Made by a program: the position numbers and the translations under genes. A stretch of 64,000 nt of DNA, from assembly GCA_963770895.1 (NCBI GenBank), contig CAVYRF010000002.1, positions 352,001-416,000 on the forward strand. Direction: 5' to 3'. Below the pieces are notes generated by a model. It did no database searches and was not told the DNA's origin. It saw only the letters and a list, made by a program, of their open reading frames with translations. Within the stretch, counting starts at the first letter, position 1. Every line of letters begins with the position of its first letter. Origin of the DNA: an uncultured Acidobacteriota bacterium (GTDB lineage Bacteria; Acidobacteriota; Thermoanaerobaculia; Multivoradales; UBA5704). This document shows positions 1 through 64,000 of this stretch, in pieces.

Positions 1-1190
1 TGCGCCCCCAGCGGCATGTCCAGGTAGAGGCCGGGGCCGTGGCGGCGGGCCTCGCCGGCGGCGTGCTCCATCTGCTGCTCCATCGCCCACTGCACCCACA
101 GGTGGTAGCGCAGGTCCTCTTCGTCGTAGTCGGCCGGCGCCAGGTGGCCCTCGCGCAGCCGTTCCGGCCACGCCTGCCAGCTTTCGCCCCGGCGGTCGCC
201 GACGGCGCGGAAGGCGGCGTAGTCGGCCAGGCTGGGGCGCGCCGCGACGAAGCTGTCCAGCTCCTGGCGGCGCGGTCCGGGATTGGCGAACACCCACGCC
301 GCCATCTCGTCGAGCACCCGCCGCTTGAGCGCCAGCACCCGCGGATAGTCCACCAGCGGCTGGGCGGCCAGCGCCCGCACCTCCGCCTCCAGCTCGGCCG
401 ATTCCAGCAGGCGCCGCGCCGCCGGACACAGGGTCGCCTCGGGCAGGCGCCGCGGGTCCAGAAAGATCTCGTTCCAGAAGCGGCGCGAGGCCGGAGCGTA
501 GGGGCTGGGGTCACACGGCACGTCCAGAAACGTGGCGAGCAGCGGCAGCGTCGCCACCACGCCGCCGCCCAGCCCCGCCGTCCACTGCGCCAGCGCCTCC
601 AGGTCGGTCAGGTCGCCGACGCCCCACGAGCGCGCGCTGTGCAGCGCGTAGAGCGGCAGAAACACCCCCCACAGCGGTGGGCCGCCGTCGCCCCAGGCGC
701 GCACCGGCGCGGCGATCACCGTGCCGCGCGCCGAGCGGCTGCCGATCTTCACCTCCAGCCGGTGGTAGCCGGGCGGCAGCGCCTCGGGCAGCACCAGGCG
801 GCGCGCCGTGGGCGACACGGCGGGCAGATTTTCCAGGTCCCAGGTCCAGGCGCGCCGCTCGCCGCCCGACTCCATGTCGAGGTGACAGACCACCTCGCCG
901 GCGCCGCCGCCCTGCGGCACCTGCAGCACCACGTCGCGCAGGTGGCCGTCCCAGGCGATCAGCACCGGCTCCACCAGCCGCGACTCCAGCTCGTCGCGGC
1001 GCGCGGCGAGCATCTCAGGCACGTCGCCCATACCGTCGAAGGGGCCGGCCAGGGCGCCCACCGCGGCCAGCAGCGATTCGGCGCTCGCCTCGACGTAGTT
1101 GCCCAGGATGTCGTGGTAGGCGGGCTGCACGCCGTACAGGCGGGCCAGCTCCACCAGGTCCTGGCGCTCGCGCTCGCTGCCGGCGCTCAC
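1..1190 (-). CDS. malQ: 4-alpha-glucanotransferase (amylomaltase, GH77), partial; runs off the left edge
   Basis: Not in the ORF track. Manual minus-strand translation gives [19 protein letters not shown]...[23 protein letters not shown]...[18 protein letters not shown]. The GTG start overlaps the treS stop (GTGA) and the gene follows glgE-treS. Confidence 0.88.
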
Positions 1191-4100
1191 CGCGCACCGC
1201 CGCTGGCGGCGGCGCCACCGGCCGCGGGGTCGGCGGGCGCCGCCGGCCGCGGCAGGTCGAGGATCTGGCGGATGCCGGCGAGCGGGATGCCCACCCAGCC
1301 GGGCCGGTGGTTGAGCTCGTAGGCCAGCTCGTAGACGGCCTTTTCCAGCGTGTAGGCGTCCAGCAGGCTGGCCAGGTCGCCGCGGTCGGCGGGGATGAAC
1401 GAGGCGCCGGCGGTGCGCGCCAGGTAGGCGGCCAGGAACGTCGCCGCGACCCAGCGCTCCCAGTAGAGCGCCCAGCTTTCGAACATCGGCAGGTCGGTCG
1501 GCGGAATGATGCCGGTCGCCGACTCCTCGAACAGCCAGGCGAAGGCGGCGTACTGGAACGAGCGCAGCATGCCGGCCACGTCGCGCAGCGGCGACCGCTT
1601 GAGGCGGCGCTCCGACAGCGACCGCGCCGGCTCGCCCTCGAAATCGAGGATCACGAAATCCTTGCCGGTGTGGAGCACCTGCCCCAGGTGGTAGTCGCCG
1701 TGGGTGCGGATGCGGGTCGCCGCGATCTTGGGACCCAGCAAGGTGCCAAAGCGGGCCCGCACCTGGTCGGCGGCGGCGAGCACCGCCTCCGCCTGGTCGC
1801 GCACCTCGGGCGCCAGGTCGCCCAGCTGGCGGCGCAGCAGGTCGAAGGTGCGCGCGGTCAGGGTGCGCATCGACTCGTAGAGCGAGCGCTGGTGCAGGGT
1901 GGAGAACGGCTCGGGAGCAAAGGCGGCGTTGTCCGGCGGCGCCGAGGCGAGCGCCAGGTGGAGGTCGGCGGTGCGCTCGCCGAGCAGGCGCGCCGCTGGC
2001 AGGTAGGTGCCGATGCGCTCGTACAGGTCCGCCGGCGCACCCGCGCCGTCCGTCGCCGCGGCCGCGGCGGCCAGGTCGAGCAACGGCGCCGCCACCGCGT
2101 CGTGCGGCGCCGGGCCGAAGTCGCCGCGCCCCCAGCCGGTGCGCACCCGCTCGAAGTAGCGGCCCAGCGCCTCCAGGGTGAAGCTCCAGGCGTCCCCTTC
2201 GTTGGCGACGAAGCCGGTGAGCAGGGCGAGCGTCACCGGTTCCGCGCCGCGGCCGGCGCGCGAGGACGCGACGGCGGTGGCGGCGGCCGCCGCCGGCGAG
2301 GCAGTGCCGTGGGCGGCGTGGATGTCCAGGCCGCCGGCCAGCGGCGGCAGGTTGCGGAACGACGTCGATTCCAGCAGGAACCGCGCCACCTCCAGGTCGG
2401 GGTTGACGCCCGGCTCCAGCTTGCGCAGGAGCTTGAGCACCAGGCGGTCGCCGAAGCGCACCGAGCTGTTGCTCTGCTCGGTCGACAGCGGCCGCGGCGT
2501 CAGCTCGGCCGCCGTCTCGCCGCCGCCAACACCGCCGGCACCGCCACCGGCGAGGGCCGCAAACGACCGGTCCGTCCAGCTCGCCACCTCGCTTGCCGCA
2601 CCGGCGAAGCGGCGGCCGCCGCCGATCGCGGCCAGCAGGCCCAGGTCGAACGCCGGGTCGTCGAGCGGGTCGTAGAGCACCCCCAGGCCGGCCGGCGCCG
2701 CCGCGCCGGAGGTGGCGACGCGCGCCAGCCACCCCTGCGGGCGGCCGGGAGGGCGCGTGCCGGGCGTCTCTGCGGCCCAGGCCACCGGCACGGCGTAGCG
2801 TTCCGCTTCGCCCTGCTCGTAGGTGACGTCGAGCAGCAGCAGGTACGCCTCCGGCAGCGGCGGCGCGGCCGGCGTCAGCGGGATCACCTCGCCGATCGTC
2901 ACCGTGCGCAGGGTGCGCGCCTTGCCGGCGAACCAGCGCAGCGCCGGCAGGCGCGCGGCGATCGCCGCTTCGAATGCCGTCCTGCCGGTGCCCGCCAGGC
3001 AGGCGCGCCAGTCGCCGCCCGCCACCTGGAACTGCGGCACCTCCGCCGGCTCGCCGGCCTGGACGCGGCGGCGCGCGCGGCGCGACGGCTCGCGCACCAG
3101 CGAAAACCAGAAGAAGTTGTGCGGCCCCAGGGTGAGCGGATAGAGGCGCCCGGCGGCGATCGGCGGAAAGGCCGTGCCGCCGAACAGCTCGACCGGCGTC
3201 AGGCCGTCGTACGCCGCCAGGTCCAGCTCGATCGGCTGCACGAAGCGCGACAGGTTGGCGACCACCAGCAGCGTCTCTTCGGCCGACTGGCGCAGAAAGG
3301 CCAGCACGTGGTGGTTTTCGGGCTGCAGGAACTCCAGGCTGCCGCGGCTGAAGGCGCGGTGGCGCTTGCGCAGCGCGATCAGGCGCCGCGTCCACCACAG
3401 CAGCGAATGGGGATTGCCCTGCTGGGTCTCGACGTTGATCGCCTGGTAGTTGAATTCGGGATCGATGATCACCGGCAGGTAGAGGCGCTGCGGATTGGCG
3501 TTGGAAAAGCCGGCGTTGCGGTCGCCGTTCCACTGCATCGGCGTGCGCACCCCGTTGCGGTCGCCGATGTAGATGTTGTCGCCCATGCCGATCTCGTCGC
3601 CGTAATAGAGCACCGGCGCCCCCGGCAACGAGAACAGCAGGCTGTTGAGCAGCTCGATGCGCCGGCGGTCCTTGCCCAGCAGCGGCGCCAGCCGGCGGCG
3701 GATGCCGACGTTGATGCGCGCCTGCGCGTCCTGGGCGTAGACGCGATACATGTAGTCGCGGTCCTCGTCGGTCACCATCTCCAGCGTCAGCTCGTCGTGG
3801 TTGCGCAGGAAGGTCGCCCACTGGCAGCTGGCCGGGATGGCCGGCGTCTGCTCCAGGATGTCCACCACCGGGTAGCGGTCCTCCAGGCGCAGCGCCATGT
3901 ACAGGCGCGGCATCACCGGGAAGTGAAACGCCATGTGGCACTCGCCGGCGCCGTTTTCGGGGTCGCCAAAATAGGCGATCGAATCTTCCGGCCACTGGTT
4001 GGCTTCGGCGAGCAGCATGCGGTCGGAGAACTTGGCGTCGACGTGGGCGCGCAGCTGGCGCAGGAAGACGTGGGTTTCGGGAAGGTTTTCGCAGTTGGTG

Positions 4101-4804
4101 CCGTCGCGCTCGTACAGGTACGGCACCGCGTCCAGGCGCATGCCGTCGACCCCCATCTCCATCCAGAAATCGAGCGCCGCGTAGAGCGCCGCCTGGACGT
4201 CGGGGCTTTCGAAGTTGAGATCGGGCTGGTGCGAAAAGAAGCGGTGCCAGTAGTACGCCTTGGCCACCGGGTCCCAGGTCCAGTTGGAGGTCTCGGTGTC
4301 GGTGAAGATGATGCGCGCGTCGGCGTAGAGGCTGGGCGTGTCGCTCCACACGTAGAAGTTGCGCTCGGGCGTTCCCGGAGCGGCGCGGCGGGCGCGCTCG
4401 AACCAGGGGTGGCGGTCGGAGGTGTGGTTGACCACCAGCTCGGTCACCACCTTGAGACCGCGGCGGTGCGCCTCGTCCAGGAACACCTTGAAATCGTCGA
4501 GCGTGCCGTACGCCGGGTGGATGCTGGTGTAGTCGGCGATGTCGTAGCCGTCGTCGCGCCACGGCGAGGGATAGAACGGCAGCAGCCAGATCGCCGTGAT
4601 CCCCAGGTCGCGCAGGTAGTCCAGCTTGCCGGTCAGGCCGCGAAAGTCCCCCATGCCGTCGCCGTCGGAATCGGCGAACGCCCGCACGTGGATCTCGTAG
4701 AGGACGGCGTCCTTGTACCACAACGGATCGCCGCCGCTCCCCTGGCGCACCGCTCCCGTGTCGTCTTCATCCTGCTTTGTCGTCTTCGCGTCTCGAACGG
4801 CCAT
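1187..4804 (-). CDS. treS: Trehalose synthase TreS fused to maltokinase (Mak/Pep2)
   Basis: GH13 TreS motifs ([35 protein letters not shown]) followed by a kinase-like maltokinase domain ([24 protein letters not shown]). Confidence 0.95.
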
Positions 4805-4861
4805 CGATACCGCACTCCTTGCGCCGCCGCCGCGATGCGCCGCGGCAGCGCCGGACAGTTG

Positions 4862-6859
4862 CTATTGGAAGTAGTCGAAATCGTGCTCCGAGCGCACCCG
4901 ACGCCGCACGCGGAACAGATGCGCCGGCGTCTGCTGCGGATCCAGCTGGACGAAGTTGCGCGCCCCGGTCCACAGGTAGCGCGCGCCGGTCAGCAGGTCG
5001 TGGACCTGGAACGAGCGGCCGACCTCCAGCCCCAGCCGCGCCAGGTCCAGCTCCACCCAGCCCGACTGCACGTGGTGCGGGTCCAGGTTGACCACGGCGA
5101 CCACCGTGTTGTCGGTCCCCGCGGCCGATTTGCTGTAGCACAGCAGCTGCTCGTTGTCGCTCGGGTGGAACAGCAGGCCGGCATTGCTGCGCAGCGCCGC
5201 GTTTTCGCGCCGCACCCGGTTGAGCAGCGCGATCAGGTCGCGCAGGCTGTGCGGCGCCGCCAGGTCCCAGTGGCGCAGCTGGTACTTTTCCGAATCCAGG
5301 TACTCTTCGCTGCCGCGCTCGCGCGGCTGGCTTTCCAGCAGCTCGTAGGGCGGCCCGTAGATGCCGTAGCTGGCCCCCAGGGTCGCCGCCAGCACCAGCC
5401 GCTGGATGAACATCGGCCGGCCGCCGAACTGCAGCTGCTCGGTCAGGATGTCCGGCGTATTGGGCCACAGGCTGGGGCGGAAGAACTCCGCCACCTCGCT
5501 GCGCGTCAGCTCGGTGAAGTACTCCACCAGCTCCCAGCGCTGGGTGCGCCAGGGGAAGTAGTTGTACGACTGGGTGAAGCCCAGCTTCGCCAGGCGGTAC
5601 ATCAGCTTGGGACGGGTGAACGCCTCGGCCAGAAACAGCACGTCGGGATGGGCGGCCTTGATCTCGCCGATCAGCCACTCCCAGAATCCGAACGGCTTGG
5701 TATGCGGGTTGTCGACGCGGAAGATGCGCACGCCGACGTCGATCCAGTGCTCGAAAATACTCTTGAGCTCCTGCCACAGCTCGCGCCAGGCGTCGCACTC
5801 GAAGTCGAACGGATAGATGTCCTCGTACTTCTTGGGCGGATTTTCGGCGTACTGGATGCTGCCGTCCGGCCGCTTGCGGAACCATTCCGGGTGCTCGCGC
5901 ACGTAGGGGTGGTCGGGCGAACATTGAAACGCGATGTCCAGGGCGATCTCCATGCCGTGCTCGCGCGCCTGGGCGACGAACCAGCGGAAGTCGTCCAGCG
6001 TCCCCAGCTGCCGGTGCACCGCCTTGTGGCCGCCGCTCGCGTCGCCGATCGCCCAGGGGCTGCCGACGTCGCCGGCCTCGGCCTGGGGCTGGTTGTTGCG
6101 CCCCTTGCGATGGCTCACGCCGATCGGGTGGATGGGCGGCAGGTACAGCACGTCGAAGCCCATCTCGGCGATATACGGCAGCCGCTCGGCCGCGTCGCGC
6201 AGGCTGCCGTGGCGGCCCGGCTCGCGCCCGCACGAGCGCGGGAACATCTCATACCAGCTCGAAAAGCGCGCCCGCTCGCGGTCCACCACCACCGCCAGCT
6301 CGCGCCACGTGGCCGCATGCGCGCGGTCCGCGTGGCGGTCCATCAGCTGCGCCAGCTCCTCGTCGAGCGCCAGCTGCAGCCGCGCCGCAGGCTCCTTGCC
6401 CTGCTCCAAAGCCCGCGCCAGCCCCGCCAGCACCCGCCCATCCGCCTTGCGCCCGGCGGCGCGCGCCCGATCCGCGGCGCGGTTGATGAACGCGGCGCCG
6501 GCCAGCAGCTCGATCGCCACGTCCTGGCGCGCATCCACCCGCTTCTGCAGGTCGCGGCGCCAGGTCTTGAACGGGTCCACCCAGGCGGTCACCGTGTAGC
6601 GCCACCGCCCGACCGACGTCACCGTCACCTCTCCCCGGTAGCGGTCGTTGCCCAGCGCCTCCATCGCCACCTCGGTCCAGCCCGCGGCCCGCTCGTCGCG
6701 CACCAGCAGCAGGCAGCGCACCGCGTCGTGCCCGTCGACGAACAGGTCCGCCTCGACGGTCAGCCGCTCCCCCACCACCCGCTTCACCGCGAACCGCCCG
6801 CCGTCGAGCTCAGGCCGCACCCGGTCGATCACCACCCGCTGCCTGCCCTGGTCGTTCAT
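4862..6859 (-). CDS. glgE: Alpha-1,4-glucan:maltose-1-phosphate maltosyltransferase GlgE
   Basis: Motifs SWYEMFPRS, YLPPIHPIG, QCSPDHP, AENPPKKYEDIYP, FRVDNPHTKP, NTPDIL, EEYLDSEKYQ. Start is ATG 6859 or GTG 6871. Confidence 0.95.
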   Translation of the reverse strand: MNDQGRQRVVIDRVRPELDGGRFAVKRVVGERLTVEADLFVDGHDAVRCLLLVRDERAAGWTEVAMEALGNDRYRGEVTVTSVGRWRYTVTAWVDPFKTWRRDLQKRVDARQDVAIELLAGAAFINRAADRARAAGRKADGRVLAGLARALEQGKEPAARLQLALDEELAQLMDRHADRAHAATWRELAVVVDRERARFSSWYEMFPRSCGREPGRHGSLRDAAERLPYIAEMGFDVLYLPPIHPIGVSHRKGRNNQPQAEAGDVGSPWAIGDASGGHKAVHRQLGTLDDFRWFVAQAREHGMEIALDIAFQCSPDHPYVREHPEWFRKRPDGSIQYAENPPKKYEDIYPFDFECDAWRELWQELKSIFEHWIDVGVRIFRVDNPHTKPFGFWEWLIGEIKAAHPDVLFLAEAFTRPKLMYRLAKLGFTQSYNYFPWRTQRWELVEYFTELTRSEVAEFFRPSLWPNTPDILTEQLQFGGRPMFIQRLVLAATLGASYGIYGPPYELLESQPRERGSEEYLDSEKYQLRHWDLAAPHSLRDLIALLNRVRRENAALRSNAGLLFHPSDNEQLLCYSKSAAGTDNTVVAVVNLDPHHVQSGWVELDLARLGLEVGRSFQVHDLLTGARYLWTGARNFVQLDPQQTPAHLFRVRRRVRSEHDFDYFQ

Positions 6860-7113
6860 AGGCCCTGTCACGCCTCCCGCTTCAGCCCGTGCTGCCGCTG
6901 CCGCCTGCGAATCGCCTGCCATCCGGCAGCCCCGGGGCCGTCCGGCCGCCGTGGGCTACCGTGGGCCACCCCGGCCCGCGGGGGCATCATGCTACACCGG
7001 GCGGCGGCTGTGAAACCTCCCGGCCGTCCGCCTCGTCTCGGTAGAAGACCGGCGGCGGCAGGGAGGCGGCACCCCGCCCCACCCCCGCCACCCGGACCCG
7101 AAGGAGCACTGCA

Positions 7114-7677
7114 ATGCTGACCTGGAAAACGATGATGGGCTGGTCCCTGATGATCTTCGGCGCCGCCGCGGCGCAGGCCAGGGCCGACCTGTGGCTGCAC
7201 ATCAAGGTGCGCGACGCCAACGAAGGCAGCAAGGTCACCCTGGACCTGCCGCTCTCCGTCGTCGAAGCCGCCATGCCCTTCCTGCCCGCAGACGCCCGCT
7301 GCTCCGGCAGCCTGCGCGTCGGCGACCGCGACCTCTCCGTGGCCGACCTCCGCCACCTCTGGCGCGCCCTCTCCGAGCGCCCGGACGCCACCTACCTCAC
7401 CGTCCAGGGCTCCGACGGCAAGGTCCGCCTGGGCCGTGAATCCAACCACCTCATCATCCGCGCCACGGATCAGAGCGCCCACCACGGCGAGCGCATCGAC
7501 ATGCGCATCCCCGCCCCCGTCGTCGACGCCCTCCTCACCGGCGCCGACGACCAGCTCAACCTGGCCGCCGCCATGACAGCGTTGTCCCGCGCCGGCGAAG
7601 GCGACCTGGTCACCGTCAACAGCCACCACGAGACCGTCCACATGTGGGTCGACGCCGACAGCAACGGCGGCCGGTAG
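7114..7677 (+). CDS. Secreted hypothetical protein
   Basis: AGGAG RBS, signal peptide ending ARA, host-like GC3-rich codon usage. Confidence 0.75.
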   Translation: MLTWKTMMGWSLMIFGAAAAQARADLWLHIKVRDANEGSKVTLDLPLSVVEAAMPFLPADARCSGSLRVGDRDLSVADLRHLWRALSERPDATYLTVQGSDGKVRLGRESNHLIIRATDQSAHHGERIDMRIPAPVVDALLTGADDQLNLAAAMTALSRAGEGDLVTVNSHHETVHMWVDADSNGGR

Positions 7678-7693
7678 CCGCACGCCGGTCCTT

Positions 7694-7877
7694 CAAGAAA
7701 ACCCAAGGCGGCACCTCCGGGGCGGCCGTCGGGAGGACTCCCCTTGTCGTCGCGCTGCGGGCTCGCGGGCCGGCAAGCGGCTTGGCGGTGAGCCGTATCG
7801 CCAGCGGCTCCCGCATTTGCCTCGCCCCAGAGCGCCGCCAAGTGGACCCTCCCGCCATCCGCCCCTCCCCGGACTGC
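7694..7877 (+). repeat. Dispersed structured intergenic repeat, copy 1 (~185 bp)
   Basis: Reverse complement aligns by eye to 19720-19904 and 12683-12797. Contains complementary segments cttggcgg/ccgccaag and gagccg/cggctc. Confidence 0.85.
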
Positions 7878-8031
7878 GGTCCGTACCAGAGCCGCTAAAC
7901 CCCGGGGGTTCGGCGGTGGGATTCAGGCCTGGGCCAGCGTGGGCAGTGAGAACTTTGGATTCGTGTCCGTCTAGCGAGTAATAAGTGCGCAGGGCCTGCC
8001 GCCCTGCCCAAACTCAAAAGGCGGTGCGATC

Positions 8032-10056
8032 ATGCGGCGGCTGTGGCTTCTGCTCGGCCTCATCTCATTCATCCTTGGAGTAGGCATGCCCTTGGGGGCG
8101 AATGATCTGTGCGGTACCGTTAGCCCGGAGCTTTCATTGAACCCCAACGCCTGGACTGCCGTCGCCAGGTTGCCAGCCGCCCGCTTCGTGGTTTTCGATC
8201 CGGTTTCGAACTCTTTTGCGTTTGTTTCACCGTGCGTCCCCACCGGCGGCAAAGTCTTATCCTCGGACGAGAAGAACGTGGAAAGGCTCGATCGGCGACG
8301 CCTTGCCTTAACGACGCAGAAGATCAGCCTGCTGATCATGCCCTACAACCCACTCAACGGCGTCGTCACCTTGATATCCACTCTTGGCACCGGAACCGAG
8401 ATCGACGAAACGGTCAAGCAAGACCAGTCCACCACCACCAATACTTCGCCCGCGAATACCGCCAAATCCGGCAAAGGCACTCAGACCGACAAGAAGACGC
8501 CGCGGGCAAGCGACACGAAGCCAAGCGATCAGCATACAGCTCAGGCAGCTACGGGCGCCGGCAAAGTGCTGCAGGATGTGCAGACGAAGGCTGAGAGCGG
8601 CACGTCGCCCTCGCAGACAGCAAGCCAGAACAGGATCAAGTACGCCCCCAAGCAGAGCGGCAGGAGGGTTGGCAAGAATGCGGCCCAGTCCCAGGCAACC
8701 AGCGAGAACACGTCGGACGATGCAGCGCTTACCACTCTGTCCCAAAACGCCGGCAAGGCAGCATTTCGTCAAATGTACCAGAACACTCCTGGTACCAGTC
8801 CCGATTCCAAGGGCAAGGCAGATTACTGGGCCGAGTTGGTCTTCCTTGGCGCCCACGATTTTGACGAGCAATCCAAAGCGGCAGTTCCGGTTCTGGCGAC
8901 GTTGCATCAACATGTTGACTGCGCGACGCAACATGTCGCGGAGATGCCTATTGAGGTCAGCCGGCAATTCAGGAACGATGGTTTCAACCTGGCAAACGAC
9001 ATCACGCTCAAGCAGATCGAGGACGAGGCAAAGAAGCGCCTTGGCGTTCTGAAAAATGCGAGTACCTTCTATAAAGCGTGCACCGATGCAACCGGTGACA
9101 ATGCGCTGGAAGCCGATATCGCGGCTCTCCAGGCGAGACTGAACGCTAGCACCCAAGCGATCGACAGCCTGGCACAGGTTGCGGCCACACAGTCCAGGTA
9201 CCTTGAAATCGCCGCCGCCCTCCCAACTCCGAAAACGCTTTATGATGCTCCGATCACCGCGGATCAATGGAACAGCTGGATCAGTGCCACTCGCGCCGAC
9301 ATCAAGAACGAGCAGTCCGAGGCCCAGGCGCTGCAAACGGAGTTGCAAGACGTGTCCACTGAGGTTGGCAAGTTGCGCAGCGCCGGTGACACGTTCCTGA
9401 GCGCGGTAGCTTCACCTGCGTCGGAGATCCAGCGCTTCAACTTCGTACCGCTGCGCATGAACCAGTCAATCACGTTCAAAATCAGTCGCGGTGCGGCGCA
9501 GAAAGCCGATGGTGACAATGCGGACATCCCGGAACGGGTGAACTCGCTCACCCTGCTGTCGGCTCCAGCCTACCGGGTGCGGTTGGGGGCGGGCGCCGTA
9601 GATTCCTGGCTGGCCAACCCGACTTTCAAGGCGGGGGAGAAGGTAGGCTCGGGGGCGAATGCCAAGACGATCATCTCTGCCGACGACACCGGCGGCAGCG
9701 TTCTGCCCGCGGCCTTCGCCTATCACCATTGGGGCTATCGCTGCCCGTTCCTCGAAGCGACAACGATGGAGCGCCTGCTGCCGACCTTCTCGGTCGGCGT
9801 GGCCGCGGACGGATCCAAGACTTTGCAGCAGGTGCTGCTCGGTCTCACTTGGCCGTTAGCCGACGGTTTTGCGCTCAATGCCGGGTGGCATTGGGGAGAC
9901 GTCAACGGCCTTGAAAAGGGCCTGCACCTGGGCGATGCGGTACCGTCAAGCACCGACGTTTCCACCCTGGTGAGCAAGCGCTATACGGGCAGGGCTTACG
10001 TCGGCATTATCCTCAACTCGGACACGTTCCAGGGGCTGCGCGGCAGTAACAAGTAA
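8032..10056 (+). CDS. Secreted hypothetical protein: low-complexity linker, coiled-coil middle, beta-rich C-terminus
   Basis: 674-aa ORF with signal peptide MRRLWLLLGLISFILGVG, heptad-like Q/E/L/A region and amphipathic beta-like C-terminus. Codon usage is less GC-biased than the flanking genes. Confidence 0.8.
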   Translation: MRRLWLLLGLISFILGVGMPLGANDLCGTVSPELSLNPNAWTAVARLPAARFVVFDPVSNSFAFVSPCVPTGGKVLSSDEKNVERLDRRRLALTTQKISLLIMPYNPLNGVVTLISTLGTGTEIDETVKQDQSTTTNTSPANTAKSGKGTQTDKKTPRASDTKPSDQHTAQAATGAGKVLQDVQTKAESGTSPSQTASQNRIKYAPKQSGRRVGKNAAQSQATSENTSDDAALTTLSQNAGKAAFRQMYQNTPGTSPDSKGKADYWAELVFLGAHDFDEQSKAAVPVLATLHQHVDCATQHVAEMPIEVSRQFRNDGFNLANDITLKQIEDEAKKRLGVLKNASTFYKACTDATGDNALEADIAALQARLNASTQAIDSLAQVAATQSRYLEIAAALPTPKTLYDAPITADQWNSWISATRADIKNEQSEAQALQTELQDVSTEVGKLRSAGDTFLSAVASPASEIQRFNFVPLRMNQSITFKISRGAAQKADGDNADIPERVNSLTLLSAPAYRVRLGAGAVDSWLANPTFKAGEKVGSGANAKTIISADDTGGSVLPAAFAYHHWGYRCPFLEATTMERLLPTFSVGVAADGSKTLQQVLLGLTWPLADGFALNAGWHWGDVNGLEKGLHLGDAVPSSTDVSTLVSKRYTGRAYVGIILNSDTFQGLRGSNK

Positions 10057-10092
10057 TCGATCACCGGCGGCGCACTGCTGCAGGACCCTCGG

Positions 10093-10124
10093 CGGCGCTC
10101 CCAGGAGCGCCGGCGTTTGCTTTT
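10093..10124 (+). terminator. Putative intrinsic terminator
   Basis: Hairpin cggcgctc-ccag-gagcgccg followed by gcgtttgctttt, just downstream of the 8032-10056 gene. Confidence 0.5.
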
Positions 10125-10146
10125 ATCCCGCAAAAACGGTCAGCGC

Positions 10147-11120
10147 GCCGCAGCCGGCGCGGTGCAGGTCGGTGGGGGCCAGGGTGGGGAGCAGGCGACG
10201 GAGGTCGCGCAGGACCAGGGGCGGGGACAGCGAGCGGCGGATCTCGGCCAGGCCGGTGCGCCAGTGGCGGGCGGCGAAGCGCCAGAAGCCGCGGTAGGTG
10301 AGGATGTCCAGGGTGTCGCGCAGGGAAAAGCTGCCGCGGCGGTAGCCCTCCCGCTTCCAGGCGAGGAGCGCATTGGGGCCGGCTTCGACCTGGCCGCTGG
10401 TCATGCGGGTGAGGTGGAAGCCCAGGAAGGGGAAGCTGGGGTCGGGGACCGGGTAGATCAGGCCGCGGACGCGGCTGCGGGCAGCAGGGTCCAGGTCCCA
10501 ATATTCGCCGCGGACGGGGACGATGCGGATATCCGGCCGGTGGCCGCACAGGCGGGGCACGCGGTCGGCTTGCAGGCCGGCGCAGTTGATCAGCAGCGCG
10601 CAGCTCAGGGGGCCGCGGCGGGTGTCCAGGCGCAGGGCGCCGGGGCGGTTGGGGTCGGGGCGCGCGGCCAGCAGGCGGGCGCCGGTCACAACGTGGCTGC
10701 CGGCGGCGGCGATGCGCCGGGCATAGGCGTTGGCGACGGCGGGATAGTCGACGATGCCGGTTTCGGGCACCCACAGGGCGGCCAGGCCGCCGGCCTGGGG
10801 CTCGAAGTTGCGGATGTCCGCGGCGTCCACAAGCTGCAGGCCCGCCAGGCCGTTGTCGCGGCCGCGGCGCTCCAGGGCGGCCAGCGCCGGCAGCTCTGCG
10901 GGGGTGACCGCCACCACCAGCTTGCCGCAGCGCTCGTGCGCGACGCCCTCTTCGGCGCAGAAGCGATATAGCGCTTCGCGGCCGGCGACGCACAGGGACG
11001 CCTTGAGCAAGCCGGGCTTGTAGTACAGCCCCGAATGAATGACGCCGCTGTTGTGGCCGCTCTGGTGGGCGGCCAGGCGGTCTTCGGCTTCCAGCACGGT
11101 GACCCGCAGGTCGCCGCGCG
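10147..11120 (-). pseudogene. lhgO: Internal fragment duplicate of lhgO (L-2-hydroxyglutarate oxidase)
   Basis: Near-identical to 20083-21056. Lacks the N-terminal GxGxxG FAD motif and the C-terminal NAPSPAATAS. Confidence 0.9.
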
Positions 11121-11239
11121 GGCCATAATCATTCTGTGCTCCGATCTGCACGAGGCGATCGGCAGCCGGCTGTCGATGCGCCAGCCGGAGCACCGTAAGT
11201 CGCAAGATTCTCCCGGCTGCGAGGGAAAGAGGTCCCCGA

Positions 11240-12562
11240 GTGCCTTCCGAAAATGATGCCGAGGATGTCTGGCTGTTCCTGCGCAGCCTTCTGCTCCTTG
11301 GCCTCTTGCTGGTCGTTCTCGTCTCCGCCTGGCCTGTTGCCCCTCTTCTCGCCGTCGCGCTGGCCGGTTGGCGGCTGACCAGGGGACGCTACGCCGTCGG
11401 CTGGATGACCTTACACGAGTTCCTTGGCCCGGTTGCCGCGGGTCTTTCGGTGCTCTGCGCATCGCTGCTCCTGCTCAACGCCTTCGCACTTGGCCAATCC
11501 TGGCCCTTGGCGATCGAAGACTGGGTCGTGCGTATGAGCCTGCGCCTGTGTGATGTGCTGAAGATTCGCCCCGTGGCGGTGATCAGCGGCCTCGCCTGCC
11601 TGCTGCTCGTCAGCTTTGCCGCGCCTCGTCTCAAGCTCGTCAGGAAGATGATCGAGCTGAGAGGTATCCTGGACAAGGTCTGCCTCTTCCTCATGGTGAT
11701 CACCTCCTTTTCTCTCAGCTCGGCGCTCCCGATTAACCATTGGCAACTGGACTCTTCCATCGGGAGGTTCGCCTCCTATGAGGCGAACCTCAACCGTGAG
11801 CGCCGCGCGGCCGACCGAAGAAGGGTTCTGGCGGCGCTCGACGCGGGCGCACATCGGTTGACGTCTACCGATCTGGCCAACCTGCAGCAGCTGTTGGCAT
11901 CGATCGCGGCGCACGTGCCAAGCGGCGACGAACAAGAGGTCGTTCGCGGCGTCCTGCGGGCCGGCCTGGGAAAGGATGTTGAGGCCGCTGCCCCCGGAGC
12001 CGGTGAGACCGGCGAGCCAGCGTTGTCCGACGACACCGCGAAGCTGCGAGACGAACCCGTACCCCATGCCGTCCTCCAGGTGCCCACCAGCGAAGCAGAG
12101 TTGGACGAGGCCGAACGCCAGGTGCACGAAGAAGAACAGCGCGCCGACCAAGCGGAGCGCCGCATGCAGGAAAGCCGCGCCGCGCTGGCTGAATTTCTCA
12201 GTACGGTCGTGAGCGCCGCAATTCCCGAGCTCCATCCCGTCTTAAATGCATACATTGACGATCTGATAGACGTTGCGATCAAGCGGGGCATGGGCGCCGA
12301 TGCCGAGGAAGTCGCAGCCGACAAGGCGAAGAAGATCCTGCGGGCCTCGACCGCGCCTGACGACTCCCAAGCGCCGGAGGAACCCGCCCTGCGGGCCGCG
12401 AGAATGAGAGACTTGGTGGGGAATGTCGCGACTGAGGTCAGGACCGAAAAGCGAGCCGACGCCGCCGCGGCCGCCGCAGCAACAGCGGCCGAGGCCGCAC
12501 GCGAAGCAGTGGAGAGAGAGCAGGCCAGGGCGAGGGAAAGAGCTGTAGAAACAATTCGCTAG
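11240..12562 (+). CDS. Multi-pass membrane protein with C-terminal helical/coiled-coil region
   Basis: 440-aa ORF with several hydrophobic segments in the first ~165 aa and E/R/A-rich coiled-coil-like stretches after. GAGG RBS upstream of GTG. Confidence 0.7.
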   Translation: MPSENDAEDVWLFLRSLLLLGLLLVVLVSAWPVAPLLAVALAGWRLTRGRYAVGWMTLHEFLGPVAAGLSVLCASLLLLNAFALGQSWPLAIEDWVVRMSLRLCDVLKIRPVAVISGLACLLLVSFAAPRLKLVRKMIELRGILDKVCLFLMVITSFSLSSALPINHWQLDSSIGRFASYEANLNRERRAADRRRVLAALDAGAHRLTSTDLANLQQLLASIAAHVPSGDEQEVVRGVLRAGLGKDVEAAAPGAGETGEPALSDDTAKLRDEPVPHAVLQVPTSEAELDEAERQVHEEEQRADQAERRMQESRAALAEFLSTVVSAAIPELHPVLNAYIDDLIDVAIKRGMGADAEEVAADKAKKILRASTAPDDSQAPEEPALRAARMRDLVGNVATEVRTEKRADAAAAAAATAAEAAREAVEREQARARERAVETIR

Positions 12563-12682
12563 AACCATGCAGATTGCATACGAAATTACGCAACATGCGA
12601 TACGCTGCTGTCCTCATCAGGAATCCCCTATGGGAGCACAGCCTTGGCACAGCAGCCCTGAGGACCCGCAGCGTGCGCGGCG

Positions 12683-12797
12683 ACTTGGCGGCGCTCTGGG
12701 GCGAGGCAATGCGGGGACCCGCTGGCGATACGGCTCACCGCCAAGCCGCTTGCAGCCCCGCGAGCCCGCAGCGCGACGACAAGGGGAGCCCTCCCGG
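12683..12797 (-). repeat. Dispersed structured repeat, copy 2 (partial)
   Basis: acttggcggcgctctggggcgaggcaatgcggg...gacgacaaggggagccctccc matches copy 3 directly and copy 1 inverted. Confidence 0.85.
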
Positions 12798-13280
12798 CAG
12801 GCCGCGGACGACTACAAGACGGGGATCTTTGTGCGGCGCGACGGCGCCGAGGCGAAGGGCTGCGACAGCGCACTCCGCGGTCTCACCGGGCGGGCAGTAA
12901 CCCTCATCTGGCCATTTCGCCCGCGTCTTTCGCCTGCGCCTGCTGTGCGTCGTGCGACGGGAAATCCGCTGGCCTTCCAGGTTGAGTCGCAACCGCGGGA
13001 CGGCACCGAAGAGCCGCGGCAAACGTGGCGACGCTTGCGCGCATGGTGGTCACCAATTGCAGATCGAACGCAGCAGCCATCTCAACTGCTTGCTGCGTTA
13101 ACAACCAGGATCTTTGCGAACAGGCTCTCTTCGCGCACACCATGCGGACTACCGGCAGCAACACGCCCTCCAAAAGCGGCAGTGAGATACCGGCAGCTTC
13201 GCCCAGGCGCGCGCGTTGCGGCGAGCCGCCCTGTCGCGTGGAAGGCTCAGCGGGGGGGCAGCTGCCGCGCGTAAGCGGAT

Positions 13281-13553
13281 TCAGCCGCCGTAGGGGTCAG
13301 GTGCTGATCCTTCGTCGGTTTGCGGGTTGGAAGAGGTGCTGGCCGGCCGCCGGATCATCCCCTTGGCAGGTGCTGCCGTGGTCTGCCGCAGCGGCGCCAC
13401 TTCGCCGGAGAGCCATCCCCAGAGCCGGATCAACGGCTCCCAGACCGCGACTGGCCTGCTGCTCTGCGCCTGGAGCGATAAGGCGAAGGATGAAGTGGAG
13501 GCCACTGTCAAGGCAAGGAGTAGGGCGAGGGCGATGATGCGAGGGATACGCAT
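13281..13553 (-). CDS. Small secreted peptide (90 aa) ending TDEGSAPDPYGG
   Basis: AAGGAG RBS upstream of ATG 13553 and signal peptide MRIPRIIALALLLALTVASTSSFA. Confidence 0.7.
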   Translation of the reverse strand: MRIPRIIALALLLALTVASTSSFALSLQAQSSRPVAVWEPLIRLWGWLSGEVAPLRQTTAAPAKGMIRRPASTSSNPQTDEGSAPDPYGG

Positions 13554-13579
13554 GCGGGACTCCTTCCGCGGAGGCGATG

Positions 13580-13920
13580 CGGCCGGCCTGGGGCGAACCG
13601 ACCAGGCGCTTGCCATCCTGCTGCAGGTGCGCGCCGACTTCATCGCCACGGACAACTTCTACGTTGCAGCGCTGGTGACTCTGGAGCTGGCGGAGGTCCA
13701 CGCCGGCCTGGGCCACACGGCCGAGGTCAAGGCGTTGGCCCGCGAGTCGGAGCCGGTGTTCGAGAACCAGCAGGTGCATCGCGAGGCGCAGCGGGCGCTG
13801 GCGCTGTTCCGCCAAGCAGCCGAGGAGGAGAGGGCCAGCGGCGAGCTGCTCCGTCAGCTCATCGTCTACCTCCCCCGTGCACGCCACGATCCGCAGCTGA
13901 GCTTCGCCGCGAGGGCATGA
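13580..13920 (+). pseudogene. C-terminal remnant of a TPR-like helical protein
   Basis: GLGRTDQALAILLQVRADF...AALVTLELAEVHAGLG...VHREAQRALALFRQA is helical-repeat-like with coding-type GC3. No plausible start; the 5' end abuts the peptide gene's RBS. Confidence 0.6.
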
Positions 13921-13987
13921 GCGTCGTGCCAGCACCGTAGCGGCAAAGCGCGGCCCATGCCCGTCAGGGGTGCCGCCTGAATATCCT

Positions 13988-14546
13988 ATGCAGGCGAAGT
14001 ATATTTTTGATCTCGCCACTCGGTCGTCCCACGAAGGGATTGCCTTCATGCATCGCGCCAGGAAACAGGCGACCGAGGCGCCGCTGGAACCGTTGCTGGC
14101 AGTCCGACGAGGGGCGGATGGCACGACCTGGGAGTGCCGCCCGGGCGAGCTCTTCTCCCGGGTGTCGCCGCCGATCGGTGCGCCGCTGCCGAACCAGCGC
14201 GCCTACGTCCTGGCCGGCGAGCTGGAGCCGTCGCCCGTCGGCGTCGAGGGCGAGCTTGGTGCGGCGCTCACTCCGCCGAACGCAGGAAATCCAGGAAGCG
14301 CTCGAAACTGCGCCGCGGCAAGCCGGCGATCGCGCCCAGGACAGCCGACGCGCAGCATGGCCGCTTGACGGCCCCCCACGGCACGCAATAGCATTCCAGC
14401 AATCCACCGAGTTCCCTTCGTCGAGGAGGCGTCGCATGCGGCCTTTCGTCAGTAGAGAGCGCCCGCCAGGGATTCTGCACCGGGCAGCGCTGAAGTTGCT
14501 TGCGGAAGGCAGCCGATGGCCACGTCGGCGATGCGTTTGATTTGCC
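13988..14546 (+). other. Possible frameshifted coding segment upstream of the HD gene (N-terminal extension or separate ORF)
   Basis: Protein-like stretches in successive frames (MQAKYIFDLATRSSHEG..., TQEIQEALETAPRQ..., DGHVGDAFDLP). Confidence 0.35.
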
Positions 14547-16613
14547 ATGGACCCCTTCGTACGCCAGGTCATGCTGGGCTCCGCTCGGTGGTTCATACCG
14601 CCCAACGCCGGGCTGTTTCAAAGCTGCGCCCTTCGCCCCCTTGATCGCGAAGCCGCGTCAAGCGATGAAGCCGCCGATTCCCTGCAGATCATCGCTTTTC
14701 CGGTGGCCGTACGACCGCGCTCCGTGATCGGGCAAGATCCTCTGGCACTGAAACGTCTGTTCTTTTCCCCACTGGTGGTACGCCTACATTACGTGGCCCA
14801 GCTCGCCACCACCTATCTACGAGCCAATATCGACGCGCGCCACTGTCGGCTTTCTCATGCCCTGGGCACTCTCTGTACCCTGAGTTATCTTTGCGACATG
14901 CTTGTCGCAAGGATTGCGAGTGATCCCAAAATCGCCAGCGTCTGCATGCCCACGACGGACGAAGTCATCTTCGCCTTCACCTACGCGGCGTTGCATGACG
15001 CATTTCAAGGGCCCTTCGGCCATACCCTTGATGCCTTGCGCGAAGAGCTGATCGGCGGCCTGGACGCCAGCCGGCGATTGGACAAGACCCTGCTGAACTT
15101 CATCGTCGGCAGTGCGCTCGAACTCAAAGAAACCGGCACAATACCGGGCATGCCGGAGCCGCCGAAGGCGATAAGCGCGCTCTGCGAGGTCCTTGACCAG
15201 GCAGTCGCCGCGCCACTTGGTCTGGATACCACTGCGCTGCTGCGCTGGGTCCACAATGCGAGCCTGCGCGACCCCTCGTCATTGAGCGCCAGCGCGCGGG
15301 AGCGGAGGCGCCAACTGGGATGGCTCTACAGCCTGCTCGAGGGACCGGTGGACGCGGATCGCTGGGACTATCTTTGGCGCGATACTCTCCATCTCGGCTT
15401 CACTCGCGATCACGATTTGATCTCTGAACTGCTGAGGGACTTTTGCGACGATCTCAGGGTGCATTGGGATGGCGAGCAATCGCGCCTGACGGTAAGCCAG
15501 CCGATCGCAAGACGCCTGGACGCAAATTTCTTCGCGCTGCGCAACGAGCTCTATCGCAATGTTTATGAGAATCCAGAGAAGCGGATCATCGACGGCATCC
15601 TATTGCGCTGTATCTATCTTGGCCTCCTCAGACATGCCCCCAAGCCGGCGCGATGGCCGTTTTGGGCACAGGATTTTCACTATTTTGAGTTCCTGCTCAA
15701 CTTTGTCCATTTGACCGACGCCGACCTTCTGTCCATTCTGGAGCAGATCGATAACCCTCTGCTGGCGCTATTCGCGCGCGACATCAGGACCTATCCCGCG
15801 ATCCGGCTCTTCTGGCAAATGATGCTGCCCAGCGAGGAAATCAAAACCACGCTCATCACGTCGTCGCAGAAGCTGACGGCCTTTAAGTACACCGGCATTC
15901 AGCCGCCATCCTGGGCGTCGCCGGACAAGCCCGATTGCACTCCCGCGGAGCGCGTCATCGACGCGCTTACCGCGACCAAGCAGCACCTGCTGGCGCAAGG
16001 CGAGGTGGCGACGATTGGCGGAGACCGGCTCAGATCCCTGCTCCTGCACTGCTCGATCCTCCCCAAGCGACCGGCTCGAGTGCTGCAATTCGAGCGTCTC
16101 GCCTGGAAACTGGTCAAAGCGTTGCTCGCGGGCGCGGGCATTGTCGAATTAATTCACGGCTCGTTCTTGCAAGCCTTGGCGACGACGAGACTTGCGGCTA
16201 ACCAGGCCGGCCAGGAGGACATCGCTTCGCTGCTCGACGAATGCCCGCCATTGTTCGTGTCGTTTCCGTGGATTGCGAGCCTCTCTGAGATGTCGATCAG
16301 CGAGATGTCGCGCGAGCCGGACGAAGAGACGCAGCTTTATGTGCGCACCGACAACGGCCACGTGCAGGCTCGCAAGGCCAAGCCCCTGGACAATGACCCC
16401 GCCATGTACGTAGCCGTGGCTGGCTATCCGTTACACGCCACGAGTCAGTTGAATCCCAGGCAGATCGAGCGGTTCGAGTTCGCGGCGTGCTGGGCGTTGA
16501 ACCTCCTGCTGGACAGTGGCTGTGAGCTTGCGTTGCCGCGCGACCTGGTGACCCCTGAAATGGATTCGGTGATCATCGACTTTCTGTCGCCCGCAGGCCT
16601 GTTCACGGAGTGA
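14547..16613 (+). CDS. HD-superfamily phosphohydrolase, SAMHD1/dGTPase-like, with a long unassigned C-terminal region
   Basis: Motifs RLHYVAQL, RHCRLSHALG, ALHDAFQGPFGH, VDADRWDYLWRD and RNELYRNVY follow the dNTP triphosphohydrolase pattern. Confidence 0.85.
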   Translation: MDPFVRQVMLGSARWFIPPNAGLFQSCALRPLDREAASSDEAADSLQIIAFPVAVRPRSVIGQDPLALKRLFFSPLVVRLHYVAQLATTYLRANIDARHCRLSHALGTLCTLSYLCDMLVARIASDPKIASVCMPTTDEVIFAFTYAALHDAFQGPFGHTLDALREELIGGLDASRRLDKTLLNFIVGSALELKETGTIPGMPEPPKAISALCEVLDQAVAAPLGLDTTALLRWVHNASLRDPSSLSASARERRRQLGWLYSLLEGPVDADRWDYLWRDTLHLGFTRDHDLISELLRDFCDDLRVHWDGEQSRLTVSQPIARRLDANFFALRNELYRNVYENPEKRIIDGILLRCIYLGLLRHAPKPARWPFWAQDFHYFEFLLNFVHLTDADLLSILEQIDNPLLALFARDIRTYPAIRLFWQMMLPSEEIKTTLITSSQKLTAFKYTGIQPPSWASPDKPDCTPAERVIDALTATKQHLLAQGEVATIGGDRLRSLLLHCSILPKRPARVLQFERLAWKLVKALLAGAGIVELIHGSFLQALATTRLAANQAGQEDIASLLDECPPLFVSFPWIASLSEMSISEMSREPDEETQLYVRTDNGHVQARKAKPLDNDPAMYVAVAGYPLHATSQLNPRQIERFEFAACWALNLLLDSGCELALPRDLVTPEMDSVIIDFLSPAGLFTE

Positions 16614-16619
16614 GCGGCG

Positions 16620-17084
16620 ATGAGATGCCACTACTGCGGCGGTGAATCGCGCGTGGTGGATTCGCGGCCGCTGCAAGATGGCATCCGTAGGCGACGGCAA
16701 TGCATTAGCTGCGGCAAGAGGTTCACGACCCACGAGCGCTTGGCGGCGCTTGAGCTCAAGGTCGCCAAGGCGCGCGGCCGTCCGCCTGAGGAGTTTCAGG
16801 CGGCGAAGATTGCGGCCACCATCAAGCGGGTGTGCAAAGGGCTGGAGGTGCCGCCCGGATGCGCCGAGCAAATCGCCAGAAAGATCGAGCGCGAGCTGGC
16901 GGACAAAAACGTCGCCATGATCAGGACGGCTGAGATCGCCGCGATCCTCATGAATGAGTTAGGCGCTGTCAGCGAGGCGGCGCTGGAACGATTTGCCATC
17001 AATTACGCCTTGGATGGGGACGCGGCCCAGAGGCGGCCGGCGTCTTCCATGGAACAGCAGATCCCTCTCTTCGGAGAGGAGTAG
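16620..17084 (+). CDS. nrdR: Divergent NrdR-like protein (Zn ribbon + ATP-cone)
   Basis: MRCHYCGGESRVVDSR...GIRRRRQCISCGKRFTTHER is the NrdR N-terminus; the ATP-cone is recognisable but diverged. Starts 6 nt after the HD gene stop. Confidence 0.85.
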   Translation: MRCHYCGGESRVVDSRPLQDGIRRRRQCISCGKRFTTHERLAALELKVAKARGRPPEEFQAAKIAATIKRVCKGLEVPPGCAEQIARKIERELADKNVAMIRTAEIAAILMNELGAVSEAALERFAINYALDGDAAQRRPASSMEQQIPLFGEE

Positions 17085-17098
17085 CGGGCAACGTGAGG

Positions 17099-17365
17099 TC
17101 AGCGGATTTCGACGCTGCCGATTTCGACCAGCCGCTGTTTGCTGCTGACAAGGTAGACGATCACGAAGGGGTCGGGATCCCATACGCGCTCTCCCGCGGT
17201 GCCGGCGGTGAGGCTGGGAGCGAGCTCCCTGGAGCCGGCAGGCTTGGGATCGTGCTCCAGGCTGAGCAAACGCAGGGCCAGCTCCCTGGCCAACGCGACG
17301 TCGCGCTTCGCCAGCGACCGTACGGCCTCGGCGGCGGGCTCCAGCACTGTAACCTTATAGATCAA
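17099..17365 (-). CDS. RelE/ParE-fold type II toxin (atypical)
   Basis: YKVTVLEPAAEAVRSL...SLEHDPKPAGSREL...FVIVYLVSSKQRLVEI. TTG start overlaps the antitoxin 3' end. Confidence 0.7.
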   Translation of the reverse strand: MIYKVTVLEPAAEAVRSLAKRDVALARELALRLLSLEHDPKPAGSRELAPSLTAGTAGERVWDPDPFVIVYLVSSKQRLVEIGSVEIR

Positions 17366-17627
17366 GGTCGATGGACGCCAGGAAGTCGCGCAGATCGTAG
17401 CGGGGGCCCTGCAGGGCGCGCCGCAGCTGCTCGGCTCGTATACTGTCTTCGATCCCCTGCAAGCGCTTGAAGGTTTCGGCCTCGACCAGGTACGCGGCCG
17501 TTTGATCGCGCTTGCGGATCTCGATCGGCCGGCGGGAAGTGCGCACCTCGTCGACCAGGGAAGAAAACTGCGACTTAGCCTCTGCAATGGCCACAGACCT
17601 GATTCCACCGTCACGCGCTCGACTCAT
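17355..17627 (-). CDS. Phd/YefM family antitoxin
   Basis: SVAIAEAKSQFSSLVDEVRTSRRPIEIRKRDQTAAYLV is the Phd signature; GGAGG RBS. Confidence 0.85.
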   Translation of the reverse strand: MSRARDGGIRSVAIAEAKSQFSSLVDEVRTSRRPIEIRKRDQTAAYLVEAETFKRLQGIEDSIRAEQLRRALQGPRYDLRDFLASIDLDL

Positions 17628-17720
17628 CTGCAGACCTCCCTCGGACTTGCGGTGGACGGGTGATGACCTGACCAGAAAGCCCAGATGGACAGTTTAGACC
17701 AAAAAGCCTAACATGGTCAA

Positions 17721-18530
17721 ATGGATCATGGCGTAGTCGTCTTTGCAGATGTCCTCGGCTTTGGGCGCCTTTCGGAGACGGTGCCGGCTGGTGCGGAGGA
17801 TTCTCTGGCGGCTATCGCGAGCCTCCTGTCGCGCACCGATGTCCTGGGCGACGTGCTCAACCGCCAGAGATGGGCGGCACGTTACGGCCTGAGCGATTCG
17901 CTTTTCCTCGTGGCCACGGACGCCGGAGAAGCCGTCGCGGCGGCAGCGGAGCTCTTCTTCAACCTCGCTTACGTGACGCACGGCGGCCCGACCCCGGTGT
18001 TGATCCGCGGCGGGATCGCGGCCGGAGAGATCCTGCAAGTGGGTCCGCTGTTCCCCGAGTCAGCCATGGCAAACCTCGTCGGACCGGCGGTCGTTCAGGC
18101 GGTGGGCCTGGAGAAGACCTCTCTCAAGGGGCCGCGGCTTTTCATCACCAGCGCACTCGCGGTGGAGATAGAGCGACGCGGCTCCGGGTTGGGCTGGTTG
18201 CTGGATCACCAAGGGAGCACGTGGGAGATCCTTTGGCCGCTGCCGCCGCAACCCGATGCCGCAAACGGCCGCCTGATCGGCGAGCTGTGCGACAAAGCGC
18301 TTGGGCTGGTGGAGCGCAACGCCGGCAACCCGGATGCCGGCAAGCACTACCTTGGATATCTGGATTTGACGATCCGTTCGCTGTCGCGCCTGCTCGCGAC
18401 CCGCCGGGAGCAGGCGATGATTGCCATCGACGCCTCCCGGCTCAAGCAAAGAGCCAACCTGCTTGAGGCGCTCCTGATGTCGCCAGAGTTGGCCTTGGCA
18501 AAGATGCTCGGCAGGCTTGCCGGTCTGTGA
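17721..18530 (+). CDS. Stand-alone class III nucleotidyl cyclase-like protein
   Basis: FADVLGF, LSDSLF, IRGGIAAGE and LVGPAVVQAVGLEK...GPRL match the cyclase-fold pattern with both metal-binding Asp residues. Confidence 0.7.
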   Translation: MDHGVVVFADVLGFGRLSETVPAGAEDSLAAIASLLSRTDVLGDVLNRQRWAARYGLSDSLFLVATDAGEAVAAAAELFFNLAYVTHGGPTPVLIRGGIAAGEILQVGPLFPESAMANLVGPAVVQAVGLEKTSLKGPRLFITSALAVEIERRGSGLGWLLDHQGSTWEILWPLPPQPDAANGRLIGELCDKALGLVERNAGNPDAGKHYLGYLDLTIRSLSRLLATRREQAMIAIDASRLKQRANLLEALLMSPELALAKMLGRLAGL

Positions 18531-18945
18531 TCCTGCGCTGGCGGAGCGCTGGGGAGTGCGAGAAGCGGGCACCAATCCGAGCCGCTGCGTCGACAAGTTA
18601 CCGGAAAAGCGCTGCGAGCGCTTCCTTGTGGGCGCCGAGCTGACCCGTCTCGGCGAAGTGTACGCTGCGGCCGAGCGCAGCGACGCCGAGCGCCGGCGGT
18701 CATCGCCGTTCTCCGGCTCTTGGTCCTGACCGGCTGCCGGAAGTCCGAGATGCTGACCCTACGCTGGGAGGACGCGGACCTTGAGCGCGGTGCCCTGCAC
18801 CTGCCGGATTCCGGGACCGGCCCGAAAAGCGTGCCGCCGGGCGCCGCCGCGGCCGAGATCCTGGCCAACCTCGCGCGTCGCCGGCAACCCGCACGTCGTT
18901 CCTGGCGAGCGCCCGGGTTCGCATTGGGTCAACGTCGACCCTTGG
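18531..18945 (+). pseudogene. Tyrosine recombinase/integrase remnant (frameshifted, truncated)
   Basis: TNPSRCVDKLPEKRCERFL, LTGCRKSEMLTLRWEDADLERGALHLPDS and GNPHVVPG lie in different frames; no HxxR or catalytic Tyr follows. Confidence 0.8.
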
Positions 18946-18954
18946 CTTACCAGT

Positions 18955-19098
18955 GCGAGGAACACTCGGAATCGTGTTGCTCGGCAAGAACACGGAATGC
19001 TTGTCGCAGCTCGCCCCTTGCTCGAATCTCTTCGACAAGCTGGGGTGTACCTGTCCGACTCAGTGATGAATCGCGCTCTGAGGCTCGTAGGAGAATAG
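18955..19098 (+). pseudogene. C-terminal fragment of a DUF3368 (PIN-like) protein
   Basis: (G)TLGIVL, then after a frameshift ARPLLESLRQAGVYLSDSVMNRALRLVGE*. Confidence 0.6.
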
Positions 19099-19197
19099 CG
19101 CGGACCGATGGCTGGCAGCTCGTTGCGATGAGGCGCAGTCACCAGCAATGCCTGCGTCGGGCACGCCGGGAATTCCGCGGCAAGGCGCACGCGGCTG

Positions 19198-19700
19198 TTA
19201 CTTCCGCCTGGAATAAGCCTGCCACAACACCCACAACACCGCGGTCAGGGCGATTGCGGCGACGAGTGCGAGAAAGGCGAGCGTGAGGCTCCCGTGCCCC
19301 CGGTCGTACCGCATCGGCTCGAGGCAGGATTTGGTCGGGTGCTGCGGATCGTACGCCACCCGCACCTCCCTGCCAACTGGATATTGGGCGGCGATGCGCC
19401 GCGCCTCGTAGAGCCCTTCGTAGATTTCGTCGAAGCAGAGGCCCTCGCTCTCGTAGTACGTGCTGCTGCCCGGCTCGAGCTGATAGCTATAGATCAGGTC
19501 CAGATGGTAAAGCGCCGTAGAGTTGCCAAAACGGGCACGGCGGTAGTGGGAAAAGTGGATGCTCGACTGCAGGATCAGGCCTTCGCCTTGGGCCAACCCG
19601 TCGCCTCATGGTGGAGCCGTAGGTTCCGCGCCTCCGAGAAGGCCAGGATGGCCACGTAGAGGAACGCGCAGGCCATTTCGATTTCGCAGGCGACCGAGGC
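19198..19700 (-). pseudogene. DUF3592-family membrane protein, frameshifted near 19592
   Basis: TM segment + ATGWP in one frame continues as QGEGLILQSS...YSYQ...QYPVGREVRVAYDPQHP in another. The break is at a C run, so it may be a sequencing error. Confidence 0.65.
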
Positions 19701-19719
19701 GCCGCTGGAGCCGTCGCTG

Positions 19720-19904
19720 GCAGTCCGGGGAGGGGCGGATGGCGGGAGGGTCCACTTGGCGGCGCTCTGGGGGCGAGGCAATGCGGGAGCCGCTGGCGAT
19801 ACCGGCTCACCGCCAAGCCGCTTGCCGCCCCGCGAGCCCGCAGCGCGACGACAAGGGAGCCCTCCCGTCATCCGGCCCCGGAGCCGCCGCCTGGGGTTTT
19901 CTTG
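19720..19904 (-). repeat. Dispersed structured repeat, copy 3
   Basis: Inverted homologue of 7694-7877, starting just after the lhgO stop. Confidence 0.85.
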
Positions 19905-19911
19905 CCGCAGG

Positions 19912-21165
19912 CTACGCGTGGGCCAGCGCGCCGGCGGCGATTCCGGCGATGTGCTGGCCGATGCTCAGGGAGGCCGTGGCGGCGGGAGAGGGGGCGTTGA
20001 GGATGTGGAGGGTGGGGGGGGTCGAGATGACGTGGAAGTCGTCGATCAGGTTGCCCTGGGGGTCCAGTTCCATGGCGCGGATGCCGCAGCCGGCGCGGTG
20101 CAGGTCGGTGGGGGCCAGGGTGGGCAGCAGGCGGCGGAGATCGCGCAGGACCAGGGGCGGGGACAGCGAGCGGCGGATCTCGGCCAGACCGGTGCGCCAG
20201 TGGCGGGCGGCGAAGCGCCAGAAGCCGCGGTAGGTGAGGATGTCCAGGGTGTCGCGCAGGGAAAAGCTGCCGCGGCGGTAGCCCTCCCGCTTCCAGGCGA
20301 GGAGCGCGTTGGGACCGGCTTCGACCTGGCCGCTGGTCATGCGGGTGAGGTGGAAGCCCAGGAAGGGGAAGCTGGGGTCGGGGACCGGGTAGATCAGGCC
20401 GCGGACGCGGCTGCGGGCGGCGGGGTCCAGGTCCCAATACTCGCCGCGGAAGGGGACGATGCGGGTATCTGGCCGGTGGCCGCAGAGGCGGGCGACGCGG
20501 TCGGCTTGCAGGCCGGCGCAGTTGATCAGCAGCGCGCAGCTCAGGGGGCCGCGGCGGGTGTCCAGGCGCAGGCCGCCGGGGCGGCTGGGGTCGGGGCGCG
20601 CGGCGAGCAGGCGGGCGCCGGTCACAACGTGGCTGCCGGCGGCGGCGATGCGCCGGGCATAGGCGTTGGCGACGGCGGGATAGTCGACGATGCCGGTTTC
20701 GGGGACCCACAGGGCGGCCAGGCCGGCGGCCTGGGGCTCGAAGTTGTGGATGTCCGCGGCGTCCAGCAGCTGCAGGCCGGCCAGGCCGTTGTCGCGGCCG
20801 CGGCGCTCCAGGGCGGCCAGCGCCGGCAGCTCTTCGGGTGTGACCGCCACCACCAGCTTGCCGCAGCGCTCGTGCGCGACGCCCTCTTCGGCGCAGAAGC
20901 GGTACAGGGCTTCGCGGCCGGCGACGCACAGGGACGCCTTGAGCGAGCCAGGCTTGTAGTACAGCCCCGAATGGATGACACCGCTGTTGCGGCCGCTCTG
21001 GTGGGCGGCCAGGCGGTCTTCGGCCTCCAGCACGGTGACCCGCAGGTCGCCGCGCGCGGCTAGCGCCATGGCGGTGGCCAAGCCGACCAGGCCGCCGCCC
21101 ACGACGGCGACGTCGCAAGCGGCCGGCAGTTCCGATGACCGGTTGGCCGGGCCGCTCACCGGCAC
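19912..21165 (-). CDS. lhgO: L-2-hydroxyglutarate oxidase
   Basis: Motifs VVGGGLVG, HQSGRNSGVIHSGLYYKPGSLKA, INCAGLQADR, YPVPDPSFPFLGFH, NAPSPAATAS. GTG start inferred from a GGGAG RBS. Confidence 0.92.
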   Translation of the reverse strand: MPVSGPANRSSELPAACDVAVVGGGLVGLATAMALAARGDLRVTVLEAEDRLAAHQSGRNSGVIHSGLYYKPGSLKASLCVAGREALYRFCAEEGVAHERCGKLVVAVTPEELPALAALERRGRDNGLAGLQLLDAADIHNFEPQAAGLAALWVPETGIVDYPAVANAYARRIAAAGSHVVTGARLLAARPDPSRPGGLRLDTRRGPLSCALLINCAGLQADRVARLCGHRPDTRIVPFRGEYWDLDPAARSRVRGLIYPVPDPSFPFLGFHLTRMTSGQVEAGPNALLAWKREGYRRGSFSLRDTLDILTYRGFWRFAARHWRTGLAEIRRSLSPPLVLRDLRRLLPTLAPTDLHRAGCGIRAMELDPQGNLIDDFHVISTPPTLHILNAPSPAATASLSIGQHIAGIAAGALAHA

Positions 21166-21211
21166 GCAACCGCTCCCGGCGCGCCGGCCAGGGAGGGGCG
21201 GCTGGCCGGGG

Positions 21212-21934
21212 TCAGGGCTGGAGCCTTTCGATCGTCCATTCTTCACCACCGGCGCCACCATCGCCACCATCACCGCCAGCGCTGCTAGCGCTGCCGTCGC
21301 CGCCGGCGGCGGCTTCGCCGCGAGGGCCGGCGTCGCGGCGGCGGTAGACCAGGCGGTCGTGGAGGCGATTGCGGCGGCCCTGCCAGAATTCCACCCGGAT
21401 GGGGCGAAGGCGGTAGCCGCCCCAGAAGTCGGGCGCCGGGATGTCGCCGCCGGCGAAGCGCTGGGCGGCGGCGGCGTAGGCGTGCTCCAGGTCGGCGCGG
21501 CCGGCGACCGGTTGGCTCTGGCGCGAGGCCCAGGCGCCGAGCCGCGAGGCGGCGGGGCGGGTGGCGAAGTAGGCGGCGGTTTCGGCGCGGCTGGTCTGCT
21601 CGACCTGGCCTTCGATGCGCACTTGGCGGTCGAGCGCCGGCCAGTGGAAGGCCAGCGCCGCGTGGGGATTGGCGGCCAGGTCGCGCGCCTTGCGGCTGCC
21701 GTAGTTGGTGAAGAAGACAAATCCGCGCTGGTCGTATCCCTTGAGCAGAACGGTGCGGGCGGAGGGCCGCCCCTGGGGATCGACGGTGGCGAGCGTCATC
21801 GCCGTGGGGTCCAGCACGTCGGCGGCAAGGGCCTGCTCCATCCAGGCGCGGAACTGCGCGACCGGCTCGGGCGCCAGGTCGCGCTCGTCCAGGCCGCCCA
21901 GGGTGTAGTCGCGGCGCAGGTCGGAGACGTCCAT
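21212..21934 (-). CDS. pdxH: Pyridoxine/pyridoxamine 5'-phosphate oxidase
   Basis: Motifs LRRDY, RTVLLK, FFTNYGSRK, RQVRIEG, EFWQGRRNRLHDR, WTIERLQP. Confidence 0.95.
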   Translation of the reverse strand: MDVSDLRRDYTLGGLDERDLAPEPVAQFRAWMEQALAADVLDPTAMTLATVDPQGRPSARTVLLKGYDQRGFVFFTNYGSRKARDLAANPHAALAFHWPALDRQVRIEGQVEQTSRAETAAYFATRPAASRLGAWASRQSQPVAGRADLEHAYAAAAQRFAGGDIPAPDFWGGYRLRPIRVEFWQGRRNRLHDRLVYRRRDAGPRGEAAAGGDGSASSAGGDGGDGGAGGEEWTIERLQP

Positions 21935-21975
21935 AAGCGGGGGGTGCGGGGCGGGGGCGCCGGGCGGGTTGGGGT

Positions 21976-22686
21976 TTATTGTCCGCTCTTCTGCTTCTGG
22001 TAGGTGCCGACCAGCTGGGCGCGGGCGACGACGTGGCCCTGGATGGCCTGCTCCAGGTGCTTCTTGTCGGGGGTGCCGAGGTCGGGGAGCGGGGTGTCCA
22101 GGGCGTACAGCTTGAAGAAGTAGCGGTGGCGGCCGACCGGCGGGCAGGGCGCGCCGTAGCCGGTGCGGCCCCAATCGTTGTTGCCCTGGCGCGTGCCGGC
22201 GAGCAGCGCTGCCGCCGCCACCCCTTCGGTCAGGCCGCGGGCGGTGGACGGCAGGTCGTACAGCACCCAATGCACCCAGGTGGTCTTGGGTGCCTGCGGA
22301 TCGGGGGCGTCGGGATCGTCGACGATCAGGACCAGGCTGCGGGCGTTGCCCGGCACCCCGCTCCACGCCAGGGGCGGCGAGACTTCCGCGCTACCTCCCG
22401 CCACCTCGCAGCTGTAGCGGGCCGGGATCTCACCCTGGTTGGCGAACGCGGTCGAGGTCAGGATGAGAGGCACGGGGGCGCCTGGCGGTGCGGCAGCGCC
22501 GGCGGCTCCTGGCGGCGCGGCGGCACTGGCGGCGCCGGCGGAGATCGCCGCCGGCGCCAGGGCAAAGGCCAGGGCCAGGGCCAGGCGCAGGGCCGCCGGC
22601 ACGATCCGGGCGCGGGCCGCAATGGCCACGATGGGCACGATGGGCGCGATGGGCGCGATCGGGGTCTGTCGAGTGTGGGTTCGCAC
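21976..22686 (-). CDS. YbhB/YbcL family (PEBP/RKIP-like) exported protein
   Basis: Motifs SPPLAWSGVP, DDPDAP, WVHWV, GYGAPCPPVGRHRYFF. Start uncertain. Confidence 0.88.
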   Translation of the reverse strand: MRTHTRQTPIAPIAPIVPIVAIAARARIVPAALRLALALAFALAPAAISAGAASAAAPPGAAGAAAPPGAPVPLILTSTAFANQGEIPARYSCEVAGGSAEVSPPLAWSGVPGNARSLVLIVDDPDAPDPQAPKTTWVHWVLYDLPSTARGLTEGVAAAALLAGTRQGNNDWGRTGYGAPCPPVGRHRYFFKLYALDTPLPDLGTPDKKHLEQAIQGHVVARAQLVGTYQKQKSGQ

Positions 22687-22891
22687 GGGCCGATTGTATG
22701 CCGAAGTGACGGCCAGACAGGACGGCCGGGGGACCGGCGCGCGGCCGTGGTTCGTCCACGGCGCTACTTCTGACATCTCCCGAAGGGATTTGATAACGCG
22801 GCCGGGACAGCACTCCGCAACCGGTGATCGAATCACGTCCAAATAGCTGTAGCAAAGCGATTTGCAGGATTGATCAGATTTCTCGCGCAAC

Positions 22892-22921
22892 TTGACTTAC
22901 GCCTCTTTAACGCCTTACATT
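22892..22921 (+). promoter_or_regulatory. Sigma70-type promoter for imuA, probably leaderless
   Basis: TTGACT-N18-TACATT in an AT-rich patch. ATG lies 6 nt downstream and has no RBS. Confidence 0.6.
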
Positions 22922-22927
22922 CAGGCC

Positions 22928-24109
22928 ATGCCGAGCGCCTCCCAAGCCCTTGAACGCGTGCGCGACGCCCTGGCGCGATCGTCCGCGCCGCTGCCCGCGC
23001 ACGCGCCGCTGATCGCCCAGCTGCGCAGCGCCCGCGACTTCGGCCGGACGGCCGTTGAAGCGGCGGCCGAGGCGCCGGCCCCGCTTGCCACCACCGTCGC
23101 CGCCGTGGACGATCTACTGGCCGGCGGCCTGCCGCGCGGCCAGCTGGTCGAGCTGATCGGCGGGCGCTCCAGCGGCCGCTTCTCGACCGTCCTGGCCGCC
23201 CTGGCCGCCGCCACCGCGGCGGGCGAAGCGGCGGCGCTGGTCGATCTCGGCGACGGGCTCGACCCGCAGGCCGCCATCACCCTGGGGGTGGACCTGCCGC
23301 GGCTCCTCTGGCTGCGCCCCTCCACCCTCAAGCAGGCCCTGGCCTGCGCCGAAATCCTCATCGGCGGCGGCTTCTCCCTGGTGGCCCTCGAGCTCGGCCC
23401 TCCCCCGGTGCCCGGCGGCCGGGGGCTGGAGGCCGCCTGGCTGCGCCTGGCCCGCGCCGCCCAGGCCCACCACACCGCCCTGCTCATCGCCAGCCCCTAC
23501 CGCGTCAGCGGCACCGCCGCCGCCGCCGTCCTGCAGGCTACCCGCTCCCGCGTCCTGTGGCACGGCCTCGCTCCTTGCCACCACACCCTTGCCGCGGAAA
23601 CGGGTGCGCCGGCGGCAGGGATGCAATGGACGCCCCGGGACCAGGCAGCGGACCGGGCCGCATCTCCCCTGCTTTCGGGACTGGCAGCCGCCGTGACGCT
23701 CGAAAAGCGCCGCAACCAGGCGCCCTCCACCGCCCAAACCGCCAGCCCCCTGACGCTGTGGCTGCCCGAAGCCGCCGCCCTGCTCGATCCCCTGCCCTCG
23801 CACCGGCGCGCGGCACCGCCGGCAAGCGCCAGAGCGGCGATCGGCAAAGCCGCCAGACCCGCCGGGGTGGTCGCCGCCATGTCACCTTCGCCGGCGGGGC
23901 CGGCATCCCTGCCGGAGGAGGTGGCGGCGACACCGCCGATGCCGCTCCTGTCGCCGGCCGCGACGCGGTATCGGCGGCGGACGTCCGACCGGGTGTCGCC
24001 GCGCGCGGCGCTCGCCCAGCCGCCCGCGGCCCCGGCGGCGGCGGCCGGCGGCGACCTTCCGGCGCCCCGCGCCGTCGCCTCGGGGTACCGGCGTGCTCGC
24101 CGGGGTTGA
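22928..24109 (+). CDS. imuA: ImuA-like RecA-fold mutagenesis protein
   Basis: DDLLAGGLPRGQLVELIGGRSSGR (degenerate Walker A), AALVD, GVDLPRLLWLRP; lies upstream of an imuB-like gene. Confidence 0.8.
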   Translation: MPSASQALERVRDALARSSAPLPAHAPLIAQLRSARDFGRTAVEAAAEAPAPLATTVAAVDDLLAGGLPRGQLVELIGGRSSGRFSTVLAALAAATAAGEAAALVDLGDGLDPQAAITLGVDLPRLLWLRPSTLKQALACAEILIGGGFSLVALELGPPPVPGGRGLEAAWLRLARAAQAHHTALLIASPYRVSGTAAAAVLQATRSRVLWHGLAPCHHTLAAETGAPAAGMQWTPRDQAADRAASPLLSGLAAAVTLEKRRNQAPSTAQTASPLTLWLPEAAALLDPLPSHRRAAPPASARAAIGKAARPAGVVAAMSPSPAGPASLPEEVAATPPMPLLSPAATRYRRRTSDRVSPRAALAQPPAAPAAAAGGDLPAPRAVASGYRRARRG

Positions 24110-24125
24110 GGTTGAGGGTCGCGTC

Positions 24126-25919
24126 GTGGTTGCCTCCCGGCTTGCCTGCGTCGTCGTCTCGCTCTTCCCGCTGGCGGCCCGTCTGCGCAGCGAACCCGAG
24201 CTGACGCGGGAGGCGCTGGTCATCGTCGAAGGCAACGGCGGCGGCGCCGGCGTGGTCGCCGCTTCCCGTTTGGCGCGCCGCGCCGGCGTGCGGCCCGGCC
24301 TCAGCCTGACCCAGGCGCGGGCGCTCATCCCCAAGCTGGTGGCGCGGCCGCGCGACGTGGAATGCGAGCGCGCGGCCCAGGAAGCTCTGCTGGAAGCCGC
24401 CGACCGCTTCTCGCCGCGCGTCGAGGATGCCGGCGGCGGCATCGCCTACCTCGACATCGACGGCATCGACCGCCGCTTCCGCCGCACCATCGCCGCCGCG
24501 TTGACCGCGTCCGCCGCGTCGACCGCGTCGGCGGCGCCGGCGGCGGCCGCCGAGCTGGAGCTGGGGCGCGCGCTGCTCGCCGCCACGGCGGCGGCAAGCC
24601 TGCCGGCCAAGGCCGGGATCGCCTCCAGCAAGCTGGCCGCCATGGTGGCCGCCGGCCTGGCGGACTCTCCCGGCATCGTCGCGGCGGGCCAGGAGGCGGC
24701 TTTTCTGGCGCCGCTGCCGCTCGATTGCCTGCTGCCCAGCCTGGAGCTGGTCCCCCTGCGCGGGTCCGCCGCCACCGGCCCCGAGGCCCCCGGCGGCGCC
24801 GGCATCCTGCAGATCGCGGCGACCCTGGAGCGCTGGGGGATTCGCACCATCGGCGATTTTGCCGGCCTGCCCGCGGCGCGCGTGAGCAGTCGCCTGGGGA
24901 GCCTCGGCCGTGCGCTGCATGCCACGGCCCGCGGCATCGATTCCCGTCCCCTGGTGCCCCGCCAGCCGCCGCCCGCCTTTCATGAAGGCATGGACCTGGA
25001 ATGGCCGCTGGTGACGCTGGAGCCCTTTCTGTTCGTCGGCCGGCCGGCGCTCGAGCGGCTGTGCGGGCGCCTGGAGGGGCACGGACTCGCCTGTTCGCGG
25101 CTGGAGCTGGCGCTGCGCCTGGACCCGGAAGGGCACCAGCTGCGCACCATCGACCTGCCCGCCCCGACCCGCGACGTCAAGACGCTCCTGACGCTGCTCC
25201 GCCTGGAGCTGGAAGCGCATCCGCCGGGGGCCCCGGTGGCCGGCTTCACCCTCGCCGCCCGCCCGGACCGCCCCCGCGAGGCCCAGCTGTCCCTGTACGG
25301 CCCGGCGGCGCTCTCACCGGACAAGCTGGCCGCCACCCTGGCGCGGCTGTTCGCCCTGTTGGGGCCGGACCGCATCGGCTCGCCGCGGCCGGTCGCGGGG
25401 CACCGCCCCGAGCGGCTGGCGCTGGTCGCCTACGCTCCCCCGCCGCCGCCCGAGGTGCGGCGCGACCCCAGGCGCACCACCGGCCGCGGCCTGCTGTCGA
25501 TCCGGGTGGTGCGGCCGGCGCTCGCCATCGAAGTGATCGTGGAGGAGCCGCAGCAGCTCGGGGCGCCCGCACCCCAGCCGGCGCGACAACCCCAGCCGCT
25601 GCCGGCGGACGCGGCCGTGCCCGCACCCGAAGACGCGGCGGCGCCCGCGCCCGCGGCCGCGGACATGGGCACCGGCGAGCCCTGCATGCTGCCGCCCGTC
25701 GAGATCCTGCCCGTGGTCAGCGAGGACACCGCGGGGCGGCCGCGGATTGCCGGACGGGTGAAGGTGGCCGCCGGCCCCTGGGGGCTGGAAGACGAATGGT
25801 GGACTCCCAACCCGACAGGCCGCGACTATTGGGACGTCGAGCTGGCCACAGGCGGCCTGTATCGCATCTTCCGCGACCGGGCCTCCAGCTGCTGGTACGC
25901 CGACGGGATCTACGACTGA
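24126..25919 (+). CDS. imuB: ImuB-like inactive Y-family polymerase
   Basis: Y-family fold motifs (AGVRPGLSLTQAR, FSPRVE, YLDIDG, WGIRTIGD) without the catalytic carboxylates, clamp-like motif QLSLY, C-terminal EWW...RDYWDVE...GIYD. Start 24093 or 24126. Confidence 0.85.
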   Translation: MVASRLACVVVSLFPLAARLRSEPELTREALVIVEGNGGGAGVVAASRLARRAGVRPGLSLTQARALIPKLVARPRDVECERAAQEALLEAADRFSPRVEDAGGGIAYLDIDGIDRRFRRTIAAALTASAASTASAAPAAAAELELGRALLAATAAASLPAKAGIASSKLAAMVAAGLADSPGIVAAGQEAAFLAPLPLDCLLPSLELVPLRGSAATGPEAPGGAGILQIAATLERWGIRTIGDFAGLPAARVSSRLGSLGRALHATARGIDSRPLVPRQPPPAFHEGMDLEWPLVTLEPFLFVGRPALERLCGRLEGHGLACSRLELALRLDPEGHQLRTIDLPAPTRDVKTLLTLLRLELEAHPPGAPVAGFTLAARPDRPREAQLSLYGPAALSPDKLAATLARLFALLGPDRIGSPRPVAGHRPERLALVAYAPPPPPEVRRDPRRTTGRGLLSIRVVRPALAIEVIVEEPQQLGAPAPQPARQPQPLPADAAVPAPEDAAAPAPAAADMGTGEPCMLPPVEILPVVSEDTAGRPRIAGRVKVAAGPWGLEDEWWTPNPTGRDYWDVELATGGLYRIFRDRASSCWYADGIYD

Positions 25920-25948
25920 CAGGACTGGGCTGGACTGGAAACCGGGGG

Positions 25949-26003
25949 AAAAACAAAACCGGCGGGCGCCGGCCTCAACTGCGAGAGAGGCCGGCGCCCG
26001 CCG
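25949..26003 (-). terminator. Intrinsic terminator, possibly bidirectional
   Basis: 17-bp perfect stem cggcgggcgccggcctc/gaggccggcgcccgccg with a T tract on the minus strand, between convergent genes. Confidence 0.85.
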
Positions 26004-26027
26004 AAGGGCTTACGGAGGGCTACGTGC

Positions 26028-27320
26028 TTACGGCACGAAGTGGTTGGCGGCGCAAGCGCTGTCAAGCCGGATCGCGTCGATACCGACCGCGTACTGGCCG
26101 TTCTGCGACAACGTTGCAACCACCCACGCCTGCGCCGCGGCCGGGTCGACCGGCGGCAAACCAGGCGCCGCGACCGGCTCGGTCACGTTCAGGTCGAGGT
26201 ACAACCAACCGAACGAGAACGGCACCGCCAGGTTCGGACCACCGACAACCGTCCGCTGCGTTTCCGCCGGGAACGGCGACTGCGTCGTGGTGGGCGGCGG
26301 CGGCGAGATCGGGATCGTGGTCGGCGTGACCGGGTGCTCCTGCTCGTCGAAGATCACCAGGCCTTCTTCAGCCAACGGATACCAGATCGGAGTGACCCCC
26401 GGGTTGACCGGGCAGGTGAACGCGCCCTGGGCAACCTTCGAGTCGCGCCACACCAGCAGCGAGGTGCCACCGTTGAAGCCGCCACCGTTGAGGAAACGGG
26501 TGGCAAACGTGGTGGCCAACGGCTCACGGTTATCGACCGCGGTGAAGGCGTCGTACCGGCCGTAGAACGTGTACCGACCCGAGGTCGAGGTCGCCGGGTT
26601 GGTGGCATCCGCTTCGATGTGCACCAGGTCGCCGCCCTCGGCAAAGTTCTCGGTCGAGTTGACGATGAACCAGTCGCCCCACAGCACGTTCTGGTTGGTC
26701 ACGTCGCCCGTGCCGCCGGCAGCGAAGTAGCCGGTGTCGCCGGGGAACCGCAGGGTGCAGTTGTTGACCGTGTCCATCGTGATGTAGCCACGGGCGATGT
26801 TGTCACCCAGCGCCTGGGCGGAGCAGTTGCCGCCCAGAATCGCCGACGGCAGACCGGTCAGCGACTCCTGAAGGTGGGTGGTGTAGGCCGCCGGCAGCTG
26901 GGGCGGAGGCAGTACGTTGGTGCAGCTGGCGAAGTTGATGTCCTGCGAGAAGCTGCCCTTCGGGCTGATGGTGTCGTCCGGATCCTGCCCCGCCGAGGCG
27001 GTCTGCGGCAGGTTGCCGTTGATGATGATGTCGCGCAGGTTGACCGACTGAACGTCATAGCCGGTCAGATAGATGTTGAAGTCGAGGACGGGCACCGACA
27101 GGTCGGTCCAGATGACGGCGTGGACCAATACCGCGGTCGCCGACGCGTTGTTCACCGAGAACAACGTGGTCAACCCGTTCGGGTTGTTCAAATCCACCTC
27201 GAAGTAGGGCAGCAGCAGCGTCGCCGCCGGCACCGCATCGATGGTGCAGATCACCGCCGACATTGGTGCGGCAAGAGCCAACGCTCCTACCAACGCTAGA
27301 CACAAGACCACGCGACTCAT
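26028..27320 (-). CDS. Secreted beta-rich protein, paralogue A (S-layer candidate)
   Basis: Signal peptide, CTIDAVPAATLLLPYFEVD motif, A-run + GGAGG RBS, own promoter and terminator. Confidence 0.85.
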   Translation of the reverse strand: MSRVVLCLALVGALALAAPMSAVICTIDAVPAATLLLPYFEVDLNNPNGLTTLFSVNNASATAVLVHAVIWTDLSVPVLDFNIYLTGYDVQSVNLRDIIINGNLPQTASAGQDPDDTISPKGSFSQDINFASCTNVLPPPQLPAAYTTHLQESLTGLPSAILGGNCSAQALGDNIARGYITMDTVNNCTLRFPGDTGYFAAGGTGDVTNQNVLWGDWFIVNSTENFAEGGDLVHIEADATNPATSTSGRYTFYGRYDAFTAVDNREPLATTFATRFLNGGGFNGGTSLLVWRDSKVAQGAFTCPVNPGVTPIWYPLAEEGLVIFDEQEHPVTPTTIPISPPPPTTTQSPFPAETQRTVVGGPNLAVPFSFGWLYLDLNVTEPVAAPGLPPVDPAAAQAWVVATLSQNGQYAVGIDAIRLDSACAANHFVP

Positions 27321-27573
27321 CTAGAACCTCCTTTTTTTTTCGACCAAAAGTGGTCAGCGTCGGGGTGACGCAATCTCCTCTTCCGGTACCGGCGGCGACC
27401 ATCCTGGTGGCCGCCAGCAGCCGGAGACATTCCTAGACGCCAATTGCCGGAGGCGCCGATCGCGAAGCGACCGCCGACCAGACCGGCAACAGGTGCGACT
27501 TGACCAGGGTCCGCCCTCGGACCCAAACCGCTGGTGGTACTAGACTTACGGCAATCAGACGAATAGCGCCGGT

Positions 27574-27602
27574 ACTATATAACTGACGCTCCGCTAATGC
27601 AA
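27574..27602 (-). promoter_or_regulatory. Near-consensus sigma70 promoter
   Basis: Minus strand TTGCAT-N17-TATAGT, ~250 nt upstream of ATG 27320. Confidence 0.7.
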
Positions 27603-27661
27603 GCCCGCGCCGGCGCAAGCCGCCCGCCAGGTCCCCCCGGCGGCGGCTGCGGTGCCGGAGC

Positions 27662-28984
27662 TCAGAAGATGGCAGAACCAGGCACGGCATGATTGGCGGC
27701 ACAGGCGCTGTCCAGGCGGATGGCTTCGATGCCGACGGCAAACCGGCCGCTGGTCTCGAAGAAGCCGGTCACGAAAGCCTGGGCGGCGGCAGGGTCGACC
27801 GGCGGATTGTTACCGGCGGCGGCGACCGTGGTGTTGAGGTCGAGATATAACCAACCGAAGGCGAACGGCACGGGAAATGGTCCGGTGCCTCCGACCAGCG
27901 TGCGCTGCGCTTCCGCCGGGAAGGGGACGATGCTCTCGGTCGGCGGCTGCGGCGAAATCGGCAGCGTGGTAATCACCGCCGGATGCTCCTGCTCGTCGAA
28001 GATCACGATGCCTTCCTGTCCGAGCGGATACCAGGCCGGCCGCACGCCCAAGGTCGCCGGGCAGGTGAAGGCGCCCTGCGCCACCTTGGAATCGCGCCAC
28101 ACCGCGAGCGTCGAGCCGCCGGTGAAGGCGCCGCCGTTGAAGAAGCGGATGGCGAAGTTGGTCGCCAGCGGTTCGCGGTTGTCCACCGCGGTCCAGGCGT
28201 CGTAGCGGCCATAGAAGGTGTAGCGGCCGGCCGTCGACGTGGCGGGATTGGTGGCGTCGGCTTCGATATGGACCAGCGTGCCCGATTCGGCGGCAATCGA
28301 CTTGTCCCGCACCCAGTCGCCCCAGAGGACGTTCTGGTTGGTGGCGTCGCCGGTGCCCCCGGCCGCGAAGTAGCCCACGTCGCCGGGGAAGCGCAGGGTG
28401 CAGTTGCTGACCGTGTCGACCGTGACGTAGCCGCGGGCGATGTTGTCGCCCAGCGCCTGGCCGGCGCAGTTGCCGCCCAGGATCGCCGAAGGCTGGCCGG
28501 TCAGCGACGCCTGCAGGTGGGTAATGTAGGTCGCCGGCAGCTGTGGCGGCGGCAGGACGCCGGTGCAGCTGGCGAAGTTGATGTCCTGCGAGAAGCTCCC
28601 CTTGGGGCTGATGGTGTCGGTCGGGTCCTGCCCCGCCGAGGCGGTCTGCGGCAGGTTGCCGTACACGATGATGTCGCGCAGGTTGATCGTCTGCACGTCG
28701 TAGCCGGTGAGGTAGACGTTGAAGTCGAGCACCGGCACCGACAGATCCGACCAGATGACGACATGCGTCAACACCGCCGTCGCCGACGCGTTGTTGATCG
28801 AAAACAGCGTCTGCGTGCCGCTGGGGTTTTGCAGGTCCACTTCAAAGTACGGCAGCAGCAGCGTCGCCGCCGGCACCGCGTCGATGGTGCAGATGATGGC
28901 GCCCGCAGGCGCCGGGGCCACCACCAGCAGGCCCGCGACGGTCAGCAGGCCCGCCACGGCGAACCAGCACCTTCCCGTCTCCAT
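27662..28984 (-). CDS. Secreted beta-rich protein, paralogue B
   Basis: Highly similar to 26028-27320 over the whole mature region. ATG 28984 with GGAGG/GAGG RBS and a signal peptide. Confidence 0.85.
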   Translation of the reverse strand: METGRCWFAVAGLLTVAGLLVVAPAPAGAIICTIDAVPAATLLLPYFEVDLQNPSGTQTLFSINNASATAVLTHVVIWSDLSVPVLDFNVYLTGYDVQTINLRDIIVYGNLPQTASAGQDPTDTISPKGSFSQDINFASCTGVLPPPQLPATYITHLQASLTGQPSAILGGNCAGQALGDNIARGYVTVDTVSNCTLRFPGDVGYFAAGGTGDATNQNVLWGDWVRDKSIAAESGTLVHIEADATNPATSTAGRYTFYGRYDAWTAVDNREPLATNFAIRFFNGGAFTGGSTLAVWRDSKVAQGAFTCPATLGVRPAWYPLGQEGIVIFDEQEHPAVITTLPISPQPPTESIVPFPAEAQRTLVGGTGPFPVPFAFGWLYLDLNTTVAAAGNNPPVDPAAAQAFVTGFFETSGRFAVGIEAIRLDSACAANHAVPGSAIF

Positions 28985-29127
28985 CCTCAAGTCCTCCAAA
29001 CCCCGCTCGATCGACGCAGCGCTCCTGGCGGGGTGAACGCACCAGAAATGACGACAACACCGTGAGTATATGCCGGGCTCGCCCCGGCTGTCACGCGCCG
29101 GGGCGGCCACGGCGGAGGCCGTCGCCC

Positions 29128-30150
29128 TCAATGGCCGGTTGTAAGGACCACCCGGAACCGCGCCTTGCCGCTCATCATGCGCTCGTAGGCCTCGGGCGCG
29201 CGCTCCAGGGGGAAGGTCTCGATCATGGCCCGCACCCCGGTCAGGACGCTGAACGCCAGCGTGTCCTGCGAATCGATCGACGTGCCGGAGGGCCAGCCCT
29301 GGACCGACCGCCGGCCGCCGATGAGCAGCAGCGCGGGCACCGCCAGCGGTTCCATGGCGGCGCCCAGGACGATCAGCTTGCCATCGATGCCCAGGCCGCC
29401 GAGCGCCGCGGTCATCGCGTCGCCGTTGGTCACGGTCGCCAGGATGACCTTGGCGCCGCCCAGGCGGGTCAGCTCGGCGGCGACGTCCGTGGCCTGGCTG
29501 TCGATGTAGTGGGCGGCGCCGAGCTGCCTGGCCAGGGCCTCCTTGTCCGCCCCGCGCGCCACGGCGACGGTGCGCAGGCCCGACCTGGCGGCGAACTGGA
29601 TGCCCAGGTGCCCCAGGCCGCCCACACCGAGCACGGCGACCAGATCGCCCGGTCGCGCGCCGCTGTGGCGCAAGGCGTTGAACATCGTGATCCCGGCACA
29701 CATGAGCGGCCCGGCGTCGGCGGCGGACAGGTCGTCCGGGACCAGCGCCAGGGCGCCGGCGGGAGCGATCATGTAGTCGGCGTAGCCGCCGTCGTAGGTG
29801 ATCCCCGGAATCTGCGGCGCCACCCGGCAGGTGACGAAGTCGCCGCGGCGGCACGAGTCGCAGTGGCCGCAGTGGCCGCCATGCCAGCCCACGCCGACCC
29901 GCTGGCCGGGGTCCCAACCGACGACGCCCGCGCCCACCTCGTCGACGATCCCGGCCACTTCGTGACCCGGCACGCGCGGGTAGGCGATGCCCGGCCAGTG
30001 GCCCTCCTTGGTCAGCGAATCGCTATGGCAGATGCCGCAGGCCTGTACCTTGATCCGCACGGTGCCGGCGCCCGGCCGCGGGATCTCCCGCTCGACAAGC
30101 TGCAGCGGTCCGCCCGCCTGGGGAACTTCAACGACGCGCATCGTGGTCAT
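29128..30150 (-). CDS. Zn-dependent alcohol dehydrogenase (MDR family)
   Basis: Motifs CGICHSD, GHEVAG, CGHCDSC...C, GVGGLG. Confidence 0.93.
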   Translation of the reverse strand: MTTMRVVEVPQAGGPLQLVEREIPRPGAGTVRIKVQACGICHSDSLTKEGHWPGIAYPRVPGHEVAGIVDEVGAGVVGWDPGQRVGVGWHGGHCGHCDSCRRGDFVTCRVAPQIPGITYDGGYADYMIAPAGALALVPDDLSAADAGPLMCAGITMFNALRHSGARPGDLVAVLGVGGLGHLGIQFAARSGLRTVAVARGADKEALARQLGAAHYIDSQATDVAAELTRLGGAKVILATVTNGDAMTAALGGLGIDGKLIVLGAAMEPLAVPALLLIGGRRSVQGWPSGTSIDSQDTLAFSVLTGVRAMIETFPLERAPEAYERMMSGKARFRVVLTTGH

Positions 30151-30169
30151 GGCATCTCCTCTCTCGGGT

Positions 30170-31978
30170 CTATTTGCGGCGGTTGGCGGCCAGGGTGCGC
30201 TTGCGCAGGCGCACCGCCTCGGGGGTCACCTCGACCAGCTCGTCCTCGCGGATGAACTCCAGCGCCTGCTCGAGGTTCATCAGCCGCGGCGGGATCAGGC
30301 GGATCATGTCGTCGGAGCCCGAGGCGCGCATGTTGGAGAGCTTCTTTTCCTTGGTGACGTTGACGTCCAGGTCGTTGCCGCGGGCGTGCTCGCCGATCAC
30401 CATGCCCTCGTACACCTCGTCGCCCGGCGACAGGAAGAGCACGCCGCGCGGCTGCAGGTTCTCGATCGAATAGGCGGTGGCGCGCCCCTGGCGGTCGGCG
30501 ACCAGGGCGCCGGTGGCGCGATGCTCGATGTCGCCCTGCCACGGCTCCCAGCCGTCGAACAGGTGGTTCATGATGCCGGTGCCGCGAGTTTCGGTCAGGA
30601 ACTCGGCGCGGAAACCGATCAGGCCGCGGGACGGGACGCGAAACTCGATGCGCACGCGGCCCGATCCGTGATTGCTCATCTTCATCATGCGGCCGCGGCG
30701 AGCGCCCATCTTCTGCGTCACCACGCCGATGAACTCTTCGGGACAATCGATCACCAGCATCTCCATCGGCTCGTGCAGGCGCCCGTCCACCGTGCGGGTG
30801 ATCGCCTGCGGCTTGCCGACCGACAGCTCGAAACCTTCCCGCCGCATCATTTCGATCAGGATCGCCAGCTGCAGCTCGCCGCGCCCCGAGACGCGGAAGG
30901 CGTCCGCCGTCTCGGTCATGTCGACGCGGATCGAAACGTTGATCAGGCGCTCGCGCTCCAGCCGTTCCTTCAGTTTGCGCGAGGTGACGTGCTTGCCCTC
31001 GCGGCCCGAAAACGGCGAGTCGTTGATCGACAGCACCATGGTGATGGTCGGCTCGTCCACCTGGATCGGCGGCAGCGGCCGGGGATTGTCGCGCTCCGAC
31101 AGGGTTTCGCCGATCTCCATCTCCTCCAGGCCCGCCACCGCCACGATGTCGCCGGGACCGGCCTCGCTCACTTCGACGCGGCGCAGGCCGTCGTAGCCGT
31201 ACAGCACGCTCACCTTGGCCGGCGCCGCCTGACCGTCGAGCCGGCAGAGCGCAATCTCCTGCGCCTTGCGCAGGCGGCCGTTGAAAATGCGGCCGATGGC
31301 CAGCCGCCCCACGTAGTCGTCGTAGTCGAGGGTCGTCACCAGCATCTGCAGCGGCATGGCGGGATCGTAGGACGGCGCCGGCACCGTGCGCAGGATCTCT
31401 TCGAACAGCGGCGCCAGCGTTTCGTCCTCGCCCTGCGGCGTACGCCGGCAGGTGCCGGCGCGGGCGTTGCAATACAGCACGGGGAAATCGAGCTGCTCCT
31501 CGCCGGCTTCCAGGTCGATGAACAGATCGAAGACCTCGTTGAGCACCTCGGCGGGACGGGCGTCGGAGCGGTCGATCTTGTTGATCACGACGATCGGCGG
31601 CAGGTGCGCTTCGAGCGCCTTCTTGAGGACGAAGCGGGTCTGCGGCAGCGGCCCTTCCGACGCGTCCACCAGCAGCAGGACGCCATCCACCATCTTGAGC
31701 GTGCGCTCCACCTCGCCGCCGAAATCGGCGTGGCCCGGCGTGTCGACGATGTTGATGCGGGTGCCGTGATAGAGGATGGCGGTGTTCTTCGCCATGATCG
31801 TGATGCCCTTTTCGCGCTCCAGATCGATCGAATCCATCACCCGCTCCGCCACCGTCTGGTGCTCGCGGAAAATGCCGCTCTGCCACAACATGGCGTCCAC
31901 CAAGGTGGTCTTTCCGTGATCGACGTGGGCGATGATCGCCAGGTTGCGTACGTCGTCGCGTCTCTCGATCCTCTGCAT
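30170..31978 (-). CDS. typA: Translational GTPase TypA/BipA
   Basis: Motifs [52 protein letters not shown]. Confidence 0.97.
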
Positions 31979-32092
31979 CAGGGCATGACCTCGTCAGGCA
32001 TATGAATGGGTGCGTGCGGACCGGCGGGAAACCGTGCGGCCCCAGGGGGACGGGGAGGATACCACAGGGGCTGGTGGCGATAGGATCGCCGG

Positions 32093-33607
32093 ATGCGTGG
32101 CGCCGCCGCCTTCCTGCTCCTTCTTGCCCTGGCCGGCAGCGGGCCGGCGCCCGCGGCGCCACCGGCATCCCCGGCGGCGCCCGCGCCTGCCGCCGGTGCG
32201 GCACCCGCCGGGCCGGCGCCGCCGCAGGCCGGCGACGAACCGCTGGTGCGCGGGCAGCTGATCCAGACGGTGCACGCCGCCGGTCAGCCCGGCGAAACCT
32301 ACGCGCTGTACCTGCCGGCCGCCTACAGCGCCGACCGGGCCTGGCCGATCGTCTACCTGCTCGACCCGCGCGGGCGGGGCGACCGCGCGGCGCGGCTGTT
32401 CCAGGCCGGCGCCGAGCGCTTCGGCTACTGCCTGGCCAGCTCCTACAACTCGCTGAGCGACGGGCCGCTGGCGCCGACCGTCGCGGCGATGCAGGCGATG
32501 TGGAACGACACCCACCGGCGCCTGCGCCTGGACGACCGCCGCCTCTACGCCGCCGGGTTTTCCGGCACCGTCCGCGCCGCGGTCCTGCTCGGGCTGCGCG
32601 CGCCGGGCACCTTCGCGGCCATCATCGGCGCCGCCGCCGGCTGGCCCGAAGGGCAGCCGCCGACGCGGGACACGGCGCTGCCGTTTTTCGGCACCGTCGG
32701 CAATCACGACTTCAACTACGACGAGATGATGCTGCTGGAGGAGCGCCTGGACGCGCTCGGCTCGCCGCACCACTTCGAGGTCTTCGACGGCACCCATCAA
32801 TGGATGCCGGCCGAGCTGGCGACCGCCGCCCTGGCCTGGGTGACGCTCGGCGCCCTGCGCGCCGGCAGCCACCCCGCCGACCCGGCGCTGGTCGCCGCGC
32901 TGTTCGCGCCGCGCCTGGCCGCGGCGCGCGCCCTTGACGGCGGGCACCTCGACCAGGCGGCACGCGCCTGGCGCCAGCTGGCGGACGACTTTCAGGGTCT
33001 GCTCCCCGCCGCCGACATGGACCCGGTGGCGCACCGCGCCGCCGAGCTGGCGGCGATGCCCGCCGTCGTCGCCGCGGCCAGGCGGCGCGCCGAACGCGTG
33101 CGCGGCGAGCAGCTCGCCACCGCGGCGGCGCTCCATACCCTGGCGGCGGCCCTGGACGACGCGCCCAGCGAGGCGACGTCGCTGCCGCGCCTGCTCGCCG
33201 ATCTGCACCTGGGCGAGCTGCAGGCGCGGGCTCGCTCGAAGACCGATCCCGACGACAGCCTGGCGGCGCAGCGGCAGCTCAACTCCCTGCTGGTGCAGAC
33301 GTCGTTCTACCTGCCGCGCCAATATGCCGCGCACCAGCAGGACGACCGCGCCCTGCTGGCGCTCGCGGTCGCCGCCGAGATCGACCCGCACGACGCCGAC
33401 ACCTGGTACCAGAGCGCGGCAGCCAACGCCCGCCTGGGGCGCCGCCGCCAGGCGCTCAAGATGCTGGAGCGGGCGGCGGACGCCGGCTTCGGCGACGCCG
33501 ACCGGCTGGCCAACGACGCCGACTTTGCACCGCTGCGGGGCGATGCCGACTTTGCGCGCCAGCTGGCCCGCGTGCGCGCGGCGGCGGCGGCGCACGGCCC
33601 CGCCTGA
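32093..33607 (+). CDS. Secreted alpha/beta-hydrolase (esterase-like) with C-terminal TPR
   Basis: Signal peptide, YALYLP, nucleophile elbow AGFSG, DGTHQW, C-terminal TPR WYQSAAANARLG. Confidence 0.75.
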   Translation: MRGAAAFLLLLALAGSGPAPAAPPASPAAPAPAAGAAPAGPAPPQAGDEPLVRGQLIQTVHAAGQPGETYALYLPAAYSADRAWPIVYLLDPRGRGDRAARLFQAGAERFGYCLASSYNSLSDGPLAPTVAAMQAMWNDTHRRLRLDDRRLYAAGFSGTVRAAVLLGLRAPGTFAAIIGAAAGWPEGQPPTRDTALPFFGTVGNHDFNYDEMMLLEERLDALGSPHHFEVFDGTHQWMPAELATAALAWVTLGALRAGSHPADPALVAALFAPRLAAARALDGGHLDQAARAWRQLADDFQGLLPAADMDPVAHRAAELAAMPAVVAAARRRAERVRGEQLATAAALHTLAAALDDAPSEATSLPRLLADLHLGELQARARSKTDPDDSLAAQRQLNSLLVQTSFYLPRQYAAHQQDDRALLALAVAAEIDPHDADTWYQSAAANARLGRRRQALKMLERAADAGFGDADRLANDADFAPLRGDADFARQLARVRAAAAAHGPA

Positions 33608-33709
33608 GAGTCCTCTGGTCGTCCGCGCGCCTGGCGCGGCTCGCGGTCCGGCCGCGGGGCCGCGGAGCCGCGCATGGATCTTGCTTCCAGCGGGAGGGCT
33701 CGTTCGCCC

Positions 33710-35197
33710 ATGACAACGCGAAACATCATCTGCTGCCTGCTCCTGTGCGCCGCCGCCGGCCTGGCGACGGCGCCTGCCCAGGCCGAGGAAACCCTGTCCT
33801 ACGGCCGTTTTGGCGTGGTGACCCTGTACCACGACACACCCCACCCGCGGCACGTGGTGCTGTTCTTTTCCGGCGACGGCGGCTGGAACCTGGGCGTGGT
33901 CGATATGGCACGTACCCTGGCGAAAATGGACGCCCTGGTCGTCGGCATCAACCTGCCGCGCTACCTGAAGGCCTTCGACGCGGCGGGCGGCAGCTGCTCC
34001 TACCCCGCCAGCGACGTCGAGCTGCTCAGCAAGTACGTCCAGAAAAAGCTCGGCTTCCCCACCTATACCCCGCCGGTCCTGGTCGGCTACTCGTCGGGCG
34101 CCACCCTGGTCTACGCCCTGCTGGTGGAGGCGCCGCCCAACACCTTCGCGGGCGCGATCAGCATGGGCTTCTGCCCCGACCTGCCGCTCAAGAAGCCGAT
34201 GTGCGCCGGCCACGGCCTCACCTGGGGCCCCGGCCCCAAGGGCAAGGGCGTCAGCTTCAAGCCCACCGCCACCCTGGAGCAGCCGTGGATCGCCTTCCAG
34301 GGGACGATCGACCAGGTCTGCTCGCCCCAGGACGTCGCGGCCTACGTGCGCCAGGTGAAAAACGGCGAAGCGGTGATGCTGCCCAAGGTCGGCCACGGCT
34401 TTTCGGTGACCGCCAACTGGGAGCCGCAGTTCAAGGCGGCGTTCCTCAAGCTGACGGCGGCCGCTGCCACCCCGGCTGCGCCGCCCCCACCACCGGCCGC
34501 ACCGGCGGCACCTCCCGCGGCCGCCGCGGGCGCCAGGCCGGGCCTGCCCGCGGCCGCGCCGCCGCCGGTGGGCGACCTGCCGCTGATCGAGATGCCCGCC
34601 AAGACGCCGGCCGGCAACATGCTGGCGATCATCGTCTCGGGTGACGGCGGCTGGGCCGGCATCGACCGCGAAGTGGGCACCGACCTGAGCGCCAAGGGCA
34701 TACCGGTCGTGGGCCTCAACTCGCTGCAGTATTTCTGGAGCGCCAAAAACCCCGACGTCGCCGCCGCCGACCTGCAGCGCATCGCGCGCCACTACCTGGC
34801 GGTATGGGGCCGCGAGCAGCTGCTGCTGGTCGGCTACTCGCTCGGCGCCGACGTGCTGCCCTTCATGGTGGACCGGCTGCCGGCAGACCTGCAGAACCGC
34901 ATCCGCCTGATCGCGCTGCTCGGGCCGAGCCTGCGCACCAGCTTCGAGTTCCACGTCGGCGACTGGCTGGGCGCCGGCGACGGCGGCGACCTGCCGGTGC
35001 TGCCCGAAGTCGGCAAGCTGCGCGGCCGGCCGCTGCTCTGCCTCTACGGCCAGGACGAAACCGACAGCCTGTGCACCCGCATCGGCGCCCTGGGCAAGGC
35101 CGTCGCCTTCCAGGGCTCCCATCACTTCAACGGCGCCTATTCGTCGCTGGCCGAGCGCATCCTGCACGAAGCGCAAACCGCGGGCGGCGCCAAATGA
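33710..35197 (+). CDS. AcvB/VirJ family protein (lysyl-phosphatidylglycerol hydrolase-like), two-domain
   Basis: SGDGGW twice, GYSSGA, GYSLGADVLP, SLQYFW, GSHHF; signal peptide. Confidence 0.9.
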   Translation: MTTRNIICCLLLCAAAGLATAPAQAEETLSYGRFGVVTLYHDTPHPRHVVLFFSGDGGWNLGVVDMARTLAKMDALVVGINLPRYLKAFDAAGGSCSYPASDVELLSKYVQKKLGFPTYTPPVLVGYSSGATLVYALLVEAPPNTFAGAISMGFCPDLPLKKPMCAGHGLTWGPGPKGKGVSFKPTATLEQPWIAFQGTIDQVCSPQDVAAYVRQVKNGEAVMLPKVGHGFSVTANWEPQFKAAFLKLTAAAATPAAPPPPPAAPAAPPAAAAGARPGLPAAAPPPVGDLPLIEMPAKTPAGNMLAIIVSGDGGWAGIDREVGTDLSAKGIPVVGLNSLQYFWSAKNPDVAAADLQRIARHYLAVWGREQLLLVGYSLGADVLPFMVDRLPADLQNRIRLIALLGPSLRTSFEFHVGDWLGAGDGGDLPVLPEVGKLRGRPLLCLYGQDETDSLCTRIGALGKAVAFQGSHHFNGAYSSLAERILHEAQTAGGAK

Positions 35198-38100
35198 GGA
35201 GGACCAGGATGGGGTCGACCCGACGGAGCTTCGGCGGCACCTTCACCGCGGCGCTCGTGGCGAGCGCGGCGCTGGCAGCGGTTGCGGCGGGAGTAGCCGG
35301 CGCGGCGACTCCGGGGACGCCGGCGGCCCCGGCGGTGGCGGCAGCCCCGACGCCCAAGGCGGCGCACGCCGCGCCGGCCCCGCCGCCCGCCGCGGCCGTC
35401 GAGCATCAGACCTACGGCCGCTTCGGCCAGGTTTCGATCTACCGCCACGGCAGCCAGCCGGCAGGCATCGTGGTGCTGGTGTCGGACGACGAAGGCTGGG
35501 ACGGCCGCGCCGACGAGATGGCGCGCGACCTCGAATCGGTCAACACCCTGGTCATCGGCCTCGACCTGCCCTACTACGAGCGCCGCTCCGAACGCCTCAC
35601 CCAGGACTGCTCCTACCCCGCCGGCGACTTCGAGATGCTGTCGAAGCTGGTGCAAAAGAAGCTCGACCTGCCGACCTATACGCCCCCCATCGTCGCCGGC
35701 ATCGGCAGCGGCGCCACCCTCGCCTATGGCGCCCTGGCCCAGGCGCCCAGCGGCACCTTCGCCGGCGCCATCAGCCTGGGCTTCTGCCCGCGGCTCGAAG
35801 AGGCGCACCCGCTCTGCACCGGCCGCGGCCTGGTCAGCAAGGCCCTGCCGGGAGGCGAATCCTTCCGCCTCGAACCGATCGCCAGCGTCGATCAGCCCTG
35901 GCTGCTGGTGCCGCCCCTGCCGGCGCCAGGCGAAACCGCGCAATGCGGCGACCCCACCACTCCCGAAGCCTTCGCCGCCAAGGTGAAGGGCGCCGTGGTG
36001 ATCGCGCCGCCCAAGAAGAACGGCAAGAAGGAAGCGGCGGCCGACCTGCGCGCCGGCTCGGGCCTCAAGCAGGCCTTCCTGCGGGCGGTGAACACCACCG
36101 ACCTGTCGGTCCCGCCGGCGACGCCGGTGCGCCGGAAGGTGGCCGACCTCCCCATCCTGGAGCTGCCGGTGCCGGGCACCACCGGCGACACCCTGGCGGT
36201 CGTCGTCTCGGGCGACGGCGGCTGGACGGGGCTCGATCGCGACGTCGCCAGCGAGCTCGCCACCCAGGGGTTTCCGGTCGTCGGCATCAACTCGCTGCAG
36301 TACTTCTGGACGCCGCGCACCCCCGAAAGCGCCGCCGCCGACCTGGCCCGCATCCTGCGCGCCTACATGCCGGCCTGGAACCGCAAGGACTTCATGCTGG
36401 TCGGCTACTCGCTGGGCGCCGAAGTCCTGCCCTTCATGGCCGCGCGGCTGCCCGCCGACCTGCAATCCAAGCTCAAGCTGGTGGCGATGATCGGCCCCAC
36501 CCGCACCACCAGCTTCAAGTTCGAGCTCAGCGAATGGCTGGGCCATGGCGGCGGCGAAAATCGCCCCGTCCTGCCGGAAGTCATCAAGCTCAAAGGCAAG
36601 GCCGCGGTCGCCTGCATCTTCGGCGCCTCCGAGAAGGCCACCAGCCTCTGCCCCATCCTCGGCAACGCCGGCACGCCCATCGCCCTCAAGGGCGCCCACT
36701 ACCTGGGCAACAACCCGCAGGCGGTCACCTACCAGATCGTGCACGCCATGCCTGCCGCCGCGCCGCCACCCCCGCCGCCGGCCAAGCCCGACGAAGGCAC
36801 GACCAAAAAGCCCCAGCACCCGGCCGCGCCGCCGCCGGGAAGCGCGCCGGCGCCGGCCACCGGCAACGGCTCAGGCTCGGGTTCAGGCTCGGGCTCGCAA
36901 GCTCCGACGGTGACCATCGGGAGCGCGCCGGCGAACCGCATCGCCCTGCTGGCCGGCTTCGGCGCCGGGTTGGGCGCCGGTTTCGCCAGCCCCGGCCCCG
37001 CCCCCGGCGGCAAGGCCGTGCCGGCGGCGGCGCCATCGCCCGGCCCCGCCCCGGGTGGCGCCGAGGAGACCACGCAATACGGCCGCTTCGGCACCCTCCA
37101 CCTGGTGCGCCAGCACCCGCACCCCGGCCAGGTCGTGCTGCTCTTCTCCGGCGAGCAGGGCTGGGACGCCACCGCCGCGGCCATGGCGCAGGGCTTTGCG
37201 GCGCGCGACTTCCTGGCCGTGGGCATCGACACCGCCCACTACCTGGGAAAGGTCGCGGCGCAGCACGACAGCTGCGCCTACACCGCGGGCAGCCTGGAAA
37301 ACCTCAGCAAGGTGGTGCAGAAGCGGCTCGCCTTCCCGCGCTACGTCCATCCCGTCGTGGCCGGCTTCGGCGGCGGCGCCGCGCTCGCCTACGGCGCGCT
37401 CGCCCAGGCGCCGCCCAATACCTTCCAGGGCGGCATCGGCCTGGATTTCTGCCCCCTGCTGCCGGCCGGGCAGACCCTCTGTCCAGGCCACGGCCTGGCC
37501 GAGCGCAAGACGGCCAAGGGGGCGTTCGAACTGCTCCCCGGAAAGGGCCTGTTGCAGCCATGGATCGCCCTGCAGCCGGCGGCCACCAATCCGTCCTGCC
37601 CCGCCGCCACCGGCACCGCCATCGCGGCGCTGGCCACCGCGGCGCCCGGAGGCGCGGCGCTCACCCTGGCCGCGGCGGACCGCACCCTCAGCCAGCCGGC
37701 GCAGTGGCTAGGCGACCTGCGCCAGGCGATCGACCGCCTGCTGACGCGCGCCGCCCTGCCCACCGCCACCGCCGGCGTGCACGAGGTCGCAGGCTCGCCC
37801 GCTCTCCCCGACCTGCCGGTCATCGAGATGACCGGCGACACCGCCGCCGGCAAGGGTGCCGATCCCGCCGGCGCAGGCAGCGGCAACGCAACGGGCGGCG
37901 GCGCAAGCGGCGGCGGCGCGTCCGCCAAGCCGCTGGTCGTGGTGCTCTCCGGCGACGGCGGCTGGACCGGCGTCGATCGCGAAGTCGGCAAGATCCTGGC
38001 AGGCCGCGACGGCATGCCCGTCGTCGGCCTCGATTCGCTCAGCTACTTCTGGAACGGCCGCACCCCCGCCGCCGCGGCGGCGGACCTGGCGCGCGTCCTG

Positions 38101-38517
38101 CGCCACTACCTGGCGGCCTGGAAGCGCGACCAGGTGGTGCTCGTCGGCTACTCGCTGGGCGCCGACGTGCTCCCCTTCCTGACCAGCCGCCTGCCCGCCG
38201 ACCTGCTCGCCAAGGTGCGCCTGGTCGCCCTGCTGGGTCCCAGCCACACCACGCCCTTTGACATCCGGGTCAAGGACGACAAAGCCACCGAGCTGCCCGT
38301 CCTGCCCGAGATCGCCAAGCTGAGCGGCCGGCCCCTGCTCTGCCTGGGCGGCGAAGGCGAAGCCGACAGCCTCTGCCCAGAAATCGCCCAGCGCGGCCTG
38401 GGCCAGGCCGTCGAGCTGCGCGGCTCGCACGCCTTCGACGGCGACTACGCCACCCTCGCCTCCCACATCGCCCGCGCCGTCCACGCCCCACCCCACGCCG
38501 GCCGCACCGGGGCCTGA
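35194..38517 (+). CDS. Tandem double AcvB/VirJ protein (four hydrolase modules, ~1107 aa)
   Basis: ATGA overlap with the previous gene. Two complete AcvB units (YGRFG...FCP...SGDGGW...GYSLGA) joined by a Pro/Gly-Ser linker. Confidence 0.85.
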   Translation: MRRTRMGSTRRSFGGTFTAALVASAALAAVAAGVAGAATPGTPAAPAVAAAPTPKAAHAAPAPPPAAAVEHQTYGRFGQVSIYRHGSQPAGIVVLVSDDEGWDGRADEMARDLESVNTLVIGLDLPYYERRSERLTQDCSYPAGDFEMLSKLVQKKLDLPTYTPPIVAGIGSGATLAYGALAQAPSGTFAGAISLGFCPRLEEAHPLCTGRGLVSKALPGGESFRLEPIASVDQPWLLVPPLPAPGETAQCGDPTTPEAFAAKVKGAVVIAPPKKNGKKEAAADLRAGSGLKQAFLRAVNTTDLSVPPATPVRRKVADLPILELPVPGTTGDTLAVVVSGDGGWTGLDRDVASELATQGFPVVGINSLQYFWTPRTPESAAADLARILRAYMPAWNRKDFMLVGYSLGAEVLPFMAARLPADLQSKLKLVAMIGPTRTTSFKFELSEWLGHGGGENRPVLPEVIKLKGKAAVACIFGASEKATSLCPILGNAGTPIALKGAHYLGNNPQAVTYQIVHAMPAAAPPPPPPAKPDEGTTKKPQHPAAPPPGSAPAPATGNGSGSGSGSGSQAPTVTIGSAPANRIALLAGFGAGLGAGFASPGPAPGGKAVPAAAPSPGPAPGGAEETTQYGRFGTLHLVRQHPHPGQVVLLFSGEQGWDATAAAMAQGFAARDFLAVGIDTAHYLGKVAAQHDSCAYTAGSLENLSKVVQKRLAFPRYVHPVVAGFGGGAALAYGALAQAPPNTFQGGIGLDFCPLLPAGQTLCPGHGLAERKTAKGAFELLPGKGLLQPWIALQPAATNPSCPAATGTAIAALATAAPGGAALTLAAADRTLSQPAQWLGDLRQAIDRLLTRAALPTATAGVHEVAGSPALPDLPVIEMTGDTAAGKGADPAGAGSGNATGGGASGGGASAKPLVVVLSGDGGWTGVDREVGKILAGRDGMPVVGLDSLSYFWNGRTPAAAAADLARVLRHYLAAWKRDQVVLVGYSLGADVLPFLTSRLPADLLAKVRLVALLGPSHTTPFDIRVKDDKATELPVLPEIAKLSGRPLLCLGGEGEADSLCPEIAQRGLGQAVELRGSHAFDGDYATLASHIARAVHAPPHAGRTGA

Positions 38518-38521
38518 CGGC

Positions 38522-39445
38522 ATGGCGGGCAGCCGCCGCACCCTGCTCGCCCTGCACGGGCTCTTCTACGCGGTCTTCGTGCCGCGGGCACTCCTGCGGT
38601 GGGGCCCGCCCCTCTGGCGGGCAGCCACCGGAGACCGGCCCGCCGCGGGGGTCGCTGGCCAAGGCAGCGCCCTGCCGCAGAGCAGCGCGTCGACGCCGGG
38701 CGCCCTCACCTCGACCGCAGCGAGGCCCGGCGCCGGTGCCGCCGCCGCCGGAGACGCCAGCTCCCAAGCCGCCCATTGGGTGCCACTCGCCCTGCACGGC
38801 GTGGCGATGGGGCTGCTCTACCTGAGCATCCTCCGCGCTCGCGGGCCACAGCCGGAGCGCCGCCGCAACCCATCGCCAGCAGCGGGATCGGCTGCCAGGG
38901 AAGGGGAGCGGAAGGGCACGGCCGACCGCGAGCAGTCAGCGCTCAGCCAGGGAGCGAGTGGAAGCGGCAGGGGCCACGCCGCCATTCACCAAACCGCAGA
39001 CAGCGGCCACCGGGACGCAGAGTGGCGGGCGGCAAGCGCCTGGCGCCTGAGCGCAGTGCGCAGGGAAGAACACGGCGAGCGCCTGGTCATTTTGCGCCAG
39101 GCCGCAGGCAGCGCAACCGTCCTGGCGAGCGCAGGCCTGGCGGCATGGACGCTGGCGGTGTTTCGCTCCTGGCGGCTGCTGCCGCGGATCGAAGACCAGC
39201 ACGAACTGTGCACCGCCGGCCCGTTCCGCTGGGTGCGCCATCCGATCTACCTGGCCATGGACCTGCTTGCGGCCGGCACCTGGCTGTGGCTGCCCACCGC
39301 GCCAGTGGCGGCCTCGGCGGTGCTGGTGGCAGTGGCCGGCGATGTGCGAGGCCGCGGCGAAGAACGGCAGCTGGCCGCCGCCTTCGGGAGCGCTTACGAT
39401 CGCTACCGGCGGCGCGTGCGGCGCTTCGTGCCTGGTCTGTATTGA
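38522..39445 (+). CDS. Isoprenylcysteine carboxyl methyltransferase/PEMT family membrane protein
   Basis: Motifs HELCTAGPFRWVRHPIYL and EERQLAAAFGSAYDRYRRRV. Confidence 0.82.
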   Translation: MAGSRRTLLALHGLFYAVFVPRALLRWGPPLWRAATGDRPAAGVAGQGSALPQSSASTPGALTSTAARPGAGAAAAGDASSQAAHWVPLALHGVAMGLLYLSILRARGPQPERRRNPSPAAGSAAREGERKGTADREQSALSQGASGSGRGHAAIHQTADSGHRDAEWRAASAWRLSAVRREEHGERLVILRQAAGSATVLASAGLAAWTLAVFRSWRLLPRIEDQHELCTAGPFRWVRHPIYLAMDLLAAGTWLWLPTAPVAASAVLVAVAGDVRGRGEERQLAAAFGSAYDRYRRRVRRFVPGLY

Positions 39446-39479
39446 CGGCAGGACGCCTACCGCCCAAGCCGCAACCAGC

Positions 39480-39776
39480 TCAGCTGGAAGCAGGCGGTTC
39501 TTCCATCCCCACCGCGAACATCCGCTCCAGGTTGTAACGCGAGAAAGCACGGAACGCGATCAAGGTCTCCGTGCGCACGATGCCGTCGATCTTGAGCATG
39601 CGAGTGGTCACCGCCGTGGCAATGCCCTCGTTGTCCCGCACCCGAGCCACCGCCACCAGGTCGTACTGCCCGGCGACCGAATACACCTCGGTGATCCCCG
39701 GCAGCTCCACCAGCTGCTCCGCAACCTCATTGACCTTCGACTTCTCCACCACCAAAAGGATGACGGCGCTAACCAT
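39480..39776 (-). CDS. Stand-alone Lrp/AsnC ligand-binding (RAM) domain protein
   Basis: GITEVYSVAGQYDLVA...IDGIVRTETLI; no HTH domain. Confidence 0.85.
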   Translation of the reverse strand: MVSAVILLVVEKSKVNEVAEQLVELPGITEVYSVAGQYDLVAVARVRDNEGIATAVTTRMLKIDGIVRTETLIAFRAFSRYNLERMFAVGMEEPPASS

Positions 39777-39951
39777 GACGGGCTCTCCCCCGGCGGCACG
39801 CGATCCCAGGCGCCGGTATTCCCTCAGCAACTATATCCAATCGCAGCCCGCCGGTTTGCCCACCCAGCCTGTCCGCCGGTCGCCTTGCATGCGGCAGCGC
39901 CGTGCCCCCGTCCAACCTGGGCGACCATTCACGGAATGGTAGATTCCCGCC

Positions 39952-41280
39952 ATGACGATCGATGACGCCCTGGGGCTGCCGGTGGATCTCCTGCAGAAGG
40001 CCGTCGCTACCCTTGTCGAGCTGACCGCGATCTCCTCGGCAAGCGGCGAACCGGCCGGCCTCAACGCCCTGGCAGAACGCCTGGCCGCGGAGCTCCAGGC
40101 GCGCGGTCTGCACACCGAGGTGCGCCAGACGCCATCCGCCGGCGCCACGCTGCCGGTCCTCTACGCGCGCAGCCCCGGCCCGGGCTCCGGCTTCCTCGCC
40201 CCCAGCGCAACCGGCGCCTCAGGCGACGCGGCCGCCTCCCCACCCGCCGGGGCCGCGGGCAACGGCCACGGCCACCTGCTGCTCATCGGCCACATGGACA
40301 CCGTGCTGCCGGCGGCGCCCCCCCGCCGCGAAGCCGACCGGCTGATCGCGACCGGCGCCGTGGACATGAAGGGAGGCCTGGTGACCCTCCTGGCCGCCCT
40401 CGACCTCCTGGCGCGGCGCGGCGCGGTGCCGCCCGCCGACCTGCTGCTGGCGGTGGTCCCCGACGAAGAGGTCGGCGGCGAGCTGTCGCGTGCCACCGTC
40501 GCCGCCTGCGGCGCCGAGGCGCGAGCCCTATGGGTCCTGGAGCCGGGCGAGCCCGGAAGCGCCCCCGGCGCCGAAACCGCCGTCGGCGGCCGCCGCGGCA
40601 TGTTCAACTGGCGCCTGCTGGCGGAAGGCCGGTCTGCCCACTCCGGCCTGCACTTCGCCGCAGGACGCTCCGCCCTGCTCGCCGCCGCCCGCTGGAGCAC
40701 CGCCGCGGCCAGCGACCCCGCGGCCAACGGCGCCGCCCTGCAAGCCCCGACCGTCAACGTCGGCAGGCTCGTCGCCGGCGACGCCAGCTTCGTCGGCAAC
40801 CTGGCCCAAACCCACGACTTCGTGGGCACCGAGCGCCAGCTCAACGTGGTGCCCAACCGCGCCATCGTCGAAGGCGAAGTCCGCTTCACCCGCCCCGCCG
40901 ACGCCCAAGCCGCCACCACCACCCTGACCAACCTCGCCGCCGACGTCGCCGCCCAAACCGAAACCACCCTGCGTTTCACCCGCGGCGCCACCGTCCCCCC
41001 CGTCGACCCGCACGGCCCTCAGCGACCCATCCTTGCTCGCGCCGTAGCCCTGGCCGCAGCGCGCGGCTGGCACCTGCAGGTGGAAGAAGAGCGCGGCGGC
41101 ATCTCCTTTCCCAACTTCCTCCCCAACCCCGGCCACCTCCCCGTCCTGGACGGCCTGGGTCCCATCGGCGGCGGCATGCACACCCGCGACGAGTACGTCG
41201 ACCTGCTGTCCCTGCAACGCCGCATCGTGCTGCTCGCAGACCTCCTGGCCGAGGACGCCGAAGCCCGCTGCCGCGCCTGA
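39952..41280 (+). CDS. M20 family metallopeptidase (carboxypeptidase G2-like)
   Basis: Motifs GHMDTV, GAVDMKGG, DEEVG, GRSAHSG, NVVP, GGGMHTRDE. Confidence 0.88.
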   Translation: MTIDDALGLPVDLLQKAVATLVELTAISSASGEPAGLNALAERLAAELQARGLHTEVRQTPSAGATLPVLYARSPGPGSGFLAPSATGASGDAAASPPAGAAGNGHGHLLLIGHMDTVLPAAPPRREADRLIATGAVDMKGGLVTLLAALDLLARRGAVPPADLLLAVVPDEEVGGELSRATVAACGAEARALWVLEPGEPGSAPGAETAVGGRRGMFNWRLLAEGRSAHSGLHFAAGRSALLAAARWSTAAASDPAANGAALQAPTVNVGRLVAGDASFVGNLAQTHDFVGTERQLNVVPNRAIVEGEVRFTRPADAQAATTTLTNLAADVAAQTETTLRFTRGATVPPVDPHGPQRPILARAVALAAARGWHLQVEEERGGISFPNFLPNPGHLPVLDGLGPIGGGMHTRDEYVDLLSLQRRIVLLADLLAEDAEARCRA

Positions 41281-41299
41281 AGACCGGGCGCGCACGCGC

Positions 41300-41416
41300 C
41301 TACGCATGCCGGTCAAGCCGACGTACCCGCACGACGGCCGCCGGCAGGGAAAGGATCTCTGGATCTCCAGTGAGGATTGCCCAGGCGTCAACGACCGCGA
41401 CGTTGCCGCCGCTCAT
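41300..41416 (-). pseudogene. Internally deleted VapC/PIN toxin (38 aa)
   Basis: Manual translation MSGGNVAVVDAWAILTGDPEILSLPAAVVRVRRLDRHA joins the PIN N-terminal D motif directly to the C-terminal TGD motif. Overlaps the AbrB gene end. Confidence 0.7.
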
Positions 41417-41657
41417 CCGCTTCGATCTCGGCTCGGTGATCGGCTTCCAAGGCCGTGACCGGATCTCCCGGGAGATCCTGAAAACAGCCGAAGAGAACGT
41501 CGATCGAATGCTCGGCCGCGACCGGAGTCAGGCGCACAGACCCATCGCCGACCACTTCGACCGCAAGCCGAGTGCCCGACACCCAGCGAAGTTGCTCGCG
41601 GACGACCTTGGGAATCACGACCTGACCCTTGCTGGTGACGCGGGTTGCAGCCCTCAT
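41388..41657 (-). CDS. AbrB/MazE/SpoVT-type antitoxin
   Basis: TRVTSKGQVVIPKVVREQL...GTRL signature. Confidence 0.88.
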   Translation of the reverse strand: MRAATRVTSKGQVVIPKVVREQLRWVSGTRLAVEVVGDGSVRLTPVAAEHSIDVLFGCFQDLPGDPVTALEADHRAEIEADERRQRRGR

Positions 41658-41856
41658 GAACGCAATCTTACAAGTGATGTAAGACAGCAGCCAACGTTCG
41701 AACGAGGCGCCCGCCGGCGTCGCGGTTCGCATCCGGCGCCGCCGCACACCCTTGCTCTTGAGCCAAGGCCCCCCTGCCACTGCGCGCTTCACACTGCCGG
41801 CGCATGACGGTGCAGCAGTACAACCCGACCGCGCCCCGTCCTTGGAAGCACCCGAC

Positions 41857-43770
41857 TTACTTCGCTGCAAGAACCTTCCGGCACCAGGCCTGGAGAAGCG
41901 TCCGCCGGCTGCTCGATAGATCGCGGGTGCGCGGCATGTAGTGGCTCGACATCCAGTTGGCCGGCGCCGGGCTGGTGGCGTCCAGGATGGCCTGCGCGTG
42001 CTCGGTGACCGCGGCCTCCTTGTTGAGCAAGAAGACCTGGTTCATCGCCGGATAGAGCAGGTAGTAGGTCCGCAGCACCTTCTGGTAGACCACGTCGAAC
42101 GTCAGCTGGGCGTTGCCCACCGGCTCCGGGTCGGCCGGGTCCACGTAGTAGCGGGAGAAGTCCTCGCCGTTGGGCAGCAGGCGCAGGCTGATCTGCGGCC
42201 GGTTGGTAATGAACGGCGGGAACATGAACGTGCCGTAGCTGGCCGGCGGCGGGGCCTGGCCGTCGACGGTGAAGGTGAGCAGGAAGTTTCCCGGCTGGTC
42301 GGTCGCGATCGGGATCGGCTGGCCCGGCTTGTAGCCGGTGGCGATCGCCACCGCATTGCCGGGGGCCTGGAGCGGCACGGACGCGTACCACCAGACCGTG
42401 AGCGGCGGGCACGTGCCGGCCGCGAGCTGCTGGCCCTGGCGAAAGACCACGACGCTCGCCGGCTCCGCGCTCCCATTGTTCACCAGCTCGGTTCCAGAGC
42501 CGCCCTGCTCACCGTAGATCGCCTGCTGGTTGCTGACGATGTAGTAGTCGGTCTCCGCCAGAACGACGACGGACGCCGCATGGCGGAGCTGGAACGTGCC
42601 GCCGCCCTTGGAAGCCAGGATCTGCTGCGCCGCCGCATTCGCCGAGATGTTGAAGTCGAACAGCCAGCCGCCCTGGTTCCCCGCGTCCGTATCCGCGTAG
42701 CTCACCGGTCCCACCGTGGCGCTAGCGCTCCCGTTGGTGACCACCAGGGAGACCGGTCCGAAGTCGTACTTGGGGTTGACGCCCGCCTGGAAGTAGTCCG
42801 GGAACGTGCCGGAGAAATCGGCGGAGATGCGGTCGCCCTCCACCGCGAGCACCGCCGGCGCCAGGGCGATCAAACCATTCTGGCCGTTGTTCTGCGAGCC
42901 CGAGGGGGTGGCGATCGACGGCGTGTCGGCCACCATCAGCCGGCCCACCGGCCCGGTGAAGATGGTTTCGCTCTCATACAGGGGCGCCAGGGTGGCGACC
43001 AGCTGGATGACCGCGGAGTTGGGCGCCTGTTTTTCGTAAAGGGCCTCGATCTTCGTGTTGCCCACGACCGTCTGCGTCGACTGGAAGAGGTAGTAACGCA
43101 GGATGACGCCGACGATCCGCGGATCGTCGAAACCTGGAATGTCGATCACGACGCCCGAGCCCTTGCGCAGCACGTGGTAGACATAGCCGGCAGCGCCCGC
43201 GTCCTGGGTCAAGTTGACGTTGCGATAGAAGTTGAGCCACTGACAGGAACCCTTGGACCCGCCGCCGCTGAGCCAGGTCCGGTCCCCCTGCGAGAGCTTC
43301 ACCGTGCTGAGGAAAAACTGCGTGGCGGGCGGCGAGCCTTCCGAGTTCACGTCCGTCATGGTGCCGGAGAAGCCCAGCGTCGCACCCAGCAGACCGGTGA
43401 CCGGAACTGCACTGTCCGGGCTGGTATGCACCTGCTCCGGCGCCGTCGTCACCCCGACCACGCTGGCCGAGGTCAAGTTCATGCTCATGCCCCCGTAGTA
43501 GTTCCACTCCGCAGGGATGATCTGCGTCTGCCCACCCTGGGCGTCGAACGTCTGCGCCTTCTGCACCCAGGCGATGAAATCCGCATCGGACATGCCATAG
43601 GTCCGAGCCTCGACCAGCTTCGAATCGATCAGCGCCAGCGTCTGCCCGGCATAAGGCCCATAGCTATCAGGCAGCGTGACGGCACCCGCATAGTCATCGT
43701 TGTTCGCCGTGCCAGGGCTCACCGTCAGCACGCCAGTCACATTGATCCGAGGGAAGTCAAACAGGCTCAT
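41857..43770 (-). CDS. VioB/RebD/StaD-like protein lacking the C-terminal ferritin-like domain
   Basis: N-terminus MSLFDFPRI...PGTANND and C-terminal YYLLYPAM...YMPRTRDLS resemble VioB motifs as recalled; GGAGGAG RBS. Confidence 0.6.
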   Translation of the reverse strand: MSLFDFPRINVTGVLTVSPGTANNDDYAGAVTLPDSYGPYAGQTLALIDSKLVEARTYGMSDADFIAWVQKAQTFDAQGGQTQIIPAEWNYYGGMSMNLTSASVVGVTTAPEQVHTSPDSAVPVTGLLGATLGFSGTMTDVNSEGSPPATQFFLSTVKLSQGDRTWLSGGGSKGSCQWLNFYRNVNLTQDAGAAGYVYHVLRKGSGVVIDIPGFDDPRIVGVILRYYLFQSTQTVVGNTKIEALYEKQAPNSAVIQLVATLAPLYESETIFTGPVGRLMVADTPSIATPSGSQNNGQNGLIALAPAVLAVEGDRISADFSGTFPDYFQAGVNPKYDFGPVSLVVTNGSASATVGPVSYADTDAGNQGGWLFDFNISANAAAQQILASKGGGTFQLRHAASVVVLAETDYYIVSNQQAIYGEQGGSGTELVNNGSAEPASVVVFRQGQQLAAGTCPPLTVWWYASVPLQAPGNAVAIATGYKPGQPIPIATDQPGNFLLTFTVDGQAPPPASYGTFMFPPFITNRPQISLRLLPNGEDFSRYYVDPADPEPVGNAQLTFDVVYQKVLRTYYLLYPAMNQVFLLNKEAAVTEHAQAILDATSPAPANWMSSHYMPRTRDLSSSRRTLLQAWCRKVLAAK

Positions 43771-43890
43771 CGCTCCTCCTCCCAGGCAGCATCACAGCCC
43801 TACCGTAACTGCCAATTCATGAATTCGCATCATGCCACGGGGTGGTATACGGGTCAAGGTCCCGGTTTCGCATCTCGCCAGGTGCGGCGC

Positions 43891-44358
43891 TTACTCCGCC
43901 GCACGCAGAAACTCGAAGAACCTCTCGATCTGGCCTCGATAGAGGGGTTCAAGGCGTTGCGCCGCAGCGACGACAAGACCCAACCGCGCCGCGTCCAAGC
44001 GCGCGCTGTAGGCAGAGCGAAACAGGTGCCGAAATCGCAGCAGCTCCTCGAGCGCTGCGAACGCCGCATCGTCGATCACCGCCGGCCGCACAGGACTGAG
44101 ATCCAGCCGCATTCTTTCCAGCAGCTGCCGGTGCCAACCCGCGCGGTCGTCAAGGGAGTTCTCGAAAGCGATGGCGACATTGCGGAAGATGTTCTCGAAC
44201 GCCGTGTAGAGGTTATGCAGACGGTAGGCCGCAACGATCAGCGCCTCGTCGGAGGGAGCGCTGCCGAGCACATCGGCTCCCAGCGCCGCATAGAGGTCGT
44301 CGACGGTCGCCAGATCCTTGCGGACGCTAGCTTCGAGGAGGATCATTCCGTCGCGCAT
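43891..44358 (-). CDS. HepT-like HEPN ribonuclease toxin
   Basis: LHNLYTAFENIF, WHRQLL, RPAVI, FRHLFRSAY; overlaps the MNT gene. Confidence 0.85.
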   Translation of the reverse strand: MRDGMILLEASVRKDLATVDDLYAALGADVLGSAPSDEALIVAAYRLHNLYTAFENIFRNVAIAFENSLDDRAGWHRQLLERMRLDLSPVRPAVIDDAAFAALEELLRFRHLFRSAYSARLDAARLGLVVAAAQRLEPLYRGQIERFFEFLRAAE

Positions 44359-44743
44359 AGCAGAGCTCTCCGTAGGCAGAAACCGCTTCGGCCACAGCCC
44401 CCAGAAGCGGGCGCAGATCGACATTGCGCAGCAGCGCCCGCTCCAAGTCCCGCCATAACGGCGTCTCGGACGCAATGTCGTCGCTGTCCACCGCAAGATC
44501 GATATCGGAATGGGGACTGAACCGGCCAGCCTGGACAATGGAACCGAAAACATAGATTCGCCGAATCGGCGGATACCCCGCCGCGTAGCGAGGCACGACC
44601 TCCCGCACCAGCGCCAGCGCCTCCAACCGCTGCCGTTCGCGCAGCTCCTGCCTCTCGGCCTCACGCCGAAGGTGGAACTCTCGAAAAGCCTCCTGAGCCG
44701 GGGTTGCCACGGAATAGGAGTCTATCTCACAGTCGCCCACCAT
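44327..44743 (-). CDS. Minimal nucleotidyltransferase (MNT) antitoxin
   Basis: YVFGS...SDIDLAV...VDL motif. Start ATG 44743 or GTG 44710. Confidence 0.87.
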   Translation of the reverse strand: MVGDCEIDSYSVATPAQEAFREFHLRREAERQELRERQRLEALALVREVVPRYAAGYPPIRRIYVFGSIVQAGRFSPHSDIDLAVDSDDIASETPLWRDLERALLRNVDLRPLLGAVAEAVSAYGELCYARRNDPPRS

Positions 44744-45038
44744 CCGAGCCCGGCAACTGCCGCCTCCCTCAGCGGTTGCCTCACCTCCAGCGAGGCCCGA
44801 CCACATGGAACAAAGAGGCCGGGAAGGAGCCCGGGAGTTACTTTCGGCACGCACGTCTGCTAGACCCCGCTGGCTCACGTCCATGAGTACCGGTCCCATG
44901 CGACAACATGATCGACCTACGTTGAAGACAGTGCCCCTTCGCCCCGGATGTCACGAAGCGAATCCGGCAGAAGATCCGCCAGGCGCCCCGCGCAAGGGCG
45001 ACGAAGACGATTCCCAGCCGCTGCGTTTCGGCCCGCGA

Positions 45039-48000
45039 GTTTCAATCCACGCCCCCCGCAGGAGGCGACGGCCGGCAGTGGCGCCACTACGTCCACGGCA
45101 AAGTTTCAATCCACGCCCCCGCACAGGGGGCGACCACGCCGGTGGATTCCGGTCGCGCTCGCGCCAGTTGGTTTCAATCGACGCCCCCCGCGCAGGGGGC
45201 GACGCCTTGAGGCGCGACCATGCGTCGGTCGTGTCCTGTTTCAAGCCACGCCCCCGCGCAGGGGGCGACCACCCAGGCGCGCCGAATGTTCCGCCGGTGA
45301 CAAAGTTTCAAGCCACGCCCCCGCGCAGGGGGCGACCCGCTGTTCACCAAGATTGGCTGTCCCGGCGAGAGTTTCAATCCACGCCCCCGCGCAGGGGGCG
45401 ACGAGGCGATCGACTGCCCTACGTGCGACGGCAGCGGGTTTCAATCCACGCCCCCGCGCAGGGGGCGACTCGAGGTGCGCCGGGTCGGCGAACACGTTGA
45501 ACTTGTTTCAATCCACGCCGCCGCGCAGGGGGCGACTCGACGTAGCGCAACGAAAGGAGATAGATCATGAGTTTCAATCCACGCCCCCGCGCAGGGGGCG
45601 ACAGTCTCTTGAGCAGGCACTGACTGCGCTTCGCGAGTTTCAATCCACGCCCCCGCGCAGGGGGCGACCTGTGTTGAGGGTGGATAGGCCAGCATTGGCT
45701 AGTTTCAATCCACGCCCCCGCGCAGGGGGCGACAAGCATTTTCTGCCACTGCTGTAGTGTCACCACTGTTTCAATCCACGCCCCCGCGCAGGGGGCGACG
45801 CGCGCAGCACCTTGCGCTTGCGGGCGAACAGACTGTTTCACTCCACGCCCCCGCGCAGGGGGCGACGAAAGTCCGTCCAAGTCCTCAGTCGCGACGATCG
45901 GGTTTCAATCCACGCCCCCGCGCAGGGGGCGACGCGCACCTTCGCCCCGGAGGTGGAGGCGATAAGGCGTTTCAATCCACGCCCCCGCGCAAGGGGGCGA
46001 CCCCATGAGCCCGAAGGGTTTGATAGGCCCAACAAGTTTCAATCCACGCCCCCGCGCAGGGGGCGACAGTGGCCGGAGGTGGGCTGCTGGGACAGCGAGT
46101 GTTTCAATCCACGCCCCCGCGCAGGGGGCGACTACCGGGCGGCTCCGCTGAGAACGGCAGTTGCGGGTTTCAATCCACGCCCCCGCGCAGGGGGCGACTT
46201 GCCGGCGGACTCGTTGATCGAGGCGCCCTGCTGTTTCAATCCACGCCCCCGCGCAGGGGGCGACTCGCTGGATGCCGGCGGGATCTCGATGGTCACCGGT
46301 TTCAATCCACGCCCCCGCGCAGGGGGCGACGCGAGATCTTCGCGGCCACCCGCGAGGCGTTTTTGTTTCAATCCACGCCCCCGCGCAGGGGGCGACAGAG
46401 TGCTCGTGCCCGATCTTCCAAGCTCATCTCGTTTCAATCCACGCCCCCGCGCAGGGGGCGACAAGTATTCAATGCGTCGATCCGCCGAGCGAAAGAGTTT
46501 CAATCCACGCCCCCGCGCAGGGGGCGACGGCGAAAACACAACTCCTTTTTCGGCATACCCCAGGTTTCAATCCACGCCCCCGCGCAGGGGGCGACCCGAT
46601 CCGCTCTCTACTATCGTCGTCGGTCTTCTGTTTCAATCCACGCCCCCGCGCAGGGGGCGACGCGGACGCCGAAAGCGACACGGACGCGGCCACAAAGTTT
46701 CAATCCACGCCCCCGCGCAGGGGGCGACGTCAGGTGTTGATTCTGCAGGCAACGCTCCCGAAGTTTCAATCCACGCCCCCGCGCAGGGGGCGACCAGCAT
46801 CATCGTGATGATGGATGCCGTTATCAAGTTTCAATCCACGCCCCCGCGCAGGGGGCGACGCGATGCAGGCCGCGCAGAAGACCGGCAGCCTGATGTTTCA
46901 ATCCACGCCCCCGCGCAGGGGGCGACTCCGATTCCACGTGCCCTGTTCCTTTACGACCTTGTTTCAATCCACGCCCCCGCGCAGGGGGCGACATCCATGG
47001 GAAGCGGGGACGAAGTGGCAGATCCAGTTTCAATCCACGCCCCCGCGCAGGGGGCGACCGGACCCAGCCGTGACCACCTCCGGCCAGGAACTGGTTTCAA
47101 TCCACGCCCCCGCGCAGGGGGCGACAGGATTGCCCACGCGATGTGCGCGGCGTTCAGGAAGTTTCAATCCACGCCCCCGCGCAGGGGGCGACCTAGCCGG
47201 TAGCATTTCTCATTCGCGCTGTAAGGGTTTCAATCCACGCCCCCGCGCAGGGGGCGACGTTATCAGCGACCGCCTTGAGCCGATCGGCCGTCAGTTTCAA
47301 TCCACGCCCCCGCGCAGGGGGCGACATTTTCATTGGGCACCTCCAAGCAGGAGTGACCAGTTTCAATCCACGCCCCCGCGCAGGGGGCGACCAAAGACAT
47401 CGGGGAGGGTCCGGTAGAGGTGCGAGTTTCAATCCACGCCCCCGCGCAGGGGGCGACGGTGTGTTGCTCCTGTGTCTGTGCTGCCTGGTTGGTTTCAATC
47501 CACGCCCCCGCGCAGGGGGCGACTGACGCCAGTCCCTTCGATCAATCCTTGGTAGAAGTTTCAATCCACGCCCCCGCGCAGGGGGCGACGCGGTGTCGAC
47601 GCCGTTCCACTTCACCCCGTTGTTGTTTCAATCCACGCCCCCGCGCAGGGGGCGACCCAGGTGGTGGCGGCTGTGGACCTAAAGAGAAAAGTTTCAATCC
47701 ACGCCCCCGCGCAGGGGGCGACTCGTGCAGGGTGCTGGTCATAGCGCGGATCTCCCGGTTTCAATCCACGCCCCCGCGCAGGGGGCGACTGCTGGCGCAG
47801 CGCATTTTGCTGTACGTCGAGGAGTTTCAATCCACGCCCCCGCGCAGGGGGCGACCTTACCGTCACGCCGTCTCTAGAGCTTATTACGAGTTTCAATCCA
47901 CGCCCCCGCGCAGGGGGCGACCCCGACGGCTACGCAGTGACGCAGACAGACATGGTTTCAATCCACGCCCCCGCGCAGGGGGCGACGCTGGCGAGCGCCC

Positions 48001-49452
48001 CCTGGACGGTGGCATACGATCCGTTTCAATCCACGCCCCCGCGCAGGGGGCGACCTTATTGGCCTCGCTCGGATTCGCAAGCGTGTTGAGTTTCAATCCA
48101 CGCCCCCGCGCAGGGGGCGACGCCTGATTTTATGCAAGGCACCCTCAGCGCCACGGGTTTCAATCCACGCCCCCGCGCAGGGGGCGACCTTCGCCCACCG
48201 GGCCATTGGGTCGTGAAGCATAAGTTTCAATCCACGCCCCCGCGCAGGGGGCGACGGTAGCTAGAGCCAACGCCGATACCGGAGACAGGTTTCAATCCAC
48301 GCCCCCGCGCAGGGGGCGACCTGGAACCCGATCGCCAAACGCGGCGGCTGGTACGGGTTTCAATCCACGCCCCCGCGCAGGGGGCGACCGTAGCCCGTAC
48401 ACCACTCCTTCGTGAAGCTGTCGTTTCAATCCACGCCCCCGCGCAGGGGGCGACACCAACGTCGGCTGCACCATGCTGGTGAAGGACATGTTTCAATCCA
48501 CGCCCCCGCGCAGGGGGCGACATCGGTCTGGGTGTCGGAGATGACCTCCGCGACCTGGTTTCAATCCACGCCCCCGCGCAGGGGGCGACTTTCGAGCGTC
48601 GCAAATCTCACCTCTTCCCCGATGTTTCAATCCACGCCCCCGCGCAGGGGGCGACCAGGCACCAGGTACCCGAGTCTTAGCAAGCTCGAATGGTTTCAAT
48701 CCACGCCCCCGCGCAGGGGGCGACGCTGCCGAATCGAGGTGATCTAACCATGTCTCTTGTTTCAATCCACGCCCCCGCGCAGGGGGCGACCCCCGGTCAG
48801 CACACAGGGGAAACACGAATGGATGTTTCAATCCACGCCCCCGCGCAGGGGGCGACTTGTAGCCCCCGTTGACGCGGTGCGTAATCTCGCGTTTCAATCC
48901 ACGCCCCCGCGCAGGGGGCGACACGGGGCTGCTCCAGGGGCTCGCCGGCACCACGAGTTTCAATCCACGCCCCCGCGCAGGGGGCGACATGGCCGGCCTA
49001 GATGTGCTGACGAAGACGATGCAGTTTCAATCCACGCCCCCGCGCAGGGGGCGACTACCGGCAACGCGATGGGCGCGAAGCCGGCAAAGTTTCAATCCAC
49101 GCCCCCGCGCAGGGGGCGACCACACTCGGAGACTGAGTGTGTTCCCGTCTACTCGTTTCAATCCACGCCCCCGCGCAGGGGGCGACCGGCTTCGGAATAA
49201 TAGCCACTGCCGGGAACCCAGTTTCAATCCACGCCCCCGCGCAGGGGGCGACTTCGCCGAGCAGATCATCGATCAAAAGCTCCTGGTTTCAATCCACGCC
49301 CCCGCGCAGGGGGCGACTTGACGTTGACGACACCGAGGGTATCGAGCGACTTGTTTCAATCCACGCCCCCGCGCAGGGGGCGACCGAATGATCAATGACG
49401 TACGCGCCGGCCGCATGGTTGTTTCAATCCACGCCCCCGCGCAGGGGGCGAC
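45039..49452 (-). CRISPR. Type I-C CRISPR array 1, ~67 repeats; crRNA-sense repeat GTCGCCCCCTGCGCGGGGGCGTGGATTGAAAC
   Basis: 32-nt repeats with ~32-37-nt spacers. Degenerate repeats at the left (trailer) end and the leader on the right imply minus-strand transcription. Confidence 0.98.
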
Positions 49453-49640
49453 TGCGGCTCCTGAAGTATCTGATTCTTAAGGAACCAAAGTCCAGAATCC
49501 GCGAACCTACCCCCGGGTGCCCCGGATGGTCGGGCCGCACGCCTCGCAAAGATGCGCAAAGCTTTCGTGCCCAGCGCGTAAGAGGCTCCGCGAACCTCTG
49601 CTGGAGGGAGTTGCTTGCTAGGGGTTCGCGGGCAACCCGC
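49453..49640 (-). promoter_or_regulatory. CRISPR leader 1
   Basis: Lies between cas2 and the first repeat; homologous to 63564-63745; IHF-like AATCAGATACTT and repeated CCGCGAACCT motifs. Confidence 0.85.
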
Positions 49641-49645
49641 TTCCG

Positions 49646-49936
49646 TCAGGCGATCAGCGGGCCATCGAGGTCCAGGACCGTCTTGATGCCATGATGTTCC
49701 TTGCGACCCTTCCAGTTGGCGCCCAGGAAGTAGAAGCGCAGGCTGTCCTCGGTCTCGTCAAATTCCCTCAGCAGCCTCAGGCGTAGCTGGGTCCATTGCG
49801 TGGGATCGACCAGACACTCAAAGACCGAATTCTGGACGCGCTGGCCGTAATCAAGGCAACACTTGGCGACGCGCCGGAGACGGCGGCGTCCGGCGAGTGT
49901 AGTCGTGGAGACGTCGTAGCTGACCAGAACGAGCAT
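49646..49936 (-). CDS. cas2: CRISPR-associated Cas2
   Basis: MLVLVSYDV...GQRVQNSVFEC...EDSLRFY. Confidence 0.97.
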   Translation of the reverse strand: MLVLVSYDVSTTTLAGRRRLRRVAKCCLDYGQRVQNSVFECLVDPTQWTQLRLRLLREFDETEDSLRFYFLGANWKGRKEHHGIKTVLDLDGPLIA

Positions 49937-49942
49937 GGCGCT

Positions 49943-50974
49943 CTACTTCCAGAGGAACGAAGGATAACCGTCGAGGTCGCCGCGCAATGTTCGCGCGAGG
50001 AGAGCGGCTTGCAGGTGCGGCAGCAGGCCGAGAGTCGTCTTTTCCCCCAGGAAGGGATGCACGATCTCTTCGTTCTTTCGCTTCTGATATGCCACGAGAA
50101 CGGCCTTGCGGGTGTCGCTGTCCATGGCGACCCCTCCCGATTCTCCCTGGCGGAAGCCGGCGGGACGGACCTGGTTGAGATTGACCAGCGATAGTGCCAG
50201 ACGGTCCGCCAGATAGGCGCGCATCTCTTCCATGAGATCGAGCGCAAGGCCTGGCCGGCCCGGCCTGTCGCGATGGAGAAACCCGACAGCAGGATCGAGC
50301 CCAACGGCTTCGAGCGCGGCCGTGAAGTCGTGCCGCAGCAGTGTGTAGATGAACGAGAGAAGAGCGTTCATGTTATCGAGAGGAGGTCGCCGGCTCCGGT
50401 CGTGGAGAAAGAACGAGTCCTTCTGCTGGACCAAGAGAACGTCGAAGGCCTCGAAATAGGCGCGAGCCGCACTTCCCTCAAGACCACGCAGACCGTCTAC
50501 CGTCAGGTCGGGCGTGAGAGATCGCAGGTGCTGAGCCAGCCTGCTTGCGGCGCTCCGCAGAGCGTCAGCACCTGGATGCTCCGGCCGGTCGCGGAGAGCT
50601 CGCAGGAGAACGGTGCGGCTGTTGGCTAGCTTTGCAGCAAGGATGGCGCGGACGATGGCAGCGGAGCCTACCGGATCGTCGGCGCGGCGATACTGTTCGC
50701 GCCGCAGCAGCACGTTACCGGACACGGGACCCTGGAGACGAGCGAGGAATCTGCCGCTCTCGGTGAGGAACGAGACGGTGACGCCGCGCTCACCGCAGAG
50801 CCCAAGAAGATATGGACTGAAACCGATCTGCCCGAAGCAGACGATGCCGCCCAGAGTGTGGATCGGCACCCGCATGCGAGTCTCCTGGTCGACCCGCACC
50901 GCGACCGCCTCGCCGTCCTTCGCCAGGTAAGCCCCGGCCGTGGTCACAAAGAGTGTGTTCTGATGTCTCCTCAC
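49943..50974 (-). CDS. cas1: Type I-C Cas1
   Basis: NTLFVTT, GNVLLRREQYR, RGLEG, RRPPLDNMNALLSF, GFLHRDRPGR, DLMEE, YPSFLWK. GTG start overlaps the cas4 stop. Confidence 0.97.
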   Translation of the reverse strand: MRRHQNTLFVTTAGAYLAKDGEAVAVRVDQETRMRVPIHTLGGIVCFGQIGFSPYLLGLCGERGVTVSFLTESGRFLARLQGPVSGNVLLRREQYRRADDPVGSAAIVRAILAAKLANSRTVLLRALRDRPEHPGADALRSAASRLAQHLRSLTPDLTVDGLRGLEGSAARAYFEAFDVLLVQQKDSFFLHDRSRRPPLDNMNALLSFIYTLLRHDFTAALEAVGLDPAVGFLHRDRPGRPGLALDLMEEMRAYLADRLALSLVNLNQVRPAGFRQGESGGVAMDSDTRKAVLVAYQKRKNEEIVHPFLGEKTTLGLLPHLQAALLARTLRGDLDGYPSFLWK

Positions 50975-51681
50975 GGAGCGACTCCTTCGTCTTGCCCCTC
51001 TGGAGATGCCGCGATCTGCCGGAGGAAGCGTGCGAGGTAGCGCTGGGCGGAGCTGGCCGGTGCCCCCGGAAGGCAGACGTCGAGCAACGAACAGCGATCG
51101 CACTTCGGCTCGCGGACAGGCATGGGAGTGATACCGCGCCCTACAAGCTCGTGAAAACGTGCCGCCGCGGCTTCGGTGAGCTGGCGAAGACCGTGGTCGA
51201 AGAGCACGTCCATTCGTCGGCGCGGCTGACCGTAGAACAGGGCGCCCGCTGGAACCTCAATCGCCAGCATCTCCTCCAAACAGATTCCTTGGGCGCAGAG
51301 CTGAACCTCGTCGGCTCGGTGGGACTTGGGTCGGCCGCGCTTGTACTCGATCGGGAATGGTCGCCAGAGTCCCTGCAGACCGGGGAGCGGGGCCGCGGCT
51401 TGGACTCCCCCTTCGCCGGGACCGAACCGCCGCAGTTCCACCACGTCGGCCTTGCCCGAAAGCCCGAGACGCGCGCTGCGGAGAGGGAGGCTGCGAACGA
51501 CCCGGAGATCGCCACGGGACTCGTCCGCTCCCCGGTCCGCGCGCTCGTGGAGGTGCGTTCCTTCCACCGTCAGGGCGTTGTCCACCCAAATCTGTTCGAG
51601 GTGGATCAGGGCAGCCTGCCGCTCGCAGAAGAGCAGGTGCTGCAGGCCGGAGAGCGGGAGCAAATCGTCTTCGGTGAACAC
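50971..51681 (-). CDS. cas4: Cas4 exonuclease
   Basis: LQHLLFCERQ, GKADVVE, EYKRG, QLCAQ, CDRCSLLDVC. Confidence 0.96.
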   Translation of the reverse strand: MFTEDDLLPLSGLQHLLFCERQAALIHLEQIWVDNALTVEGTHLHERADRGADESRGDLRVVRSLPLRSARLGLSGKADVVELRRFGPGEGGVQAAAPLPGLQGLWRPFPIEYKRGRPKSHRADEVQLCAQGICLEEMLAIEVPAGALFYGQPRRRMDVLFDHGLRQLTEAAAARFHELVGRGITPMPVREPKCDRCSLLDVCLPGAPASSAQRYLARFLRQIAASPEGQDEGVAP

Positions 51682-51685
51682 GTGC

Positions 51686-52636
51686 TTACCGCAACTCGAG
51701 CAGTGTCACTCCCACCGGCACACGGTCGCGATGGATGGTCACCGCGTAGTCGGCAAATGCGCGGGGCGCTTCGATTTCGGGCTTTTTCTTTACCTCAACG
51801 AGCTCGAACAGCTCGTGAGCCGGAGCGCAGCCAAGCATGGCCTGCCGGCGCCGCTGCGCAGTATCGGTGTCCGTGCCGTCGTGGCGGAAGACGACGAGCG
51901 GCCGGTGAACGCTCATCAGCCCCTTGCTCGCCGAGCGGTCGTGCTCATACATGTTGAGCAGGGCCTCCCAAAGCAGGGCTAGGTCGGCGTCGGAGAACCC
52001 GGTTTCCTGGGCCAGGTGCGCGCTGATGAAGCCGCGGCCCACGAACAGGCCGTAGGGGATGAGTGCCTTGCGGCCCATCGTGCGGAGCTTGTCCTCGGGC
52101 TGCTCGGCCTCCCAGCGGGCGATGTCCGCCGAAGAGCTCGCGCCCTTGACGTTCTCGGCCACCGCCATGCGAGTGATCGAAAGGTCCAGCGGCAGGACCG
52201 GGTCCACCGAACGGGCAAAGGGGATCTGCACCGGTCCGCGCACCTGGCCGGCGTTGGCGCCGGTGCTCATCACCGCGCCGAAAGCTCGCACGTCGAAAAA
52301 GTTCTGGCACATCCAATGCTTCGCCGCATCGACCCTGGCCTTGGAGGAGCCCTTCTTGTCCGCGGCGAGACCGCCTGTTTCCTCGTGAGCGCGGGCGATC
52401 GGGCGGTTGAGGTTCGTCGCGTGTTCGATGAAGATGGCATCGGGCATCTGATTTCCCCGCGCGATCTGCACATAGTTACGGATGCGACGCTTGATCGCCA
52501 CGTCGGACACCAGGCCGATCATCGTCTCCGGGTCGAGACGCGGGGCGTTGCCGGCGTCGGGATCGCCGTTGGGGTTACCGTTGACGCAGTCGAAAAGAAA
52601 GAGGAATTCGTAGCGATTTGCGATCGGCTCAGACAT
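51686..52636 (-). CDS. cas7: Type I-C Cas7 (Csd2)
   Basis: [44 protein letters not shown]. Confidence 0.96.
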
Positions 52637-54398
52637 GCTCGGTCTCCTGGGAATTGGCGTCCGGGGTCTCGTCGGCAGGCGCGGCCGCGGCCTTGGGATG
52701 CGAACGGTCGGCGGCGATCTGCTGGTAGTAGCCGAGCGCGAAGACGGTCTGCCGCTCCAGGCTCAGTGTCGTCGGGATTGCCTGCTCGATGCGTCCGAAG
52801 GTGTCGGCGATCCGCCCCTCGTGCCAGCGGGCAAGGCCGCGTTCGAGCTTGTCGAGGTGAAACTGAGAGGTACGCACGAGCTTCCCGAGAACCAGCGCCG
52901 GCGTGGTGCTCGCCGCGGCGTAGTAGCGCTGGACAACTCCGGCTCCGACGTCCCCCAGGGCGCGGTATTGCAGCGTGGCAAGCATCGCGATCAGCCGCCC
53001 GCAGTGATAGGCGGGATCGGGATGGTCCTCATTGAGATAGGGTTTCATCGCGGGATCTCCTTCGCGGATGAGGAAGGCCTTGAGCAGGCCTACACGGGCA
53101 TGGTTGAGCGGTTGATCGGTGACGATGTCGATCTTGAGCCGCGACAGAGTCCGGGCCATAGCCTGCCGCGGAATGCGATCCTGCCGCACGGCGACGTGCC
53201 ACATCGTGGCCTGGAGCGACGGCGGGAGGTCGTCCAGATCTCGCACCAGGGCGCCGAGCACAGCGAGGAGCCTTGGCGGTGGGGCCAGGCCATTTCCGTC
53301 GCGCCGGGAGATAGAAAGGTCCGAGAACCAGTGATCAATGCTGCGCACCAGTTCCTCGAACTGCCCTTCGATCCAATCGCGCACCATCACCCGCCCGGAG
53401 GCACCGGACAGGGTCAGAATGAAGTAGCGGTTGTCGAGGAGGTCAGGACGCGCGCCGCTTTGCAGAGCCCTCAACAGCTCCCGAGCCCGCTGCTGCGCGC
53501 CGGCCTCAACCGTGCCAGCATCGTCGAGGAATGCCAGCGGATCCTCTTCGCGGGGCACGCGGTTCTTGAACCAGTGCACAACCTTGATGCCCACAAGGCG
53601 CTGGCTCTCTTCTTTGAGCAGGTAGTTGAGCGACGCCCGGTACTCGGCGGCGACCTCCTCGGAAACCGGCGCGTTGGCGGCCTGCGAGAGCCCGTAGGAG
53701 CAGAAGGACTCCTGCTTGAAGGCGGCGACGACGTCACCCATGGCTAGGCCACCGACGTCCGCGAGGCCGGCGATCTTCGGGTGGGTGGGCGCGGGCTTTA
53801 CGAGGTCGCCACTGGCCAGGCAGCGGACCAGTTCAGCGGCGTCTCCCTCGCCGGCCTTACGGGGCGGCGCCAGGCTGCGGCGGAACCGGCGCCACCAGTC
53901 GTGCCAAACCGTCGAATCGACGAGGTACGGCGGCGAAGCGCCCAGGACGGAGAACGTCACCTTGTCGGTCGGCTTGGCCTTGCGTGCCTCAAGCTGGGAG
54001 CGGATCTCCGATAGAACGCCTGCGTCCTCAAGAGTCTCCGCGATGCTGGCGAGGACGGGAAGGGTCTTTGCCGCCTGCCGCAGAAGGTCGGTGAAGTAGG
54101 CGTGTTTGGCGAGGAGCTTGGCATCCGGCTCGCCGTCCGTGAGAAGAGTGACGACGTCGGCGGAGTCAGAGAGGAAGTGACGGCAGCCCGGCCCGCCGCG
54201 CTTGATCTCCGGCTGGGAAAGCTCCGGACACTTGCGGAAGGTGACTCCCGGACTCTTCGGGTCCTGGGCGAGAGGGAGAACTTGAAGGAACCGGCCTTCC
54301 TGGCTGCACACCAGGCCCCAGCGGATCACCTTGGGGGCGAACCCTGGCTCGGTCACCAGGTCGTGGCTGCGGGCGTAGCTCACCAGTGCCCCGAGCAT
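52629..54398 (-). CDS. cas8c: Type I-C Cas8c (Csd1)
   Basis: [31 protein letters not shown]. An internal GAAGGAG + ATG at MKPYLNE (~53048) suggests an embedded Cas11. Confidence 0.93.
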
Positions 54399-55123
54399 CA
54401 GACGCTCTCCCCCATTTTCAGCACGTCCGGACTGCCGTAGTCGGGCACCTGGACCACTCCGCCGCGAAGCTTCGCCAGGAACAGGCTCACTGCGGGAGCG
54501 TCGTGCGCCGTGCCCGGGCGGGATAGATCGAAGACGTCGTACAGCATCAATCCCAGGTCCTCGTCCATGACGATCGGACGCGCTGTGTCCCCGGCCTCCA
54601 CAAGCCTGAAGAAGGCCGGCATCTCGCGACAGCCGAAGTACGGCTGAAAGAAGCACTTCCCCTTCTCCGCCCGGCGGCGGAACTGCGCCTCGAGGGCGGT
54701 CTGGCGGCCCTCATGACCGGGCCAGGCAAGGATGTCCGCCTGCAAGCGGTAGCGCACGTCACGCAGCGCCATCGTCTGCCGCTGGGTGCGCCCCTTCTCA
54801 TCGGTACCGAGCAGATCCCGGTCGCCGTCCGCCCACAGCGGCTCTGGCTTCCGCTTGCCGTCTATCCAATCAAGGACGGCGTTGACATTGACCTTGTCCT
54901 TCACCTCATTGCGCCGCAGGGCGATGTAGGCCGGAACGGCGAGCACCTCGATCACCCGCACTGCCCAACGGAATTCCGCCGGCTTGGCGTAGATGGCGTC
55001 GAAGATCCCCCGCGCGGCTGAAGGGGTGATTACAGGATAACTGAAACGCTCCACCTTCAGCTCCGGACGACTGAAGCACGCGAACTCACCCCAGACCTCG
55101 AGCATCTGTCGAGTCGGCGGCAT
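54398..55123 (-). CDS. cas5: Type I-C Cas5 (Cas5d)
   Basis: FACFSRPELKVERFSYPVITPSAARG, RRNEV, PYFGCRE, DLGLMLYD. Confidence 0.96.
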   Translation of the reverse strand: MPPTRQMLEVWGEFACFSRPELKVERFSYPVITPSAARGIFDAIYAKPAEFRWAVRVIEVLAVPAYIALRRNEVKDKVNVNAVLDWIDGKRKPEPLWADGDRDLLGTDEKGRTQRQTMALRDVRYRLQADILAWPGHEGRQTALEAQFRRRAEKGKCFFQPYFGCREMPAFFRLVEAGDTARPIVMDEDLGLMLYDVFDLSRPGTAHDAPAVSLFLAKLRGGVVQVPDYGSPDVLKMGESV

Positions 55124-55220
55124 GACGGCCTCCTTTCGCTGGCTACCTCGCTACTAAATACCAACGCGACGAAAATGTTAACGGGGGCGCACGCGTCAGC
55201 TGCGGCCCGTGGCCGTGGTC

Positions 55221-57512
55221 CTACGCGATCCAGGCGGATTCGCTGGGGCCGGTCAGCCCGGCCAGCTGCGGATCGTAGAGATCCTCGCCGAGCAACACGA
55301 ACCAATCCTTGGACTCCTCGCCCTTCTGGCCGGTGGGCGCCGGCCACAGAAAGTTGCGGAACGGGTCGCCTTCCTTCGGCCGGTAGACGTTCACGGTGTG
55401 CGGACGGGCGCGGCGGACCCACCGGGAGGTCAGCTTACCGGCCGCTTTCAGCTCGTCGACTAGTTCATGGAAACGATCAGGCGCGAAAGGGACAAGAACG
55501 TTGATCGCGTCCTGGTCGATCAGGCGGTAGAGAGTGGCGGTCTGCGCGAAGTCCCAGCGATCGATCGCGCTACCGAGTTCCTTCGCCTTCCCCTGGTCCC
55601 CGGCGGTGAGGCCGGTCTGGTCGTAGAGCGTGGAGTAGTAGAGATCGAAAAGCTCGCACGACTGGAGGTCCATCCCACCTGAACCGCGCGCACGGAGGAG
55701 CAGGCGGGTGATGTCGGCGGCCTGCTGGTAACCGCCCGGCGGATACCGCTCGTCCTCCGGCAGGAAGACCCGGACGGTCCCGAGCCCCGGGAGCAGGCCG
55801 TTGCGGTTGCAGCGCCCGGCGGCCTGCGCAATGGCGTCGAGCGGCCCGAGGGCGCGGAAGACAACAGGGAAGTCAATATCCACGCCGGCTTCCACGCACT
55901 GTGTCGAAATCAGCAGGCAGGGCAGCTTCTGATCCAAACGCTGCCGGACATTGGCGAGGATCCTCTGCCGGTGCGCCGGACAGAGGTTTGTCGACAGGTG
56001 GTAGAGGGCGGGGACCCGCCACGCAAGAAGGAGCGACGCCAGCTGCAGAGCGTGGCGCTTGAGGTTGACGATGCACAGTGCGGTGCCGGCGTCGGCGAGC
56101 TGCGCCGCAAGCGATTCCCACGAGGACGGAGCGTCCGTGTCCCATTGCACGGCGACGCGGCGCGCCCGCTCGAAAAGATCGAGTGAGCTGGGTACGATCT
56201 CGCGCGGCGCCCAGCCGGTGGTGGCGAGCTTCTTCACTCGCGAGTCCAGGCGGGCGAATGCCGGTTGCGTGGCGGTGGCGAAAACGACCGACGAGCCGTA
56301 GCGCGCCGCGAGACGCGACAGGGTCGCCAGGGTCGGAACGGCCAGCTGCGGCGGCAGCGTCTGCACCTCGTCGAGCAGGATCACGCTGCCGGCCAGGCGA
56401 TGGAGCTTGCGGCAGGCCGAAGGACGGTTCGCGAAGAGCGACTCCAGAAGCTGCACGCTGGTGGTGACGACAAGGGGTGCATCCCAGTTCTCCACCAGCC
56501 GCCGCCCCGTCTGCTCGGCCGCACTTTGGCCATCCTCGTCCGGGCCGCTATTTGTGCCGCGGGTGCCCGCCAGGCTGTGATGCTCGAGAACGTAGGACTC
56601 CCCGAGGCGAGCGGCAAACAGGCCTCGATAGATCTGTACCGTCTGCTCGATGATGCTCAGGAAAGGGACGGCCACCACGATCCGGCGAAGGCCATTGGCC
56701 AGAGCATGGTGGAGGGCGAAGGCCAGCATCGCCAGCGTCTTGCCCGCGCCCGTGGGCGCCGACAGAGTGAAGAGGCCTGTTCCTGATCTTCCGGCACCGC
56801 GGCAGGCCTCAAGAAGGTCCGCCCGCAGCCTCGCCACCTCAGCCGCGGACCGGTTCTCGGCCGCCAGTCGCGTCACCGCCGCGTCGAAGAGTGCCAGCGC
56901 CTCGGCAGGTCGTAGCTCCGGGCCAGGCAAGCGATGGATCTTTCGTCCCTCAACCTGGCGCTGGAAGTGCGCCTCGGTCTCCAGGAAATCGGCATCCACC
57001 AGCGCCGAGAAAAGCATCCGGACATCAAGCATCGAGCCCGCCCTGGGATGGCTGCACTCGAACAGCGACCCCGCCAGCTGCGGCAGGCCCAGGCCGTCAT
57101 CGCCGAGCCGGCGTAGCAGCAGGGAGACGTCGGTCTCGGTGACCCGGAGTCCCGCAGGCAAATGCGCCGCGAAGCGCTGAAAATCTCGCATCCCGCGCAG
57201 CGCTTCGTAACTCTGCAGCCCAATGTGATGGCCCTGAACTGCGAAGGCGGCGGCAATACCGTGCACCTGGGCGTGGCCAAGAGCCGCCCGTGCTCCTGCC
57301 GACCAATGGTCAAGACCGCGCTCGAGGCCGCCCAGCCGCCGGGTGAAAAGCTCGCTGTACTTCCCAAGATCGTGCAGCAAGCCGGCAAGCCGCGCCTCAT
57401 CGGCGGCGCCAAACCGGGCAGCAATCCCCGCGGCCGTCTCAGCAACGTCCTGGAGATGGTCCCGCAGCGGCTCCCAATTTTCGCGCTCTGGCGCGGAGTG
57501 CGCGTAGTACAT
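55221..57512 (-). CDS. cas3: Cas3 HD nuclease-helicase
   Basis: YAHS, LLHDLGK, LVDADF, APTGAGKT, DEVQ, TATQP, EAGVDIDF, QAAGRCNR. Confidence 0.97.
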   Translation of the reverse strand: MYYAHSAPERENWEPLRDHLQDVAETAAGIAARFGAADEARLAGLLHDLGKYSELFTRRLGGLERGLDHWSAGARAALGHAQVHGIAAAFAVQGHHIGLQSYEALRGMRDFQRFAAHLPAGLRVTETDVSLLLRRLGDDGLGLPQLAGSLFECSHPRAGSMLDVRMLFSALVDADFLETEAHFQRQVEGRKIHRLPGPELRPAEALALFDAAVTRLAAENRSAAEVARLRADLLEACRGAGRSGTGLFTLSAPTGAGKTLAMLAFALHHALANGLRRIVVAVPFLSIIEQTVQIYRGLFAARLGESYVLEHHSLAGTRGTNSGPDEDGQSAAEQTGRRLVENWDAPLVVTTSVQLLESLFANRPSACRKLHRLAGSVILLDEVQTLPPQLAVPTLATLSRLAARYGSSVVFATATQPAFARLDSRVKKLATTGWAPREIVPSSLDLFERARRVAVQWDTDAPSSWESLAAQLADAGTALCIVNLKRHALQLASLLLAWRVPALYHLSTNLCPAHRQRILANVRQRLDQKLPCLLISTQCVEAGVDIDFPVVFRALGPLDAIAQAAGRCNRNGLLPGLGTVRVFLPEDERYPPGGYQQAADITRLLLRARGSGGMDLQSCELFDLYYSTLYDQTGLTAGDQGKAKELGSAIDRWDFAQTATLYRLIDQDAINVLVPFAPDRFHELVDELKAAGKLTSRWVRRARPHTVNVYRPKEGDPFRNFLWPAPTGQKGEESKDWFVLLGEDLYDPQLAGLTGPSESAWIA

Positions 57513-57733
57513 GGAGCTTCATTATCTCATCACCATCTGCCGGCGCCACTGGCGACAGCTCGCGCCCAAGGCCTGCAAAGCGGTCCCCCGCCAGTCCGGC
57601 AACGCCTGGCCTGAGGCTGCCCGCCTCGCCTCTCGTCCGCCTCCCTTCATCTTGCGGATTGGCCGCCCCTAAGGCCGGGACACTCCGTCTCAACGCTGGC
57701 GCCATCGCCGCCACCATCGAGCGCCATAGCATT

Positions 57734-63563
<5,830 letters not shown>

Positions 63564-63745
63564 TGCGGCTCCCGAAGTATCTGATCCTTATGGGGTAGAA
63601 GTCCAGACTCCGCGAACCTGACAGCCAGCGCCCCGAATCGGCTGACCTATGCCAGCCAAGGACGCACAAAGCCTTGCGAGCTAGTACTTTATGGGCTCCG
63701 CGAAGCTCTGCTGGGAGGAGTTGATAGCTGGCGGTTCGCGGCCGC
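63564..63745 (-). promoter_or_regulatory. CRISPR leader 2
   Basis: Shares tgcggctcc.gaagtatctgat, aagtccaga.tccgcgaacct, ctctgctggg and ggttcgcg blocks with leader 1. Confidence 0.85.
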
Positions 63746-63953
63746 CAATTGTCGTGAGGCGATTCGCGGACCATCGCGCCTCGACGTAGAAGGCGAAACC
63801 TGGCCTCGATCTTGGCAGATTCCTTCCGGGCTCGGGCGGCGATCGCGCCGGGGCCCGGCCACGCTGAATGGCGCTAGACCAGTGCCCAACCGTTTTATTA
63901 GCTTTGCCCGGCCCCCCGGGGGCGGAGCTGCACCGCCAACGCCGTGTTTTCAG

Positions 63954-64000
63954 TTAGTCGTCCAGGTCGTCGGGCAGTACTTCGGAAACCGCGGGCGGCG
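63954..64000 (-). CDS. 3' end of a gene entering from the right edge
   Basis: Minus strand reads ...PPAVSEVLPDDLDD*; too short to identify. Confidence 0.3.
   Translation of the reverse strand, partial: PPAVSEVLPDDLDD

Follow-up and report, generated by a model that had tools for sequence, protein, structure and literature searches.

The window, by which is meant the whole stretch of DNA that was analysed (64,000 nucleotides of an uncultured Acidobacteriota bacterium, C2:352001-416000), carries an island on which a gene for a SAMHD1-type HD protein is closely followed by a gene for an NrdR-like protein. The features of the island and of its edges are listed below in window coordinates.

10147-11123, unstranded: left-hand copy of a direct repeat of 978 bp, 96.3% identical to 20083-21060 and consisting of the 3' part of a DAO-family FAD oxidoreductase gene
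11240-12562, plus strand: island ORF of 440 aa, no family match
13327-13920, plus strand: island ORF of 197 aa, no family match
14066-14122, unstranded: 57-nt repeat with a second copy at 19687-19743 (93% identical), the copies bracketing the HD-to-integrase segment
14365-14394, plus strand: candidate promoter of sigma-70 type, ~150 nt ahead of the HD gene (TTGACG-18-TAGCAT, 9/12 matches, consensus match only)
14547-16613, plus strand: HD phosphohydrolase, SAMHD1-type, predicted dNTP triphosphohydrolase of 688 aa (ATG start; SAMHD1 sequence and fold matches)
16620-17084, plus strand: NrdR-like protein of 154 aa with Zn ribbon, ATP-cone and C-terminal tail (ATG start; Pfam matches)
17058-17072, plus strand: codons for the Q-x-x-L-F tail motif, Q147-I-P-L-F151, beta-clamp-binding-like (conservation in alignment A3)
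17099-17365, minus strand: putative ParE/RelE-type toxin of 88 aa, with a TTG start codon at its overlap with the end of the Phd gene, and a frame kept in locus L005
17355-17627, minus strand: Phd/YefM-family antitoxin of 90 aa (PF02604, E 3.9e-11; TIGR01552)
17721-18530, plus strand: protein of 269 aa whose residues ~1-180 have the fold of class III nucleotidyl cyclases, followed by a helical C-terminal part (model, Foldseek)
18517-19286, plus strand: tyrosine-integrase remnant, truncated and in two frames (ORFs 18517-18729 and 18720-19286)
19198-19596, minus strand: DUF3592 protein of 132 aa, island cargo (PF12158, E 8.6e-11)
20083-21060, unstranded: right-hand copy of the 978-bp repeat, within a full-length DAO-family gene, where synteny with a relative starts

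An earlier note, made from the sequence, had described a 688-aa HD ORF followed after 6 nt by a Zn-ribbon/ATP-cone ORF, and this arrangement was borne out by the ORFs at 14547-16613 and 16620-17084 and by their SAMHD1 and Pfam matches; a GGAG stands just before the HD stop codon. The same adjacency, with a 3-nt gap, was verified in L005, a metagenome contig of 54.5% GC, and the cassette order common to both loci is HD gene, NrdR-like gene, Phd/ParE-like pair on the other strand and cyclase-fold gene. The identity between window and L005 is 61% for HD (334 codons), 55% for the NrdR-like gene (130), 77% for Phd (83) and 51% for the cyclase-fold gene (188). The predicted recurrence of the linkage was thus found, in 4 of 13 HD homologues including the window, with L005 verified and two more suggested by equal-sized contigs. 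For the other nine, no NrdR-like protein was among the proteins listed on an equal-sized contig (for four of these nine, the contig measures between 22 kb and 2.08 Mb), and such lists are incomplete, L005's own cyclase-fold protein being missing from them. The HD and NrdR-like genes probably form an operon within a horizontally acquired cassette. The pair had been proposed as a unit and its adjacency is indeed conserved, but the conserved unit is larger, since it adds the Phd/ParE-like and cyclase-fold genes. A complex prediction for the HD and NrdR-like proteins (alignments A1 with A3) returned a score of 0.00 and 'no answer', which counts neither for nor against binding.

The cassette is carried on an insertion of about 9 kb. 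Its acquisition, which fits the island with an integrase remnant seen in the earlier note, is upheld by the 978-bp direct repeat, whose left copy lies in an ORF matched by PF01266 (10123-11205), by synteny with the relative G365, which ends at the island edge, and by the distribution of the HD and cyclase-fold genes, neither of which turned up in the 400 other genomes of the phylum. Among the neighbours named in that note, the Phd antitoxin was confirmed by PF02604 and the cyclase-like gene by its fold, but the toxin and the integrase have only sub-cut-off matches, that of the integrase remnant being to PF00589 (E 0.0022, residues 1-52 of ORF 18720-19286). The note had seen no nrd or rib genes in the window, and indeed neither an RNR large subunit nor ribD is encoded there, the sole RNR large subunit being at C2:2578804 and ribD at C2:304443-305705. 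The pairing was likewise put forward as a candidate new system, in agreement with a PADLOC-DB 2.0.0 search of 12 island and L005 proteins, none of which matched a family at E<=0.01, and with the literature, in which no such pairing was found. A PHROGs search gave weak matches of unknown function only. Additionally, when DNA from four soil-metagenome runs was compared with 12000-21500, short contigs (~150-620 nt) were recovered, mostly identical, which represent the same organism at low depth, the runs possibly being its source samples, and say nothing about mobility or expression.

Even at E<=10, the 688-aa HD protein had no match in Pfam, PF01966 (HD) included, and it had none in NCBIfam. Its sequence did match chains of SAMHD1 (best E 2.3e-6), and Foldseek with its model (pLDDT 80.5) gave probability 1.00 to SAMHD1 and to EF1143 (PDB 2o6i/3irh). 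In a VIA superposition, residues 25-658 of the model were placed on SAMHD1 113-579 (4bzc_D) with Z 24.3 and rmsd 4.5 over 418 aligned residues, the Z value against EF1143 being 22.8. The metal ligands H..HD..D correspond to H104, H150-D151 and D271, which align with the HD motifs of SAMHD1 and are invariant or nearly so across the 13 HD sequences of alignment A1. The nearest Atlas clusters are generic HD clusters in which PF01966 occurs in 67-86% of members, and this serves as a lead only. Relatives of A1 were found neither in 185,579 species genomes nor in viral contigs, nor in plasmids by tblastn. Judged from sequence and model, the protein is probably a dNTP triphosphohydrolase; SAMHD1-type enzymes of this kind split dNTPs into nucleoside and triphosphate, and nucleotides drive their assembly into tetramers.

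The 154-aa NrdR-like protein matched Zn_ribbon_NrdR (E 2.8e-15) and the Pfam ATP-cone (E 2.1e-8), the latter match beginning only at profile position 10, and its TIGR00244 score of 78.3-78.9 bits is below the equivalog cut-off of 124.65. Against the same cut-off, a canonical nrdR of this genome, located 2.2 Mb away at C2:2532492-2532932, scores 194.2 bits. Therefore, the window gene is a second, divergent copy, as the earlier note had supposed. The subfamily alignment (A3) shows little or no variation at the zinc cysteines C3, C6, C28 and C31 or at R23-26, D14 and R16. In the Streptomyces coelicolor NrdR-DNA structure, NrdR boxes are contacted by R12, D15, R17, R26-29 and R37 (PMC9110341); the equivalent R11, D14, R16, R23-26 and R34 of the NrdR-like protein are invariant or nearly so in A3. 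By alignment against the residues named in that one paper, the ATP-cone equivalents K50, E56/E57, F58/F59, K62/K63 and Y128/Y129 are kept, and two nucleotide-contact positions are altered across the subfamily, R51 to a non-basic residue and V127 to Asn/Asp.

The subfamily comprises 27 proteins, mostly stand-alone in Acidobacteriota MAGs. In all 11 loci from species-representative genomes the HD gene is absent beside the NrdR-like gene, so that the pairing could be a passenger association. Canonical NrdR was found in 95 of 101 genomes (94 of 100 without G409, a genome flagged as unpublished), and in 4 of 5 MAGs with a subfamily member none was found. In genomes where the canonical protein was not found, the subfamily seems to be the ordinary RNR repressor, and in some Acidobacteriota it seems to replace canonical NrdR. 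The earlier suggestion that an NrdR paralogue had been co-opted as an HD-specific sensor is not sustained by this distribution. In the NrdR-like tree, the HD-linked proteins (window, P0015 and P0018) are found in one clade, together with P0016 and P0017 (SH-aLRT 97 and 98), and a tree rebuilt without the tail columns had the same outcome. Viral matches to A3 concerned the Zn ribbon only.

In the C-terminal tail, Q147 and L150 are invariant in A3 and F151 is at least 90% conserved; Q-x-x-L-F occurs in 26 of 27 subfamily rows versus 1 of 84 canonical-type rows, and the stricter Q-[ILFYM]-x-L-F in 25 of 27, the remaining two being QPGLF and QLDLL. Beta-clamp-binding proteins have the C-terminal consensus QL(S/D)LF (PMC9690074), and the phage Mu transcription factor MuC is reported to use the clamp (PMC12867686). 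Three papers mention both NrdR and the sliding clamp, and none of them, judging by its title, deals with a link between the two. Supplementary Fig. 1 of PMC9110341, an NrdR alignment that extends into C-terminal parts, might already show such tails. From the motif, the tail may give the NrdR-like protein a hold on the sliding clamp and, through it, a connection with replication.

NrdR, the repressor of RNR genes that senses ATP and dATP, has paired NrdR boxes (16 bp, with a 15-16 bp linker) at the genes under its control, often including its own. In all three MAGs with only the NrdR-like protein and a retrievable RNR upstream region, that region contains two box-like 16-mers exactly 31 nt apart. 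In the window's own genome, 0 box pairs of that spacing were found among 1177 single matches; the best NrdR box genome-wide, a strong one, is upstream of its single RNR gene (C2:2578168), and this promoter has only one box at the 11-of-16 threshold. The pair figures come from a non-circular template count, a position weight matrix being circular because it was trained on those degenerate boxes. A search with a strict CAC-N8-GTG pattern and AT-rich core had suggested that the NrdR-like-only MAGs lack boxes at RNR, an idea that was dropped, since their promoters show degenerate paired boxes. Upstream of the HD/NrdR-like operon, neither the window nor L005 has an NrdR-box pair or a strong single box, and a search for inverted- or direct-repeat operators upstream of HD revealed nothing common to the two loci. 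Since no NrdR box precedes HD, its transcriptional control by the NrdR-like protein, one of the two modes offered in the earlier note, is unsupported. Sigma-70-like sites of the grade of the listed candidate occur four times in 13800-18700, with 0.6 expected.

In the toxin-antitoxin-like pair, the 88-aa toxin-frame ORF of the window had no Pfam or PDB match, and its L005 homologue had a weak, sub-cut-off ParE_toxin match (E 0.0092; 17 bits, where 23 are required). Of all parts of the cassette, this pair is the best conserved. The 269-aa protein was modelled with a pLDDT of 92.8, and its top Foldseek matches are all adenylyl or guanylyl cyclases (5o5l, 7yzk, 1wc3, 2w01; probability 1.00). Both metal aspartates, D10 and D59, are invariant in its family (alignment A4). 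At the positions assigned by eye to the transition-state Asn and Arg, these residues are not conserved, V125 being invariant and the Arg site variable, with Gly in the window. The protein had no Pfam match, PF00211 included, and no PADLOC cyclase match. The cyclase-fold gene and HD share a contig for 6 of the 13 HD homologues, five via equal-sized contigs and L005 via tblastx, and 79 members of the cyclase-fold family were listed, versus 13 HD proteins. At the other cyclase-fold locus retrieved (L056), a Phd-like gene adjoins and there is no HD or NrdR-like gene. Relatives of A4 were found neither in viral contigs nor, by tblastn, in plasmids.

The reading that we prefer, tentatively and with considerable doubt, is that of a mobile dNTP-lowering operon, in which a dNTPase and an RNR repressor would work side by side, each by a route of its own, and not as a sensor with its effector. 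The HD enzyme would hydrolyse dNTPs, and the NrdR-like protein would bind the host RNR promoter and stop the compensating induction of RNR. Due to the R51 and V127 differences in its ATP-cone, the latter, unlike the host NrdR, may not release DNA when dATP falls, and its tail may tether it to the sliding clamp. Such an operon could serve to defend the cell against replicating phages or plasmids, a plausible role, or to arrest growth under stress. It should be added, against this reading, that no other recognised defence gene is present on the island.

It is possible, if unlikely, that the NrdR-like protein instead senses nucleotides and keeps the HD effector in check. It would do so by repression of the HD operon or by direct binding to the enzyme, in the manner of a type II antitoxin, and a phage-induced shift in ATP/dATP would then release the enzyme. 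Such control would account for the tight and conserved coupling of the two genes, for an ATP-cone in which K50, E57, F59, K63 and Y129 are kept, and for the clade formed by the HD-linked copies; moreover, a dNTPase without restraint would be expected to harm the cell, so that a dedicated inhibitor seems called for. However, box pairs, strong boxes and operator-like repeats common to window and L005 are all missing upstream of HD, and the subfamily with its invariant tail occurs without HD in 11 of 11 loci, which indicates that neither evolved for HD. On the other hand, the spare dNTPase, the spare Acidobacteriota-type NrdR, the toxin-antitoxin pair and the cyclase-fold gene might have no functional link and be independent cargo of a mobile element, as could be expected from the wider, separate distribution of every component family and from the unrelated cargo (DUF3592 and the two ORFs of no family). 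This is rather improbable, considering that hosts of 54% and ~62% GC share the gene order, the orientation and an HD/NrdR-like spacing of 3-6 nt at 50-77% protein identity, a layout that would be hard to keep without selection on the unit.

A signalling scheme centred on the cyclase, whose logic resembles Pycsar or CBASS, is also conceivable: a nucleotide signal made on infection or stress would be received by the NrdR-like protein at its ATP-cone, or by HD at an allosteric site, and lead to dNTP depletion. The class III fold with its invariant aspartates and the shared contigs with HD are in line with it, as is the affinity of S. coelicolor NrdR for cyclic di-AMP, comparable to that for ATP (PMC9110341). 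However, the unconserved transition-state positions, the missing Pfam and PADLOC cyclase matches, the larger size of the cyclase-fold family and the L056 locus make this scheme highly improbable. A broader conjecture, which must be regarded as a long shot, would unite all components in a four-part mobile immune cassette: an NrdR variant tethered to the clamp by its Q-x-x-L-F tail would read replication load and adenine-nucleotide state and, when replicating foreign DNA invades, lock the RNR promoter while HD destroys dNTPs, so that supply and stock would fall together; the cyclase-fold gene and the Phd/ParE-like pair would supply signal and addiction, and, more broadly, the clamp would join RNR transcription to the replisome throughout this NrdR subfamily.

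If the dNTP-lowering operon is real, a dNTPase together with a repressor of dNTP synthesis would represent a two-handed depletion that blocks the compensating feedback of the host. That viruses are fought by depletion of dNTPs is proven for animals (SAMHD1) as well as for bacteria and, to our knowledge, such depletion has always been described as the work of a single enzyme. Similarly, if its tail does bind the clamp, the tailed subfamily would tie the transcription of RNR directly to the replication apparatus; we know of no description of such a connection for NrdR and of no NrdR-type protein reported to bind the clamp. As far as sequence and models can indicate, this rare acquired cassette may be a possibly new way of starving invading DNA.

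Compared with known systems, the HD protein resembles SAMHD1 and EF1143 in that its entire catalytic core superposes and the H..HD..D and D-x-D-R-W-D-Y-x-x-R-D motifs are retained. However, it is only ~14% identical, has no Pfam HD match, contains ~200 additional residues as insertions and, relative to SAMHD1, has Gln in place of His210 and no SAM domain. With S. coelicolor NrdR (PMC9110341), the NrdR-like protein shares the two-CxxC Zn ribbon, the RRRR motif, the D15/R17 pair, equivalents of K50, E56, F58, K62 and Y128 in its ATP-cone and a length of ~150 aa; it differs in a zinc-ribbon loop two residues shorter, at the R51 and V127 positions and in the added tail ending Q-x-x-L-F, and its gene, the second copy of the genome, sits behind a dNTPase-type gene on a mobile island, away from nrd genes. 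As in beta-clamp-binding proteins, a short Q-hydrophobic-x-L-F ends its variable, probably disordered linker. The Phd/ParE-like pair resembles type II Phd/YefM and ParE/RelE systems in its clear antitoxin match and in the small overlapping downstream ORF where a toxin is expected, but the window toxin has no significant family match and the pair has a set place in the cassette, with a larger gene on either side. Finally, dNTP depletion by a dGTPase and by a dCTP deaminase was reportedly described as an anti-phage defence by Tal et al. in 2022. As in that defence, a stand-alone HD dNTPase would starve phage DNA synthesis, and the occurrence is patchy and on islands; the present case, with no PADLOC match, differs in that the putative dNTPase is paired with an NrdR-type repressor, a toxin-antitoxin pair and a cyclase-fold gene.

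The coupled genes described in the earlier note, an HD gene followed 6 bases on by a gene for a Zn-ribbon/ATP-cone protein, were recovered as two open reading frames, with GGAG immediately ahead of the HD stop codon:

14547-16613, forward strand, HD gene (688-aa ORF)
16620-17084, forward strand, NrdR-like gene (154-aa ORF)

The 154-aa protein matched the Pfam families Zn_ribbon_NrdR (E 2.8e-15) and ATP-cone (E 2.1e-8, the match beginning at profile position 10), and on TIGR00244, the NrdR equivalog, its score of 78.9 bits falls below the cut-off of 124.65 bits. The genome (8.16 Mb in 3 contigs, with the window at C2:352001-416000) carries a canonical nrdR at C2:2532492-2532932, which reached 194.2 bits on the same profile and whose product is 38% identical to the window protein over 132 residues. 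Therefore, the NrdR-like gene is a second, divergent copy, as had been claimed. The sole ribonucleotide reductase (RNR) large-subunit gene (C2:2578804) and ribD (C2:304443-305705) both map outside the window, in agreement with the claim that it holds no nrd or rib genes.

No Pfam (even at E<=10), NCBIfam or PADLOC match was obtained for the HD protein. In a phmmer search of PDB sequences it matched SAMHD1 chains (best E 2.3e-6), in an alignment spanning the H..HD and D-x-D-x-W-D-Y-x-x-R-D motifs. The AlphaFold2 model (pLDDT 80.5, pTM 0.82) retrieved SAMHD1, its C. elegans orthologue and the Enterococcus EF1143 dNTPase as first Foldseek matches (prob 1.00), and VIA-align placed model residues 25-658 on SAMHD1 113-579 (Z 24.3, rmsd 4.5, 418 residues); since the alignment runs over this whole range, the protein is predicted to be a single SAMHD1-type core that contains insertions totalling about 200 residues and lacks an added domain. 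It is a SAMHD1-fold enzyme with intact metal ligands; H104, H150-D151 and D271 show complete or almost complete conservation in a 13-sequence alignment, and the SAMHD1 His210 position is occupied by Gln154. The family is small, comprising 13 proteins in a search of 5.8 billion clusters. When 1.84 billion representatives were searched with a profile, 8 rows exceeded 300 bits before scores fell to 163 bits, with 31 rows in total at E<=1e-30 and 1410 at E<=1e-3. Searches of 400 other genomes from the phylum, 185,579 species genomes, viral contigs and plasmids recovered no member, and one further weak relative lies in the same genome at C2:562467 (E 3.2e-5).

The earlier note had made conservation of the linkage in other genomes decisive, and the outcome was mixed. 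In L005, a metagenome contig of 6343 nt and 54.5% GC, an HD homologue (1962-4058) is followed after 3 nt by a 154-aa NrdR-like gene 55% identical to the window copy, so that a tight, conserved coupling of the two genes is established. By tblastx, L005 and the window share the HD gene (61% identity, 334 codons), the NrdR-like gene (55%, 130 codons), the Phd antitoxin gene on the opposite strand (77%, 83 codons), the toxin frame (36%, 165 codons, a stretch across both the toxin and the Phd gene, read in the frame of the toxin) and the 269-aa gene (51%, 188 codons). Since this synteny reaches the Phd/ParE-like and 269-aa genes, the conserved unit is larger than the pair and comprises all these genes in fixed order. 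Upstream of the HD gene, L005 also contains a CCGGGCAAC-like word in many imperfect copies (1540-1740), as well as a direct repeat of 12 nt (at 1706 and 1727), with nothing similar in the window.

For the remaining homologues, linkage was judged only from equal size of the longest carrying contig. On that basis, and among the matches listed, an NrdR-like partner accompanies 4 of the 13 HD proteins (the window's own pair; P0002/P0015, 6995 nt; P0005/P0018, which is L005; P0013/P0038, 2247 nt), a 269-aa homologue accompanies five, with L005 as a sixth by tblastx, and six have neither kind; P0003, P0004 and P0007 have the cyclase-fold partner only. These partner lists are incomplete, because the 269-aa protein of L005 itself is not listed under 6343. 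Four of the nine HD proteins without a listed NrdR-like partner are on contigs ranging from 22 kb to 2.08 Mb, which argues against strict linkage, and none of four distant HD relatives (L006-L009, 23-24% identical) has an NrdR-like neighbour.

The cassette lies in an island with a GC content of 0.61-0.63 across 14-18 kb, against 0.70-0.74 directly to the right, and with the following features in and around it:

10147-11123 and 20083-21060, direct repeat of 978 bp (96.3% identical, bracketing about 9 kb)
10123-11205, reverse strand, 3' fragment of a DAO-family FAD oxidoreductase gene
19912-21150, reverse strand, full-length DAO-family FAD oxidoreductase gene (978 bp shared with the fragment, 96%)
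7698-7877 (reverse strand), 12683-12796, 14066-14122 and 19687-19900, short repeat of 57-183 nt (93-95% identical, four copies around and inside the island)

The 978-bp repeat is the duplicated 3' part of the oxidoreductase gene, and a full-length gene with a 3' fragment is the pattern of an element that inserts into the 3' end of a gene and brings a replacement end. Synteny with G365, a genome of the same family, extends rightwards from 19951 as far as about 28.9 kb and breaks off at the 3' end of this gene. The right end of the island carries an integrase fragment, and short-repeat copies (14066-14122 and 19687-19743) bracket the HD-to-integrase segment; this repeat could represent att remnants or a small repeat element. 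Thus, the island with its integrase remnant was borne out, and the cassette was horizontally acquired. The stretch at 8032-10056 (forward strand; GC 0.60, the window minimum) encodes a 674-aa ORF with a signal-peptide-like start, a long low-complexity region and no Pfam match; it may also be non-native, since its homologue in G365 lies on another contig.

The cyclase-like gene noted in the island likewise held up. Its 269-aa product had no match in Pfam, PADLOC or PDB sequences, and the top Foldseek matches of its model (pLDDT 92.8) were all class III cyclases, of the adenylyl and guanylyl types (prob 1.00, over about 190 aligned columns). The presumed metal ligands D10 and D59 are invariant in the family alignment, and conservation is absent at the cyclase-motif Asn/Arg positions. 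The family, with 79 members listed, is absent from 400 phylum-mates. Among 301 genomes of the class of G401, an NrdR-like-bearing MAG, it occurs in one (L055/L056, G564:C73:43564-44310); the gene there contains an in-frame TGA and, as in the window, is arranged head to head with a gene of the Phd family, but its surroundings hold neither an HD nor an NrdR-like gene.

Regarding the NrdR-like protein, a protein search found 27 such proteins, 38-68% identical to the window copy and set apart from canonical NrdRs. In a 79-row tree, the split between 38 subfamily rows and 41 canonical rows had an SH-aLRT of 100, whether the tail columns were kept or removed. The window copy clusters with P0015, P0016, P0017 and P0018 (SH-aLRT 97 and 98), and three of these five members are known to be HD-linked. 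A species-genome scan recovered 11 subfamily loci (L011-L021) in 10 MAGs labelled Thermoanaerobaculia or Acidobacteriota, scoring 190-238 bits on the subfamily profile (canonical rows, 121-147). No HD-family gene occurred in the fetched flanks of any of the 11, and their neighbours (MscL, BNR/sortilin proteins, phosphodiesterases, a beta-lactamase-family protein, an SLT transglycosylase, an ECF sigma factor) have no defence look. G401 carries two copies (L013, L015) in near-duplicate neighbourhoods, flanked upstream by a BNR/sortilin protein and downstream by two type I phosphodiesterase genes. Four of five subfamily-bearing MAGs have the sub-cut-off type alone on TIGR00244, and G403 has both; among 101 genomes of G401's class, including the unpublished G409, canonical NrdR exceeds the cut-off in 95 and the divergent type occurs in G401 alone.

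The subfamily has a zinc-ribbon loop two residues shorter than the canonical one, a non-basic equivalent of R51, an inner-site phosphate contact, and Asn or Asp in place of V127, which packs on the dATP deoxyribose in the outer site (PMC9110341); these changes could shift which nucleotide switches the protein. In 26 of 27 members the protein terminates, past a linker of variable sequence, in Q-x-x-L-F (second residue hydrophobic in 25), a tail present in just 1 of 84 canonical-type rows. In bacteria, clamp-binding proteins share the C-terminal consensus QL(S/D)LF (PMC9690074), and the sliding clamp stands out as a candidate partner. A role in HD docking was ruled out, because members without HD retain the tail. 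Such tails may also occur outside the subfamily; the canonical-type P0122 (175 aa, 33% identical) ends in QQELF.

The second NrdR-type protein also retains intact DNA-reading residues. In the S. coelicolor NrdR complex, R12, R26-29 and R37 touch the DNA and D15 and R17 recognise the bases (PMC9110341), and the equivalents R11, R23-26, R34, D14 and R16 are conserved in the subfamily. A strong NrdR box, CCACTAGATATTGTGG, lies about 100 nt upstream of the first ATG of the host's single RNR gene. With this single box as template (at least 11/16 matches, either strand), the whole genome gave 1177 matches and no pair at 31-32 nt spacing, and the window gave 8 single matches in 64 kb, about the chance rate. 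Boxes exactly 31 nt apart were found by this count upstream of RNR in all three MAGs with the NrdR-like type only and a retrievable RNR:

G401, L057 1861-1907, boxes at 1861 and 1892
G402, L059 219-265, boxes at 219 and 250
G404, L058 1864-1910, boxes at 1864 and 1895

Since these pairs match the arrangement described for NrdR sites, in which a linker of 15-16 bp separates two boxes of 16 bp (PMC13584703), the subfamily is probably the working RNR repressor there, where it seems to have replaced canonical NrdR. The G401 pair flanks TTGACA. Separately, proteins encoded by 17 viral contigs (L037-L053) are related to the NrdR Zn ribbon only (query about 1-40 to 1-77, 36-66% identical), and the corresponding segment is also matched by PHROGs families without an assigned function (phrog_36879, E 1.3e-9); such phage ribbon proteins, without an ATP-cone, might compete at NrdR boxes.

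Taken jointly, these data suggest a reading that we hold tentatively, at somewhat below an even chance, in which the HD enzyme would remove dNTPs while the extra NrdR-like protein kept RNR off, so that the compensation normally allowed by host NrdR when dATP falls would be blocked, with the timing set by the altered ATP-cone and the clamp-like tail. The model of the earlier note, in which the NrdR-like protein senses and the HD protein acts, draws on the same coupling, but neither a box pair nor a strong box was found upstream of the HD gene in the window or L005, so that the transcriptional control it envisaged was not upheld, and we regard the model as rather unlikely. That the genes are unrelated cargo, a view that the fixed order shared with L005 counts against, is improbable, and a signalling system centred on the cyclase-fold protein, with its class III matches and unconserved Asn/Arg positions, is more improbable still.

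Across all these readings, anti-phage defence is a possible but rather unlikely purpose. PADLOC returned no match to a known defence system for any of the 12 proteins tried. Among the literature matches listed, no link of NrdR or the ATP-cone with anti-phage defence was found, and ATP-cone, defense system and phage were mentioned together only for crAss-like phages; judged by titles, no work was found on an NrdR paralogue or second NrdR, or on NrdR binding to the sliding clamp. Bacterial dGTPases and dCTP deaminases reportedly provide an anti-phage precedent. The cassette is real, conserved and rare; its enzyme and repressor families are of known kinds, and what is new is their coupling, the cassette and the tail.
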